Positions 1 to 64,000 of a DNA stretch of 64,000 nt are shown here, piece after piece (within the stretch, counting starts at the first letter, position 1; the number at the start of each line of letters is the position of its first letter). The stretch lies in assembly GCA_004431415.1 (NCBI GenBank), contig QPMI01000412.1:62001-126000 (forward strand), given 5' to 3'. The notes below the pieces were generated by a model. The model made no database searches. It was not told where the DNA came from and saw nothing but the letters and a program-made list of their open reading frames with translations. The position numbers and the translations under genes were made by a program. The stretch comes from Cyanophora paradoxa CCMP329. Its lineage: Eukaryota > Plantae > Glaucophyta.

Positions 1-3000
1 GTACGCAGGCTCCCCCGGCCGGCCGGCCGGCCGGCCCGCGGCGCTGAGGTACGGCAATTTTGACGCGGGGGGTACACCGCAGGATTTCGAGGGCGCCTTG
101 GACCGCCTCTGCCTGTGCGCGGCCCCGAAAGTCTCTCCGCCCTGCCGCCCGCCTCACGCGGTCCTCGCCGCAGGGAGGACCGCGCCGCCGCCCCTGACCC
201 GGACGCCATCATAGATCTCGAGGACTTCGAAAAGGTGCGCTACCCCCCCGCGTCGCCCTTTGCCCCCCCCCCCGCCCCGCCCCCCCCCGCCGCCCCCCCC
301 CCCCCCCCCCCCCGCCCCCCCGCCCCCGTCGTGACCTCGCGCCAGGCGCCCTACCACGCGACGCGGCCAGGGCGCTTCTCGAAGGCGAGCCGTACCCCCT
401 ACCCCTCCCCTCCCCCTCTCCTTCCTTCCCTTCACCCCCTCTCCGCTTTTCGCGCGCGGGGCTCGTTCACCCTGACGTTTCGCGTACCCCAGATCTTCCA
501 TGAGATGGAGCTGCAGCTGGGCAGGATCGTGTACACCTGCGAGCCCGACGATCAAGCCGAGCCCCTGTACCCCTCCCCCTTCCCCGTCGAAGCGTGCCCG
601 CGCCATCTCACGCCTCGCTTCCGGCGTAGACCCCTCTCTGTACCCAAGCCGGCCCCCGCCTGGATTCCCGTCCCGATCGTCCAGCTGGATCCCTCGCCCC
701 TATCCGCCGCTGTGCGCCTCTTCCCGTCCCTCTGCCCGCCCGCCCGCCCGCTGGCCGGCCGGCCTCACCCCGTCGCCAGGCCTTCCTGCGCCCGCCTAAT
801 GCCGAGGCTGACGCCGTGCTCTCCCGGGTACGGTGGACGCCAGCGCGCCGCCCGCCCGCGCCGCCTCACTGCTCCCCTCGGCCCAGCTCCAAGCTGCGTA
901 CCGCTCTCCGGACGCCCTGAGCACCCCCCACGGCCTCGCCGCCCTCGCCTCGGTGCGCCATCCCCGCCCCGCGCCCCTGTACCCCCCCCTGACCCGAACC
1001 GCGCCGCCCGTGCCGCCCCGCGCCGCCCGGCAGGCCCTCTCCGATCCTTGTCTCCTCGGGACCGAGCTCTTCAACTCCTTCGAGGGCCACTTCCGTGCGC
1101 CCTGTACCCCCCTCCCTCCCTTCCGCCCCCCCACGCGCCGCCCCCGATTGCGACCCGCGCGCCCGTTCGCTCGGCAGGGGTACAGGCGATGCTCTACCGG
1201 CTGGAGGAGGCGGGGCAGCGCTCCGTCGTGCGGCCCGCCCCGCTCAGCCCGCCCCCGCCGCTCCGCTCCACGCTGGAACGCGCCCCGACCCGACCCGCCC
1301 TGCCGCGGCCGGCGCGCCGCAGGTGGACTCGGTTCTGGAGGGCCACCGGTCGCGCCTGCTCGCCCTGCAGCACTCCGCCGACCCGTGCGGCCCCCGCCCC
1401 CCGCCGAGCCGTGCCGAGCGCAGCCCGGCTCCGCTCCGCTCTGCTCCGGCTATCGATTTCAATCCCGTGTCCTCGCAGGGAGGAGACCGCGCTGGCGGCG
1501 ATGGGTATCATGGAGTTCGTCACGGCCGGTGAGCCGTACCCCCTCGCGGCCGGCAACGCGCGGCGCTGGCCTGACGGGCGGGCGGCGGGGGGTACAGTGA
1601 CGACGTGGATGGGGCCCGTGCCTGCCGACCTGCTCCCCATGCGCCCCGAGCACGCCGCCGAGGCGCGCCCGCGCACGCGTACCCCCTCCCTGCCGGCGGG
1701 CCCTGACCCGCGCGCGTACCCCCAGCTCCTGGACAAGGCGGGCGAGCTCCTGACCGGGCACGAGGACGCGGTACCCCCCTCCCCTTCCCCCTCCTCCCCT
1801 CCCGCCTCCCCACCTCTCCTCACCTGACCGGCGCGCAGGCGGCGCTGGCCTGCTGCGACCTGCTGTACCGGAGGGCGATGCACGCCTTCCAGACGGGGCA
1901 GGACGCGAGGGCCCTCGAGCTCTGCTACGAGGGCTGGGCCCGCGTCATCCGGCACCGCCTGTACCCCTGCCGCGTCGAGGCCCGCCTCGTCCGCAGCTGC
2001 CTATGCTCGGCCTGCGCGTACCCGGGCACATGCCCCAGGTCAAGAGCATCGAGAACCGCGTCTACTGGTCCCCCCCGGCGCCCCCATTCACCCCCCCCCC
2101 CACCCGTACCCCTCCGGTCCCTAACCGTACCTGTACCCAGGTTCGAGGCGGGGGACGAGGACCTCGTCGACCGGGCCGTCAACCTCCAGATCCTCTGTAC
2201 CCCTTTCCTTCCCTCCCTCCCCCATCTAACTAACGAACTAACTCCCCCGGCAGCGGTGGCGCAGAGCATGCGGGGCAACTACGCCGGCATCGCCCCCTTC
2301 TTCGACGGCGCCGTCGACACGCTCGAGGCGAGCGAGCTTGCTCGTCGTCGCTCATGTGAGCGGCCTCGAGCTCGTCGTCGCTCACATGAGCGCGGGGCGG
2401 GGCAGGACCTGGCGACGCGGTCGAACGCGGTGAAGGGCCTCCTCGCGTGGACGCTATTCCTCAAGGCAGTCGGCAGCCTCCACATCCGTGCGGCCCCGCC
2501 CCGCCCCGCCCCGCCCGGCTCTAAGCGCCTCCTCCCTCCTTCCCTCCCTCCCTCCCGACGACCGCCCGCCCGCCCACCTGACGCCCGCCCGGCCAAGCTC
2601 TAAGCGCTAACTCCCTCCCTCCCTCTCGACCCAGGCCCGCCCGCCCGCCTGACGCCCGCCCCCCTCCTCCTCTCTCTCTCAGACCTCTTCGCGACGGTCA
2701 TGCGGAGCTGGAAGCGGGCCTTCCGCCTGCTGCAGGTTCCTTGTCGCCCGCCCCGCCCCGCCCCGCCCCTCTTTGCCTCGTGCCAGCGCGGGCCGACGGG
2801 CCGCCGCGTTCTCTCCCCCCGCAGGAGGCCTGCAGCGGGCCCGGCGACGTCTTCTGGGACGTCGCGTGCCTCCTCAGGTTCGAATCCGCGGGGGTCCCGT
2901 TTTCGGGCTGGCCGGCCGGGCCCTCGCCGAGTCGTGCGCGCCCCGCAGGGACCACTGCATGCGGATCGGCCGCGGCAACGAGTTCCACTCGTGCGTCACG

Positions 3001-3601
3001 TCCCCTGCCGGGACTGTGCACGCTTGCGCTCGCTCGCGGGGGTCCCCGACACTGGCCCGGCCCGGCCCCGCCCCGCCCCGCCCGCAGGCCCCAGACCCTC
3101 GCCCGCCTCTTCCGGCTCATGCTAATGATCATGAAGGTGAGCCTTGGACCGCCCCGCCCCGCCCCGCCCCCTCAGAAAGGCTCTCCAACCGAAGTCCCCC
3201 TCCCGCGCGCAGCTCTCGGACCCTCGCAACGCGACGCCCCTCCGCGCCCACACCCTCGCCGTCTACGGCGAGCTCCACCAGCGCACCGGTCCCCCCCTCC
3301 CTTTCCCCCTTTCTTTCCCGTACCCCCCTTCTCATCCCCGCCCGCTTCTTCGTTCGCAGGCGCGCACGCGAAGGCGGCGGAGTGCTTCGCCGAGTCGCTG
3401 GGGCTCCTGCAGGGCCGCTGGCCCCTCCTCTTCACGGACACGCACCCCCGCGTCGTCCGCCTTCGGTCCCTCCTCGAGGCTTCCCGCTCCGCCGCCGCCG
3501 GTGGAGCCACGGGGGAGGGCTCCCCGGGGGGGTACCGCGCCCCCCCGCGCCCCGCGTCCAAGCCCAAGGGCGGATTCTTCTCCCGCCTCCTCCACGGGTA
3601 A
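1..3601 (+). CDS. Multi-exon hypothetical helical/TPR-like protein, 5' end outside the window
   Basis: About 20 short exons bounded by GT/GC..AG introns (IFHEMELQLGRIVYTCEPDDQ, VKSIENRVYW, DLFATVMRSWKRAFRLLQ). The last exon AKAAECFAESLGLLQGRWPLLFTDTHPRVVRLRSLLEA resembles a KLC-type TPR end. TAA ends at 3601. Confidence 0.6.
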
Positions 3602-4567
3602 TTCTAGCCGGCCGCGGCCTAGGCCTGTCGCCCCGGCGCCCGCGGGGCGCGCACACCCCGACCCTGAAACCTCTGATTATGTTTGCTTGAGACTGTATTC
3701 CGCTGTAGCTTTGATTTATTTTCTTTTTTAGTCGCACGAAGTTCGCAGATCGTCGGACCGCTTTTCACTCTCGGATCGCTTTCGCTTGCAGATTTATTCC
3801 TCACATTTAGCTTTCGAGTATCACATCTTGATATCGATGTGGGTGGCTTTTCGAGCAGCCAAGAACGGCCCCGGCCCAGGTACCGGTGGGCCAGGCTGCT
3901 GGGCTGCGCGCGATCGCCCAGTGTACACATACGCAGCGTAAGCTTTGATTTGATACCGATTTCGATAAGTGCCGAGCAGCTTGTTCGTAGCACGTGCTCG
4001 CAGTTTCTTTCCCACAGCTGCAAAGTGTTTCGTTTTGTGATTTAGCTAAGTTTCAACCACTGATATCGATGTTAATCGATATCGAACTGCCGCCGGTCAC
4101 CGGGTGACCGTGACGGGCCCGGCCCGACGCGTACGCGGACCCCGACCCGCCGCGGCCACTGGGCCAGGCCGTGCGCCAGCCTCTGATCATGATCATGATA
4201 TCGATCATGAACTTGATATCATAGCTACAGACTGCAGGGCACGTGTAGCGAAGCGGAGCTCGGGGCCTAGGCACCCTGTAGGCACCCTGGCAGTACGACG
4301 GTGCGAACGGGTTCGGCAGCGGGGGGGGGGGGGGGGGGGGGGGGGCGGAAGGGGGGACGGGTCGCATGGAGGACCTACGACGGCAGGGGCGAGGGCACTG
4401 CGGCACTACGGTACGGGGAGCCCTGGCGCCAGCGACAGATCTAGAGCAGCCCCGAGCCGCACCCAAGGGGGATTCATTGCGTCGGATTCCTATATTGCCA
4501 AATTTACAATGACTGCGAAGCCCGGGCGCGCACGCGGCGCCAGCGCAACGGGCGCGGGCGGGCGCGC

Positions 4568-5143
4568 TTAGTCGGAGTCGGAGCCCGAGCCGTAGCCGCC
4601 GCCCATACGGCGACCCGACCCTGCGCGGCGCTCAGACGAGGGCCCGGCGGGGTACGTGAACGGGCTGGTGGGGGTACAGACCATTGCACTTGCGGCACGG
4701 GCCACCCTGCTTGCCCCGGCCCATGCCTTTGCACTTCTTGCACGTCATACCGCCGCCCATCATCGGCTGCTGGGGGGGATAGCCGCCCATCATCGGCTGC
4801 TGGGGGGGGTAGCCGCCCATCATCGGCTGCTGGGGGTAGCCGCCCATCATCGGCTGCTGGGGGTAGCCGCCCATCATCGGCTGCTGCGGGTACATGCCCG
4901 CTGCGCAAAGAACGCAATCGTTAAGGAAGGCAAAAACGCGGATGAAATCGTGGGGCGCACGCATGCCCATGCCCATCGCGCCTGCGGAAGGATCGAACGC
5001 GCGGGGACGTCAGCGGACGCGATCGAACCGGCTTTCGCACATTGCTGCACTGCGCACCCATAGCAGCCCCGGCGAGCATCCCCTGCATCGGGCCTGCGGG
5101 CGCCCCATTCATCGTCAATAGACCAACAACGTACGCAAGCCAT
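4568..5143 (-). CDS. Small low-complexity protein: five YP(P)QQPMMGG repeats plus two CxxCxGxG motifs (DnaJ-type zinc finger)
   Basis: Spliced model: ...PMQGMLAGAAMG|AMGMGMP|GM(YPQQPMMGG)x5 GMTCKKCKGMGRGKQGGPCRKCNG|SGRRMGGGYGSGSDSD*. Removing the last intron (gtctgt..gcgcag) restores CRKCNGSG. The first exon boundary is uncertain. Confidence 0.75.
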
Positions 5144-5800
5144 AAGAACGGCAGCTTCGCCGGCCGGGGGCGGACGGGCGATCCGATGTGCTAAGCACGG
5201 TAAAGCACTACAGGCAGAGTGTCCAGCGGCTCAGCGTCATGTAGACCGGGCCATTACGGCCGCGGGGTCCGATCTAGATCTAGATCTGCAAGGAGCTTCG
5301 GAACCGCCGAGACAACGCACCGAAGTTCCGAGTACGCGGCTCGTCTGTAGGAGGGAACGGAAAACGGTGTCAGCGATCGGATGGCGGCTTCCCCGAGAAA
5401 CTTAACGCCCGCGGGCCTCGCACGAGCTCGCGAATCGGCCGGATTCACGTCATTGCGCACCCGCCGCGAGGGACGGGAAGCAGGCGTGGAGCATGTTGCC
5501 CATGTTGTCGATGAGGCCGAACGTGTACGAAGGAGAAGGCCAAAGCGGAGCCGGTCTTCTGTACCCCCCTGGCTCCACTTCCGAGTGGCACTTCGCACTT
5601 GCCACTTGGCACTCACTAGGGTACTCAGCCTTCTCCTTCGTACACGTTTCCGTCAGCCTATCGCCTCCGCTCCAGTCTGTCAAGTCGGATTTAAGCAGCG
5701 CTCCGTACGATCGTTCCGCGGCAGCCGCTGCAATGTTAAGCAGCGCTCTGTTCGATCGTTCGACGTCGGTAAGAGCTTGTCTGCTCACTTCGCCCGCCGC

Positions 5801-7251
5801 ATGGCGTCCGCTGATCATGACGGCTCCGCGTCAGCTGCTGGAGCTCGCTGCCGCGTGGCGCGCCGCCCGTCGCGCTGCAGAAAGCATCCTTCGCCACGCT
5901 CAGCCGCCGTGCGGGCTCGCGGAACGTCCCCCTGCTCGCAGCGCGACCTCGCCCGTCGGCGGTTCCCCGCGCGCCCTAGGCCTCTCCCTCTCGCCAGGCG
6001 CGGCCCGCTGAGCCCAGAGCGCCTCTCGTATCTACCAGGCGCCATTTCCCGCCCTGCACCGCCTCTGCACGAGCGCCGGCGGCAATTCGGTGCTGAAGGC
6101 TTCGTTCGTACCGGACGCGAGCGCGGCGCCGCTCATTACGCTCACTGAGCCCGCGGAGGCGATCTGCAGCAAATTCAGGCGCTTTCTAACCCCGCAGCTA
6201 GCACTTCCCGTCCGCTCGCGGGGCGGGGCGACAACGACGCCTCTCCCGACTTCCTTGCCCCGGCCTGCGGTACGCCCTCCCCCCTCCACCCTGCCAATAA
6301 ACCGTACCCCTGCCTGAATCCTCCCAGGCGGAACGGAGTTCGCCGCCGCCTGCGGAGGCTTGCCCCCGTCTACGAGATGGGCCCAGCCCTCTCGGCCTCT
6401 CAGGTCTCTGCTTCCTTGACCTCACGGTTCGCCTACCCCCCCGCCCCTCCGCCCCTCCCCGTACGCCCCCCTCCCCCATGGAGCCGCGTTCTCCCGACCG
6501 CTCTTGCCAGATCTTAGGGAAATTCTGGTACTCCTGCTCGGCCTGCGGTCCCCTTCTGCTCCTCTGCTGGCTGCCCGTACCCGTCGACCCCAATGCCGTA
6601 CCCTTCCATCATCATGGCATGTTCCTCGCCGGCCTGCCCCCCCGCGCGAGTGGCTGCGAGCCTGCGACCCGGCGGCGGCCCCGCCCTCAGCCTTCACGCG
6701 CGCGGTTCGCAGTACCCCCCCCCTGCAGCCTCCGGTACCGCCGGCTGACGCCCCCCCCCCCCCCCCTCCCCCCAGCCTGAGCATCGAGGATCTCTTGGCG
6801 CTCTCTTTGCGGTGCGCGGATTACGTATGTACCCTCCTCCCTGCTGCAGGCGCAGGCAACACAGGCGCTGGGGCGGGGTCGGCCGCGCCGATCTAGACTA
6901 CCCTCTCCGTAACCGCCCCTGGCCGAGCTCGAGGACCCCGACGGAGGCGGGCGGAGCGGATCGGGGCACTGGAGGCCGGGGCTCCGGCGCCTCCCTCCAG
7001 CTGCTGCTCGGCTGTCGGCTGCAGTGGACGGGCGAGCGGACGAGGACGGTTCCCGGTCGGGCGGGCGAGGCGGCGGCCGCGGCGGCCGCGAGCGCCCCGT
7101 TCGGCGCCGCGCCTCCACCACCGCCGCTTGCTCGCGGGGCACCTCTGTTATCGGAATCCTCACCTCCGCCCTATTCCTGAGACGCGCGGGTCACTTCGCG
7201 GCAAGGGCGGAGAAGTTACCATGGCGGGTCCGAACTCAGCGCGCGATTTAA
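5801..7251 (+). CDS. Possible spliced hypothetical gene, structure unresolved
   Basis: ATG at 5801 and several intron-like segments (gttcgc..ccag, gtgcgc..gcag) separating coding-like blocks. I could not establish a coherent frame or family. Confidence 0.2.
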
Positions 7252-7409
7252 GAGGGGCGCGGGAGGGGCGCGAGCGGCACTGGCCCCGTGTGGTGTCTTA
7301 CCTTGCTCGTCAATTTGCTCCTGCCTTTCCCCGGACCTTCTTACGGCGCTTTACGCAGGGCAGCGGGTGGTCTGCGTGCGCGAACTCAGATTCCCAGCAA
7401 GGCCGCCAG

Positions 7410-8640
7410 CGCGGCGCGCGCACCGGACCGCGGCATGGCGCGCCGGTAGCAGGGAACCTGCTGGCTGACAGCTGTTCCCCCTTCCGCTCATCACGCAAGC
7501 GACGCGACCGCGGGCGAGGCCGGGCGCTGCGGGCGAGCGCCGAGCTGCGAGGCGTAGCTTGCATCGAGAGCTGCTGCAGCTCGAATGAGGATTAAGGAGC
7601 CGGGCAGCTGAGCGGCGGCCGGCCCTGGGACCGGCATATTGCATGGGTTGGGACCGGGGTAGCCGTGCGCGATCGGCTGTGTTGCAGGCTGACCAGCTGG
7701 CTGCGATCTACTTACACGCAGCGAATTCAGCGTAGAGCAGACGCGGCACATTACGTCATGGCGCTGCAGAAACGCAGGCAATGGCCACGGCTTTCCAGCT
7801 GCCGCTTGGACGAAGGCCCCGGAGGAGACCGGGCGATGAACGCAAAGCCGATTCCGCGGAATGGCAAGCATGAGCCGCACTAGCTGCAGCTGCGGACGTG
7901 CAAGCGATGGCGCCTGCAGAGCTGACCATCCAACCAGGCGCGGCCATCGCTGGCTTCCGAAGACAGCTGCCACTATTGGGCAGCTCCTGGGTCGTAATGC
8001 AACGTTCTCCGCTGCGCGGCAGAGGCGATCCCAGCTGCCGGCCGCGCGGGTCCTGCAGCCTATCCTCCAACCTTCAGCGAGCCATAAGATGGAGCGGGGC
8101 CGTCTCCAGACGCAAGACCCCCGCCTCAGGTTGGGGGGAGTCGACCATAGGGGGGTAGAAGCAAACTCTAGCAGCAGATCTGTTAGTCCAACTGCCGCAC
8201 GTCCGGCTGGTGCGTAAGCTTGCTTCTCTTGCGGTTAGGGGCTAGCGGGAGATCGCGGTTCGTCCGGCCGACCGGCGCTAGCGAGTCCTCGCCGGTCGGC
8301 ACCGCGGCGGGGCCTGAGCACGGATCAGGATGCGTTTAGAAGCTTCGTATCCACGAGAGCTAGTGCCGCGGCTGGGCCCAGACGGGTTGGTCGTGGCCGC
8401 AGTGCCGGCGCCGCCGTTTGGGGCTCACCGCGACTGGCGAGCCGCCGGGGGGTCTCCGGCTAGGCCTTAGCTCCACTAGCTCATCGCTAGACGTTTAGTT
8501 TAGTGGTGAGATATCGTTCCGGCGCACCCTCCTCGCCCGACACTCCCTTCAGCTCGGCGCGAAAGTTGCTCCTCCTCTCCCCGACTCCAGGCGCCGCTGA
8601 CGAACCCGCGCAGAGCGATCTGCTCGATCGAGACCTGCAG
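7410..8640. repeat. Left arm of a ~1.2 kb diverged inverted repeat
   Basis: The reverse complement aligns with 9480-10670. Example: acgtctagcgatgagct..gctcgccagtcgcgg..gccgcggcactagctc (reverse complement of the segment ending at 8494) vs 9587 onward. Matching antiparallel ORFs 7756..8070(-) and 10036..(+). Outer edge approximate. Confidence 0.85.
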
Positions 8641-9349
8641 GGATAGAGAGGGATGAGCCCTCTCAAGAGCTCAAGGGGACGCGCGGGCGGCGCGCCTTCG
8701 CGAAGAAGTTCGTGTTTTCCGAAGGCTTCGCGAACACGACGCGCCGGCCCGCCAGGCTCGAGTGCGCTGACGTCACGTAGCAGGCGAAGCCCAGCCGCTT
8801 CTCCTTGATCGCGAAGAGCCCTGCCCACGAGACCGCGAAGTAGGAGACGGCGATCTGGCGCGCAAAACGGAGTCCGATCGGCGCAGGAATCGGAGCAGGG
8901 GCCGAAGCGGGAAGGCGCACGCTTGACCCATCGTCCTGGGCCGCGAAGGATGCCGGAAGGAGAAGCTCGCTGCCCCTCGAGAAAGCGGCTAGGCTCTCCT
9001 TCTTGGGAAAGAAGAAGTGGTCGGCGAGATCGGCGCCGTCCATAGTGCGCCACTCCGACGGCGCTAGTTCGTTCGCGGAACTCGCACTCTGCCCGGTAAG
9101 GGGTCACAGAGTCGCTTGCGTATGCGGGCCGGCGTGCGCACCCTTGGCTTGGCCGGCGACAGTCCGAAGGCCCTTTCCGAAGAGCAGGCCGTCGGAGAAG
9201 TGGGCCCGGAACGAGCACATCTCCTTTATGATTGCAGGGCCTTGCTGTTCGAAGCTGACGGGAGTGCTCTCCACGGAATAGATCTCCAGGCCATGGTGCG
9301 TCTTCTCCGCTCTGATCAAGGCTTCAATCGCCTCGGAGATCGGTTTCAT
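8500..9349 (-). CDS. Hypothetical spliced gene between and overlapping the inverted-repeat arms
   Basis: Exons MKPISEAIEALIRAEKTHHGLEIY..., ...WRTMDGADLADHFFFPKKES..., IAVSYFAVSWAGLFAIKEKRLGFACYV...FFAK and VSIEQIALRGFVSGAW...*. Introns gtgcgc..ccag and gcgcgc..gcag. The phase of the first intron is ambiguous. Confidence 0.45.
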
Positions 9350-9479
9350 CGTGCCTCGGCTGCGCGCGCGGAAGCTTAGCGGGCGCGATGCTGCCGAACG
9401 CGCTGCTGCGGGGCACCAGGTCGTTCTCGCAGCTCCGGCGGACCGCGATACAACCTCAAGGGGCCTGCTGCGCAAACGT

Positions 9480-10670
9480 ACAGGTCAGCGCACGGCTCGA
9501 GACGCGGCCCAAGGTAGGGGAGAGAAGGATCAAATTTCACGTTGGAATAGGAAAGGCGAGCGCGGATGCGGTCTCTCGCCGCCTATACGTCTAGAGATGA
9601 GCTCGTGGCGCGTGGGTTCTCCCGGAGACCTTGCAGCGGCTCGCCAGTCGCGGCGAGCCTTCAACTTAAACGGAAGCGCGCGCGCCGGCACTGCGACCAC
9701 GAGCGATCCGTCTGGACCCGGCCGCGGCACTAGCTCGTGCGAAGGAGAACCCTTTGAACGCATCCTAATCCGTGCACGGGCCACGCAATCGCTCTAGCTT
9801 CACGGCGGGCGGAGAGCACAGGCTAGCAGCGGTCGTCCGGACAAAACCGCGACCCCTCGCTAGCCCCTAAACGCAAGAGAAGCAAGCGTACGCACCGGCC
9901 GGGCGTGCGGCAGAGTCTAACTGATCCGCTGCTTTGTTTCTGCTTCTACCCCCTACGGTCGATGGGTACCCCCCCGACCGAGCAGCGGGCTTGCCTCCAG
10001 GGACGGGCCCGCTCCATCTCAGGGCTCGCTGAAGGTTGGAAGATAGGCTGCAGGAGCCGCGCGGTCGGCAGCTGGGATCGCCTCTCCCGCTAACCGGAGA
10101 GCGCCGCATGACGACCCGGGAGGTGCCCGATAGTGAGAGATGTCTCCGGAAGCCAGCGATGGCCGCGCCTGGTCATCCCACCGCATGCACGTCCGTAGCT
10201 GCAGCTAGTGCGGCTCATGTTGTACATGTGGCCATTCCACAGAATCGGCGCGGCTTTGCCTTCATCGCCCGGTCTCTTCCGGGGCCTTCGCCCGAGCGGC
10301 CGCTAGAAAGCCGCGGCCTGCGTTTGTGCAGCGCCATGACGGAGCGTGCCAACGCTGCTCTATATACGCTTACCCGCCGCGGATGTCCGGAGCAGTTCGT
10401 ATGCCAGCTGGTCAGCTTGCAACACAGCCGATCGCGCACTGCTACCCCACTGACCGGTCCGAACCGTCCGATCCCATGCCAGCCCATAGCCCGCATCAGC
10501 TGCCAGTCCCTGGAGCACAGCGCGGCTGCAGCAGTTCTCGGTGCACACAGCGCTTGATAGCTCGCCTATAGCGCGCGCTGTACATGTGCGGCCTCGGCAG
10601 CGGCCGCGGCGCTGGCAATTTGCGGTCTGTGGCCGCATCCGCCACGCAATGCTCGGTGCGCGCGCCGTAG
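9480..10670. repeat. Right arm of the ~1.2 kb diverged inverted repeat
   Basis: See left arm. Example: ccagctggtcagcttgcaacacagccgatcgcgcac (~10404-10439) is a near-perfect reverse complement of gtgcgcgatcggctgtgttgcaggctgaccagctgg (7665-7700). Confidence 0.85.
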
Positions 10671-11459
10671 CCCACTAGCTCTCGCTTTGCGCCGAAAGAG
10701 GATGCCCTCGCAGGTATCGATTCCTGGGGCCCGGTCCTGGCCCTGGGACAGAGGCGCCGCGGCCCTGCCGATGCTTCAAGGCTTTGAAGTCCTCGCCGCT
10801 GCCCGCTCGCCGCTGCCCGCTCGCCGCTGCCCGCTCGCCGCTCGCCGCGCGATGCTCTTAATGCTCCCTGCCGCAGTGTGCCACCCGGCCCGGCGGCCGG
10901 CGGCCGGGTTCCTGACTTGCGCAGCGCGGTGGCTCCCAGGCCCGGGCTCAAGGGGCCGCCGCACGATTCTCCAGATCTAGAGAGCTGTGGTGCCTAAACG
11001 CTCGCGCTTCTCGCCCGCCCTCCCGACTCTCTCGCGCAGATTGCTGCCCGATATGCCACTCCCCCGGGGCGGCGTCGGAATGGAAGGAAGGCCCGGTACG
11101 GGGCAGGAACGCGCTCCTCCAAGCTCCGCCACCGCTCCCCCCCCCCCCCTTCCCCTCCCCCTCCCCCTCCCCCCTCCCCCCCGCGCACTCGACGCCATAC
11201 CCCTCGTCGCCGTACCCCTAGGTCTCTGCGGATCTCGTACCCGTCTCGCGTCCTTGTACCCCCTCCACGTCGCAATCCGGACACGTGATCCCCCAACGCG
11301 TACGGGCGGTCCGGGGTCTCGGCGAGAACGGGCCTTAGATCCCGGAGGGTGAAGCTTAGTCAGCCCGTGGGCGCCGGAGCTCAGTCTGAGCCGCCCACAC
11401 TTCAGCCTACCGTATGTTTAGTAGTAGTTCTATTCGAAATTTAAAGAGCTATTCGGTAT

Positions 11460-13303
11460 CTAGGGCTTCGCCGCTGCGCTAGTGCTTGCGCCCCAGCGGG
11501 CGGCGGCGGCGGCGGCGGCGGCGGCGGACTCGGGGGAGGCGGCGGCGCCGGCGGAGGCGGCGGCCTCGGCGGCGGCGGCGGCCTCGCGCAGCGCGGCGGC
11601 CTCCGTCGCGAGGTCGGCCGCCGCGCAGCCCTGCGCGGCGCTCCGCAGCACGGGGACCGCCTCGGCCGCCGCCTGCAGCCGCTCCGCGTCGGCGCGGGGC
11701 GCGCGCGGGGCGCGCGGGGCGGGCGGGGCGGGGGCGGGGCGGGGACGGGCGCGCACGGTGGGCTGGCTCGGGGCAGGGCGCGGGCGGCGCGGAGGGCGGC
11801 CTCGGCGGCGCGGCCCCAGGCGGCGCGACGGGCGGCGGGGTCCGAGGCCGGCAGCGCCTTGGCAAAGTGGACGAGCACCGCCGCGTAGGGCAGGCCGTCG
11901 GCCCCACGCGCGCCGCCAGCGCCGCCAGCGCCTGCTCGTGCAGCGCCGCCGCCGCCGCCGCCTCCCGCGCGCCGCCAGCGCCGCCGCGATGCGGCCCTGC
12001 AGGAGCGCCGACTCGGCGGTGCCGGCCCCGCCTCCGGGTCGCTTCTCCACCGCCGCCAGCACCCGCCGGTACGTCGCTTCGGCCTCCGCCGGGCGGCCCT
12101 GCGGCGGGCGTCAGACAGGCCGCGGCGCGCCCGAGGGAAACGGGCGTCTGACCAGGGCGCGCTGGGTGTCGGCGATGGCGATGAGTATGGGGTCGAGGGA
12201 GGGGTCCTCGCGGGGCGTGCTCCGCTCCTCCGTCTCGAAGGAGTACACGCGCTGCTGGGCGCGGAGCGCGGCCGCGGGGTCGCCCCGCTGGAGCGCCAGC
12301 TGGGCGAGCTTCTGGAGGCGGAGGCGGATGGCGAGGGGCGAGGCGGTCTGCGGGCGGGCGCGGACGACGCGGAGGGACTCCTCGACGAGCCCCTCGGCCT
12401 CGGGGAAGCGGCCCTGGGCCTGGAGGCAGAGGGCGAGCTGGTAGAGGCTCTGCGCGATGTGGGGGTGGTCGGGGTGCAGCGCCACCCGCCGCACCCCCAG
12501 CGCCTCGCGGTGCATCGCCTCCGCCCGCCCGAACTCCCGCCGCAGGATCAGCAGCGACCCGAGGTTGAACATCACCGACGCGGCCGTGTTCGAGTCCCGC
12601 CCGTCGTTCTCGATGTAGAGCGCCAGCGCCCGCTCGTACGCCCGCTCCGCCGGCCCGTCCCGCCGCTGCCGCTTGCAAACCTCTGCGCGCGCGCGTCAGC
12701 GGGAGGCCGCGCGGGGCGCGGCGCGGCGCGGGCGCGCCTGCGAGGTTGTTGTAGCTGGCCGGGACGCGGGGGTCGAGCCGGGGGAAGCTCTTCTCCGCCT
12801 CCTCGCACGCCCGCTCGAACAGCCGCTCCGCCTCCGCCAGCCGCCCCTGCGCGCCCGTCTCGCGCCGCCGGCGCGCCAGCGCGACCAAGCGGCGCACCGC
12901 CTTCGCCTCCTCCTGGCCCTTCTGACTGTACAGCAGCCAGCGCGCGTCGGGGCTCATGCTAGCTAGCTCCGCCGCCACGTCGAACTCCTCATCCTGCTCC
13001 TGGCCCGCCTGCTTCTTGTCGGCGTGCGCCCGCTGGACCGTGCTGCCGCGCACGCGTACGGCGTCACGCACGGGCCCGGGGCCGCGGGCGCGCAGGCGCT
13101 CACCTCATCGCGCCCCATCCCGCGACGGCCGCCGCGAGCACCGCCAGCGAGCGTCGCAGCGCGACGTCGGAGCTGCTGCTTGCTGCTGCGTGCGAGCTGC
13201 TCGCCCGCGCGCTCGCGCCCGCGGCCGAAGTCACCGCTTGCCTCCACCCCACAGCCGGCTCGTAAAGCGCCGTAAGGGAACGCGCGAGACGCCTCGCCGC
13301 CAT
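11460..13303 (-). CDS. Kinesin-light-chain/NPHP3-like TPR protein with a possible mitochondrial presequence
   Basis: Repeats GRLAEAERLFERA..DPRVPASYNNLA, FNLGSLL..GRAEAMHREALGVRRVALHPDHPHIAQSLYQLA and GRFPEAEGLVEESL. The N-terminus MAARRLARSLTAL is Arg/Ser/Ala-rich and followed by a hydrophobic stretch. Confidence 0.8.
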
Positions 13304-13719
13304 CTTCTCTCTGCGAACGAAGCGCCGATCCCAACCCCTGGTATCCCCTGAGCCGTGCCGGCGTCTTCTCCAGCAAGCACATAGAGCAGCCGTACTGCAC
13401 AGCGCAGACAACCGCAGCTATTAGCAGCAGGCACTCCAGCTCCCGGAGCGCACACGAAATCTCGGACTCTTACGTGGAGCATACGCGGCCGCAGGCAGCG
13501 AAGAGCGCGCCATCTTCGATCTGCCGCGCGTCTGACGCGGCCTGAGGCCTCGAAGATAGTGAGCATTAAGCACGCGCACGCTTGGCGACATTGCGAGCGG
13601 TCAGCCCCTCGAATCCGGTCCTCGGGGCGTTCTGAAGCGCTCTAGCAAGCTTACATCTGTATTTCCAGCTCCCTGCACCCTGTCTGGCTGAAAGCGCGGC
13701 GGGCTTGAGGTGACGAGCC

Positions 13720-15739
13720 ATGCTGCCACTCTTGCTGAGCCTGTGCTCCGTCCCCGCGGCCGCGTGCTGCGTGGGATGGACGTGCTCGATGTGCGGCTTT
13801 GCTTTCAAGATGACGCAGTCCATATGTAGTCGCCTCGGGTCTGCGACCTCGGTCTCTTGCGCGTCCGCACCCGAGCCCTGAGCGCCGCCGCAGGTACCTC
13901 GGCATCTTCGTGTTCAGCATGCTGCTCTCGTGGGTGATGCGCGACTACGGCGCGAGCGCCCTCGCCTGGATCCCGCAGCTCAGTGCGCCCGCCCGCGCCC
14001 TCGCGCTTCCCTCGCCGGCGCTGACGGCCATGCAGGCGACGCCTGTAAGACCGTCGTCTGCTTCGGGAAGATGGTCCGCGCGCCGGCCCCCGCGCCCCCC
14101 TCGCCGCGCCGCGCCGCGCCGAGCCGGCGGCAGGCCGTCTTCCGCATCGGGTTCACGAGCCTTCTCTTCCACGGGACGCACTTCCTGCTGCTGCTGGGGG
14201 TGGACAGCAAGCGGGACTGGCGCGCGCACGTGCAGAACCACTGGTGGGGATCCAAGGCCTTCGTCTGGGTCTCCATCCTGGTCTGCACCTTCCTCATGCC
14301 CAACTCCGTCTTCGTCGTCTACGGTGCGCGCCCGCCGCCGCCGCCGCTGCGCGCTCTCGCTCGGGCCGACGCCGTCGCGCGCGTGCACAGCGGAGATGGC
14401 GCGCTGGGGCGCGGGGCTCTTCATCCTGCTGCAGCTGGTCCTGCTGCTGGACTTCGCGTACAGCTGGAACCGGGCGTGGGCCGAGAAGGAGAGCCCCGCC
14501 TGGTACGCCGCCATCCTCGTCGCCTGCCTCGCCCTCCTCGGCGGCGCCCTCGCCCTCATCGTCCTCATGTATGTGCGTCCGCCCGGTCCCCCCCCCCCCC
14601 CCCCCCCCCCCCCGCCCTGGTCCCTCGCTCCCGCGGGGGCGCCCCGGCCCTGGCCGACGCCCGTCCCCCGCCTTCCCTTCCCGCAGGTGTCGTTCACGGG
14701 GCGGGAGTACTGCGGGCTCTTCTCGGGGTACATCACGGTGTGCCTGGTGCTGGGCGTCGGGTACACGTTCGCCTCGTGCCTGAAGGTCGTCGAGCACGGC
14801 GCGCTCCTCCCGTCGGCCGTCATCTTCGCCTACTGCGCGTACCTCTGCTGGGCCGCCGTCCTCAGCGTCCCCGCCGACGACTACCGCTCGGCTTGCATCA
14901 CCTTCTCCGTCCGCGGCGCGCCCCAGACCTACGAGATCGTCCTCGTGCGCCCCGCCCCGCCACGCCACGCCCCGCCCCGCCCGCCGGCGCGGCATCTCCG
15001 CTGAGGGCGGGACAGGGCGCGCTCTTCACGTTCGTGTCGGTGGCGCGGAGCACCTTCGCCGCCTCGTCGCGCTCACAGGACATCGTGCGCCCGCTCGCCC
15101 GCCCGCGCCGCCTCCGCCTCCGCCCCGCCCGCCCTGACGTCCTCCCGCCCGCCCAGATCGGGACGGGCGGGGGCCGGCGGGCGGCGGCTGTGCCGGATAT
15201 GGCGGGCCCTGCGCCGGCGACGATGGTGGGGGACGACCACTCGGAGGAGGAGGACGAGGAGGCCGGGGAGGGCGCGGGCACCGGCTACAGGCGAGCGCCC
15301 CCTCGCCCCCGCCCCCCGCCCCCGGCCCCCTCGCCCCGCCCAACGCGCCCCGGCAGCTACGCCTTCTTTCACTTCACGTTCCTCCTGGCCTCGGCCTACG
15401 TGGCCATGCTCATGTCCAACTGGTCCTTCGAGGGCGACTCGGCCTACACCATCGACCGCGGCTGGGTCTCCGTCTGGGTCAAGGCGCGCAATCCTAGGCC
15501 TCACGCCCGCCCCGCCCTGCCGCTGCTGAGGGCGGCGGGGGCGGCGGCCGCAGGTGGGCTCCATGGTCGCCGCCTCGCTCCTCTACATATGGTCCCTCTT
15601 CGCCCCGCTCCTCTTCCCCGACCGCGACTTCGGTCACGGACCGTCCGCCCTCCGCCCCCGCCGCCCCCGCCGCCCCGGCCGCGCGCGCCTCTGATCGCGA
15701 CGCCCCGCCCGCAGCTCATCCGTCACCTACTCCATCTAG
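13720..15739 (+). CDS. SERINC: Serine incorporator (SERINC/TMS1) family membrane protein
   Basis: Cys-rich N-terminus; AVFRIGF; RAHVQNHWWGSK; FILLQLVLLLDFAYSWN; GALLPSAVIFAYCAYLCWAAV; YSYAFFHFTFLLASAYVAMLMSNW; WVSVWVK; LLYIWSLFAPLLFPDRDF. Confidence 0.95.
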
Positions 15740-17492
15740 GTCGAGGCAGCGCCGTGCCTCCGGCTTCCCGCGCCGCCCTCGCCCTCTTGCCCTCCGCACT
15801 CCCCGCTGCGATCGCGATCGGCTCTCATTTCACGAAGGAAACATCGGCTTTAATTTGATAGCTGTTTCAACTTTCAAGGTAGCTCGGCTTCTTTGTCCAC
15901 CTCAGGATTTTGTGTGCTTGCCTAGATTTTCTCTCTATGAAAGTTCCGTTTGCACAGGAGAGACAGTCTCTTCTGCATCTCGGTCTAGAAAACGCTACAC
16001 CTGAAACATGTACAGCTTCCAATTCTCCTCTTCGGGCCGCTGAGGCTCGTATACGTAAAGAATCAGTAGCAGCTGAAATGAAGCTTCGAATTCGAGAACC
16101 CGCTGTCCGCCTGAGGACCGCCTCCCGCGGGCCGCGGCCCGCGGGCCGAACTCGGAAATGCCATGATGAGCTGGAGCCTCGGAGGTTTTCAAAACCAGTT
16201 ATCGATCAACTGCTCGATGGGGCCCGCAGCTGCGGGCCTGCATGCTGCAGTGGCCCTGCACGTTGCCCAAGCTCAGCCCAACTTGCCCTCCAGAAGGGGC
16301 GGTATGCCCTCTGGAAGCGCCGTTTTCGGACTTTTTTTACGTCTTCGGTTTCACATGAGGCTTCTTCGAACTCGAGATCTAGATAAGGTTCCAACTTCAA
16401 CTCTAACTGTACATGTATATACGTACATGGCAGCTACAGAAGTGCGAGTTCGCACAGGCCAGGTGACAACCACTGACAAGGATATCGATCGGACAGGACA
16501 GGCCGCATGCGCAGACCGGGCCGGGGCCGCGCGCTTCGAGCCGGACGGCCGCGCGGCGGGCTCTTTACCCGGCAGAGCCCAAAGCAGAATATATTAATTA
16601 GCTATAGAGTGCGTATACGTACGCGTGCACGTGGGCGCGCAGCTGCGCTTGTACAGTGCGCATGCCGGCGCCGCGCGCAGCGCGCGCGCGCGCGGCGCCG
16701 GCGCGCGGTCGACGTCTGGATCTGCGAGCATGTGCGCATGCGCGTGTACGTGTGCATTCGCACCTGCCGCCTACGTTTTCGATAATTTCTGTGCTGCATG
16801 GCCGTGCGCGCGGCCGCGCGCATTCGATCAAATTCGCTGCGCTGGCCAAACACAAATTTCGATACCCCGGCAGGGACACCCGCTTGTCGATTGTGGGCAG
16901 GCCTGTGTCCGATCTCCGTAAGATCGCTCCGCGTGCATATGCGTACGCATATGCAGCTTGCAGCGATGCGCGTGCACGTGCACCGCCGTCCGGCCGCCGC
17001 ATCGCGCGCGGCGAGCCCGCGCCTGCGAGATCGCCAAGTCGGATCTGCAGCCACTGGGCCGCAGGCCCGAGGCCCACTGGGCCAGTGCGCGCCCGGCCCA
17101 GTTCTGCGGAGCGAGCCGGCGAGCGCGGAACGGCGGCGGTGCGCGCCTGCGCACTGGATCGGAAGCTCCGGCGCGCGGGAGCAGGCGCGCGGCAGGGACA
17201 GAGCACGGACTCTCCGGGAGCAGGCCGGCAGGGGCGGGAACAGCAGGCGATCCACGTGCCTTGAGCGCCCTACGCGTCCGACGCGTACGCCCGCGCATCG
17301 GTAGCGCGATAGAGCGCCCTACGCGTACGCGTCCGACGCCCGCGCATCGATAGCGCGTCGCGCGCGGTGACAAGTGGCGCGCGCCAGGCCTAGGTCGGTT
17401 GTGCACGCAGACTCTGCTTCGTACGCGGGCGAACGCGGCCTGAGGTCGGCGAGGGCGCCTGATTCTCGGGGGAGACATCGACTTCGATATCG

Positions 17493-20400
17493 ATGGCGGG
17501 CGCCGGCGCGCTGGCGGCCGCGGCGGTCGCGGCGCTGGCGGCGTTGGGCGCGTCACGGGCGGCCTGCACGCTGCTCCACGAGTGGGGCCACCTCGCCGCC
17601 GCCCTTCTGCTCGCCTCCCTCCGCGGCTCCTACGCCCTCGCGGGTTTGCGTCCCGTCCTCGAGTTCCCAGCCAGAAGCTCCCGCTTTAATTTCGATGGAT
17701 TTCCCTCCCCTCGCTCCCCATTCCTGATTCGATCCGCCGTCCTCCCTCAGGCGTGCGTGAGGGCGTGCTGACGTCCGGCAACCTGCGGGGAAACCGCGGC
17801 CTCCGCTGGTGGCTCCACCTCGCCTCCCTCGGCGCCTTCGGATCCGTGGGCCTCCCCGCGAAGAAGGGGGAAGAGAAGGGCCCGGAGGCGGCGTGCGCGC
17901 AAGTGGAGGTGCGGCTGCGGGGCGGGCCCCTGGCCCCGGCCGAGCGCGCTGCGGTCGAGCTCGCCGGTCTCGCCGCGAGCCTCGCCGCCCTCGCCGCCGC
18001 CGCCGCCCTCCCCGCGCTCCCCGACTCCCCGCTCCTCGCCGGTGCGCATGCGCGCCCCGCCTCCCTCCTCCGCTCGCGTCTCCGCCCGCGCGCGCGATCG
18101 CGGGCGGGGCGGGGTGGTGCAGCGGTGCGGCTAGGGGCGGTGCTGGGCGCCGGGGAGGTGCTGGCCGGCGCCGTGGCGAGCGACCTCTTCCATGCGCTGC
18201 GGCCGGCCCCGGGCCGCTTCCTCTGCGGAAACTTCGGTGCCCTCGTCCGCCGCTCCCTCGTTCGCTCCCCGCCCCGCCCCCGCCGGCCTCCCCGCCGCCG
18301 CCCGCTGACGTCGGCTTTACTTGTTTCGCAGGACGAGTGGGGATACGTGTAAGAGCCCGGCCCCCGCGCGGCCCGCCGGGGCGCCCGCCCCTCACGGCAG
18401 CCGCGCGCGCAGGCCGAGCTGGCTGTGGGGCATGCTCCAGTACATGATCCAGGCGGGTCCCGTCCCCTCCCGCCCCCGACGCCCCGCCCCGCCCCGCCCC
18501 GCGGCGCCGTGGGAGGCGGGAGAGACCGGGCGTGATGGGGCGGGGCGCGGGCAGGTGACGATGGTGCGGGGCGGGCAGGCCGGCGGCCTCGTCACGTTCG
18601 TCTCCAGCGGTCCCCACGACCTCCGCGGCATCCGGTACCCCCGACCCCTCTCCCTCCCCCCGCCCCGCTCCCCTCCCTTGACGCTGCGCTGCCAGGGAGC
18701 GGGTGGTGAACGGGAAGCGGACGGACCTGGGTGTGGTGCTCGTGCGCGCGATGCGGCGGCTCCTAGCCGTGCACGCCGTGCGGGCGTGCCTGCGGCGGCG
18801 CAACCCGTCCCCCGCCGTCCTCTGCATGGGCCACACGCGCTTCGCCACGTCGAGCTTCCCCGCCGTGGGCGAGACGCACCCGCACCAGTGGCTGCCCCGC
18901 CGCGACGTCGCCCACTGGGCCTTCCACCCCGCCGAGGGCGCCTTCCGCCGCACCGAGCGCTCCGCCGAGGCCCGCCCCGCCCCTCGAACGCCCGGCAGCC
19001 GCCTCTTCGAATTCTGACCCTTCCCTCGCGCGCGCGCAGATCTACATCGTGCGCGCCGGCCGCGGAAATCCAGCGTCGCCCCGCGCTCGCGCCCGCTGAT
19101 CGCGAGGCCCCGGCCCCTCCCCCGCGCAGACGCACAACGGGGACTTCGACTTCTACGACGCCTTCGGCAAGGACCAGACCTACGAGAACGTGCGCGCTTC
19201 CCGTGCCCCGGTCCCGGCTCGGCCTAGGCTCGCGCGCCGGGCTTACTTACGTGCGCCGGCGGCAGATCGGGCTGTGGCTGGAGAAGGTGCACGGGCACGC
19301 GAACCTCGCGAAGGGGGACAGCCCGAAGATCGCCGGCATGGTGGACCTCCTCGCCACCCAGGGCCTCTGGCCCGCCTCCGTCAAGCTCGTCCGCCCCGAC
19401 CCGCCCCGCCCCGCCCTGTCCAGCCCCCTCCAGTTCCTCCTGCTCAGGCGCGCCCCCGCCCCCAGGCGTACTACACGGAGATCTCGTACGGGCTGGACGC
19501 CGTGTTCGAGGGGGGCAAGGTGGCCCGCGACTCGCCCTCGGCCGCCCCGCCCGACTCCGACTTCAAGGCACGCCCACGCCCCGCCCCGCCCCGCTCCGGA
19601 TCCCTCTCCTGAGACCTTTGCAGGCGGTGGCGGACGTCTTTGAGGCACTCTTCGAGAAGCACGCGCGGGCCCTCGCCAAGGGTCCGCGCCCCCTCCCCTC
19701 CGCCCCGTCCCGCCCGGCTGATCGGACGAACGTTCGTCGGGCAGACGCGTACGTGGCGGGACGGCTGGGCCGCTCGCTGCGGGGGCTGGAGGCGGGCGGG
19801 CGGGCGGGCCCCGCCCTCGTCGCCTTCTTGCAGGCGGCGCTGCGCGAGCTGGAGGCGCGCGCCCTCGAGCTGCGCCTCCTGAGCGGCGCCGACGGTGAGG
19901 CGCGGCGGCGCTTCGCGGCGGCGGCCGTGGAGGCCTTCGTCTGCAACGACATCTACACCGCCACGCGCGCCTTCCTCCACCACGCCCGCGGCTCCTTCGG
20001 GTGCGCACGCCGCGCGCAGCGCGCAGCGGCGCGTGTGTATCCTCTTCGATTCGATCCGAGCCGCCCGCGCGCGCGCAGGCTCGTGGTGGGGTCGGCGCTG
20101 GAGGAGGGGGCGGTGGTGGTGAGCGCGCGGGGCCAGCCGATGTCCGTCGCGTACAGCCCGGAGGCCTCGGTCGTGCTCTTCGGGTCGGAGCACGCGGCGC
20201 TGAAGGTGCCGTTCGGGGCGGGCAAGCCCGGGGCGCCGGAGTTCCGGTACGACCTGGACGAGGTGCGGGGCGAGGTCATCGAGGTCCGCCTCGCCGACAT
20301 GCCGCGCCTCCGCCTCCTCCGCCGCCTCTCCACCGCCCTCGCCCTCGACGGCCCAACCGCCCCCGCCGCTGAGGGCAGCCGCCGGGGGCGCCCGGGGCGC

Positions 20401-23400
20401 ACCCTCTCCGCCACGGACCTAGAGGAGGGCCTCGCCGCCGCGCCGGTCGCCGCCCTCGCCGCCCTCCGCAAGACCGGCTCCCTCGCCGGCCTCTCCGCGG
20501 CGGCGGCGGGCAAGCTGAAGGCGGCCGGGGGCGGGGGTGCCTCGGGCTCGTCGCTAGAGCCTGAGAGCGGGACGGAGCGCTGGGTGGAGCTCGAGGACGG
20601 CGACGCGACCTCCCTCGCCCACTCCGCCTACACCGCGTGCGCCCCCCTTTCTCAGCTTCCGCCCGCCCCTTTCTAAGCTTCCCTCCCAGGGCCTCCAAGC
20701 TCTCGCGGGCGGCGAGCGTTCACGTGGTGCCCAAGGGCGCGGGGGCGGCCGGGGGCGGCGGCGGCGGCGGAGGCGAGTGGGAGTTCTGCCGGGCGCGGGT
20801 GACGGGGGGCGGCTTCCCCGTGGTGCAGCCGAGCGGGGCGGCGATGCACCTGGGCGGGGACCTCTACATGCGGCACTACGCCCTCGCCACCGCCCGCGAG
20901 CTCCGCGGCCTCCCCGAGCTCCAGGTCCGTCTCGAAGCTAAGGACTCTGGCTTGCGGGCTCTGACCCGCGGCCGCGCCGCAGGCGACGCCGCGCTTCATC
21001 GACCTGCGCGGCAACGCGTACATCTCGCCGCTGCCGCCGCCGCCGCGGCCCGGGGCGGACATCGTGGGGGAGGACATCGCGGACATCGCCCGCGTGCTGA
21101 AGGCGATCCGCCTCGACTGGGCGGACGCCGGGGGGCACAACCGCCTCTCGGCCGCCAAGTTCGCCGAGCTGCTCCTCCGCCGCGCCCGCGAGCGGCGGGC
21201 CGGCGACGCCGCCAACAAGGTCGACCTCGTGGTCACTGTGCGCCGGCCGGGCCGGGCCGGGCCCCCCGGGCCCCTCGCCCCTGCGCCGCCGCCGCCCGCT
21301 GCGCGCCTCTCACGTCGGTGCGCGCAGGGGTGCGAGATCTCGCTGTGGATCGCGGAGAACTGGGTCTCCGACCTCAAGAAGTGCATGCCGAGCCTCACCG
21401 TCCTCGCCATCAGCGCCAACAAGGCCCGCCCCGCCCCGCCCCGCCCCGCCCCGCCCCACCCCGAGCCCCTCCATTTGGCTAAGGCGGCGGCTCCTGGCCC
21501 GGGCAGATCATCGACGTGTACGGGAGCAAGCGCGGGGAGAAGGCGGTGGCGGGGTCCGCCTTCTCGCGGCGGACGGCGGACCTCTCGGGGGCGGTGGGCC
21601 TCGCCGTGAGCCACAGCGGCAACACCTTCGCGACGACGCAGGCAACGCTGCTGCTGAAGGGCCTCACCGCCGGCCGCACCTTCTGCCTCGTCCGCAACAC
21701 GGACACCCTCATGTCCAGCATCGTGGGGCAGCGCCTGGACCGGAGCGCGCCGCGGTGCCCGTTCGTCTTCACGAACGGGGCCGGCTGGCGCCCCGCGGAG
21801 CCGAGCAGCGTGGCGGCCGCCGCCCTCCACCAGACCCTCACCGAGCTCCTCCTCTGCCTCGTCCGCCCCGCCCCGCCCCGCCCGCGCCGGCCCCTCTTCA
21901 GAGCTTGCCCGCTGATCCCCCGCCCTTCCCGCGCAGGTCTTCACGTTCGACAGCCTCTCCATCCACGAGCGGCCCTTCGGCATCGTGTGCGCGCACGCCT
22001 GCCGCCGCGGCCCGCCGCCCCGTGAATCCTGATCATAGCCCGCTGCTGCAGGACGAGCCCGACGGACGCGCACGCGCTGGACTCGCTGGCGCACACGACC
22101 GTCGAGAAGCACGTGCCCCTCATCACGGGCCGCACCGCCGCCGGCGCCCCCGCCACCGAGCCGGACCCCGAGCACCCGGCCCGCACGCGGCCCTCGGCGT
22201 ACCACGCGAAGCTGGTGGAGGCGGGGCGCCGCTGGGGCATGCACGTCATCGAGGCGCCCCTCGTCTGGGCCCTCGCCTCCCTCTACGTCTGGCTCTCCGT
22301 CTTCTTCGGCGTCTCCCTCTTCCGCGTCCTCCTCTCCGGCTACGACCACTGCTCCGGCGGCATCTGCGCCCCGGGCTACGGTCCGCCCCGCCCCGCCTCC
22401 CGCACATCTCTCTGCTTTCCCACTCCCCACTCCTCCGCAGGGCTCGACGGGCGCTACCAGTGGCTGCACCGCTTCCTGGACAGCTGGCTCTACGTCTGGT
22501 GCGTCCTGGCCTTCACACTCCTGCTCCGCCTCGTGCAGCGCCGCCCGCTCCTCGCCCGCCTCGGCCGCCGCACCGTCGTCGTCGGTGCGCGGCCAGCCGA
22601 GCCCAGCCCAGCCCAGCCTAGCCTGGCCTGAGCGGGGCCGGGCGGCAGGGGACGCGCCCTACGTGCACCAGTGCCTGGAGGCCTTCCTCTCCAAGCTCTT
22701 CGCCCTCTCCTACAGGTCCGCAAGCCCTCGGGCTCGGCCTCTCCTACAGGGATCGGCCCGACTGGCGGGGGGCGGGGCGGGGCGGGGCAGCATCGCGTCG
22801 GTGGACGTGCACGGGGGCAGCCCGGCGGACCACCTCGTGCACCGCTTCACCCACCGCGTGGCCCGCGGCGTCCTCCTCGCCGTCGGGCGCCCCGACGGCC
22901 GCGTGTGCGCCCTCACCAAGGCCGAGTCCTCCACCATGCTCTCCATCTGCCAGGCGAAGGTCCGATCCGCCCGCCCCCGCCCCCTCCCCCGCCCCCTTCT
23001 CCGAGGCCAGCTATCTGTCCCTGCCCCCACCCCCACCCCCGCCCCCGCTCCCGCCGCCTCCCTTCGTCTTGAGCGGGCGCGCTGACCGGTCCTTCTCCCC
23101 GCAGAGCATCCAGAACCTGGGCCGCTCCGGTGGCCCCGAGCTCGTCACTGTGCGTCCTCCTTTTTAAATCGGGCTCTAAATCTGAGGCCGGCGCTGACGG
23201 TGCGGGGCCGGGGGCAGATCGGGCACAACCCGTGGACGCACGAGCAGATGATCGACACGCGGATCGTGCTGCCGAGCGAGCGGGGCCAGTTCCTCTGCGA
23301 GGCCGTCTCGGGCCTCAAGAGCTACTACCGGCCCCGCCAGCGCGCCCCCTCCATCGTCGCCAGCCTCGGGAGCCTCGCGAAGCGGGCCGGCCTCTCCAAC

Positions 23401-24798
23401 CGCGGCGTGCGGCCGGGGCGGGGCCAGGACGAGTCGGTGCACCTCGGGTTCAGCCCCGGGGAGATCATGTCGGCGGGGGCGGCGGCGGTGGCGGCCAAGG
23501 CGGAGATGTCGCGCCTCGAGCTGCTCGTCATGAAGCACCAGTCGAACATCATCGGCGCCGAGTCCATCATCTACTCCAAGGCCCTCGCCCTCTCCAAGCG
23601 CCGCGGCTCCGGATCCGGCGCCCGCCGCGGCTCCGGCGGGCCCGCCCCGCCCCCGGCGCCGGCCCCCACGCGGGCGCAGGCGCCGGCGCCGGCGAGCCCC
23701 GCGCTCAAGGCGACGCCGGTGCACATGAAGACGATCTCCGTGCACCTCGAGGGACCGGCTTCGCTCTGGGCGATCGCGAGCTCGCCGGCGGGCCCGCCGC
23801 CTGCTGCCCGCCGCCGCCGGCCAAGGTGGACCCGCTGCGGGTGACGCTGAGCAGCCCGCGCGGGCCGGGGCCCGGGGCGGCGAGGGCGGCTCCACCCCGC
23901 GGGCCCGCGCCGGCCTGGCGGAGGAGGCGGGCCCGTTCCCCGCCGCGGCCCGCGCCCGCCGAGCCGCCTCGGCGCCTCGGGCTCGGCTCGGGCGGGCCTG
24001 CGGCGCTTCCGGGCGGCGGCGGAGCGGGTGCTGGCGGAGCAGGTGCGGCCTCGGCTGGCGGCGGGGCGGCGGGCGGCGGCGGCGGAGGGCCCCTCCCTGG
24101 GCCGCTTTCAGGCCCTCGTCATGAAGCTCGTCCACGAGCGCCGCGGTGCGCGCGCTCTCGATCGCTTAGACTCCAAAACTTCAATTTATACTCCAAAAAC
24201 TTCAGTTTAGACTCCGAAAGCGGGCCCCAAAGTCTGACTGGGCGCGGCGGGCTGGGCAGCGGTGATATCGCCGCACAGCCGGGCGACGCAGCACACGTTC
24301 AGCGACCTCTCGCTCCCCGTGCAGGCCGCCCTCGAGGCCCAGCAGCCCCTCGAGGAGCTCGCCGAGTCCCGCCTCTTCTCCATGGAGCGGTCCGCACCCC
24401 CCTCGTTCCTAAGCTTGAGCTCGTGATCATGATCGAACCCTAGCTATCCTTCAGCTTACTAAGTTAGTTAAAAACAATGCTCAGCTCAGCTCAATTTATC
24501 CGATCTCGTTCTGAGGGCGCGGGGTCCGGGGCGCAGGATGGTGGCGTTCATGGTGATGTTCCACGCGATGGCGGCCCGCGTCGCCGCCTTCCCCCTCCTC
24601 GGCTTCGACCTGGCCCGCTCCCAGTCCTCCCTCCGCGTCGCCTCCACCGCCGCCCCCGCCTCGGGCGCCGAGATCGCCCAGGCCCTCGCCGCCATGGCCG
24701 ACCGCGCCCAGCGCGCCGCCGCCGAGGCCGAGCGCCGCGGCGCCCCCGCCGCCGGCATCTCTATGGAGCAGGCCCGCCGCCGCCTCTCCTTCGGCTGA
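17493..24798 (+). CDS. Divergent GlmS/GFAT-like protein: M50-like HEWGH membrane domain, class II (Ntn) glutamine amidotransferase, SIS, transmembrane insert, second SIS-like domain
   Basis: HEWGH (17577-17591); CGNFG (from 18224); RGGQAGG; GHTRFATSS; ETHPH; HNGD; GDSPK; GCEISLW; VSHSGNTFAT; GAGWRPAEPSS. These match in order the GlmS motifs CGIVG, RGYDSAG, HTRWATHG, NAHPH, HNG, TDTE, CGTS, SQSGET and AGxEIGVAS. Confidence 0.8.
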
Positions 24799-25234
24799 TC
24801 CCCGGCCGCGGCCCCGGACTTAAGCTTTATATTCATAACATATCTTCAAAGGCTTCATTCCTGCGAATGCATATGCTTGCAGCCGATCAGTTAGTTGATC
24901 GGTATACGGACATCACGTAATTATGTCACACAGTGTAACCAATGATTAGTCAGACGTACTGCTTCTTCATGATCATGAGCTCTGCGTGAACATATGCATG
25001 CGCGTGTAGCGGCTTTTCGGAGGGCCCCGGGGCGTGTACATGTGTTTTTCAATTGCAAGTTTCGAATCTCGTCCTGGCGTATATATGTATACGTAGACTA
25101 GTTCAACGGTTGTGGCATCCAGCGTTAAGTTTCCTTGCCAAATTGCTTGCAAAAACCTGAAAATTGAGGCCTTGCTTGCTCACACTGTGACAGGGCAAAT
25201 ATTTAGGATCTTGGTTCGCAGGGTGAAATAATAT

Positions 25235-26978
25235 TTAATGATTTAGCCGCTGCGCGGCCCCGATCGCGAGGCCCTTCGAATTCTCAGAGTCTATGAGACT
25301 GTTAACTGTTTCTCTCCAGCTTCGAATTCTGAGCTTGCAATTGCACGCGCATTTTTTGATTTTGCGATTTCTGATAATAAAATTTGAGCGTGCTCTTGTG
25401 ATCATGATTTTGTGACTCATGTGATCAGAATCAAATGCAGGATCCGGACATGTACAGACTAGGACCGCTAAGAATTCGATCAGATCGACCGCTAGCGCTA
25501 GGACTAGGACCAGGACCTGGGGCAAGCAGGTCTGCAGGTCTAGGTCTAGGTCTATGGCTAAAGCTCTAGGAGGGCTAAAGCTCGCGGGGGCGGCGCCAGT
25601 GCAGAGGGCGGCGAGGCTGCGGAGATGCACGCCGTCCGAGGGCGAGCCGGGCCTCGCGAGGAGGCCCTGAGGCCGGGTCCGAGGGGACGGGGAGGATCCG
25701 GAGGAAGAGGGTGTGGAGACGACGCTCCTGGCGGAGCAGGACGACCAGCGCAACGAGCACCGGTACCAGCGCCACGAACCCCGGCCCGCAATGCCCACGA
25801 CCCGCCTGCGGTCGCCGCAGTGGCGAGGCCGCCGGGCCGCCGGGCCGCGGCGGGCGCAGCGCACCCGGAGGGGATGGGTTCGCGGGGCGAGAGGGCGTAG
25901 CCCTAGTAGACGGCGCAGGGGACGGAGGCGCAGGAGGCGAGGAGGAAGGCTCGCGTCCCCCTGGGGACGCTCAGGCGGGGGCATGCAGGAGCTGCTCGCG
26001 ATCATCGTGGCGGCGATCGTGTATGAAGAAAAGTTTGCTCGGATAGGTCCGGCCAGGCAGGGAGGGGGTTGCCCCCCTCCCCAAGCGCCGCTGTTTCCAG
26101 CGGCTCGGCCGGACCCTGGCGATCTAGTAAGAAAGCGTGTGTGTACATGTGTGTGTTGGGGGGGGGGAGAGAGAGGGGGGGGGAAGAGGAGGGGGAGGGG
26201 GGGAAGAGGAGGAGGGTCCACTGCGGATTCGGAGACTGAGCGGGGGGATCCGGCAGGGGAGCGGGGAAGGAGAAGGCAAGGAGAGGGAGATCTAGAGAGG
26301 CAGGGCAGGCCGGGGAAAATCGGGAGGAGGTCTAGATCTGGGCGGACCGGAGCTGGGGTGAGCCGGAGCCGGATCGAAGGCGGGGGGGGGGGGGGGGGGC
26401 GGGCCGGGCGGCAGCGCACCCAGAGGACGACCACGCAGACGATGGGCGCCTGGTGCGCGCAGCGCGCGGACGTCGCGCTGTGCGACACCAGCAGCTCGAA
26501 CAGGAACCGCTGCCGCCCCGCCCGGGATGGGGCGGGGGATGGGGATTGGGAAGGGGGGGGGGGAGGGGGGGAGGGGGGGGGGGGGGGCACCTGGGACAGG
26601 GAGAAGGAGAGGACGGCGAGGTGAGGAGGGGTTCGAAGATCTAGAGGCGCAAGAGGGCGCGCCCCGCGCGAAGGACGGCGCTGCCCGACGTGCGCGCTGT
26701 GCTCCGTGTACCGCCTGCGCGCGCCGCCCCGGCCGCCGGTGAGGGTGGTCCTGAGCAGGGCCGGGCAGGGGCGGCCCGGCGGGCCCGCGGCCGGGGCCGG
26801 GGCGCGCACCTCTCGAGCGCGGCGGCGGCGGCGGCGGCTGGCACTCATCGGATATCGATCGGACTTCATTGCCGCGGGGCGGAAGCGGAGCGTCCACTGC
26901 TAGGAGATCGCGATCGATATCTGCCAGCCGCGCGGCCGAACGATGGCAACGTAGCGAGGCGGAATGCTGCCGGCGCAT
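25235..26978 (-). CDS. Possible spliced hypothetical membrane protein
   Basis: Hydrophobic exon-like blocks (LAVLSFSLSQ, RFLFELLVSH..APIVCVVVLW, LVPVLVALVVLL) between gtgcgc/gtgccc..cag introns. Frames not fully resolved. Confidence 0.3.
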
Positions 26979-27486
26979 ATCTGCTAGCAGCGCGGCGCAT
27001 ATCTAGCAGCTGCATGCGCAGGACTCGCGTACGTAGCGAGGCGAAATACCGACGGTGCCTAGAGGCCTACGAGCCGTCGGACGCGAGCGCCGGCACATGT
27101 GCTTGGCGGCCGATTCGCGACGTCGACCCGCGGGGATATGTGAAAGCTCAAAAATGATTAAACAAGCGAGATAATGCGCGGGATGCTGCGAGCGGGCGGG
27201 CTAGGCTGAGCTGGATTGACGGCGGATTCCGCGGGGGGGGATACAGAGAAGTTAGGCGAAAGCTGATGTCAACGGTGGAGAAGCCGGCCTCACCCCGGCT
27301 CGGCCCCGATCGAGCAATGTCGGTAGCAGTAGACGGTCCCGACCGAGCCCGCTCGCAGCTACCGAGCGCCCCGCTCCAGAACGTCTCGCCGTGCGCCCCC
27401 GAGGATGCACTGGAGCTCTGGCCTCGCTAACGAGACGCAGACCGATTCCGTTGTCTCCACAGGGCGGGCGCACTTCTTCAGCCACG

Positions 27487-30400
27487 ATGGCTTTCTTTTT
27501 GTCTTCCCAAGCTGAGGTTCGCGCCCGGGCCCGATCTCTAGCTGCCGGAGCCGGCCAGCCATGGAGCATACTAAAACTGCTCTAGCACATTGGTCTAGAG
27601 CATTTTCATTCATCAGAATAACTCGCCGACGCGAGGGGGCGCTGAAGCACACGCCCGCCGGCGCCTCAAATCGCGAGGCCAGACCAGCCTGCCGCCGTTG
27701 CCCCGTTCGCTCTAGATTTGGTATTTAAGAGGTTCATATAAGACTTTGAACGATATGCGCATCGCGCGGGCCCTTCTTGGTTCGCCCGGGGCGCGTAACG
27801 CGTGCTCTCTGCAGGGGGACTTCGCCTTGCGGATCGTGGGCCTCGTGTCGAAGGAGAAGATGCTCACGTCGCTGCTGACGCTCAAGACGGACCTCGCCGC
27901 ACGCCTGCGCGAGGCCGGCGTCTCCATCCACCAGGAGGCGCGCCGGGCGCCCCTCCCCGCGCCCCCGCCCGGGCCGCGCCCGAGCCTCGCCGCAGGGCCA
28001 GGGACTGAAGAGCGTGTACCTGGACGTGCAGTCTCAGATCCAGGTCCTAATCCGGGAGCAGCGGGTGCGCCGGCCCCATCCTCCCCCGCGGCCCCCGCGC
28101 CCCCGCCCACGCGCTCCGCCCCAGATCGACTTCCACAAGCTCATGGTTTCTTTTGATTCCTTTTCTCCCGACGCCTCGCCCGGCGGCCGACCGCGCGGGG
28201 CGCAGGCGAAGTGGGAGACGCTGAGGGCGGAGTCGGTGCAGAACCGGGCCCGCTTCCAGAGCGCCGTGGAGCTCCTCGCCGACGAGAAGTGCCCCTCCCG
28301 CGTCCGCGGTGTCCTCGAGCGGTGCGCCGCGCCGCCCGCCCGCCCGCCCGCCCGCCGGCCCACGGCGCCGGCAGCTACTTCTGCTGGAGCGTGCACATGG
28401 AGGCGATCCTGCGCGACGTCGCCAGCGCGATGCCCTACGCCTCCCGCCAGCCGCCCCCCGCCGAGCCCCTCGCCTCCCCCTCCCGCGTGCGCCCCCGCCG
28501 TTCCCCGCCCCCCCCGCCCCCGCAGCGCCGACCGCGCCTCACATACGCCGGCCGGCCCGGCCCCCGCAGGTGTACATCGTGGGGGTCAGCACGGGCCAGA
28601 CGCCGATCGCGTGCCGGCCGGTGGAGCGGGGGACGCCGCAGAAACGGCAGGAGCAGGCGTGCGAGCCGGCGGAGCTGCCGGAGGGCCTGCGCGCGAGCGG
28701 CAAGGAGGAGCTCCTCGTCTCGATCTCGGGGCAGCTCTGGGAGCTGATCGGGCGGGAGGGGGCCCTCCTCGACGCCTTCTGCGACCTCGCGCGGGAGCGC
28801 ACGGAGCTGCGCGCCGCCATCGCGCGCCTGCAGGCCGAGCACGGCACGATCATGGCCCTCGTCGAGACGCTGCGGCGGGACTGCGAGGGCCTCGCCTCTC
28901 AGGCGCGGCGCATGCGGGAGGAGCGGGACGCGGCGCAGGACGAGCGGGCGCTGCTCGTCGCCGCGAACACGGACCTGCGCAAGGCCGCCGCCGCGCTGGA
29001 GAGCCGCAGCGCCTCGCTCGAGGCGCGCCTGATGGAGGGCGAGGCGGCCTCCCGCGGCGGGGCCGAGGCGGCGGCGCCGGGCGCCGCCGCCGCCGAAGCG
29101 GAGGCCCTCGAGCGCGCCCGCCGCCGCGCGGAGGAGGAGCGCACTGAGGCCCTGCAGAGGCGCGCCGCCCGCCCCGCCCCGCCCGCGCGACGGCGGCGGC
29201 CTGACGCCGGGGCGCGGCGCGGCAGGCTGGAGCGGGCGCGGCGGGAGAGCGAGGAGCGCTCGCTGGAGATCCGGCGCCTGCGGGAGGAGCGCGAGACGGC
29301 GGGGCGGCGGGCGCAGGCGGCGGTGGAGGCGCGGCGGAGCCTGGCGGAGAAGCTCGACGCGGCGCAGCGGCAGGCGGACCAGCGGGGCCGGCGGGCGGAG
29401 GAGCTGGAGGCGCGGCTGCGGCGGGCGGAGGAGGACCGGAGGGCGCTGGAGGCGGCGCTGGAGGAGCAGGCGGGGGAGCGGGAGCGGGCGCTGCGGGAGA
29501 AAGAGCGGGCGGAGGCGGCGCTGCGGCACCTGCGCGGCATCGCCACCAGCGCCTACAACGCCTCCCCCGACGTCTCCCCGCCCCGCTCCGTCTCCCCGCG
29601 CAAGCCCACCCACCGGGAGCGGGAGCGGGAGCTCCCGCCGGCCTGGGGGCCCTCCCTACCCCTCGACTGGTCCGAGCGCATCGCCAACACGAGCCCCAGC
29701 CGGCGCGCCCCGCCCCCTGCCCGCCGCGCTCCGCCCGCTGACGCGGCGCGCAGCGTCCGCTTCGCGTCGTCTTTGGCTGCCCCGCCGCAGGCCCCGGCGC
29801 CGCCTCCGCCGCCGCCGCCGCCGGCGCCGGCCCCGGCCCCGGTCCCGCAAGCAGCGCGTCGGCGGCGGCTGCTGCCCGCGACGCCGTGCTCGCCCTGCGC
29901 CGGTGCGCCGCGCCCCGCCGAGTCGCATCGCGGGTGCCGCCTGACGGGCCGCAGGGAGGAGGCCGCGCGCGCAGCCGAGGCGGCGCGCGCCGCGGAGACG
30001 GCCCGCGCGCTCGAGGCGGCGCGGGCGGAGGCGGCGCGCGCCGCGCAGGCGCCGCTGCCCGTGCCGGCGATCGCGTCGAAGTCGCGCGGGGTCGCCGGCT
30101 TCGTGCCCGCCCCGTCAGCGGCGGCCGCCACGGTGCGATCTGCCGCCCCTGCAGCCTCTCTCCCCGCCGGCGGCGCGAGCGGCGGGCCCCGCGCAGCTGC
30201 GGGGCTCGGGTCGTACGTGTCGACGCGGATCTCGGCCCCCACGGCGGCGGCGGAGGAGGCGAAGGCATTCGTCCCCATCGCCAACCGCCACGGCTCCTGC
30301 GTGCGCATGCGCCCGGGACGGGCCGCGCCCGGCCACCCCCGGCTCCGCGCCGAGCGTCGGGGCGGGCGCAGTGCTTCAAGACGAGCGGGAGGGCGGAGGC

Positions 30401-31076
30401 GGCGCAGGCGTGCGTGGCGTGCGGGCGGGCGGGCTGCCAGGAGCTGGAGGGCCCCCGCCCCCGCGCGGCGCCGCCGGCCCGGCGCGAAGGCGGCCAGCGA
30501 CGACGAGGCCTTCGCCGTGCGCCCCGCCCGCCCGTGCCGCCGGCCCCGCGCGGCCGGCCCGGGCCGACGCCGGCGCGCGGGCGCAGTCGACGCGGCGGGA
30601 GGAGCGGACGCGGCGGAAGGTGAGCAACGAGATCGTCGCCGGCGCCGAGTACGCCGCCTACGCCCGCGAGGTGCGCGGGGCGCGCGCGAGCGGGGCCCGT
30701 GGCCTGGCCCGCACCTCCTCACCTCACGCCACCCGGGCGGGCAGTGGGCGCGCGAGGGGGCGGCCTCGGCGCGGGCGCGGGGCGTGGAGGGCGCGATGCT
30801 GGTGGAGGTCACGGGCGCGTCGCTCAAGCCGACGTCGACGATCGTCTCCCCGAACCGCATCCTCTCCAACCGTGCGGCCCGGCGAGGCGGCCCGGCAGAG
30901 GCGGGGCCCTCGCTGAGCCGAGGGGGCGGGGGGCAGGGATCGAGGAGGTGAACTCGGCGCTGGCGAAGCTGGTGGCGAGCCCCACGCGGGCGCCCGTCGC
31001 GGGGCGCGCCTCGGCCTCCTCCACCTCCACCATCCCCGACGAGATCTGGGGCATCCCCCGCTACCCCGGCCTCTAG
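27487..31076 (+). CDS. Coiled-coil protein of unknown function (complete copy)
   Basis: Exons GDFALRIVGLVSKEKML.., IDFHKLM, YFCWSVHMEAIL.. and long E/R/A heptad exons; ends DEIWGIPRYPGL*. The start exon is tentative. Confidence 0.65.
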
Positions 31077-31313
31077 CCTCCCCTCCTTTCCCTGCCCTGG
31101 GGCTCGTCGCCCTTCATGGCCAGTGGATAGCTTGAAGCGGGGCGCCGCGGTTACACAGTCGGCGCCCCATAAAGTACACAGCGCGTTTCCGCGCTATCGC
31201 AGTGGGCATGCTCTCCCCTGCACCCCGTAATGTAAAGCAACGGAGAGCGGTTTGGTTCAGAACAGAAAGGGGCGCTGCCCGGCGAGGCGCACGGTGCGCG
31301 TGCGGGGCGGGGG

Positions 31314-34300
31314 CTAGCGCTTGGAGGAGGGGCGCGGGATGCGGCTCCCCGGCGTCGCGGCGGGCCCCGCCTTGGCGGCCCCAGACGGCGTCGCTGGCGT
31401 TCCGGGGGCGGCGGCGGCGGCCGCGCGGCGGCGGGCGTGCTGGGGTCGCCGGCACGGAGGCGGCGGCGGAGGGGCGGGCGGGGGTCGAGGGCGCCGGCGG
31501 GGCGGCGCCTGCGGGTCGAGTCGCTTCCTTCTTCGCAGGCGTCGCTGCCGGCGTCCGCCCCGCCAGTGGGCGCGCGGGCGAGGCCGCCACCGCGGGGCCT
31601 TGCGCGTGGCCGCGGGCTCCCCGCCGGCGGGGCCAGAGCGGGCCGCGCGGCGGCCGGGCGGGGCCGCGCGGGGAGTAGGTGGGGATGCGGGAGCCGGGGG
31701 AGGCCGGCTTGCCCGCGGGGGACATCGGGGAGAGGGAGGAGGGGGAGGAGGGCCCCGAGGGGACGGCGATGCGCCGCCCCGCGCGGGCGACGGTGGCGGC
31801 GGCCCCGGCGCCGACGGCGGCGAAGGCCGTCGCTGCGGCCTCGCCGATGGGCACGGGGGCCCAGCCGTCGGCGTACATCGGCGTGCACGCCCCCGAGCCG
31901 CCGGCAGAGCTTAGCTCCAGCGACCGCCGCATGTCTGCCGGCGGCTCAGGGGGCGGCGGGCGGGGAGCGGCGGGGCCGGCCGGCGCACCGAGCAGGGGCG
32001 TGTTGCTGCAGACAGAGGCAGTGGCCACCGAGGCCGGGCCGCTCGGGTAGTAGCCCATCCCCCTGGCGGCGGGTGAGGGGCGCCTGGCGGGGCGGGGCGG
32101 GGCGGGGCAGGGCGGACGCGGAGGCGAGCGGGGCCATGTCGGCCTCGGTGAGGGGCGCGCTGAGGTCGTCCTCGTCATCGGTGTGCGTCGGGGGCGGCCC
32201 CTCGTCGTCGTCGTCGCGGGCCTGCAGCAGGGCGCCCTGCAGCTCCGTCGAGCCGCACGACTCGCGGATGAAGCGCTCGTCGTCCGCCGTCAGGCCCCCG
32301 CTCAGGTCGTCCTCCAGCCCCGCCTCCGCCGGCGGCGGCGGCGACTCCGACCGCAGCAGCGGCGGCGGCCCGTCGCTCGGGCGCCACACGCCGGGCTCCT
32401 CCACCCCGAAGAGCTGCGAGGGGCTCAGGCGGGCCTTCAAAACGGGGCGGGGGCGGGCGCACGTCCTCTGGGGGCGGCGAGAGGGTGGTGCGGACGATGG
32501 TGCGGCCGCTGGCGGCGAAGGGGTCGCCGCTGGAGAGCATGCGGCGCTCGTCCTCGGTGAGGCCCGACCCGAGCAGCTCGTCGACGGAGCCAAGGGAGCG
32601 CCCCGAAGCCGACGCCACCGTCGGCATCAGCAGCGCCGGGCCCTCGCTCGCCGTCCGCCCCAGCAGCGGGCCCGGCGAGTCCGCCCCGGCCTTCGCAGGC
32701 GTCGCCTCCTCCTTGGCGCGGGGCGAGCGGGGGGCGGGGAGCTGGGCGGCGGCGGTGTGGGCGAGCGCCGCGCGGGGCGAGTCGCCGCGCGGGGAGGTCC
32801 TCGGGGATGCGGCCCCGGGGGAGACGCGGCCGGCCTGCGGGCCCGCGCGGGCGACGCGCCCGGAGACGTCTTCTTCCGCCCGCCCTCCTCCTCCGCCGCC
32901 GCCGCCGCCGCCGCCGCGAGGGCGGGGCCCAGCGGCGGGACCGGCGGGCGCGGGGGCAGGCCCCGGGGCGAGACCATCGCATCGGGGCCGGCGGGCTCCG
33001 CGGCGGCACGCTCGGGCTCCGCATCCACGCGCTGCTTCTGAGGCGGGGGCTCCCGCGTCGGCGGGACTTCCTCGGCGGCGGCCTCGTCGCTCTCCCGCTG
33101 CCGCCGCTTCGCCGGCGATGCTGCAGCCGCCGAGGCGGCCGCCGGAGAGCGCTCGGCGCTCGGGTCCCGCCTCGCCGCCGGCTTGACGGGCGACGGCTCG
33201 CGCTTCGGGACGGGGGGCTTGGCAGGAGTGCTCTCAACGGCCGGCTTGGCGGGAGAGCGCTCGGCGCTCGGGTCCCGCCTCGCCGCCGGCTTGGCGGGCG
33301 ACGGCTCGCGCTTCGGGACGGGGGGCTTGGCAGGAGAGCTCTCAACGGCCGGCTTGGCGGGAGAGCGCTCGGCGCTCGGATCCCGCCTCGCCGCCGGCTT
33401 GACGGGCGAAGGCTCGCGCTTGGGGACCGGGGGCTTGGCAGGAGAGCTCTCGACGGCGGGCTTGGCGGGAGAGCGCTCGGCGCTCGGGTCCCGCCTCGCC
33501 GCCGGCTTGACGGGCGACGGCTCGCGCTTGGCGGCTGCAGGTTTGACCGGGGAGCTCTCGACGGCGGGCTTGGCGGGAGAGCGCTCAGTGCTCGGATCGC
33601 GCTTGCCGGCGGACGGCGCGGCCGCCGGGGAGCGTTCGGCCGACGGATCACGCTTCGACGCCTGCTTGGCGGGCGAGGCAACCTTCTTCTGCTTGTCGGG
33701 CGTCGCGGGCGGCTGCGGGGCAGGCTCGCTGTACGGCTCGAAGCTGTGCCCGGCGGCCTTGGCGGCGCCGGCGCTCTTCTTCTCCGCCTTCTTCTCCTTC
33801 TCCTTCTCCTTGGCGCCGGCCTTCTTCGCGGTCTCCTTCTTCTTTTCTGCGGGGGCGGCCCCGGGGGTGGCGTCCTCCTGGGCGGTGTCCTGGTGGCGGC
33901 CGTGCTTGGCCGGAAGCTCGGCGGACGAGCCGATGGAGGTGCTGGACGCCAGCGCTGGCGGCGACAAGCTGCGCTTCCGCTGGAGCAGCGGCTTGTCCTC
34001 CGCCTCCGAGCCCGCGTTCTCCTGCGCCTTCGAGCGTCGCGCCGCCGCCCGCTTCTTCGCCGAGTCGACGGCGGCCGGAACCACGCAGGCCGCCTCCAAG
34101 AACTCCAGAGAAGTTACGGGCGGGATGCACCGCGCGGCGTCGTCAACTGCGGAGGCCGCCGCGGGGCTCTGCTCCTGCCGCCAAGAGGGCGGTCCCGCCG
34201 GCAGTGTGGGTGACTCGGCAACTGCCGATCGAATGGCGTCAAGAAAAGAGCGAATACACACTTTCTGCACGAAGCCTCGCACCTGGAAAGAAGACCGAGC

Positions 34301-34391
34301 TGGAGACGAGCTCGCCATCTTTCTCCGGCTCTGTGCCGACCGACAGCCCTGCACGCCCGCTGCTGCTTCGCTCCGCAGTGGACAGCGGCGG
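31314..34391 (-). pseudogene. 5'-truncated copy of the low-complexity SP/SxIP protein gene
   Basis: Same exons as 37440-40498, but it ends at the duplication junction and lacks the MGTVLSK start exons. Confidence 0.6.
33140..33660 (-). repeat. Coding 108-bp (36-aa) tandem repeat REPSPVKPAARRDPSAERSPAKPAVESSPAKPPVPK, about 4-5 units
   Basis: Visible in ORF 32627..34354 and repeated at ~39250-39770. Confidence 0.9.
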
Positions 34392-34433
34392 TGCGCCGCG
34401 CCGCCCGCCCGCCCGCCCGCCCGCGAGCCGTCG

Positions 34434-37204
34434 CCCGCGTCCGCGGTGTCCTCGAGCGGTGCGCCGCGCCGCCCGCCCGCCCGCCCGCCCGCCGGCCCAC
34501 GGCGCCGGCAGCTACTTCTGCTGGAGCGTGCACATGGAGGCGATCCTGCGCGACGTCGCCAGCGCGATGCCCTACGCCTCCCGCCAGCCGCCCCCCGCCG
34601 AGCCCCTCGCCTCCCCCTCCCGCGTGCGCCCCCGCCGTTCCCCGCCCCCCCCGCCCCCGCAGCGCCGACCGCGCCTCACATACGCCGGCCGGCCCGGCCC
34701 CCGCAGGTGTACATCGTGGGGGTCAGCACGGGCCAGACGCCGATCGCGTGCCGGCCGGTGGAGCGGGGGACGCCGCAGAAACGGCAGGAGCAGGCGTGCG
34801 AGCCGGCGGAGCTGCCGGAGGGCCTGCGCGCGAGCGGCAAGGAGGAGCTCCTCGTCTCGATCTCGGGGCAGCTCTGGGAGCTGATCGGGCGGGAGGGGGC
34901 CCTCCTCGACGCCTTCTGCGACCTCGCGCGGGAGCGCACGGAGCTGCGCGCCGCCATCGCGCGCCTGCAGGCCGAGCACGGCACGATCATGGCCCTCGTC
35001 GAGACGCTGCGGCGGGACTGCGAGGGCCTCGCCTCTCAGGCGCGGCGCATGCGGGAGGAGCGGGACGCGGCGCAGGACGAGCGGGCGCTGCTCGTCGCCG
35101 CGAACACGGACCTGCGCAAGGCCGCCGCCGCGCTGGAGAGCCGCAGCGCCTCGCTCGAGGCGCGCCTGATGGAGGGCGAGGCGGCCTCCCGCGGCGGGGC
35201 CGAGGCGGCGGCGCCGGGCGCCGCCGCCGCCGAAGCGGAGGCCCTCGAGCGCGCCCGCCGCCGCGCGGAGGAGGAGCGCACTGAGGCCCTGCAGAGGCGC
35301 GCCGCCCGCCCCGCCCCGCCCCGCGCGACGGCGGCGGCCTGACGCCGGGGCGCGGCGCGGCAGGCTGGAGCGGGCGCGGCGGGAGAGCGAGGAGCGCTCG
35401 CTGGAGATCCGGCGCCTGCGGGAGGAGCGCGAGACGGCGGGGCGGCGGGCGCAGGCGGCGGTGGAGGCGCGGCGGAGCCTGGCGGAGAAGCTCGACGCGG
35501 CGCAGCGGCAGGCGGACCAGCGGGCCGGCGGGCGGAGGAGCTGGAGGCGCGGCTGCGGCGGGCGGAGGAGGACCGGAGGGCGCTGGAGGCGGCGCTGGAG
35601 GAGCAGGCGGGGGAGCGGGAGCGGGCGCTGCGGGAGAAAGAGCGGGCGGAGGCGGCGCTGCGGCACCTGCGCGGCATCGCCACCAGCGCCTACAACGCCT
35701 CCCCCGACGTCTCCCCGCCCCGCTCCGTCTCCCCGCGCAAGCCCACCCACCGGGAGCGGGAGCGGGAGCTCCCGCCGGCCTGGGGGCCCTCCCTACCCCT
35801 CGACTGGTCCGAGCGCATCGCCAACACGAGCCCCAGCCGGCGCGCCCCGCCCCCTGCCCGCCGCGCTCCGCCCGCTGACGCGGCGCGCAGCGTCCGCTTC
35901 GCGTCGTCTTTGGCTGCCCCGCCGCAGGCCCCGGCGCCGCCTCCGCCGCCGCCGCCGCCGGCGCCGGCCCCGGCCCGGTCCCCGCAAGCAGCGCGTCGGC
36001 GGCGGCTGCTGCCCGCGACGCCGTGCTCGCCCTGCGCCGGTGCGCCGCGCCCCGCCGAGTCGCATCGCGGGTGCCGCCTGACGGGCCGCAGGGAGGAGGC
36101 CGCGCGCGCAGCCGAGGCGGCGCGCGCCGCGGAGACGGCCCGCGCGCTCGAGGCGGCGCGGGCGGAGGCGGCGCGCGCCGCGCAGGCGCCGCTGCCCGTG
36201 CCGGCGATCGCGTCGAAGTCGCGCGGGGTCGCCGGCTTCGTGCCCGCCCCGTCAGCGGCGGCCGCCACGGTGCGATCTGCCGCCCCTGCAGCCTCTCTCC
36301 CCCGCCGGCGGCGCGAGCGGCGGGGCCCCGCGCAGCTGCGGGGCTCGGGGTCGTACGTGTCGACGCGGATCTCGGCCCCCACGGCGGCGGCGGAGGAGGC
36401 GAAGGCATTCGTCCCATCGCCAACCGCCACGGCTCCTGCGTGCGCATGCGCCCGGGACGGGCCGCGCCCGGCCACCCCCGGCTCCGCGCCGAGCGTCGGG
36501 GCGGGCGCAGTGCTTCAAGACGAGCGGAGGGCGGAGGCGGCGCAGGCGTGCGTGGCGTGCGGGCGGGCGGGCTGCCAGGAGCTGGAGGGGCCCCGCCCCC
36601 GCGCGGCGCCGCCGGCCCGGCGCGAAGGCGGCCAGCGACGACGAGGCCTTCGCCGTGCGCCCCGCCCGCCCGTGCCGCCGGCCCCGCGCGGCCGGCCCGG
36701 CCGACGCCGGCGCGCGGGCGCAGTCGACGCGGCGGGAGGAGCGGACGCGGCGGAAGGTGAGCAACGAGATCGTCGCCGGCGCCGAGTACGCCGCCTACGC
36801 CCGCGAGGTGCGCGGGCGCGCGCGAGCGGGGCCCGTGGCCTGGCCCGCACCTCCTCACCTCACGCCACCCGGGCGGCAGTGGGCGCGCGAGGGGCGGCCT
36901 CGGCGCGGCGCGGGGCGTGGAGGGCGCGATGCTGGTGGAGGTCACGGGCGCGTCGCTCAAGCCGACGTCGACGATCGTCTCCCGAACCGCATCCTCTCCA
37001 ACCGTGCGGCCCGGCGAGGCGGCCCGGCAGAGGCGGGCCCTCGCTGAGCCGAGGGGCGGGGGCAGGGATCGAGGAGGTGAACTCGGCGCTGGCGAAGCTG
37101 GTGGCGAGCCCCACGCGGGCGCCCGTCGCGGGGCGCGCCTCGGCCTCCTCCACCTCCACCATCCCGACGAGATCTGGGGCATCCCCCGCTACCCCGGCCT
37201 CTAG
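34434..37204 (+). pseudogene. 5'-truncated, frameshifted copy of the coiled-coil gene
   Basis: Starts mid-exon at the junction and has multiple 1-nt indels relative to 28297-31076. Confidence 0.6.
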
Positions 37205-40200
37205 CCTCCCCTCCTTTCCCTGCCCTGGGGCTCGTCGCCCTTCATGGCCAGTGGATAGCTTGAAGCGGGCGCCGCGGTTACACAGTCGGCGCCCCATAAA
37301 GTACACAGCGCGTTTCCGCGCTATCGCAGTGGCATGCTCTCCCCTGCACCCCGTAATGTAAAGCAACGGAGAGCGGTTTGGTTCAGAACAGAAAGGGGCG
37401 CTGCCCGGCGAGGCGCACGGTGCGCGTGCGGGGCGGGGGCTAGCGCTTGGAGGAGGGGCGCGGGATGCGGCTCCCCGGCGTCGCGGCGGGCCCCGCCTTG
37501 GCGGCCCCAGACGGCGTCGCTGGCGTTCCGGGGGCGGCGGCGGCGGGCCGCGCGGCGGCGGGCGTGCTGGGGTCGCCGGCACGGAGGCGGCGGCGGAGGG
37601 GCGGGCGGGGTCGAGGGCGCCGGCGGGGCGGCGCCTGCGGGTCGAGTCGCTTCCTTCTTCGCAGGCGTCGCTGCCGGCGTCCGCCCCGCCAGTGGCGCGC
37701 GGGCGAGGCCGCCACCGCGGGGCCTTGCGCGTGGCCGCGGGCTCCCCGCCGGCGGGGCCAGAGCGGGCCGCGCGGCGGCCGGGGCGGGCCGCGCGGGGAG
37801 TAGGTGGGGATGCGGGAGCCGGGGAGGCCGGCTTGCCCGCGGGGACATCGGGAGAGGGAGGAGGGGAGGAGGGCCCCGAGGGACGGCGATGCGCCGCCCC
37901 GCGCGGGCGACGGTGGCGGCGGCCCCGGCGCCGACGGCGGCGAAGGCCGTCGCTGCGGCCTCGCCGATGGGCACGGGGGCCCAGCCGTCGGCGTACATCG
38001 GCGTGCACGCCCCCGAGCCGCCGGCAGAGCTTAGCTCCAGCGACCGCCGCATGTCTGCCGGCGGCTCAGGGGGCGGCGGGCGGGGAGCGGCGGGGCCGGC
38101 CGGCGCACCGAGCAGGGGCGTGTTGCTGCAGACAGAGGCAGTGGCCACCGAGGCCGGGCCGCTCGGGTAGTAGCCCATCCCCCTGGCGGCGGGTGAGGGG
38201 CGCCTGGCGGGGCGGGGCGGGGCGGGGCAGGGCGGACGCGGAGGCGAGCGGGGCCATGTCGGCCTCGGTGAGGGGCGCGCTGAGGTCGTCCTCGTCATCG
38301 GTGTGCGTCGGGGGCGGCCCCTCGTCGTCGTCGTCGCGGGCCTGCAGCAGGGCGCCCTGCAGCTCCGTCGAGCCGCACGACTCGCGGATGAAGCGCTCGT
38401 CGTCCGCCGTCAGGCCCCCGCTCAGGTCGTCCTCCAGCCCCGCCTCCGCCGGCGGCGGCGGCGACTCCGACCGCAGCAGCGGCGGCGGCCCGTCGCTCGG
38501 GCGCCACACGCCGGGCTCCTCCACCCCGAAGAGCTGCGAGGGGCTCAGGCGGGCCTTCAAAACGGGGCGGGGGCGGGCGCACGTCCTCTGGGGGCGGCGA
38601 GAGGGTGGTGCGGACGATGGTGCGGCCGCTGGCGGCGAAGGGGTCGCCGCTGGAGAGCATGCGGCGCTCGTCCTCGGTGAGGCCCGACCCGAGCAGCTCG
38701 TCGACGGAGCCAAGGGAGCGCCCCGAAGCCGACGCCACCGTCGGCATCAGCAGCGCCGGCCCTCGCTCGCCGTCCGCCCCAGCAGCGGCCCGGCGAGTCC
38801 GCCCCGGCCTTCGCAGGCGTCGCCTCCTCCTTGGCGCGGGGCGAGCGGGGGCGGGGAGCTGGGCGGCGGCGGTGTGGGCGAGCGCCGCGCGGGCGAGTCG
38901 CCGCGCGGGGAGGTCCTCGGGATGCGGCCCCGGGGAGACGCGGCCGGCCTGCGGGCCCGCGCGGGGCGACGCGCCCGGAGACGTCTTCTTCCGCCCGCCT
39001 CCTCCTCCGCCGCCGCCGCCGCCGCCGCCGCGAGGGCGGGGCCCAGCGGCGGGACCGGCGGGCGCGGGGGCAGGCCCGGGGCGAGACCATCGCATCGGGG
39101 CCGGCGGGCTCCGCGGCGGCACGCTCGGGCTCCGCATCCACGCGCTGCTTCTGAGGCGGGGGCTCCCGCGTCGGCGGGACTTCCTCGGCGGCGGCCTCGT
39201 CGCTCTCCCGCTGCCGCCGCTTCGCCGGCGATGCTGCAGCCGCCGAGGCGGCCGCCGGAGAGCGCTCGGCGCTCGGGTCCCGCCTCGCCGCCGGCTTGAC
39301 GGGCGACGGCTCGCGCTTCGGGACGGGGGGCTTGGCAGGAGTGCTCTCAACGGCCGGCTTGGCGGGAGAGCGCTCGGCGCTCGGGTCCCGCCTCGCCGCC
39401 GGCTTGGCGGGCGACGGCTCGCGCTTCGGGACGGGGGGCTTGGCAGGAGAGCTCTCAACGGCCGGCTTGGCGGGAGAGCGCTCGGCGCTCGGATCCCGCC
39501 TCGCCGCCGGCTTGACGGGCGAAGGCTCGCGCTTGGGACCGGGGCTTGGCAGGAGAGCTCTCGACGGCGGGCTTGGCGGGAGAGCGCTCGGCGCTCGGGT
39601 CCCGCCTCGCCGCCGGCTTGACGGGCGACGGCTCGCGCTTGGCGGCTGCAGGTTTGACCGGGAGCTCTCGACGGCGGCTTGGCGGAGAGCGCTCAGTGCT
39701 CGGATCGCGCTTGCCGGCGGACGGCGCGGCCGCGGGGAGCGTTCGGCCGACGGATCACGCTTCGACGCCTGCTTGGCGGGCGAGGCAACCTTCTTCTGCT
39801 TGTCGGGCGTCGCGGGCGGCTGCGGGGCAGGCTCGCTGTACGGCTCGAAGCTGTGCCCGGCGGCCTTGGCGGCGCCGGCGCTCTTCTTCTCCGCCTTCTT
39901 CTCCTTCTCCTTCTCCTTGGCGCCGGCCTTCTTCGCGGTCTCCTTCTTCTTTTCTGCGGGGGCGGCCCCGGGGGTGGCGTCCTCCTGGGCGGTGTCCTGG
40001 TGGCGGCCGTGCTTGGCCGGAAGCTCGGCGGACGAGCCGATGGAGGTGCTGGACGCCAGCGCTGGCGGCGACAAGCTGCGCTTCCGCTGGAGCAGCGGCT
40101 TGTCCTCCGCCTCCGAGCCCGCGTTCTCCTGCGCCTTCGAGCGTCGCGCCGCCGCCCGCTTCTTCGCCGAGTCGACGGCGGCCGGAACCACGCAGGCCGC

Positions 40201-40498
40201 CTCCAAGAACTCCAGAGAAGTTACGGGCGGGATGCACCGCGCGGCGTCGTCAACTGCGGAGGCCGCCGCGGGGCTCTGCTCCTGCCGCCAAGAGGGCGGT
40301 CCCGCCGGCAGTGTGGGTGACTCGGCAACTGCCGATCGAATGGCGTCAAGAAAAGAGCGAATACACACTTTCTGCACGAAGCCTCGCACCTGGAAAGAAG
40401 ACCGAGCTGGAGACGAGCTCGCCATCTTTCTCCGGCTCTGTGCCGACCGACAGCCCTGCACGCCCGCTGCTGCTTCGCTCCGCAGTGGACAGCGGCGG
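34434..40498. repeat. Copy 2 of the ~6.1 kb tandem duplication
   Basis: Differs from copy 1 almost only by 1-nt indels in G/C runs. Confidence 0.97.
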
Positions 40499-40955
40499 GG
40501 CGCTGCTGGCGAACGTGTCCGCAGAGCCCGCAGCCGCGATGGACGAAGCGCCAGCGAGCATTGTGACGGCCGGCGCCGCTGCCGGCACGAGCACGGTCTC
40601 GGCGTCCAGCTCAAGGTCAACATCTTCGACCTTAGCGAGTGCCCTAGCCCCGCCGCGCGCGCTGCGAGTGTGAAACGGTCAAGCGCGGCAATGTTTTCAA
40701 ATCAGCTCTGTTCAGGCGCACCCAGCTTCAGCGAACGTTGGGCTGCTTGCGCCACTCAGCGGCCCGAGCGACGTAGGCTGATCGAGAGCCGCTCAGCAAC
40801 GCACGGCGCGCGGCGCGGTGGCAGAGAGGTCAGACCTCGTCGAGGGACCGGACTGATTCGGCATCATCTTCCGAACGGAACAAGGAACAGCATAGGCAGT
40901 CCGAGCTCCCGCCGCGGTTCGCCCCCTCCACGAGCTTCGACAGCACGGTGCCCAT
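37440..40955 (-). CDS. Ser/Pro/Ala/Lys-rich disordered protein with predicted N-myristoylation/palmitoylation and SxIP motifs
   Basis: Exon 1 MGTVLSKLVEGANRGGSSDCLCCSLF.. splices in frame through three introns to VAESPTLPAG... C-terminal GSRIPTYSP and GSRIPRPSSKR*. Indels break the frame in this copy. Confidence 0.65.
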
Positions 40956-41132
40956 GTCGAGCTGGCAGGCTCCGAGAGGCCGGCAAGAATCCGCGCCCGC
41001 TTAAAGAGGCCGGCGCAGAGCCATGCCACGGCGGGGCCTCATACTGGCCCTCTGGTCGCTCCGGACCTGCCGACAATTCGCCAGCGTACCCCCTCTCGGC
41101 CGGTCAAGTCCGGGTCAACGTTAACGGCGGTC

Positions 41133-41933
41133 ATGTTTCTCTCCGCGCTTCTGCCGCGTCTCCTTTGCCTTCTCTGCCTCCTCTGCCTCGTGTCCGGCAG
41201 CGCGTTGGCAACCTCGCGCTGGTGAATTCGCGCTTAATCCCTGCGCGACCTTGCCGTCGGCTCATGAAATCGTTGGACGTCTTGCGCAGGTACGCGGATG
41301 CTGGCTGCACGCTCGAGAAACAGGTTCGAGCGCTTCCGCCGCCTCACGTTTAGCGCGCGCATTTCTCTCGGGCGGTCGCCGCGCGCGCAGTTCACGCTAA
41401 ACGCGACTCTTGACTGGCAGTTCATATTCCTCGCCGTACGCGCTGCCACCGTGCCGACCCGTTCTCGCGCAGAGCCCACCCGCGATTCAGCTGCAGTTCC
41501 TGCACGAGGCGTGCTACAACGTCTCATCGCTGCCTGGCGAGACGGTGCTTGATGAGAAGATGTCGGCATCGCATCGGCCGCTGCACAACAACCCGTATCG
41601 CCCCCGGGAGTCCGCCGTCCTCGGCCGCATCCCGCTGGGCACTCGCGGCGTCCAGTTGCGCTGCGCAGGCGAAGTTTTTCTGCGGGTGCTTCGGCAGCTG
41701 TCTGATTCTTTTGGATGGCATCCATATGTTGTCTTGAGTACGCGCTGGCTGATGTCGAGGTATTGCGGGCGCAGGAGTTTTTCGCCGACGAGTCCTGTTC
41801 ACCCAGCCGATTTTTGCTGGAGAGCCGGTGCGCTTCGACCCCAATCGATATCGATCACCTGAAGCTGTCGTTCGGCCTACACGTGCACTGAACTCTTGCA
41901 TCAGGACTCCGTCGACCTGTAGGGCCCTCCTAG
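41133..41933 (+). CDS. Small Cys-containing putative secreted protein
   Basis: Signal-peptide-like MFLSALLPRLLCLLCLLCLVSGSALA followed by in-frame exons WYADAGCTLEKQ, FTLNATLDWQFIFLA and FLHEACYNVSSLPGET. The 3' exons and stop are uncertain. Confidence 0.5.
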
Positions 41934-42173
41934 ACAGCGGCGGACGCGCCACTGGGTTCTCGAGGTTATGCTGCACGAACGATGTCTTTTGAGTTCTACA
42001 TCTACTACACTAGTGACAGAACAGCCTGGCAGCTTTCATCGTAAACAAGCTGGACTTCCAGTCTGATATAAGACCTGAGCTAAACGAAAGTGGAAAGCGA
42101 GGACAAAGTCCTGAAGGGGGCGGGCCCCTGCTAAGCACTCAAATCCAGAAACGTCCAATACTTATCGCGCCTG

Positions 42174-43311
42174 CTAAGCGACCGGCGCGTGCAGAACGGG
42201 CTCTTCCACGGCGACGCCCGGCAGGAGGGTGGCCTGCAGCGGGGCGAGACCGAAGCTGACGGGCGGGACGAACGGGGCGCCCTTGGGGAAGGGGAGGGAG
42301 GTGGGGAGGGGCTCGGCGGCGGCGGCGGCGACGTCGCAGGGGACTTGGCCGTTGGGGAGGACGCGGCGCAGCAGCGACACGAGGGCGGCGTTCTCCGCCC
42401 GCACCTGCGGCCCGGCGCGCTCAGCGGGCGGAGGCGGTGGCCAGCGGCGCAGAGGCCGGCGCGAACCTTGTCGGCGTCGGCCTTGAGATCGGCGTTGTGC
42501 TTGCGCAGCGCGGCGATGGTGCTCATGCTGTGCTCGAGCACCGACAGCTTGTCGACACGCACGCCCAGCATCGCGCCCAGCTGGTTGAACCGCTCGTTCC
42601 TACCCGCCCCGCATTAGCCGCCCGCCAACGCGCGCGGGCGCCCGCGATGCTCACAGATCGTTGCGGCGGAGCTTCTCGCGGTGCGCCTTGTTCTCTCTCC
42701 TGCCGGAGTCCGTGGGAGTCCGCATCGCAGCCGGAGCCGCGGTGGCCAGGCTCGGCATGGGCGGAAGCAGAGGGGGGAGCTGGATAGGGGAAAGCTGATT
42801 CATCGCGGGCTGATGTGCAGCGGCGGGGAGGATAGGCTGGAGGCGGAGCGCCCTGCGCCAGCAAAGGCGTCAGCGAAGCAGTGTTCAACTTGAAACCAAC
42901 GCCGAGGCGCACGAGAGGGGCGCAGCCGCTTCGCTTGGGACGCTTTCAACCGAAGCTTCGCCGGGAGAACGCTGGTCTGCGGAGTGGCTGCAAGCCAGGA
43001 TGGAATTCGTCAAGATTCGGTCAGATCCGAAATGCGGTCGGGCGTGGACGGACTCGGGCGACCGGATGGGCTCGTTGAAGATGTTCCAGTCGAGCGGGGC
43101 AATCGGCGAGAGAGGCAGACCGACCTCCAGCTGGATGTCGTCGAACGCCCCAACACACGGGGCAGCCTCCGCACGCACGGCCTCGAACGCCGGCGCGGGC
43201 TCCTGCACGAACGCATATCTTCATGGTCCGGCGAGCTGCGATCAAGACAGTAGCGCTCACCAGGCTTTGACCGAGGAGGACCTCGTGAAGGTCATCCATG
43301 GTCGGCTCCAT
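42174..43311 (-). CDS. bHLH-leucine zipper transcription factor resembling plant subgroup IVc (ILR3/bHLH105-like)
   Basis: Spliced NKAHREKLRRNDL|NERFNQLGAMLGVRVDKLSVLEHSMSTIAALRKHNADLKADADK|VRAENAAL; C-terminus EEPVLHAPVA*. Confidence 0.85.
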
Positions 43312-43994
43312 CACCGCTGCAGGGGCCGCCGGTCAAGGGCCTGTAAATGCGATGAAAGACACACGGGGTGGAAGATTGGGCGGGGCGAGAGGAGCTGGCG
43401 ACGCCTGTCCTAGCTTGCCGCCCCGCGGCTGATCACCGTGCGCGCGGGTCTGCACGCCCCGAGAACCTCCACGAGCTACTGGTGCGGGGAGAGGACGAAC
43501 CACTGCGCCGCCCCGGCGTTCGCTGCTTCGCTGATTGGCGTCCCGGGTACGCGAACGAAACGATCTCTTGGGGGAGGGGGGGAAGATCGGGAGGGACGTC
43601 GACGTCGGAGCGAGCTCGAGGCGCCTAGGCCTGCGAGGGCGCCTCGGAGGGAGCGTATACGCCGCATCGACCGAGTGACGTCGACATCGAATTCCGAAGT
43701 TCGACCCGCGGCCGGAGCGGCGCCTGCATGTACATGTGTAAAAACTGTTGCAATGCGTGTAGCTATAGCTGCAGCTCCGGATCCGCGGCGCAGCGCAGGT
43801 ATACGTGTGCTCTTCACACCGCATCAACTAGCTATAAATTATTTACTCCGATCCGCCGCGGAGCCACACCGCCAAAGACTCTGTCGCCCTTGCCCGAGCG
43901 GCGCCAGGTGCTGGCTCGAGCTCCAAAACAGAAGACACGCAAGGCTCGAATGAAACAAAGGGGCGCAGAATGTACAAACAACAGAGGAATGCAT

Positions 43995-45545
43995 CTAGTG
44001 GGAGTTCGGGGTGATCTCCGAGATCTTCACCCACCTGTGCTCGGCGGCGGACCTGACGCGCGGAGGAGCAATTAGGGAGCGGCTCGGCAAGAGAGGGATC
44101 TAGAGCAGCGCACTTGGCGGCGGCCATAGCCATGACGAGGGCCTTGCGGCCGTCGTCGCCAGAGCACTCGACGGGGGCGTCCTTCACGAGGCTGTTGAGG
44201 AACGAAATCGTCTCGTTCTTGTACGCCTCCGTGTACCTTCGCGCGGCACCGTCAGCCGCGGCCTGGCGCGCGGCGGGCTGTGTGCGGCCCGTACCGATCC
44301 ATGAAGAAGTTCAGGGGCAGGTCGCGCTTGAGCTTGTCCGCGCCCCAGTGGTGCACGTTGCTGGCGAAGTTGTTGTCCGACATGAGGGCGCCCGCAGTGC
44401 CGAACACCTCCGCGCGCTGGTCGTAGCCGTAGACCGCCTTGCGGCAGTTGTCGACGGTGACGGTCGCGCCGTTCTCGAAGCGGATGGTCGTCAGCGCAGT
44501 GTCGAAGCACAGCGGCGCTGCGGGCGCCGGGTCAGCGGGAGAGAAATGGAAAAGAAAGGAAACGCGGCTAGAGAGCGTATGCGAGAGCGCACCCGCGAGA
44601 TCCTTGATGCGCGGGTCAACCAGGTTGCTAGCGACAGCCATGATCTCAACAGGCTCGCTGCCGGTCAGGAAGCGGGACATATCGAAGTCGTGGATCGCCT
44701 AGCGCAAACAAGCATTAGCTAAGGAACCCAAGTGACGCGCGCGGGGACCAGGAGGGACTCGATTCGCGCGCACCATGTCCTTGAAGATGCCACCCGACTG
44801 CATGGTGTACTCGACCGGCGGCGGGCCCGGGTCGCGCGAGGTAAGACGAACGCTAATGACATTGCCAGCCTCGCCGGCGACGACGCCCTTCTTGATCCTG
44901 CGGTCGACGCAAACTCAATCACGTTATGACCTGCAGCTGACTAGAAACGCGCTGGCGCGGACAGCCGCGTAACCGCCGTTTTCGCGATGTACGTACCGAG
45001 CGAAGTTCGGGTCGAAACGGCGCTGGAACGCGAGGAAGAGCTTAACGCCGCACTGCTTGACGACACCGAGGGCCTCGTCGACACCAGCAAGATCGGTCGC
45101 GATGGGCTTCTCGACGAACTAAAGTGGCACGGGAATGTTAGAATGACCACGAAAACGCGCGAGGACAGCCCGAGCGGCGCGCTTAGCCCGGACCCAAACA
45201 TGTATGCGGCGCGCAGGCTTACCAGGTGCTTGCCCTTCTGGGCAGCCTCCTTGATAATCTGGGCGTGGGTGTCCGAAGGCGAGCAAACCCAGACCGCCTT
45301 GATGGACGGGTCGTTTAGGATCTCCTTGTAATCAGTCGTGTACTTGGGGATGCGGAAGTCCTCTGCAAGCTTCTTGCACGCGGCCTCGATGACATCGCTG
45401 ACGACGGCGAGATCCGCGAACGGCACGGCGGCCAGCGTCTCGGCGTGGACGCGGCCAATGCGGCCAGCGCCAATCAAGCCGACCTTGATGCCTGCCGACG
45501 CTCGTCAACGCGCGCAGACGACGGGCCAGGCATCGGCGCACTCAT
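43995..45545 (-). CDS. iolG: myo-inositol 2-dehydrogenase (Gfo/Idh/MocA family)
   Basis: GLIGAGRIG; VCSPSDTH; FVEKP; FQRRFDP; TSRDP; SGGIFKDMAIHDFD; YGYDQRAEVFG; FFMDRYTEAY. Confidence 0.9.
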
Positions 45546-45932
45546 GGCTGCTTGCGGGGCGGTCTGGGGCTGGGGCTGAACGGAGTTGACAGGCACGCCT
45601 GGGGTACGTTGCTCGCCGGCCCGCTTGGGTTCCTCGCTGGCTGCCCCTTCTAGCTTCCCTCCTGCAGAAGGGGAGCAACCCATCTGGCGCGCGGAAGCCG
45701 CGGCCAGAGCACGCGAAAGCTGACGTGCAATGCGTCGGCCGGAGGGGGGTTGCGCAAAATCCTCACGCCCGTAACGTCACGTGCGTCAACAGCGCGCGCG
45801 AGCGGCTGCGGCTACTGGTAGTAGCTACGGAGCACGATTCTGCTGCATTGCGACATCGCCTGCCGCAGCGTCGGCCGAGGCGCGCTCACAGCGGTTATGC
45901 GAGCGCTAGCGCTACTGGAGCCCGATCGGGGT

Positions 45933-48900
45933 TCAGGTGTAGGCCTCGTAGTTGGCGGTGTCGGTGCGGAGTGCGTAGCAGGAAATGGAGTCGAAGAGCC
46001 ATTTGTAGGTGACGATGTCCGCGGCCTCGAGCAGCTCCCGGGCGCCGGGCGGCAGGACGAAGAGACGCAGCAGCTCCTCGATGTCCACGACGCCCTCGGC
46101 CCGCACCGTCTCCGGCGACCGCACGACGTACGCGGCCCGCGCGGCAGTCGGCTCCAGGTCGCCTGCGGCGTCGGCGGCTCCGGGGATGCCTGCGCGCCGC
46201 AGGACGGTGCCGCCGGCGGCCTCGATCAGGTCGACGAGGTCGTTCCGCGTGGGGCCCCCGTCGTTGAACTCGCCCCACAGGCCGAACAGCAGCCCGGCGA
46301 AGAGCCGCGGCGCCTGCGCCCGGCGTCAGGCGGGCACGGAGGCGGCGGCGGCGAGGAACGGACTTCGGCGACGCGGTCGGCGCGGGAGCGGGCAGGCGCG
46401 TCGGTCCGCTGCTTGACGCTGTCGCCCAGCAGCTGGTAGCGCTCCTCGGGCTTCCAACAGTTTGCCTGGAGGCTCGCGCGGACCCCTGCGGCGCAGCGCC
46501 GAAATCAGCGCGAAGCGCTGGGGGGGGCGGGGCGGGGCGCGGATGGGGCGCACAGCCTTCGGATATGACCCAGGCGCCGCGGGCGACTCCAGCGAGGTAC
46601 TTGACAGTGCGCTTGCAGAGGCCGCCGAGCGTCTCGCGCGCCACCACGTGCGTCACCTCCTCGCTCCACGCCTCCGTCAGCTTCGCCCCGCCCAGCTTCG
46701 CCACCGCCCGCCCCAGCTCGCTCTGACGGCCCGTGAGCGGGCGAGGGAGGGGAGAGGGGTGCGCGCCCGGGGCGAGAGCACCCTCTGGCTCTCGTTCAGG
46801 CCGCTGGCGAGGATGACGCGCGTGACCGGCACCGGGTCGGCTTCCTTCCGGCCCGAGCGCCGCCCTGTGCGCGCGACATGTGTTGAGAACGGAATGAATG
46901 CATGTAAGAATGCCGAGGAGTACGCACCCGTGGAGGGGCGGGGTGCAGGGCTGGAGGATGATGACGCGGGGGAGGGGGCAGGGCGAGGCGCAGAGCTAGA
47001 TGCCGAAGGCGTCGCCGGCGGGGGAGGGCGGAAGCTAGGGCCAGGGGTGGACGAGGGTGACCGAAGGGGCGTCGGCTGGGACTTCTGGGAAGCCGAAGGA
47101 GGGCGGGGTGCGGGGGCGGAGAAGCGGGCAGAGGCCGGCGGGCTCGCGGCGGGGGTCTTCTGCTGCTTTCGGCTGCTGGAGGGGGCTGGGGCGCTGGCGC
47201 GGCGCGGGGTCGGTGCCGCGGAGCTGCAGCAGGAGCCGGCCTCGCTGCCGCTGCCGTCTTCGGCGGAGCTCCGCTGCGAGGGGCGCCGCCTCCCGCTCTC
47301 CTTGGCCTGCAGGCGCTCCACCTCTTGCTTGCCCAGCCCGCGGTGCTTCGGGCACTCAAGCACGTGCTCCGTCTGCGCTCGCGTTCGCCGGGGTCGCGGC
47401 AAGGGACGCGGGGGGACGGCGCTCACCTCGTACAAGGTGGTGCCGTCGTTCTGCTTGACGAGCTCGCGGGCGCACTGCAAGTGGAACTGCCGCTTGCACC
47501 GGCGGAGGAGGCAGCCGATGGCCGCCCCGCCCTCCCCGCACTTCTTGTAGCTGCACTTCTGCAGCGGGGCATGAGGGCCGACCGCGCGGGGGGACGGGGC
47601 GGGCGCACCAGGTTACGGGAGCGCCACCACTCTTCGTGGAGGTTAATGTACCCTCCGGTGCCGTCCTCCATCACGTCCGGGGCCCAGTCCGCGCATTGCT
47701 CGTGCACGTAGAGGCCCCGGACCGTCCCCTGCGGACCGCCGTCAGCAGAAGGCCGGGGTAGCAGTGGGGCGGCGGCGCGCCTTCTTCTGCCGGTTGGGGA
47801 TCGCGTAGGGGCCGATGCCGTCGCCGCAGGGGTCCGCCGGCTCGCCCTCCCGCGGGAGCTGCCGGTTGCAGAAGCCGCACTTCTTCACGATCTTGGGGGT
47901 CGCCCGGCCGGGGCTCTGCCGGCCCAGCCGCGGGTCGGCGGGGACCGTCTCTTCGTCCTGCAGGTCCTCGTCGCTGTGGACCGAGTCGCTCAGGCCGCCG
48001 CCGTCGACGCTGGCGAACATGAGGAAGGCGCTCTCGTAGTGCTTGACGGCGCCGGCCCAGCACGCCTCCGGGCAGGCGTCGAAGCGGCGGGTGAAGCCCT
48101 GCTTGCGGAAGAACTTGGTCGCCGTGAGGTCCGCGAAGGTCACCAGCCAGCAGATCCCCTCCTGCCCCGCCTCCTCCCTGCCCCGCCGTTGGCGGGGGTC
48201 GAAGGCGGGGAGGGGCCGCGGGAGGGGCCGGACCGGAGGGCGGTGAGGAGGCGGGAGCCGACACCTCGCTTCTGGATGGCGTCGCTGACGACGAGGAACG
48301 TGATCTCAGCGATGCGGCGCTCCTCCCGCGGCATGGGCTTGTACACCGCCGCCCCCTGCAGCACCCCGCCCGGCCCCACGTCCAGGAGGCTCCGGTGGAA
48401 CCTGCGGGGCGGTGAGGCGGGGCGCGGCGGGCCGGCCCCCAGGCGGGGCGCACGGGTCGGCGATGACGCCGTCCACGTAGGGCTTGGACATCTCCGGGAG
48501 GACGGAGATGACGAGTTCGGAGAGCGCGTCGGTGTACTTTATCCTGTCCGCGCCCTGCAGGTCCCCCAGCCGAACGTAGCCCTCCACCGGCACCGGCGCG
48601 AGCGCGAAGGGAGGCACGCCGCCCGCCGGCGAGGCCGAGGAGGAGGCGGGGGCGGAGGCGCGGGAGGTGGTCGAGGCGGTGGCTGTGGGCGGACCGGCGG
48701 ACTTCGAGGTCGTGCTGGCGGCTTCTAGGACCTCGCCCCCGCCGGCTCCCGCCTCGATCTTCTTCGGCGTCGCGGAGAAGAGGCCGGGGACGCCGCACGG
48801 CTGCAGCGGATCCCGCCGGGCCGGCGAGGGCGACAGGCACGCCGCGCCGCTCCGGGCTTTCTTCATGGGCCGCTTGTTCGGCGACTCGTGCGCCGAAGGG

Positions 48901-50695
48901 CCGCCAACGAGCGGCGCGATGTTCTCCTTGTCGGGCAGGTCCCGGGGCGGGTCCCGTGGGCGGGCGGCGTGGGGCGGCGGAACGGGGCGGGCCGGAACGA
49001 GAGGCGGGGCCGGGGGGCAGGAGAGAGGCCCGCCGAGGGCCTCGATGACGGAGTGGGAGAGGAAGGGGGCGGCGTCGGGGATGGCGCTGCGGACCGCGGT
49101 CCGGATGCTCTCCACCTGCGAAGGCCGCAGCTCTGCGGGTGGGGTCAGCCGAGGGCGCCGCAGGGGAGGCGGGCGGCCCGCACGGTTCGCGATGATGTCG
49201 GCGCCAGCGTCGACCGCGGCGGCCACAGCCTCGGCAGCCCGCGGTACGTCCTGCGCGCCGCCGAGGGCCGCATCGCGCGCGGCGGCACGGCCGGCCTCAA
49301 AGCCCGAGGGGGCGACCGTTGCGTCTTCGTCCAGATCCATTTCGTGCTGCTCGCCGCCGCCGGCCGGCGCCTCCTCGCCGCTCTGCGGCTCGATGGCCGC
49401 ACCGCCGGGGGCCTCCCACGCCGGATCCCATGCTGGCTCCTCTGCAGCCTGCGCTTGCTCGTCCCCGGCGTAAGGATCCTCGAGGCCTGCAGAAATGGCT
49501 TAGCTGCAGTGTGGCGCACTACTTGAAGGAAGGGGGAAGAAGCACCTCCAGCGGGGGCCTCAGCATACAGCTCGGGCGCAGCGGCCTCGGGATCTGCCAT
49601 CTCGATATCTGCCGCCGGCTCGCCCTCGTCGACTCTCCGCAACGGTGATGCAGGTGGCATGAGGGGCCTGGGCGGACGCCGCGTGCTGGGGGAGCGGGGC
49701 CGGCGGCGGGGCGGAGAGGGTATGGAGCAGTTGACGGAGTCGAAGTAGATAGCGTCGGGACGGTGGTAAGGTTGAGCCAAGAGCGCCGACATGGCCTCCC
49801 GCGCTGTCAGCGCTTTCTGCTGTTCGGGCGGGACCGACCCCTCCCCCGGCGACGCGTCTTCGATGTCGTCGACTGTCTCGTGCTGATGCCCGCGGCGGGC
49901 TGCCGGCCGCTCCGGCTGAGCGTGCGGAGCGGGCGCAGGCACGGCTGCTGGAGCGGTCTCTCCTCGCGCTGCTGGAGAATGGCTCTGGCGCGCGTCTGGC
50001 AAGGCCGGCAGCTGCGGGGCGTTGGCCGCCGATGATGGCTTCTGCCGCGCGTGCCGGCGACCGGGCGCATCCTGCGAAGGATCTTCCACATCCTCGACCT
50101 CGTCTTGATCACGGCCGACGGACAGCCTGTTCAACGAGCTCGGCTCCCCTGATCGGATTCGATCAACTCCGGGTCGAGGCTACTGGGCGATTTTGAATGC
50201 GCACCGGCGGAGGCTTCCCCTTCCAGCAGTGCGCGGCCTTTGACCACATTCTCGAGGTGCAAGAAGGCGTCCACGAGGTCCCGATAGCGCTGCACGGCAT
50301 GGAGGGAGCGGCGATCGAACTCGCCCTTGCAGCTGCGGAAGGGGAATGGGCAAACAGGCATTAGGGATCATACATTCGATCCATTCGAAGTGACGGCGCA
50401 CTTCGGGCACTTCAGCTTGTTGCGCTGCAGCGGACACTTCTTGATGCACTCCCTGCGCGGGCCGTCGGGCACGAGAAGAGGGCAGCATTCTATTCCAGGT
50501 GACATCCGCACGCACGCGCAAAAGAAGTGGTTGCAGGGCAAGGCGAGAGGGTCGTCGACGACATCTTGACTGCGGCGGCCGAGCTCGGAAAAAGGCGCTG
50601 GGAGCGGGGAGCGCTCGATCGCACCAGATAGTGCAATGCAATTCCTGTCGGAAACCGTCCAGCGCCCGCTGCAGCGTGGCGTCCTCGGGCTTCAT
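45933..50695 (-). CDS. BRCA1/BARD1-like protein: C3HC4 RING, GCN5-type GNAT, extended PHD, two BRCT domains
   Basis: RING: CTIC..CNHFFCAEC..CPNC. GNAT: LPEMSKPYV..IAEITFL..QKRGVG..TFAD..FFRKQGF. ePHD: CGFC..HEQC..C..C..GC..CKRQFHLQCA..CPKH. BRCT: SGL..VTHVV..CKRTVKYLAGVARGAWVIS and WLFDSISCY. Confidence 0.88.
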
Positions 50696-51321
50696 CGCCG
50701 CAGTTCAAAAAAGCGCCGCCAGCCGCGAGCCGGCTGCTCGGGGGCGGTCCTACGATCGCTGCAATCGCTGCAGATTGACTTTGGAGCGCCGCGGAGCGCC
50801 GCTGGCTCCGTTCTTGCCGGCCGCGGGGGGTACGGGTAGCACAGGTCCACACACAAGCAGATCGACCTGCGCCACATGTACGTCCACTCAAGCGCGGCAC
50901 AGGCCGCGGCGCAATCGCCGATTCGCAAAGCGGCTCCCAAACAGCATCGGCGCGCGCGGCGCGGCTCGTTTGCGCGCGCGCGCGCGCGTGCCCAGGGCCC
51001 GCCCTCGAGCTCGAGCTCGACAGCTATAGCAATTTTATCATGATCGCATACAAACCAGCGATCGTGGCGCCGGTGCCCGGCCTAGGCCTGGCAGAACTGC
51101 ACGTCCCGCGATCGAAAGACGTCGACAGGTGGCGGTTTAAAGGTAGCGGTACAAGGTGCAGAGCTAAGCTAAGCCGACTATTAAACTATTGATACTACTG
51201 CCAGTCTGCTGGCACAAAAAGAAGCAGAATATCAGAGCAGGCTATGCATGCTAAGCAGCGAATTGATCAAAATACCGCGAGCGCCAAGACAAAAAGCAGC
51301 GGCGATCTGAGGAAACCGAGG

Positions 51322-52384
51322 TCACTGCTCAGGCCGGATGCCGGGTAGGCCCTGTATCGTGGAGGTGCACTGGAACCATGTCTCGCTCACCCCGCCGCCC
51401 GCGCAATCAGCAGAGACCGCGGCGGCGCTGTCGCCCGCCGGGGCCGCCGGGGACGCAGCGTGGGAAGAGCCGGGCTCGTGGAGCTGGAAGCTGGCGACGA
51501 CGTTGCCGAGGGTGCGGTCGACGTCCTCGCCGTCGTCCAGCCCCGCGCGCAGCACCACCGTCCGCCGCTGCACTGCCGGCGGCCGCAGCGCTCGGCTCGC
51601 CGACATGGAGGGGGGTGCGCTGCTGGAGGGAGGGACGGCAGGGAAGGAGCCGAGGCGGATCTCTACGGGGGTCAGCCGCCTTCGGGTTGTGGCGACGGAG
51701 AAGTTCTGGCGGGGGAAGAGGTCCGGGGAGCAGGCGGTGGCTGGGGAGAGGAAAAGTACGGCGAGCTTCGTGGCGCCGAGGTCGCGGTGGAAGACGTCGA
51801 GGTCCGCGACGACCAGCGCCCGAATCATGCGGCGGCAGACCTCCCGCGCTCGCTCCAGCTCCGCGGGCTCCGGCGGACGCCGTTCCAATCCGAAGCCCTG
51901 CACGCCGAGGGCGCTCGTGTCCACGGCGCCGTGCTGGCCGCGGAGGCTCCACTCGTTTGCGAACTTGATCACGTACAATTCGCGCGGGCTGACGGGCGAG
52001 CTCCCCATCGAGATCATGACGCTGCTGATGCACGTGTTCGTGGCGAATGCTGCTTCGACGGACTGGAACAGGGATTCCGCGGAGTGCACCAGCTTGAGCC
52101 GGCGCCGAAGCTGGAGGGACGCGCGAGGCCCGCTCTTGCCAGGGATCCCGCCCTCGCCGCAGTCCTGCTGCAGGCACCTCTTGAACTGAGACGCGCGTCT
52201 GCATCAGCACCGGGCCAGGGCGCGCGACGGCCTCGGGGAATGAGCGAAAGCGCACTTCGTCGTATGTGCATGGGATCTGCTGCCGCATAAACAGCAAGTA
52301 CTTGATAAGCTCCCGGACCAGGATGCTCGACGTGTAGGCCGAGAGCGGCGTTGGCAGCGGTACATCGAGCGTCCAGCCACCCAT
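51322..52384 (-). CDS. MAD2L1BP: MAD2L1-binding protein (p31comet, HORMA-like)
   Basis: ELIKYLLFMRQQIPCTYDE; MGSSPVSPRELYVI; RRMIRALV; FPRQNF; C-terminal WFQCTSTIQG. One intron. Confidence 0.85.
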
Positions 52385-52580
52385 CCCGCTCTGCCTGCCT
52401 ATCGCGGAGTGCCCTCCTCGTCACTCCGAGGCGCTCGGCACGGATCGCGGCGGCTGCAGAGACTGAGTCGGCGACCTGCGGGTCGCGAGGGTCGACCTGG
52501 GTCGTTGCAAGGGGGGTGCCACAAATATTGGCTAAGTTGGCCGCGCCGCCCCAGTCCGGGCGGCGCGCGGCGAGGCGGCC

Positions 52581-55500
52581 ATGCCTCAGAAATACCAGAC
52601 CATCGTGGCGGTGAACAGGCCGACCGCGACGGTACGGCTTCCACTTCTCCGCAGAACTCCGCCGTTCTCACGCCCTTGCAGCTGGGCGCGCAGCTGGGCG
52701 TGATCCTTATTCGACCCGAGGAGCCAATCACGGCGCGAAGCGATCCCGGGAGCGCGAGCACCACCCTGAAGTCACAGAAGACCGACACGCTCGAACCGAA
52801 GCCGCCACCCACCAATCGCAGACCCAACGATGGCTTTGGACAACCACCTTCAAGGAGGCGCTACATGCAGCCAGAGAAGACGCAGCGCGCGCTAAGCGGC
52901 TTCCTGCAACAGGACTACGGTCTGGACGCGATCGGCGACTCGGATTCCGTGAACAGCGATGAGCTCCAGCTTATCGATGTAGCATACGAAGAAGAGCTTG
53001 GCAAACTGCAACAGCGATTGACGGCCGCGCTCGCCAAGGCTCGCGCTGGAGATCAGGTCAGGTTAAACAAAGGCCACGGCCTGTCGCGACCGCGCACGCT
53101 GGAAGCACTAGAGAGCTTCATTGCAGCGGTGAGTACTCTTTTCCTGACGGCACCGTGCGCTTGGTTCGAAGGCCACTGCGCAGGAGCTCGCGATCTTGAA
53201 GGAGAGTGGGGATGAAACTGCAGAGTCCCGCCTGCGCATCTACCTGGTCTGTATGGAGCAGCTCTCTGCGGAATTCAAAATCTACGGTCCTCTCCTAAGC
53301 ATTATCAAGGTCCGCCGCATCTGCCGCTCGAGGGTTGCGCGGGGTAGCTGTCAGGAACAATCGCCATGCGATGATGATCCATATTCCCTTTCGAATGACG
53401 CTCGGCACGTCCAAGCCGATGCGATGAATATCACTCGTACTGATCTACGGCGTATTCACATACGGATAATCCGAAATTTTAAACGCTCCTATCGTCCATA
53501 GATTTGCGCTGCCAGCGCGTAAAATAATGCTTGACGTAAGCGCGTTGCACCCTGATGATCCATATTCCCTTTCGAATGACGCTCGGCACGTCCAAGCCGA
53601 TGCGATGAATAACCCTCTCGCTGATCGTCGACGCGCCGGACGGGGCCGGGGGTCCCGGGTCGGGCGCCGGGCGCCGGGTCGCTGACGCGCGCCCCGCAGC
53701 GGGAGTTCGTGGCGGCGCTGGAGGAGGGGCGGGCGCGGGAGCGGGAGCTGGCCGGCCTGGCGCTGCTGACGGAGCAGGCCAACGTCAAGAAGGTCGCCGA
53801 GCTCGAGGAGCGCCTCCGCCGCGCCTGCGCACGGGTGCGCCCCGCCGCCACTCACTCCCCGCCCCCTCGCGGCGCTGAGGCGGCGCAGCTGGACGGAGAC
53901 GACGACGAGGAGAGCGACGAGGAGCTGGAGGGGAAGGGCATCGCGTCGAACCTCTCCTCGCCCCGCAAGTCGCAGGCCGGCTCGCCCCGGCGCAAGAAGC
54001 GGCGGGCCGGCGGGCGCGGCGGCCCCGAGCTGGCGAGCCTCTCGGCGCAGCTGAAGCAGGCCGCCGACGGGCGCGCCCTCCTCGAGGACCTCCTCCGCCA
54101 GGCGTGCGTCCGGGGCCCGGCCCGCTCGGGGCGCCGCGGGGCGCCGACGGCGGCGGCGGGGCGCAGGCGCGGGGCGTGGGAGCAGGGCGAGGAGGCGCCG
54201 GCGGTGCTCAAGGCGCTGCTGGACAACGCGCTGGCGCCGCCCTCGGGGGAGGCCTCGCCGCGCGGCGACGGGGAGGCCCGCTCGCCACGGCGCTCCCTCT
54301 TCCCGGAGAAGGACCGGCAGCTCAACATGCAGGCGCGGATCAACCAGCTGACGATGGAGCTCTACAAGCAGACGACGCAGAACGCGAGCCTGCAGCGGGC
54401 CGCCGAGGAGCGCATCGACCGGGCGGCCTTCGTGGCGCTGCAGGAGAAGCTCGCGGAGGCGGAGGCGGGCGTGAAGGCGCGGGAGGAGGCGCTGGCGGCC
54501 GGGGAGCAGCTGCTGGGGCGCCGCGAGGAGGAGCTCACGCGCCTCACCGTCCGCCACCACGAGCTCCTCGGCGCCATCCGCGCCTCCGCCGCCGCCGCAG
54601 CGGCAGCCCCGGCACCCCCGGCCCCCGCCACCGCACCCGCCCCCCAAAAGGTCCGCCCCTCGTTTCAGCCCCGCCCTCTTATTGCGTTTTACACTTCTTG
54701 GCCACTACTTCCCCGGCTTCACCACTTCTTTACCCGTTTCTCTGGACCGAAAGCGCCTAAAGGATGATCAAATCATTTCCCTGTTAGTTTGACCCGGCCT
54801 CGAGCCTGGGCGTGAAAATCAAACCTTATGTCTGGACCGCTGAACGCGCTTCGTCCCGCAATCTCCCCTCGCCTAGAGCGGCTAAGGGATTAATCACATA
54901 TTTCCCTGTTAGTATAATTCTGGCCCCGCACCGAAAGCGCCTAAAGGATGATCAAATCATTTCCCTGTTAGTTTGACCCGGCCTCGAGCCTGGGCGTGAA
55001 AATCAAACCTTATGTCTGGACCGCTGAACGCGCTTCGTCCTGCAATCTCCCCTCGCCTAGCGCGGCTAAAGGATGAATCACATATTTCCCTGTTAGTATG
55101 ACCCTGGCTTCGAGCCTGGGCGTGAACTATCACATATGTTCGGACCGCTGATGCCGCATCAATTTTTCTGTTTCCGAATAAGAGCGCCCAAAAGGATGAA
55201 CAACTCATTTCCCTGTTAGTTGGACCCTGGCCACGAGCCTGGGCGTGAAAACCAAACCTTATGTCTGGACCGCTGAACACGCGCTCCCCGTCTTCTCCTT
55301 AACGCCCCCCTTTCCCCCAAACGTGAGCGCTTAGAGGATGAATCACATATTTCCCTGTTAGTATGACCCTGGCCTCAAGCCTGGGCGTGAACTATCACAT
55401 ATGTTCGGACCGCTGATCCGCGCTCATTTCCCCTCGAGCTCGCTTTTCGTGCCTCCACCGTTGCCGGCCCGCCCCGGATGGCCGACGCGGGCGCGCAGGA

Positions 55501-58500
55501 GCCGCTGGGCCCGTCGGACCTCTTCGACAGCCTGTACATCGCGGAGGTGGCGCCCCCGAAGGCCACCGCCCCCCTCCCCGTCGACCGCCTCGAAATGCGT
55601 GCGTCAGCCCCCGCCCCGCCCCGCGCCGGCCCCGGGGCGGAGGGTGACGGGGCGGGGCGGCAGGGGAGCTGGGCCTGCAGGAGCGGCGGGTGCGGGCGGG
55701 GTACCTGCTGCGGGGGGCGGCGGTGGAGCGGCAGGCGGCGCTGGAGGAGCTGGCGCACAAGCAGCGCATCTGGGGCGCCATGGAGCTCGAGGTCGAGGGC
55801 CTGCGCGCCGGCCGCGACCGCGACGCGCGCCTCATCGCCGCCCTCACCGCCGACCTCGACGAGGCGCGGCGCGCGCTGGAGGCCTCGCGGGCGGAGGGTG
55901 CCGACGTTCGGGCCGAGCTGCGGCGGGTGCGGGAGACGAGCGCGGAGGCGCTGCTGGACGCGCACCGCGAGGGCGAGCTGCTGCGGCGCGAGATCTCGGA
56001 GCGCATCGAGGCGCTCGCCAAGGCGGAAGGGGACCTCTCGCGGGCCCGCGCCGCCCTCCAGCAGCGCGACGCCCTCGTCCGCTCCCTCGAGGAGCGCATC
56101 GTCTCAGCCCGCCGCGAGGCCGAGGCCGAGGCCGCCTCGCTGCGCTCCGAGATGGAGAAGCAGGAGGCCGCCCTCACCGCCCGCATGGAGGGCGCCATGG
56201 GCGAGCTCCGCACCGCCCTCGAGGACGCCACCGCCGAGGCCCGCGCCGCCGCCGCCCGCGCCGAGGCGGCGAGCGAGGCCGCCGGGGCGCTGGAGGCGGA
56301 GCTGGGGGAGGCGAGGGAGGCGGGGCGGGCGGAGGAGGCGCGTGCGGCCGGGCTGGAGCGGGAGGCGGCGGTGCTGCGGGTGGACCTCGCGGAGGCGCGG
56401 GAGCAGCTGCGAGCGGCGCGGGAGGAGGCGGCGAACGCGCGGGCGCGGGCCGACAAGGCGGAGGCCGACCTCGAGGCGCTCCACGCGGAGGCCGCCGAGG
56501 CCGCCGAGCGCGCCGCCGCCGCCCTCCACGCCGCCCACCTCGTCCGCCCGCCCGCCCCGCCCGCCCCGCCGTGCTGCCGGGCCCGACGCCGCGCCGCAGG
56601 AGATGCAGGAGCTCGAGGCGGAGAACGCGCGCGCCGTGGCCTCGAGCCGGGGCCGCCGGCCCTCCAACGCCGGCGCGAGCGCCCAGGGCCACCGCAAGCT
56701 GAGCGCCGCGGGAGAGCCGCACGGGCGGCGCAAGTCGCAGCACGCCGGCAGCGGGCAGCGCTCGCGGGCGCCCTCGATCTCGATCGACGCGTCGCCCGGG
56801 GAGGGGCCCCGAGCCCGCTTCCGGGACGCTGCGGCCGCCGAGCACGGAGGCGCCGCGGCGGCGGGGCTCGCGGGAGGTGCCGGGCGGGGCCGGCGGGCGT
56901 CGGAGGCGATCGGGGATGCCCTGGCGCACTTTGAAGCGATGAAGGCGGCGGCCGCGCAGCACGCCGCCGCCTCGCCCGACGAGGGCCCCGACGCCGAGCT
57001 CAGCAGCAGCCTCCACAGCGGCGGCCGCCTCGGCACCGCCCCGACCCGCGCGGGCCGGCGGCCGGCGGGCCGGCAGCCGCGGCGGGGGCAGCCTGCGGTC
57101 GCTGGGGCAGCTGGGGCGGGGCGCGCGGGCGGCGGCGGCGGGCGGCGGGGAGGCGGACCTGGCGCGGCAGCTGCTGGAGGCCCTCGACCACGCCGTCGCC
57201 GGCAGCGACGACGAGGGCGACGGCGAGGGCGAGGGCGCCGCCAGGGAGGCCCCGGCCAGCGCCCCGGCGAGCGCCCCGGCGAGCGGCCTGGCGGAGTCGA
57301 TGTCCCGCGGGCGGCGGCTGCAGCAGCGGCGGCGGAGTGCCAGCGCTCGGGCCGGAGCCGGCCTCGGCGGAGGGACGCGGCCGAGCAGCGAGGCGGGGCC
57401 GCGCGCGGCGGCGGCGGGGCCGGCGGGAGGGCGAGGCGGGGCGGGCGAGGGCGGCGAAGAAGAAGGACCGGATGGGCCTGCTGGAGCTGGCGAAGCGCCT
57501 CGGGAGGCCCTCGAGGTGGAGCGCCGCATGCGCGAGGAGGCCGAGGAGTGCGTGGAGGGGATGCGCGCCGAGGTCCAGCGCGAGCGCGACCGCCGCGCCG
57601 CCGACCTCGCCGCCGCCGCCGCGCGGCCGCCTCGCCCGAGGGCTCGGAGGCGACCCCGGAGGAGCGGGTGCGGCTGGTGCGGGCGCACCAGGACGCCCTG
57701 CGCGAGGCCGAGGAGGCGTCCCGCGAGGCCGAGGCGGCGCGCGACGAGGCCGAGGCCCAGCGGCGCGCCCGCGAGCTCCTGGAGCAGGAGCTCGTGCAGC
57801 TGCGGGCGCAGCTGGCGGCCCTGCGGGAGCAGGCGGAGGCGGAGGAGGAGGAGCGCATCCGCTGGGAGGCCGAGCAGCGCGAGCGCATGCGCGCCCTCGT
57901 CCAGGGCGGCGGGGCGGCCCCCGACGCGCCCCCCGCCGAGTCCCCCGGCGGCCTCCGCCCGCCCTCGGGGGGCAAGGACAAGGGCAAGGCGGCCGCCTCG
58001 CCGCGCAAGCGGCCCTCCCTCCTCTCCGTCATCGAGGCGGCCGCCGCCACCTCGCCGCGGAGGCAGCAGCCGCCCCCGTCCCCGGCGGGGCCGCCGGCGC
58101 TGCGGCGGCGGCGGCGCTGGAGGGCGGGTGGAGGCGCTGGAGGGGCGGCTCGGGGCGCTGCTGGGGAGGGCCTCTTCGAGGACGCGCGCTCCCGCGAGCT
58201 CGCCGAGCGGCTGCGGCTGCTCGAGGACCTCGCCGCCCTCGACGCCGCCGACGCCGCCGCCCCCTCCCCCGCCGCCGCCCCGCCCCTCCCCGCGGAGCCC
58301 CGGCGGGGCCGCCCCGCCCCTGGGGGCGGCCGAGCGGGCGCGGCGCGTGCTGGGGATCTTCCGGCGGGAGATGCGGGGCGACCTGCGGCGCGCCTCCCTG
58401 CAGGTCGCCCTCGGCTCGGCGCCCCCTCGCGGCCGCCCTCGGGCCACGCCTCGGCACCCTCGGCGGGGACGGCGCCGCCCGGGGTGCGCTCGCAGGCGTG

Positions 58501-59074
58501 GCTGGGCCGCACGCTGCACGCCATCTACGAGGAGAAGCTCCTCGCCGACCTCGCCGCCTACCGCGCCGGGCCCGGCGCCCCCGTCGAGCCCCTCGCCTGC
58601 GCCGTCCTCGACTGGGCGCAGCGCCGCTACGGCCTGCGGGCCCTCGTGGAGGCGGCCATCGGGGAGCTCGCGCGCGCCGTCGGGCACCACCGCGCGGCCG
58701 CCCCGAGGCGGCCGCCTTCGCCGCCTTCCTCGAGGGGGCGCGGCGCGGGCGCAGCACCTCACCTTCTACCTCACCTGCCGCGCCATGATCTTCGCCCCGG
58801 GGCCCGCCGCCGCCCTCGCAGCCCCGGGCACGGCGGCCCCCGCGGCCCCGGCCCGTTCCTGCCCGGCGAGGCGGGGCGGCGGCAGGTGCCGCTCGCCTTC
58901 GCGCTGGACGTGGCGGCGAAGGCGCTGGAGGGGCCGGCCCGAGGCGGTGGAGCGGGCGGCGGGGCGGCTGCGGGGCGAGGCGGGGCCGGAGGGGGCGCTG
59001 AAGGCGAGCGCGCTGCTGGCGTCGCTGGTGGAGGAGTTCGGGCGGCCCTCGAGGCCTTCGAGGCCCGCGCCGAG

Positions 59075-59109
<35 letters not shown>

Positions 59110-60101
59110 GCGCAGGGCGGCCTCGACTTCGCCGCCTTCGGGCGGCTCGTGCGGCGGCTCCTGCCGGGCTGGCCCGAGGCGGCCGCCCGGCGGCTCTTCG
59201 AGGAGGCGGGCGGGCGGAGGGCCGCCCCTGCCCTCCCCGCCTTCCGCGCCCTCCGCGCCTCCCGCCACTTCTTCATGCAGCGCCTCGCCACGCCGGCCCT
59301 CCTCCGCGACCTCGCCGCCGTCGCCCCCGCCCCGCCCCGCCGGGGCCCCGACGAGGGCGGCCCCGCGGGGACCGCGAGCGCGACCGCGAGCGCGACGCGC
59401 GCGTGACCATCGCCGAGGGCTCGGGCGGCGAGGAGCCCTCGAGCAGCGACGGCGAGCGCTCGCCCCGGCAGCGCCGCCGCGCCCCGCGCCCCTCCGAGAA
59501 GCAGCAGCAGCAGCAGCAGCAGGGCCGCCGGGCGCGCGGCCGGCGGGGTGGAACGTGCACGGGCACCCGAGCGCGAGCTCGATCCCGGCGGGAGCGGCGG
59601 CGCCGGCGCCCGACACCCGGCGGAACTGGACGCTCTCGGTGGCGGACCTGCTCGCGGCCGGGCCGCGGCGGGGCGCGGGCGCGGGGCGGGGACCCCGCGT
59701 CGGCGTCGACGCCGGCGCTGCGGGAGGCGACGGTGGAGGTGGCGGTGGGCGCCCTCGTGCCCCCGCGCCCCTCGAGAAGGTCCTCGGCATGGTCGCGAGC
59801 CACTGGGCCGGCGTCCGCGACGTCGCCTTCTGGAAGAACTGGCAGGTCAAGCTCGAGAAGACCGCCGCCGCCTCCGCCGCCCCGCGCCGCCGCCGCAGCC
59901 CGCCCGCGCCGAGGCCGTCACGGCGGCCTTCGCCGCGCAGAGGCCGGCGGGGGCCCGTCGGTGCGGCGCGGGCGGCCGCCGATCGCGCCCCTGATGCTCC
60001 CCGCCGAGGCGCACGCCGCCGCCCTCGCCCAGCAGCGCGCCGCCTCCCCGCACGTCGCCTCCGCCGCCTCCCTGCCCCGCGGCTGGGAGGCCGACCCCTG
60101 A
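52581..60101 (+). CDS. Large coiled-coil protein with TSNAXIP1-like domains; hosts the snoRNA clusters
   Basis: RLRIYLVCMEQLSAEFKIYGPLLSIIK|REF resembles the TSNAXIP1 N-terminal domain. Later WLGRTLHAIYEEKL..DWAQRRYGLRALVE. The 3' half has apparent indel errors. Confidence 0.65.
53362..53452 (+). ncRNA. Intronic box C/D snoRNA, copy 1
   Basis: C box ATGATGA 53371-53377; D' ATGA 53395; hairpin tcggc/gccga; C' CGATGA; D CTGA 53440-53443. Guide ATTCCCTTTCGA is antisense to the LSU rRNA motif UCGAAAGGGAAU (recalled). Confidence 0.8.
53540..53636 (+). ncRNA. Intronic box C/D snoRNA, copy 2
   Basis: CTGATGA 53552-53558; same D' guide and hairpin as copy 1; CTGA 53621-53624; terminal stem gcgcgttg/cgacgcgc. 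Confidence 0.8.
54751..55426 (+). ncRNA. Intronic tandem array of five complete and one truncated box C/D snoRNA-like units
   Basis: AGGATGA..CTGA units at 54761-54843, 54945-55027, 55070-55151, 55193-55276 and 55335-55416, each with its own complementary terminal stem. D guide TATGTCTGGACC is antisense to SSU rRNA GGUCCAGACAUA (recalled). Confidence 0.8.
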
Positions 60102-60352
60102 GTCGGGCCCCGGGCCCGCGCCCCCCGCCTCTCTCTTTTTCAAACGCTTTTTGCCTTTCAACGCCAAACGACTTTTCTGTAAAGCGAAGCAGGAGCCCCC
60201 TGCTCGATTTCTGTGCACAGATGCCATTCAATTCGCGCCCTCCTAGTTTATGTTTGGTTAGCCTTGTAGGTTGATTATGGGATCGCTGTATTATTGTTGT
60301 ATCCATACGTTTGCACTGTCGAATTGTAGAGTAATGTGTCCGTGCTCGTGCA

Positions 60353-63300
60353 CTACGAGCGGCCGGCGCTGGTGGGAGGGGCGAGGCCGCCGCTGGTGGG
60401 AGGGGCGAGGCCTCCGCGCCCGCCGAGGGAGACGGGGGCCGCGAGGGCGCTCGAGAGGGCGGCCAGGTTGGACGCAGAGAGGGGCGCGATGCTGATGGAG
60501 ACGTTGTTGAGGCCTCCGGGCGAGAGGCCTCCGGGCGAGAGACCGCCGCCAGGCGAGAGGCCGCCGCCGAGGGAGAGACCTCCGGGGGAGAGGCCGCCCG
60601 GGGGGGCGAGGCCGCCGGAGGGGACGGCGAGGGGGCGGCCGGGGCCGGGGCCGAAGGCGGCGTGCAGGAGGGAGGAGGGGTGGAGGCCGGTGGGGGAGGG
60701 CAGGCCCCCGAAGTCGCCCGAGGGCGGGGCGGCGGCGCTGCGGGGCGAGCTGTTGACGGATCCGGAGGCCGGCTGCGCGGGGTCCGCCGAGTTGAGGGGC
60801 GGCCCCGCGGTGAGGAGCTCGTTGGACTGGATGGGGGCGGCGCGGGGTGGCTTCTTGGTGTAGCGGCGGACGTTGTTCTGCTTGAAGCAGGCCATGAAGT
60901 TGTTGACGGTGATGGTGAGCATGTCGGGGACCTTTCGCTCGGGCCGCGAGGCGGCGCTGGTGCCCGACGTGCCGGACATGCCGGAGAGGACGGAGCCCTC
61001 GGAGAGGGCGAGCTTGCCGCCGGTGCGGCTCATGGCCTTGCCGTAGACGCGCCAGAGGAGCAGGTCGAGGGCGCGGAGCGGGTGCTCGGGGTCGAGCCGC
61101 AGGATCGCCTCCCGGATGGCCCCCGCCGTCAGCAGCCGCGCCCCGTCCCCCTCCACCAGCTCCAGCAGCTGCCCCGCCGTCAGCGGGGCGGGGGCGGGGC
61201 GGGGCGGGGCGGGGCGGGGCGGGGGCGACCGTCTCCTGGACCTCGAGGATGTACTCCTCGCGCTCCTCGACCTGCTGGGCGCGGATGGTCTCGATGAAGG
61301 CCGACTGGTCCCCGTCCTCGTTCTCCTCGAAGAGCTTCTCGTACGTCACGATCTTCCCCTTCTCGTCCGCCTCCAGCGCCTCCAGGATCTCCCCGTACCG
61401 CTCGTCGCTCTTCGCTGCGCGCGCCCCGCCGCCCTCGGCCCCCGCCGCCGCCGCCGCCGCCCCGGCCCGCGGCCCCGCGGGGGCGCACCGGGGAAGAACT
61501 TGCGGAGGACGGCGCGCATGTGCTCCTTGGACATGCGGCCGGTCTTCTTGGCGTCCCAGGCCTGCAGGTGGGCCCGCAGCTCGTCCAGCATCGCCATGCT
61601 CGCCACGTACACCTCCTCCTCCACCTCCCCGATCAGGATCTTGTAGAAGCTGCGCGGCGGGGCGGTGAGAGGGGCCCGGCGGGGGCGGAGGGGGGGCGAG
61701 GGCGGGGGCGTGCATGTCGACGTCCGCTGCGCCGCCCCGCGGGCCCCGCGTCGGCGCCGGCGCGGCGGGGGAGGGGGCGGCGGTCGGCACCGTCGTAGGG
61801 GAAGCGCTTGCAGGCGTCCACGATGTTGTAAGACCACTCCACCACCAGCTGCCCGCGCGTGCACGAGGCGAGGCTCAGCCCGCGCCCCGCGCCCCGCGCC
61901 CCGCACCCCATCACGGCCGGCGCACCTCGTGCCTGCCTGCAGCCGATGGTCAGCGGGGCGCGGCAGGGGCGGAGCGGGGCGGGACGGGGCGGGGCGGGGC
62001 GGGGCCGCACGGTACTTGGACTGGAGGTAGGCCATCATGGCCTGGCCGAGGGTCTGCTTCTTGTGGCCGTACTGCTGCTTGTGCTTCCAGACGGCCTTGA
62101 TGATTGCCTCGAGGTCGCCCTTGGGCATGCGCTTGTTGCGCACCGTCCCCTCCCACTTGAGCCACTCGGGCACCTCGGGGCCCGTGCCGAGGCCGGTGAA
62201 GAGCGGGTCGTCGCAGGGCATCTTCTGCTTGAGGCGGTGGAGCTCGAACCAGAGCTTCTCGACCTCCTGCACGAGCCGCGTGACGAGGGCCGTCGTCGGG
62301 ATCTTGAAGCCGGCCGGGAGGCCCCCGAAGACCTCCGCCAGGAAGGGAGGGATGCGCGGCCTCGCCGCCTCCTCCTCCTTCGGCGCCGCCGCCGTCACCT
62401 CCAGCTTCAGGCCCTTGCCCTTGGCGCCCTTCACCGTCCGCATGGAGCCGCCGGCGGCGGGGGAGCGGGCGCGGGGCTTCTCGCCCCAGCCCCAGTGGCT
62501 GAGGTCGGGGCGGGGCGTGAGGCGCGCGGCGAGGTCGTCCCGCTCCTTGGTCGTGCTCGCCAGCCGCGCCGCCACCTTCCTGTCCGCCCCGCCCGCCTCG
62601 GCCCGGCCCCGCCCTCCGCCCCGCCCCGGCCCGCGACGCCCCGGGCGGCGCACTTGTGGGCGTTCTGTAGGGAGGAGTACTCCGCCTGCAGCTGCTCGCA
62701 CGTCTTCCGCTGCGCCCGCAGCTCCGCCTCCAGCGCCTCCGCCCGGTCCGTCGCCCCTTTCAGCGCCTCCCCCGCCGTCTGCCGGCGCTCCGCGTCGGCC
62801 CCGGCCCCGCCTCCGCCCCCCGCCTCTGCGCACCTTCTGCTGCGCGTCCACCTGCTTGAGCCTCGCCGCCGCTGCGCGCCGAGGGGCGTCAGCGGGGCCG
62901 GGGCGGGGCGGGCGGGGCGGCGGGGGCGGGGCGGGCGGGCCCTGCTCGTAGCGGCCCTTGAAGTCCTCGTTTTCCTGCGACGTCTCCTTGTAGCGCGCCA
63001 GGGAGACCCCAGCAGCTGCGCCCCGCCCGCCCCGCCTCAGCCGTCGCCCCGGCCCCGCGCGCCCTGCGCGGCCGGCGGGCGGGCGCGCGCCCTGCTCGTC
63101 TCCATCGCCTCCTTCGAGTCGGCTTTGGCCCGATCCGCCTCACCTGCCGCGCCGCCCTCGGCCGGGCGGCCCGGCGGCCCGGCGGCGGGGCCCGCGGCGC
63201 GCACGCTTGGCCTTCTCGGCGGTGGCGAGCAGCTCGGCCTCGCGCAGCTTCCACGCCTCCGCCTCCCGCCGCAGCCGCGCCGCCTCTTTCCTGCCGCCCG

Positions 63301-64000
63301 CCCCTCGGAGGCCGCCGCAGGGGTCGGGGCCCTGGCGGGGGCGGGGGCGGGGGCGGACGAGAGGGCGGCGACGCGCTCCTCGTAGTCGTGGCGGGCCTCG
63401 GCGACCACCTCCTGGACGTCCTCGCGGTAGTACTGCACCTCCTCCTCCATCGCCCGCTGCTTCTCCAGCAGCCCCCCGCTCGCCGCCACCGCCCCGTCGT
63501 ACTCCGCCTTGATCCGCGCCAGCAGCGGCCGGTAGATGCGGAACGCCGCCACCACCTTGTCTGCGCCCCGCTCGCACCCGCCCCGGCCCGCCCCGCGGCA
63601 CGGCGCGGCGCGCGGACCGAAGGCGGTGGAGAAGACGCGGAGGCGGGCGCCGAGTGGCTCCCTGCGCGGCGTGAGGCGGCGCGGGGCGGCCCCAGCGGGG
63701 CGGCCGCGGCGGGGCGGGGCGGGGCGGGCGCACTGGCGCTCGTCGGGGGAGAGCTCGCGGAGGGCGGCCTCGATGAAGTCCTCCACCTGCGCCAGGAAGC
63801 GCGGCTTCGGCGCCTCCGGCTCGAACGTCACCGCCCCCGCCGCCTCCGCCGAGACCAGCGCCGACGCCAGCGGCGACGTCGAGCGCTTGACGCCCAGCTC
63901 CAGCGCCCGCGCCCCGATCCCCTTCGTCCACCGGTACTCCTCGGGGATCCCGAGCTCCGCCTTGCTGATGTGCGTCGGCGAGAGCCGCCCGCCCGCCTTC
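60353..64000 (-). CDS. TSNAXIP1: Translin-associated factor X-interacting protein 1 homolog, 5' end outside the window
   Basis: PKPRFLAQVEDFI; FRIYRPLLARIKAEYD; FTGLGTGPEVPEWLKWEGTVRNKRMPKGD; EWSYNIVDACKRF; FYKILIGEVEEEVY; YEKLFEENEDGDQSAFIETIRAQ. Confidence 0.88.

Follow-up and report, generated by a model that had tools for sequence, protein, structure and literature searches.

A site-2-protease-like module directly ahead of the internal catalytic cysteine of a GlmS-like amidotransferase in Cyanophora paradoxa

The class II amidotransferases work with a cysteine, Cys1, whose amino group is free, and in some of them, such as PurF of B. subtilis, animal PPAT and glutamate synthase, this residue is neither the first nor the second of the translation product but is exposed by removal of a leader. 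These leaders are either short, about 11-40 residues, or transit peptides, they are without an enzyme fold, and in PurF and glutamate synthase the enzyme itself is credited with removing the short propeptide, in keeping with the habit of Ntn hydrolases, which usually self-process. The protein described here, from the glaucophyte Cyanophora paradoxa CCMP329, is like these propeptide-bearing enzymes in that its cysteine is internal in the translation product, but its leader is a conserved metalloprotease-like membrane domain, and the leader exceeds 1000 residues in some bacterial relatives.

The nearest described counterparts of the two halves are well known. With M50 proteases (RseP, SpoIVFB, the S2P of M. 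jannaschii and small M50B-like proteins) the N-terminal module shares the succession of a membrane helix with HExxH, a loop segment, a helix of the AG(P) type and, on a later helix, an Asp ligand. It differs from them in being minimal (about 130-180 residues, with neither a PDZ nor a CBS domain), in carrying its Asp in S-D-L rather than in N-x-x-P-x-x-x-L-D-G, in scoring below Pfam thresholds, and in cyanobacteria in having its Glu outside the HExxH motif; its presumed substrate also differs, as this would be its own chain, 12-31 residues downstream, and not a separate membrane protein. For the glutaminase domain the best fold and profile match is GlmS/GFAT (1xff and human GFAT1), and here too an SIS-like region follows, although the present family departs from GlmS/GFAT in its large inserts, its internal Cys, its long additional C-terminal regions and a membrane hairpin within the sugar-binding half. 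Both halves are thus textbook enzyme types, and it is their strict pairing that seems to be undescribed: full-text searching for the fusion or its motif returned no relevant paper, no curated family describing the fusion was found, and no NCBIfam model fits these proteins, which are named 'hypothetical' or 'GATase type-2 domain-containing'.

Gene structure and transcript

The gene lies on contig QPMI01000412.1, and all coordinates (Table 1) are those of the window, the 64,000-nt stretch of DNA that was analysed. In the database gene model P0001, whose N-terminus is identical to that read from the window, a three-helix M50-like membrane module comes first, then the class II amidotransferase, then an SIS-like region that contains a membrane hairpin, and finally conserved C-terminal sequence. 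Intron 1 divides the conserved module, leaving HExxH on exon 1 and the loop motif N-x-L-G-N on exon 2, and only splicing reunites the two.

Table 1. Positions in the window of the gene, its exons and introns, and the motifs discussed
Feature	Position	Strand	Content or basis
Whole gene	17493..24798	+	About 26 exons; annotated product 1711 aa (P0001)
In-frame TGA	about 17460		Upstream of the exon 1 start codon
Exon 1	17493..17643	+	Start codon and membrane helix A with H29, E30, H33; RNA contig X1 record 1 spans 17497-17642
HEWGH, residues 29-33	17577-17591	+	Exon 1; putative metal-site codons H29 17577-79, E30 17580-82, H33 17589-91
Intron 1 (GT-AG)	17644..17750	+	RNA contigs and P0001 mapping
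Exon 2	17751..18041	+	Basic (cytosolic) loop with N61-L-R-G64, then membrane helix B with AG motif; RNA contig X2 record 8 starts at 17947
N61-L-R-G64	17780-17791	+	G64 column is Glu in HGxxH proteins
VELAGLAAS (AG motif)		+	G123 at 17966-17968
Exon 3	18123..18259	+	Membrane helix C with D168, 13-residue linker, Cys182 of CGNFG, first amidotransferase strand
AVASDL		+	D168 at 18182-18184; likely third metal ligand
CGNFG	18224-18238	+	Cys182 codon 18224-18226
Exon 4	18332..18348	+	17-nt microexon (DEWGY); also in P0001
Exon 5	18413..18452	+	40 nt; GC donor at end
In-frame GC-AG intron	18453..18554	+	Retained in P0001 as residues 213-246; spliced out in RNA (X2 record 8)
Exon 6	18555..18634	+	Invariant RG-x-Q-x-x-G motif; Arg at 18567-69
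Exon 7	18696..18969	+	Class II glutaminase-site motifs K-R, GH-x-R-x-x-T and HPH, all invariant; RNA cover X1 record 2 (18711-18969) and X2 record 8 (up to 18927)
Remaining amidotransferase exons	19041..20637	+	P0001 mapping, RNA contigs over 20078-20547, invariant columns, GlmS fold match
Probable microexon, 9 nt	19041-19049	+	P0001 mapping
Exon with HNGD	19130-19189	+	P0001 mapping
Exon with DS	19266-19388	+	P0001 mapping
Further exons	19466-19570, 19624-19680, 19745-20001, 20080-20637	+	Starts 19624 and 19745 read from splice sites

An earlier note, made from the DNA letters, had placed HEWGH, a hydrophobic stretch ending in GAVASDL, and CGNFG with the class II glutaminase motifs in one transcript. 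All of these were found in the spliced plus-strand product, with RG, GHTRFATSS, ETHPH, HNGD and DS encoded in exons downstream of CGNFG, and an in-frame RNA contig joins with P0001 in placing them on a single transcript: the HEWGH module and the amidotransferase are one spliced reading frame. The contig concerned, X2 record 8, joins 17947-18040, 18122-18260, 53 unplaced letters, 18552-18633 and 18695-18927, and the 17 + 40 nt of exons 4 and 5 account for the unplaced letters together with the fuzzy ends of the record; the DNA run X8 follows the genome collinearly, with the introns present. The segment of P0001 that corresponds to the retained GC-AG intron is without any counterpart in homologues and has a pLDDT below 50 (residues 214-249) in the AF2 model. 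Exon 7 extends in RNA to a GC donor, past the annotated splice at 18906.

If the gene model were an artefact, the HEWGH exons would be a separate small gene and the amidotransferase would start elsewhere. What lends this some room is the joining of exon 1 to exon 2, the basis of which is one contig and depth arithmetic: the donor of exon 1 (17642/3) is precisely where X1 record 1 ends, and the remaining 121 letters of the record explain the depth of the next bin. However, the spliced RNA contig links exon 2 to exons 3-7 in frame, the conserved module covers exons 1-3, the same fused layout is seen in intron-free bacterial genes, and there is no Met among residues 2-181. We regard an artefact of this kind as hardly credible.

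The two halves of the protein

By sequence and by modelling, the downstream domain was confirmed as a class II (Ntn) amidotransferase, the assignment made in the earlier note; it is divergent and GlmS/GFAT-like, and it has all of the catalytic residues: the Cys, the Arg of RG, the Arg and Thr of GH-x-R-x-x-T, the Asn-Gly of HNG that form the oxyanion hole, and the Asp of DS are each invariant in 30 members. The modelled domain, mostly at pLDDT >85 in the AF2 prediction, has the four-layer alpha-beta-beta-alpha Ntn fold with Cys182 directly ahead of the strand formed by residues 183-190, and a Foldseek search with it returned GlmS (1xff, E 7e-6, prob 1.0, TM by target 0.62-0.67) and then GFAT1, PurF and EgtC. 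Pfam gathering scores are not reached, either by GATase_6 (17.0 bits, cut-off 27) or by GATase_2 (12.2 bits, cut-off 19.9), which marks a divergent branch, and the NCBIfam models TIGR01135 and NF001484 give 19-33 bits against cut-offs of 381-418. On these profile scores the domain is GlmS-like, but it is not GlmS.

The proposal in the earlier note that the N-terminus is an M50/S2P-like module is supported by five independent tests, each of which is weak on its own and falls short of the usual mark of significance. A profile search of solved structures gave five matches, four of them RseP or MjS2P, with HExxH and AG(P) aligned. In a structure search by a method other than Foldseek, over 48,161 chains, all four solved S2P types were in the top 15 and had the longest aligned stretches there, 114-119 residues, at Z 5.2-6.0 and so all below 8 (7w6z, Z 6.0 over 118 residues; 8vjl, 5.9 over 114; 9j83, 5.4 over 115; 3b4r, 5.2 over 119). 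M50/S2P clusters filled seven of ten rows in an ESM Atlas structure search (TM 0.43-0.54); M50 proteins are the nearest folds among both solved and predicted structures, and the language-model neighbours of the module were M50 without exception. Pfam Peptidase_M50 matches 9 of 29 members at E 0.006-1, and M50B matches one at 4e-5, with M50 scores of at most 13.9 bits in the ten members rescanned, against a gathering score of 27.2. P0001 itself does not match PF02163 or PF13398, its single exons, too short and too divergent, match nothing in Pfam, and Foldseek of the module model against the PDB gave no match at E <= 0.001. Finally, hhalign against E. coli RseP, at a probability of 15%, places HExxH, the P-x-G-G segment and AGP in matching order, and the motif order of M50 is likewise matched by the module alignments.

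In the AF2 model of the module a helix spanning residues 4-43 (pLDDT 88-94) holds H29-E30-x-x-H33, and D168 lies at the end of the helix 144-169, in an S-D-L rather than the canonical L-D-G. The module-only model pairs residues 179-181 as a strand with 103-105, much as an S2P might dock its substrate; the pairing is absent from the 625-residue model, in which the linker has a pLDDT below 50, and we place no weight on it. A complex prediction of the module (residues 1-169, with Zn) against residues 170-212 scored 0.01, which is not evidence either way.

Conservation of the module ahead of the cysteine

Hundreds of proteins of cyanobacteria, other bacteria and algae have the fused layout, with family members in Nostoc, Leptolyngbya and Chroococcidiopsis, and the similar CGNFG proteins that the earlier note had suggested for cyanobacteria number at least 250 clusters. 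We counted residues in 150 homologous modules, of which 123 are cyanobacterial and HGxxH. H29, H33 and C182 are kept in all 150 and D168 in 149, and to judge from the alignments the co-occurrence of the module motifs with the Cys is far beyond chance. The expectation that HExxH itself would be co-conserved with an internal CGNxG therefore held for the His-His-Asp triad and failed for the Glu, which is kept in 27 modules; in the other 123, the cyanobacterial ones, it is a Gly, and a second site, some 25 residues further along, has a Glu instead. The pairs at positions 30 and 64 are (G,E) in 123, (E, non-acidic) in 23, (E,E) in three and (E,D) in one, and (G, non-E) does not occur. Two HE revertants are nested in the HG clade, one of them without the second-site Glu; the relocation amounts to only 2-3 independent events, and a sign test of the Glu/Gly swap on independent pairs is not significant.

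These counts bear on whether the module cuts at all. It might instead bind metal as a sensor or a latch on the Cys region, with the thiol for example as fourth ligand, or the protein might never be processed and its amidotransferase-like domain be non-catalytic or unusual. The invariance of His-His-Asp even where the HExxH Glu is Gly would suit such a role, as would the one cyanobacterial member with a C-terminal cation-diffusion-facilitator part. Yet a Glu, and hence an acidic residue, is present at one of the two sites in 150/150 modules, which speaks for catalysis rather than mere binding, and the glutaminase residues are all invariant, which implies selection for a working enzyme, and this needs a free Cys1. 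We consider either of these readings improbable.

The distance to the cysteine is also constrained. The earlier note had put the Cys shortly after the Asp of SDL, and the two do adjoin, but at 14 residues rather than about 12. The same spacing of 14 is found in 121 of the 123 cyanobacterial proteins, it is 12-31 in 26 of the remaining 27, and two positions ahead of the Cys stands a Phe, Tyr or Leu in 149/150. In giant bacterial forms the Cys lies some 800-1240 residues into the chain and is still immediately behind the module; Pfam gives only faint Tiki/ChaN-type hints for these long N-terminal parts. Relatives without the module start with Met-Cys and keep the downstream membrane hairpin, and thus the module is not merely an anchor. 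No stand-alone module was found at E <= 0.01 with the module profile among proteins of 107-340 aa, a search limited by the word index, and a homologue search with residues 1-212 of P0001 returned only the query, its alanine-rich sequence defeating that index. The neighbourhoods of cyanobacterial and other bacterial members have no shared partner genes.

How Cys182 might be freed

Met1 is the only Met ahead of Cys182, so that no alternative start would expose the Cys and only a cut in the chain could free it. Synthesis as an inactive zymogen, activated by such a cut, is probable, given that enzymes of class II work through the free amino group of their Cys1. The best reading of the alignments and models, to which we give slightly less than an even chance, is that the module cleaves ahead of Cys182, either in the chain to which it belongs or in a partner subunit. 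Its active site would lie at the cytosolic face of the membrane, and cleavage of the bond before Cys182 would create the N-terminal nucleophile. Since the enzyme would stay in the membrane through its own downstream hairpin, the cut would mature it rather than release it, and any gating by a membrane signal, as proposed in the earlier note, would be speculative. In its fuller form, which we put forward still more tentatively, the module would be a metalloprotease of the intramembrane type, dedicated to this task and probably limited to a single turnover, that cleaves its own polypeptide 12-31 residues beyond its Asp ligand, the catalytic Glu of the cyanobacterial proteins having moved off the HExxH helix into the loop that comes after it.

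It may be instead that the Ntn domain removes the module itself, through an N-to-S acyl shift at Cys182, and that the M50-like module, though a genuine protease or hydrolase, has some other job, for example on another membrane substrate or in delivery or anchoring of the precursor. Self-processing is the established rule for Ntn hydrolases, the members without a module show that the enzyme needs none in principle, cutting in cis is not known for any M50 protease, and the linker is poorly modelled. But the module was found, within the reach of the profile search, only directly ahead of this Cys and at a near-fixed distance, for which there would be no need if its job had nothing to do with the Cys, and anchoring is already supplied downstream. 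On balance we think self-processing rather unlikely, though it is the leading rival.

Should the module make the cut, this would be a new route to the activation of Ntn enzymes, and the family would provide two firsts: an M50-type enzyme that acts in cis, and an Ntn amidotransferase that owes its activation to a protease of its own and not to self-processing or loss of the Met. Intramembrane metalloproteases, whose handling of substrates is hard to study, would gain a model substrate that is minimal and self-contained, and there would be a natural case of a catalytic residue shifting within an active site. As the family is present in culturable cyanobacterial genera, the idea is directly testable, and if true it would point to a step in the amino-sugar or related nitrogen chemistry of algae and cyanobacteria that is regulated and bound to the membrane.

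The gene and its transcript

The DNA of the window is eukaryotic and very GC-rich, with short introns. An ATG at 17493 on the forward strand, with an in-frame stop upstream, opens a hydrophobic exon in which HEWGH forms residues 29-33, and exons 1-7 were called from splice sites and reading frames.

Window coordinates of exons 1-7 of the gene
Feature	Position	Strand	Basis or remark
exon 1	17493-17643	+	splice sites/frame
exon 2	17751-18041	+	splice sites/frame
exon 3	18123-18259	+	holds CGNFG; Cys codon 18224-26 = residue 182
exon 4	18332-18348	+	17 nt
exon 5	18413-18452	+	GC donor
exon 6	18555-18634	+	splice sites/frame
exon 7	18696-18969	+	splice sites/frame

The stop-free frame 19624-20673, used as query against the full library, returned P0001, the database model of this gene (EukProt, tig00020560_g11082.t1, 1711 aa; its residue numbers are used here), which maps to 17493-24795. 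Contigs from the organism's RNA-type runs are free of the introns, whereas a DNA run remains collinear with the genomic sequence. One RNA contig (X2 record 8) joins 17947-18040, 18122-18260, 53 unplaced letters, 18552-18633 and 18695-18927, and the 17-nt and 40-nt exons explain the unplaced letters, given ends that fit both sides. Another (X1 record 1) spans 17497-17642 and ends at the exon 1 donor; placing its remaining 121 letters (depth 4.3) on exon 2 accounts for the mean depth of 2.64 in the next bin. That the HEWGH exon and the internal CGNFG belong to one gene, as the earlier note had read them, is borne out by the N-terminus of P0001, identical to exons 1-4 as read here, and by the RNA contig joining exons 2-7; that the arrangement is a gene-model artefact is barely credible. 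P0001 does differ from the RNA at two places: it reads through the GC-AG intron at 18453-18554, which is in frame and becomes residues 213-246 (34 residues, pLDDT <50 in the model), a stretch that homologues lack, and it splices at 18906 whereas the RNA contigs continue to 18969 (63 coding bases, 18907-18969). Both differences lie outside the module, that is, the N-terminal three-helix part before Cys182, and of the two forms the one backed by RNA agrees more closely with the family consensus.

At least two introns of the gene have GC donors (after 18452 and after 18969), many are filled with CCCCGCCCCG-type repeats, and very small exons occur: exon 4, which fits the unplaced letters of the X2 contig, and, at 19041-19049, a probable 9-nt exon. 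Just upstream, at 17265-17345, lie two near-identical copies of a unit of ~35-40 nt that holds 'gccctacgcgt', 'ccgacgc' and 'cccgcgcatcg-tagcgcg' and is rich in ACGCGT-type palindromes. The rest of the gene (21060-24798) encodes a SIS-like region with hydrophobic hairpin segments (P0001 ~1132-1150 and beyond), and a conserved C-terminal block (~1610-1680) is common to bacterial and algal relatives.

Identity of the two domains

The second domain is a class II amidotransferase, which we regard as settled. Its Pfam and NCBIfam matches, to GATase and GlmS models, are all sub-threshold; the catalytic residues (Cys, RG, GH-x-R-x-x-T, HPH, HNGD and DS) are all conserved across 30 aligned domains, and the best matches of the profile of these domains in the PDB are to human GFAT1 (E 0.005). 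The AF2 model of residues 1-625 (pLDDT 80.5) has as its first match the glutaminase domain of GlmS (1xff, E 7e-6, prob 1.0), followed by GFAT1, PurF and EgtC, and in it Cys182 immediately precedes the first strand, 183-190. The domain is GlmS-like, yet not GlmS.

The tests of M50 likeness in the module are individually weak and all point in the same direction. When a profile of 29 modules was run against all PDB sequences with a limit of E 10, RseP or M. jannaschii S2P made up four of the five matches (E 0.12-1.8), and in these HExxH and the AG(P) helix line up. Among single members, Pfam Peptidase_M50 was matched by 9 of 29 (best E 0.006), M50B by one (4e-5) and DUF3267, 'putative zincin peptidase', by one, every rescanned score being under the gathering score. 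By hhalign the HExxH, the P-x-G-G segment and the AGP occur in the same order as in E. coli RseP, at a probability of 15%. The AF2 model of residues 1-194 (pLDDT 79.6, pTM 0.79) has three long helices; Foldseek found nothing with it, and when an exhaustive aligner ranked 48,161 chains, the four solved S2P types all came within the top 15 (Z 6.0 for 7w6z, 5.9 for 8vjl, 5.4 for 9j83 and 5.2 for 3b4r), with the longest aligned stretches within that top 15 (114-119 residues). M50/S2P clusters fill 7 of 10 rows of an ESM Atlas structure search (TM 0.43-0.54), and the nearest language-model neighbours, a lead only, are all M50 clusters (0.79-0.81). The earlier proposal of a site-2-protease-like N-terminus is supported to this extent, and the module is filed as M50-like at superfamily level, outside any curated M50 family.

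The family and its conserved residues

Relatives of P0001 are ~1000-2900 aa long, and all carry CGN-x-G ~25-35 residues ahead of T-x-x-R-G-x-Q-x-G-G. Three N-terminal forms were seen: a Met-Cys start (in the DNA of P0148 an in-frame stop lies upstream and the sole Met is at -17 or -1); the module, as ~100-180 residues in front of the Cys; and giant bacterial proteins with the same module and the Cys ~800-1240 residues inside. At least 250 more proteins came up when a cyanobacterial member served as query; their sources include Stanieria, Chroococcidiopsis, Nostoc, Pleurocapsa, Leptolyngbya and Chamaesiphon, and they go by the names 'hypothetical' or 'glutamine amidotransferase type-2 domain-containing'.

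The bacterial metagenome proteins P0003, P0005, P0007, P0008, P0009, P0022, P0099 and P0121 (loci L003, L004; 2250-2890 aa) have the module and the Cys ~960-1240 residues inside. The N-terminal parts of these proteins matched no Pfam family beyond faint hints of Tiki/ChaN (Cofac_haem_bdg) in two of them, P0008 and P0121; P0002, of 1876 aa and with its Cys at 617, gave the same hint. Of the cyanobacterial P0175, P0182 and P0212, two end in WD40-type repeats and one in a cation-diffusion-facilitator part (PF01545/PF16916); these ends could be genuine fusions, or else joins made during assembly or gene calling. Residues 1113-1176 of the family member P0057 (Logan assembly), in its C-terminal part, match the calcium-binding XopAW NCBIfam model (E 2.6e-7), possibly as an EF-hand-like insert.

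Among 29 aligned modules, H29, H33, C182, G183, N184 and G186 never vary and 28 keep D168; in 150, both histidines and C182 are kept throughout, D168 in 149 (the remaining one has Glu), and the G123 column holds Gly, Ala or Ser. The expectation that HExxH would be co-conserved is upheld for the histidines and fails for the Glu, present in only 27 of 150, the 123 cyanobacterial modules reading HGxxH. All 123 have a Glu at the column of G64, in a motif N-I-L-E-x-R ~25 residues past the first His, a position mostly occupied by Gly, Ala or another residue in HExxH modules. The E30 and G64 columns pair as (G,E) in 123 modules, (E, non-acidic) in 23, (E,E) in three, (E,D) in one and (G, non-E) in none. 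On a tree of the amidotransferase domain alone, the HExxH proteins P0226 and P0245 nest within the HG clade, and P0226 has lost the second-site Glu. Strict retention of that Glu argues that an acidic catalytic group would be required, despite a sign test on the Glu/Gly swap that is not significant, independent events being few. Asp and Cys are 14 residues apart in 121 of 123 cyanobacterial proteins and 12-31 apart in 26 of 27 others; two positions before the Cys stands Phe, Tyr or Leu (149/150), and the position immediately before it is variable.

Proposed exposure of the catalytic cysteine

Class II amidotransferases work through the free amino group of Cys1, so the primary product should lack activity as long as the bond preceding Cys182 is intact. 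Since P0001 has no Met in residues 2-181, Cys182 is not exposable by an alternative start. In the loop joining helices A and B there are 10 Lys/Arg and 5 Asp/Glu, in the B-C loop no Lys/Arg, and in the post-C linker 2 Arg. By the positive-inside rule these charges would put HExxH, D168, the position-64 loop and the Cys182 linker on the cytosolic face, the side on which the amidotransferase has to lie.

It is possible, and we propose it tentatively as the best reading, that the module itself makes the cut. Its occurrence only directly before this Cys, at near-fixed distance, favours this, as does the strong selection for a complete metal site and an acidic residue; nor does anchoring call for it, since the downstream hairpin is retained in members that lack the module. 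The main rival, Ntn self-processing with the module serving another role, is somewhat less likely, and a metal latch that does not cut, or a protein left unprocessed, is less likely still. The cut would leave the enzyme bound to the membrane, with no release, and the gating by a membrane signal suggested in the earlier note therefore stays speculation. The one hint towards it comes from the giant bacterial P0005, in which a first membrane segment (11-29) is followed by ~830 residues before the module, a region that may be extracytoplasmic.

No description of a fusion of this module with an amidotransferase was found in a literature search, and no NCBIfam model fits. The protein combines two known kinds of domain in a new architecture, and its mechanism of activation is possibly new as well.

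What the first reader, a model, noticed from the sequence alone, without database searches (positions are those of the whole stretch)
48010..48545. BRCA1/BARD1-like protein with a built-in GCN5-type acetyltransferase
Seen: between the RING and the ePHD, three exons splice in frame to LSELVISVLPEMSKPYVDGVIADPFHRSLL..AAVYKPMPREERRIAEITFLVVSDAIQKRGVGSRLLTALREEAGQEGICWLVTFADLTATKFFRKQGFTRR..WAGAVKHYESAFLM. The last of these exons continues without a stop into the PHD. Known: GCN5 HATs read LPxMPKEYI..FAEIVFCA..QVxGYG..LTYAD..YFKKQGF..W.GYIKDYEG..LM, so the catalytic Glu and the QxxGxG CoA motif are retained. Plant BRCA1/BARD1 are RING-PHD-BRCTx2 with no HAT that I know of. Inference: one polypeptide combining ubiquitin ligase, acetyltransferase, histone reader and phospho-reader for chromatin at DNA breaks.
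Basis: partly seen in the sequence, partly recalled or inferred. Interest (0 to 1): 0.85.

Follow-up and report, generated by a model that had tools for sequence, protein, structure and literature searches.

The report
BRCA1-like protein with built-in acetyltransferase
A gene of the glaucophyte alga Cyanophora paradoxa encodes a BRCA1/BARD1-type DNA-repair ubiquitin ligase with a complete GCN5-type histone acetyltransferase domain in its middle, a combination I found in no other organism and in no paper.

Summary
On the minus strand, three exons (49132-48454, 48401-48234, 48177-47781) encode a complete GCN5/PCAF-type acetyltransferase core. The catalytic Glu and the Q-x-x-G-x-G CoA motif are kept. 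Spliced RNA contigs from three runs remove exactly the predicted introns, and the DNA run is collinear with the genome.

The third exon runs on into the first zinc knuckle of an extended PHD, so HAT and PHD cannot be separate genes. The window is Cyanophora paradoxa (a glaucophyte, not a plant). The locus matches the public but unnamed gene model tig00020560_g11090.t1 (1247 aa): BRCA1-type RING, linker with an NLS-like motif, HAT, ePHD and tandem BRCT.

A paralog on another contig has the same layout, and the HAT is among its best-conserved parts (59% identity). No other protein with this architecture turned up in 1.84 billion cluster representatives, in metagenome contigs or in the literature.

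Caveats:
- No listed RNA contig piece bridges the RING part to the HAT part; the listed pieces leave 48935-49183 uncovered, inside a conserved open frame.
- Two BRCT-region introns are retained in the RNA contigs.
- Enzyme activity and a role at DNA breaks are inferred.
- Plants have a separate GNAT+BRCT protein (BCP2) whose relationship to this gene is untested.

Verdict: a new variant of a known kind.

The parts
45933..50695 (-). Whole coding region. It has 17 exons and matches the public model tig00020560_g11090.t1 of Cyanophora paradoxa (P0001, 1247 aa).
   Evidence: 1243 of 1247 residues of P0001 are read exactly from the window; the other 4 are split codons. Searches identify the protein and the organism.
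50203..50695 (-). Exons 1-4: C3HC4 RING with flanking helices (aa 1-102).
   Evidence: Pfam RING families at aa 18-65. The best solved relative is the human BRCA1 RING, E 1.9e-11, aligned over BRCA1 residues 6-83 including both flanking helices. Introns at about 50333-50401 and 50452-50514 are removed in RNA contigs.
49185..50146 (-). Exons 5-7: acidic, low-complexity linker (aa 103-349). The model's intron 49901-50062 is not spliced in the RNA contigs; it is in frame and would add 54 aa.
   Evidence: exon map. X1 record 2 is contiguous over 49545-50147 and X4 record 15 over 49622-50149; the frame stays open.
48454..49132 (-). Exon 8: linker with motifs conserved in the paralog, then the N-terminal segment of the HAT. 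The motifs include the NLS-like SPNKRPMKKAR at 48852-48884. The HAT segment starts at 48524 and includes LPEMSKPYV.
   Evidence: the paralog P0002 aligns to 49127-48453.
48234..48401 (-). Exon 9: HAT beta-strands plus motif A. Catalytic Glu608 is at 48305-48307 and QKRGVG at 48257-48274.
   Evidence: Pfam Acetyltransf_1, 25.3 bits on this exon alone. Weak alignment to yeast Gcn5 residues 59-96 (E 0.11). Invariant columns of alignment A1. Coordinates. Both flanking introns are spliced in RNA.
47781..48177 (-). Exon 10: HAT motif B and the GCN5-specific C-terminal segment (to about 48009), a linker, and the first zinc knuckle of the ePHD (CGFC at 47868-47879).
   Evidence: PDB hits to GCN5/KAT2A/PCAF residues 103-151, E 2.5e-5. 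Translation. Coordinates.
47729..47780 (-). GC-AG intron (52 nt) inside the ePHD coding region.
   Evidence: The sequence has no GT donor there. The RNA joint 47727->47780 is seen in X1, X4 and X7.
47343..47728 (-). Exons 11, 12 and the start of exon 13: the rest of the extended PHD (zf-HC5HC2H, aa 765-858).
   Evidence: Pfam PF13771, 33.3 bits against a cut-off of 29.1 on P0001. Exon 12 alone gives E 1.8e-5. Introns 47559-47608 and 47373-47426 are removed in RNA.
46928..47342 (-). The rest of exon 13: Ser/Pro/Ala-rich linker.
45933..46864 (-). Exons 14-17: tandem BRCT (aa about 1001-1247). The phosphopeptide-pocket residues S-G (46797-46811) and T-x-K (46597-46614) are kept.
   Evidence: Pfam BRCT 50.5 bits and BRCT_2 33.1 bits. 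The best solved relatives are BARD1 (8.8e-17) and BRCA1 (1e-14). Coordinates. Introns 46865-46927 and 46486-46553 are spliced. Introns 46723-46781 and 46314-46363 are retained in some or all RNA contigs.

Best explanation
This is one real, expressed nuclear gene of Cyanophora paradoxa. It encodes a BRCA1/BARD1-family protein of about 1250-1300 aa into which a complete GCN5/PCAF-type histone acetyltransferase core has been built, between the RING-proximal linker and the ePHD.

Shown here:
- The exon structure and the splicing of the exons I checked.
- The domain order RING - NLS-like linker - HAT - ePHD - tandem BRCT.
- Retention of the catalytic Glu, of the CoA-binding Q/R-x-x-G-x-G motif and of the GCN5-specific N- and C-terminal segments.
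- A paralog in the same genome with the same layout.

Inferred mechanism:
- The tandem BRCT (phospho-Ser pocket kept) and the ePHD (a histone-tail reader in plant BARD1) bring the protein to damaged or otherwise marked chromatin.
- The RING, probably paired with the paralog's RING as in BRCA1-BARD1, ubiquitylates histone H2A.
- The tethered HAT acetylates nearby histone H3 tails, or repair factors, using acetyl-CoA.
- One polypeptide would therefore both read and write two chromatin marks at the same nucleosome.

My odds: single gene with this architecture about 0.9; HAT catalytically active about 0.65; role in the DNA-damage chromatin response about 0.5.
For: - Per-exon Pfam and PDB hits to GNAT and GCN5.
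- RNA contigs from three runs in two studies remove the introns around and within the HAT and ePHD. One contig (X1 record 1) joins HAT, ePHD and BRCT exons, and another (X1 record 2) joins the RING exons to 49184.
- The public model P0001 equals the spliced window product.
- Pfam on P0001 finds RING, Acetyltransf_1, zf-HC5HC2H, BRCT and BRCT_2, all above their cut-offs.
- Solved relatives: RING to BRCA1 at 1.9e-11; BRCT to BARD1 and BRCA1 at 1e-16 to 1e-14; HAT to yeast, Tetrahymena and human GCN5/PCAF at 4e-16 over 135 residues.
- The HAT model (pLDDT 82.8) superposes on GCN5/PCAF at TM 0.82-0.85. The 43 best PDB matches are all GCN5/PCAF; other GNATs reach at most 0.68.
- Invariant E608, G622, G624 and the LP..Y, AD and QGF columns in the alignment with GCN5s.
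- The paralog P0002 has the same architecture. Its HAT is 59% identical, equal to the best-conserved domain.
- Linker motifs between the two RNA contigs are conserved in the paralog.
Against: - No listed RNA contig piece spans from the RING part to the HAT part. X1 record 1 starts at 48934. X1 record 2 is listed down to 49184 and has 175 more letters whose placement was not shown.
- The model's BRCT-region introns are retained in contigs: 46723-46781 in all three RNA runs and 46314-46363 in two. The retained forms would stop before or inside the BRCTs.
- No bromodomain and no Ada2-binding region are present. Canonical GCN5 needs partner proteins for full nucleosome activity (established knowledge).
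- No enzyme assay exists.
- The RING-RING complex prediction gave no verdict.
- Orthology to plant BRCA1/BARD1 could not be tested by a tree, because the searches did not return the plant sequences.
Confidence: 0.7

Rival explanations
1. The locus mainly produces shorter products rather than the four-function protein. These could be a RING-less HAT-ePHD-BRCT protein from an internal start near 48900-49130, or a BRCT-less RING-HAT-ePHD protein from transcripts that retain the 59-nt intron 46723-46781.
For: RNA contig ends lie at 48934 (X1), 48918 (X7) and 48718 (X4). In X1 the mean contig depth is 192 for the 3' contig against 8 for the RING contig. Intron 46723-46781 is retained in the contigs of all three RNA runs, and 46314-46363 in two of three. 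Retention brings a stop after about 34 codons. An in-frame Met lies in KRPMKK at about 48866.
Against: Contig ends are not transcript ends. In X4 and X7 the HAT/ePHD contigs and the RING contigs have similar depth (about 3-8). X1's depth of 192 is a mean over a contig that runs into a highly expressed downstream neighbour. All bins between 48749 and 49340 have coverage in all three RNA runs. The stretch between the contigs is an open frame with motifs conserved in the paralog. The spliced form restores an uninterrupted BRCT alignment to human BARD1. Logan contigs cannot give isoform proportions.
Confidence: 0.15
2. The HAT domain is not a histone acetyltransferase in this setting. It could be a pseudo-enzyme or acetyl-CoA sensor that regulates the E3. 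It could also acetylate non-histone targets, such as the protein itself, its paralog or repair factors like RAD51.
For: There is no bromodomain and no Ada2/Ada3-binding region. The HAT is only 26-33% identical to the canonical GCN5 HATs compared. PCAF acetylates RAD51 in human HR repair (PMC12373954, abstract seen).
Against: The catalytic Glu, motif A, motif B and the GCN5-specific substrate-cleft segments (LPxMxKxY.; W.G.(I/V)K.Y) are kept in both paralogs. The domain is among the most conserved parts of the paralog pair. It sits next to a histone-tail reader domain.
Confidence: 0.2
3. The protein is not a functional BRCA1/BARD1 equivalent. It would be a lineage-specific chromatin or transcription regulator related to plant BCP2 (GNAT + tandem BRCT) that acquired a RING and an ePHD, or the ancestor from which BCP2 derives. 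It would act mainly in gene regulation, as reported for the PHD of Arabidopsis BARD1/ROW1.
For: A 644-aa Streptophyta cluster with tandem BRCT domains, probably BCP2, is the nearest cluster by language-model features to P0002:274-932 (score 0.83). It also holds a domain that superposes on the HAT model at TM 0.78. BCP2 is described as GNAT + tandem BRCT of unknown function (PMC9791218, PMC11014961). The ROW1 PHD binds H3K4me3 and represses WOX5 (PMC4316744).
Against: The RING matches BRCA1 better than any other solved RING, including the flanking helices. The BRCTs match BARD1 and BRCA1 8-10 orders of magnitude better than microcephalin, TOPBP1 or MDC1. RING-ePHD-BRCTx2 is the plant BRCA1/BARD1 layout (PMC4316744, PMC4009792). 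The atlas scores are below the level the tool calls reliable. The identity of that cluster with BCP2 was not verified.
Confidence: 0.15

Closest known systems
Plant BRCA1 and BARD1/ROW1 (Arabidopsis At4g21070, At1g04020)
   Same: N-terminal RING, a PHD-type zinc finger in the middle and two C-terminal BRCT domains. There are two paralogs per genome. The papers describe a PHD absent from animal BRCA1 (PMC4009792) and RING + PHD + two BRCT in ROW1/BARD1 (PMC4316744).
   Different: The plant proteins are not described with an acetyltransferase domain. Here a 140-residue GCN5-type HAT core sits directly upstream of the ePHD and shares an exon with it. Orthology was not tested by a tree.
Human BRCA1-BARD1
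   Same: The RING with flanking helices is most similar to the BRCA1 RING (E 1.9e-11). The tandem BRCTs are most similar to BARD1 and BRCA1 (E 1e-16 to 1e-14), with the S-G and T-x-K pocket residues kept.
   Different: The human proteins have no ePHD and no HAT, and BARD1 has ankyrin repeats instead. In animals, acetyltransferases act with BRCA1 as separate proteins.
GCN5/KAT2A/PCAF histone acetyltransferases
   Same: The whole HAT core matches: sequence E 4e-16 over 135 residues and fold TM 0.82-0.85. The catalytic Glu, motifs A and B, and the GCN5-specific N- and C-terminal segments are present.
   Different: There is no bromodomain, no PCAF_N domain and no Ada2-binding region. Identity to the GCN5 HATs compared is only 26-33%. 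The domain is embedded in a RING/BRCT protein.
Arabidopsis BCP2 (AT2G41450), GNAT + tandem BRCT
   Same: An acetyltransferase fold and tandem BRCT domains lie in one polypeptide within Archaeplastida. BCP2 was pulled down with the gamma-H2A.X reader XIP/BCP4 together with RAD51 (PMC9792525). A probable BCP2 cluster holds a GCN5-like fold (TM 0.78).
   Different: No RING or PHD is reported for BCP2 (PMC9791218). Its function is unknown. The sequence relationship to this HAT was not tested.

Membership tests
BRCA1/BARD1 family (plant-type) | N-terminal C3HC4 RING flanked by helices | tested here: met
   Pfam RING families at aa 18-65. The best PDB match is the BRCA1 RING, over residues 6-83 including both helices, E 1.9e-11.
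BRCA1/BARD1 family (plant-type) | C-terminal tandem BRCT with phospho-Ser pocket residues (S-G ... T-x-K) | tested here: met
   BRCT and BRCT_2 are above Pfam's cut-offs. BARD1 and BRCA1 are the best solved relatives. LASGL and KRTVKY align to the pocket positions. In the paralog P0002 the pocket is partly changed (S-C, T-x-R).
BRCA1/BARD1 family (plant-type) | PHD-type zinc finger between RING and BRCT | tested here: met
   zf-HC5HC2H scores 33.3 bits against a cut-off of 29.1. Literature for the plant proteins: PMC4009792, PMC4316744.
BRCA1/BARD1 family (plant-type) | RING-RING heterodimer with a paralogous partner | tested here: inconclusive
   A paralog exists (P0002). The complex prediction gave no verdict. 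The N-terminus of the P0002 model lacks the first C-x-x-C pair, which looks like a gene-model error.
BRCA1/BARD1 family (plant-type) | Grouping with BRCA1/BARD1 in a phylogeny | not tested
   Three word-index searches returned only the two Cyanophora proteins, so there were no plant sequences for a tree.
BRCA1/BARD1 family (plant-type) | E3 ubiquitin ligase activity on histone H2A | not testable with these tools
   This needs a biochemical assay.
GCN5/KAT2 histone acetyltransferases | GNAT core with CoA-binding motif A (Q/R-x-x-G-x-G/A) | tested here: met
   QKRGVG at aa 619-624 and RRRGIG in the paralog. G83 and G85 are invariant in alignment A1. Acetyltransf_1 scores 39.7-43.9 bits.
GCN5/KAT2 histone acetyltransferases | Catalytic general-base Glu (yeast Gcn5 E173) | tested here: met
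   AEITF aligns to the yeast sequence FAEIVF. E69 of alignment A1 is invariant, which is Glu608.
GCN5/KAT2 histone acetyltransferases | GCN5-specific N- and C-terminal segments that form the histone-binding cleft, and the GCN5 fold | tested here: met
   LPEMSKPYV and W.GAVKHYE align to LPKMPKEYI and W.GYIKDYE. The 43 best Foldseek matches are all GCN5/PCAF at TM 0.82-0.85. The model was built from an alignment that includes GCN5s, so it leans towards them.
GCN5/KAT2 histone acetyltransferases | C-terminal bromodomain and Ada2-binding region (canonical full-length GCN5) | tested here: not met
   No bromodomain hit in P0001 or P0002, and an ePHD follows the HAT. I therefore file only the domain under GCN5-type; the protein is not a GCN5 ortholog.
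GCN5/KAT2 histone acetyltransferases | Acetyl-CoA binding and histone acetylation | not testable with these tools
   This needs a biochemical assay.
Plant BCP2 (GNAT + tandem BRCT) | Acetyltransferase fold N-terminal to tandem BRCT, with no other domains | tested here: not met
   HAT and tandem BRCT are present, but so are a RING and an ePHD. BCP2 is described as having GNAT as its only non-BRCT domain (PMC9791218).
Plant BCP2 (GNAT + tandem BRCT) | Sequence relationship between the two acetyltransferase domains | not tested
   There are only fold and feature leads to an unnamed Streptophyta cluster.

The most novel reading that the evidence does not exclude
The two HAT-bearing paralogs form a BRCA1-BARD1-like heterodimer that is a self-contained chromatin writer-reader. 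It would couple H2A ubiquitylation to H3 acetylation on the same nucleosome, in a lineage reported to lack SQEF-type H2A.X (PMC11014961). This RING-HAT-ePHD-BRCT layout would be the ancestral Archaeplastida state. Plant BRCA1/BARD1 (RING-ePHD-BRCT) and plant BCP2 (GNAT-BRCT) would then be its fission or loss products.
Probability: 0.15. Interest if true: 0.8.

Novelty: new variant of a known kind. Interest (0 to 1): 0.6.

Why it matters
BRCA1-BARD1 and GCN5/PCAF-type acetyltransferases both act on chromatin during homologous recombination, but as separate proteins. A natural fusion, kept in two paralogs, is 'Rosetta-stone' evidence that the two activities work on the same substrate at the same place.

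The fusion also offers a compact system for asking how H2A ubiquitylation and H3 acetylation are coordinated. It may clarify the origin and function of the uncharacterised plant GNAT-BRCT protein BCP2. Finally, it may show how a lineage said to lack canonical H2A.X marks broken chromatin.

Its reach is limited for now: it is seen in one species and nothing has been tested at the bench.

Tried and rejected
- **Word-index protein searches.** I ran them with the HAT, ePHD-BRCT and ePHD regions. Each returned only P0001 and P0002. The index was swamped by low-complexity words or found few candidates. This says little about distant kin, and it left no plant BRCA1/BARD1 or Cyanophora GCN5 sequences for trees.
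- **Metagenome scans.** Two scans with HAT+ePHD and ePHD alignments found no relative.
- **Exact look-up.** The look-up of encoding contigs for P0001 found nothing on record.
- **P0005.** This 99-aa hit was followed as a possible second fusion. It is an exon of an ordinary GCN5 gene with a bromodomain exon downstream.
- **IDM1 lead.** The atlas feature search suggested an IDM1-type acetyltransferase. I rejected it: there is no IDM1_C hit even at E 10, and the sequence and fold matches are to GCN5.
- **RING-RING complex.** The prediction for P0001:1-105 with P0002:1-100 gave no verdict and is not evidence either way.
- **Full-length tblastn.** P0001 against the window was dominated by low-complexity noise. 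I replaced it with exact exon mapping.
- **Cause of the contig break.** I looked for repeats inside the window that could explain the break near 48934. There are no shared 18-mers.
- **Assigning the paralogs.** I could not say which is 'BRCA1' and which is 'BARD1'. The P0001 RING is closest to BRCA1 but its BRCTs are closest to BARD1, while the P0002 BRCTs are closest to BRCA1.
- **Joined spliced sequence.** I built and sent none of my own. The window was searched exon by exon by reference. Whole-protein analyses used the stored public protein P0001.
Full report
**What is at the coordinates**

The window is very GC-rich (0.62-0.83) and has short introns. The feature lies on the minus strand.
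- Exon 8 ends at 48454. The HAT starts at 48524 with LSELV.
- Exon 9 is 48401-48234.
- Exon 10 is 48177-47781.

The introns between them, 48402-48453 and 48178-48233, have GT..AG ends. Exon 10 continues without a stop through the end of the acetyltransferase and a short linker. It then runs into CGFC...(intron)...VHEQC, the first zinc knuckle of an extended PHD.

**Exon-by-exon searches (by reference)**

Exon 9 alone passes Pfam's curated cut-off for Acetyltransf_1 (25.3 bits against 20.7), and exon 12 alone hits zf-HC5HC2H. Against solved structures:
- Exon 9 aligns weakly to yeast Gcn5 residues 59-96 (best E 0.11).
- Exon 10 aligns to Tetrahymena, yeast and human GCN5/PCAF residues 103-151, with E 2.5e-5.
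- Exon 8's last 65 codons have no hit on their own.

The two matches are collinear and are to GCN5-family HATs.

**Transcript evidence**

I laid four public runs on 45400-51300. Runs X1, X4 and X7 come from two studies and hold 56-73% of the sampled words. Their contigs are spliced. X12, which holds 93% of the words, is collinear with the genome and serves as the DNA control.

Every intron I had predicted around and inside the HAT and ePHD is removed in the RNA-like contigs:

| Intron (window) | Length | Note |
|---|---|---|
| 48402-48453 | 52 nt | between exons 8 and 9 |
| 48178-48233 | 56 nt | between exons 9 and 10 |
| 47729-47780 | 52 nt | GC-AG intron |
| 47559-47608 | 50 nt | inside the ePHD |
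| 47373-47426 | 54 nt | inside the ePHD |
| 46865-46927 | 63 nt | before the BRCT exons |
| 46486-46553 | 68 nt | inside the BRCT region |
| about 50333-50401 | about 69 nt | RING exons |
| about 50452-50514 | about 63 nt | RING exons |

One contig, X1 record 1 (3732 nt), joins the HAT exons, the ePHD and the BRCT region. Another, X1 record 2 (1509 nt), joins the RING exons and the linker down to 49184. It has 175 more letters whose placement the table did not list.

There are three caveats:
- **No listed contig piece bridges the two halves.** The listed pieces leave 48935-49183 uncovered. If record 2's unlisted 175 letters continue across the 49133-49183 intron, only about 25 bases (about 48935-48958) remain unbridged. 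All three RNA runs have depth in every bin across that stretch. The frame is open, and its motifs are conserved in the paralog: (V/I)R.AVRSA..AAP(F/L)L, (D/E)KEN and SPNKRP.KKAR.
- **One model intron is not spliced.** The public model's intron 49901-50062 is kept in the contigs. It is in frame and would add 54 residues.
- **Two BRCT-region introns are retained.** Intron 46723-46781 is retained in the contigs of all three RNA runs, and 46314-46363 in two of three. The retained forms would stop before or within the BRCTs. The spliced form gives an uninterrupted BRCT alignment to human BARD1, so the intron is real. Contigs cannot tell how much of each form exists.

**Identity of the gene and organism**

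I searched exon 10 with HMMER against 1.84 billion cluster representatives. Only two proteins had E below 1e-10:
- P0001, 1247 aa, 301 bits.
- P0002, 932 aa, 71 bits.

Both are EukProt entries of Cyanophora paradoxa, tig00020560_g11090.t1 and tig00000903_g5527.t1. Both are unnamed singleton clusters.

Exact mapping shows that P0001 is the gene model of this locus. 1243 of its 1247 residues are read from the window in 17 exons between 50695 and 45936, and the other four are split codons. I built and sent no joined sequence of my own. Whole-protein analyses used this stored public protein.

**Domain architecture**

Pfam hits on P0001:

| Domain | Residues | Score |
|---|---|---|
| RING | 18-65 | several families above their cut-offs |
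| Acetyltransf_1 | 576-660 | 39.7 bits |
| zf-HC5HC2H | 773-858 | 33.3 bits |
| BRCT | 1014-1086 | 50.5 bits |
| BRCT_2 | 1125-1237 | 33.1 bits |

P0002 has the same HAT, ePHD and BRCT hits and the distal two-thirds of the RING. Its model lacks the first C-x-x-C pair. In P0001 that pair lies at the end of exon 1, so the P0002 gap is probably a gene-model error.

Against solved structures:
- The P0001 RING is closest to the human BRCA1 RING (E 1.9e-11), including both flanking helices. It scores about 10 bits above TRIM25, the next hit, and about 14 bits above RNF168.
- Its BRCTs are closest to BARD1 (8.8e-17) and BRCA1 (1e-14), far ahead of microcephalin, TOPBP1 and MDC1.
- The P0002 BRCTs are closest to BRCA1.
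- The S-G and T-x-K phosphopeptide-pocket residues are present in P0001.

**Is the HAT really GCN5-type and intact?**

P0001:540-870 matches yeast, Tetrahymena and human GCN5/PCAF HAT domains at E 4e-16 to 4e-14 over about 135 residues. That is nearly the whole crystallised core.

In an alignment with five GCN5-family HATs, several columns are invariant: the catalytic Glu (Glu608, window 48305-48307), both glycines of the CoA motif (QKRGVG, 48257-48274), and the LP..Y, AD and QGF columns.

A model of aa 540-705 (pLDDT 82.8) superposes on GCN5/KAT2A/PCAF crystal structures at TM 0.82-0.85 and rmsd 1.0-2.2 Å. The 43 best PDB matches are all GCN5/PCAF, and other GNATs reach at most TM 0.68. The ESM-Atlas fold search gives the same picture. 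The model's input alignment contained GCN5s, so it leans towards them.

There is no bromodomain and no IDM1_C hit. Identity to the GCN5s compared is 26-33%. That is about as far as these divergent protist GCN5s are from each other (31-41%). The domain is therefore a divergent family member and not a recent copy of a canonical GCN5.

Between the two paralogs the HAT is 59% identical. That equals the best-conserved domain and is above the RING (46%) and BRCT1 (43%). This pattern argues for purifying selection on the HAT.

**Distribution and prior knowledge**

None of the following turned up another protein with this architecture:
- the exhaustive HMMER search;
- three word-index searches;
- two metagenome scans;
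- the atlas searches.

These searches have limited reach for distant relatives, and I could not search other glaucophytes specifically.

Full-text searches found no paper linking Cyanophora with BRCA1/BARD1, and none describing a BRCA1/BARD1 with an acetyltransferase domain. A survey of acetylation enzymes in photosynthetic eukaryotes that included Cyanophora reports no such domain combination (PMC5499015).

The closest published relatives are:
- **Plant BRCA1 and BARD1/ROW1.** They have RING, PHD and two BRCTs, and the ROW1 PHD binds H3K4me3 (PMC4009792, PMC4316744).
- **Arabidopsis BCP2 (AT2G41450).** It has a GNAT domain plus tandem BRCT and its function is unknown (PMC9791218, PMC11014961). 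It was pulled down with the gamma-H2A.X reader XIP and RAD51 (PMC9792525).

A 644-aa Streptophyta cluster with tandem BRCTs, probably BCP2, is the nearest cluster to P0002's C-terminal two-thirds by language-model features (0.83, below the reliable range). It contains a domain that superposes on the HAT model at TM 0.78. This is a lead to a possible common origin, not a result.

**Mechanism**

Shown:
- One reading frame with RING, NLS-like motif, intact GCN5-type HAT, ePHD and tandem BRCT.
- The gene is expressed and spliced.
- It is duplicated, with the HAT conserved in both copies.

Inferred from established knowledge of the families:
- The BRCTs bind phospho-proteins and the ePHD binds a histone tail.
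- The RING pair ubiquitylates H2A.
- The tethered HAT acetylates H3 tails or repair factors nearby.

PMC11014961 reports that glaucophytes lack SQEF-type H2A.X. I give this as context only.

**Verdict**

The observation and the architectural interpretation hold. This is a new variant of a known kind: a BRCA1/BARD1-family protein with an inserted GCN5-type HAT. It is present in public data only as two unnamed gene models of one species. Its activity and its role are still to be tested.

Noticed in passing
window 46723-46781 and 46314-46363 (minus strand): Two short introns inside the BRCT-coding region are retained in RNA contigs: the first in all three runs, the second in two of three. Neighbouring introns of the same contigs are spliced. 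Retention would truncate the protein before or within the BRCTs, so this may be regulated intron retention.
   Followed up: partly
window 47729-47780 (minus strand): A 52-nt intron with a GC donor (GC-AG) lies inside the ePHD coding region. Spliced contigs of three runs confirm it.
   Followed up: yes
window 49901-50062 (minus strand): The public gene model removes a 162-nt 'intron' here. The RNA contigs of X1 and X4 are contiguous across it and it is in frame, so the real protein is probably 54 residues longer than the model.
   Followed up: partly
P0002 (tig00000903_g5527.t1; another contig of the same genome): The paralog's model lacks three things that P0001 has: the first C-x-x-C of the RING, the C-x-x-C knuckle before the ePHD, and part of BRCT2. 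These look like gene-model errors.
   Followed up: no
P0006 / P0013 (JGI metagenome contig; a member from Bigelowiella natans): A 927-aa protein combines an ePHD (97-163), a GCN5-type HAT (698-808) and a chromo/Tudor-knot domain (876-917). It is another case of the GCN5 HAT core joined to chromatin-reader domains other than a bromodomain.
   Followed up: no
window 45400-45600 (minus strand): A much more highly expressed gene lies just downstream, with contig depth 384-998 against 3-25 and an intron at about 45491-45540. RNA contigs run from the BRCT exons into it, so the two genes' transcripts overlap or read through.
   Followed up: no
window 28000-40000 and 56000-60000: These blocks are 78-83% G+C. 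Their translations give many weak low-complexity (Ala/Pro/Ser/Arg-rich) matches to the linkers of P0001. They seem to be repetitive, extremely GC-rich sequence.
   Followed up: no
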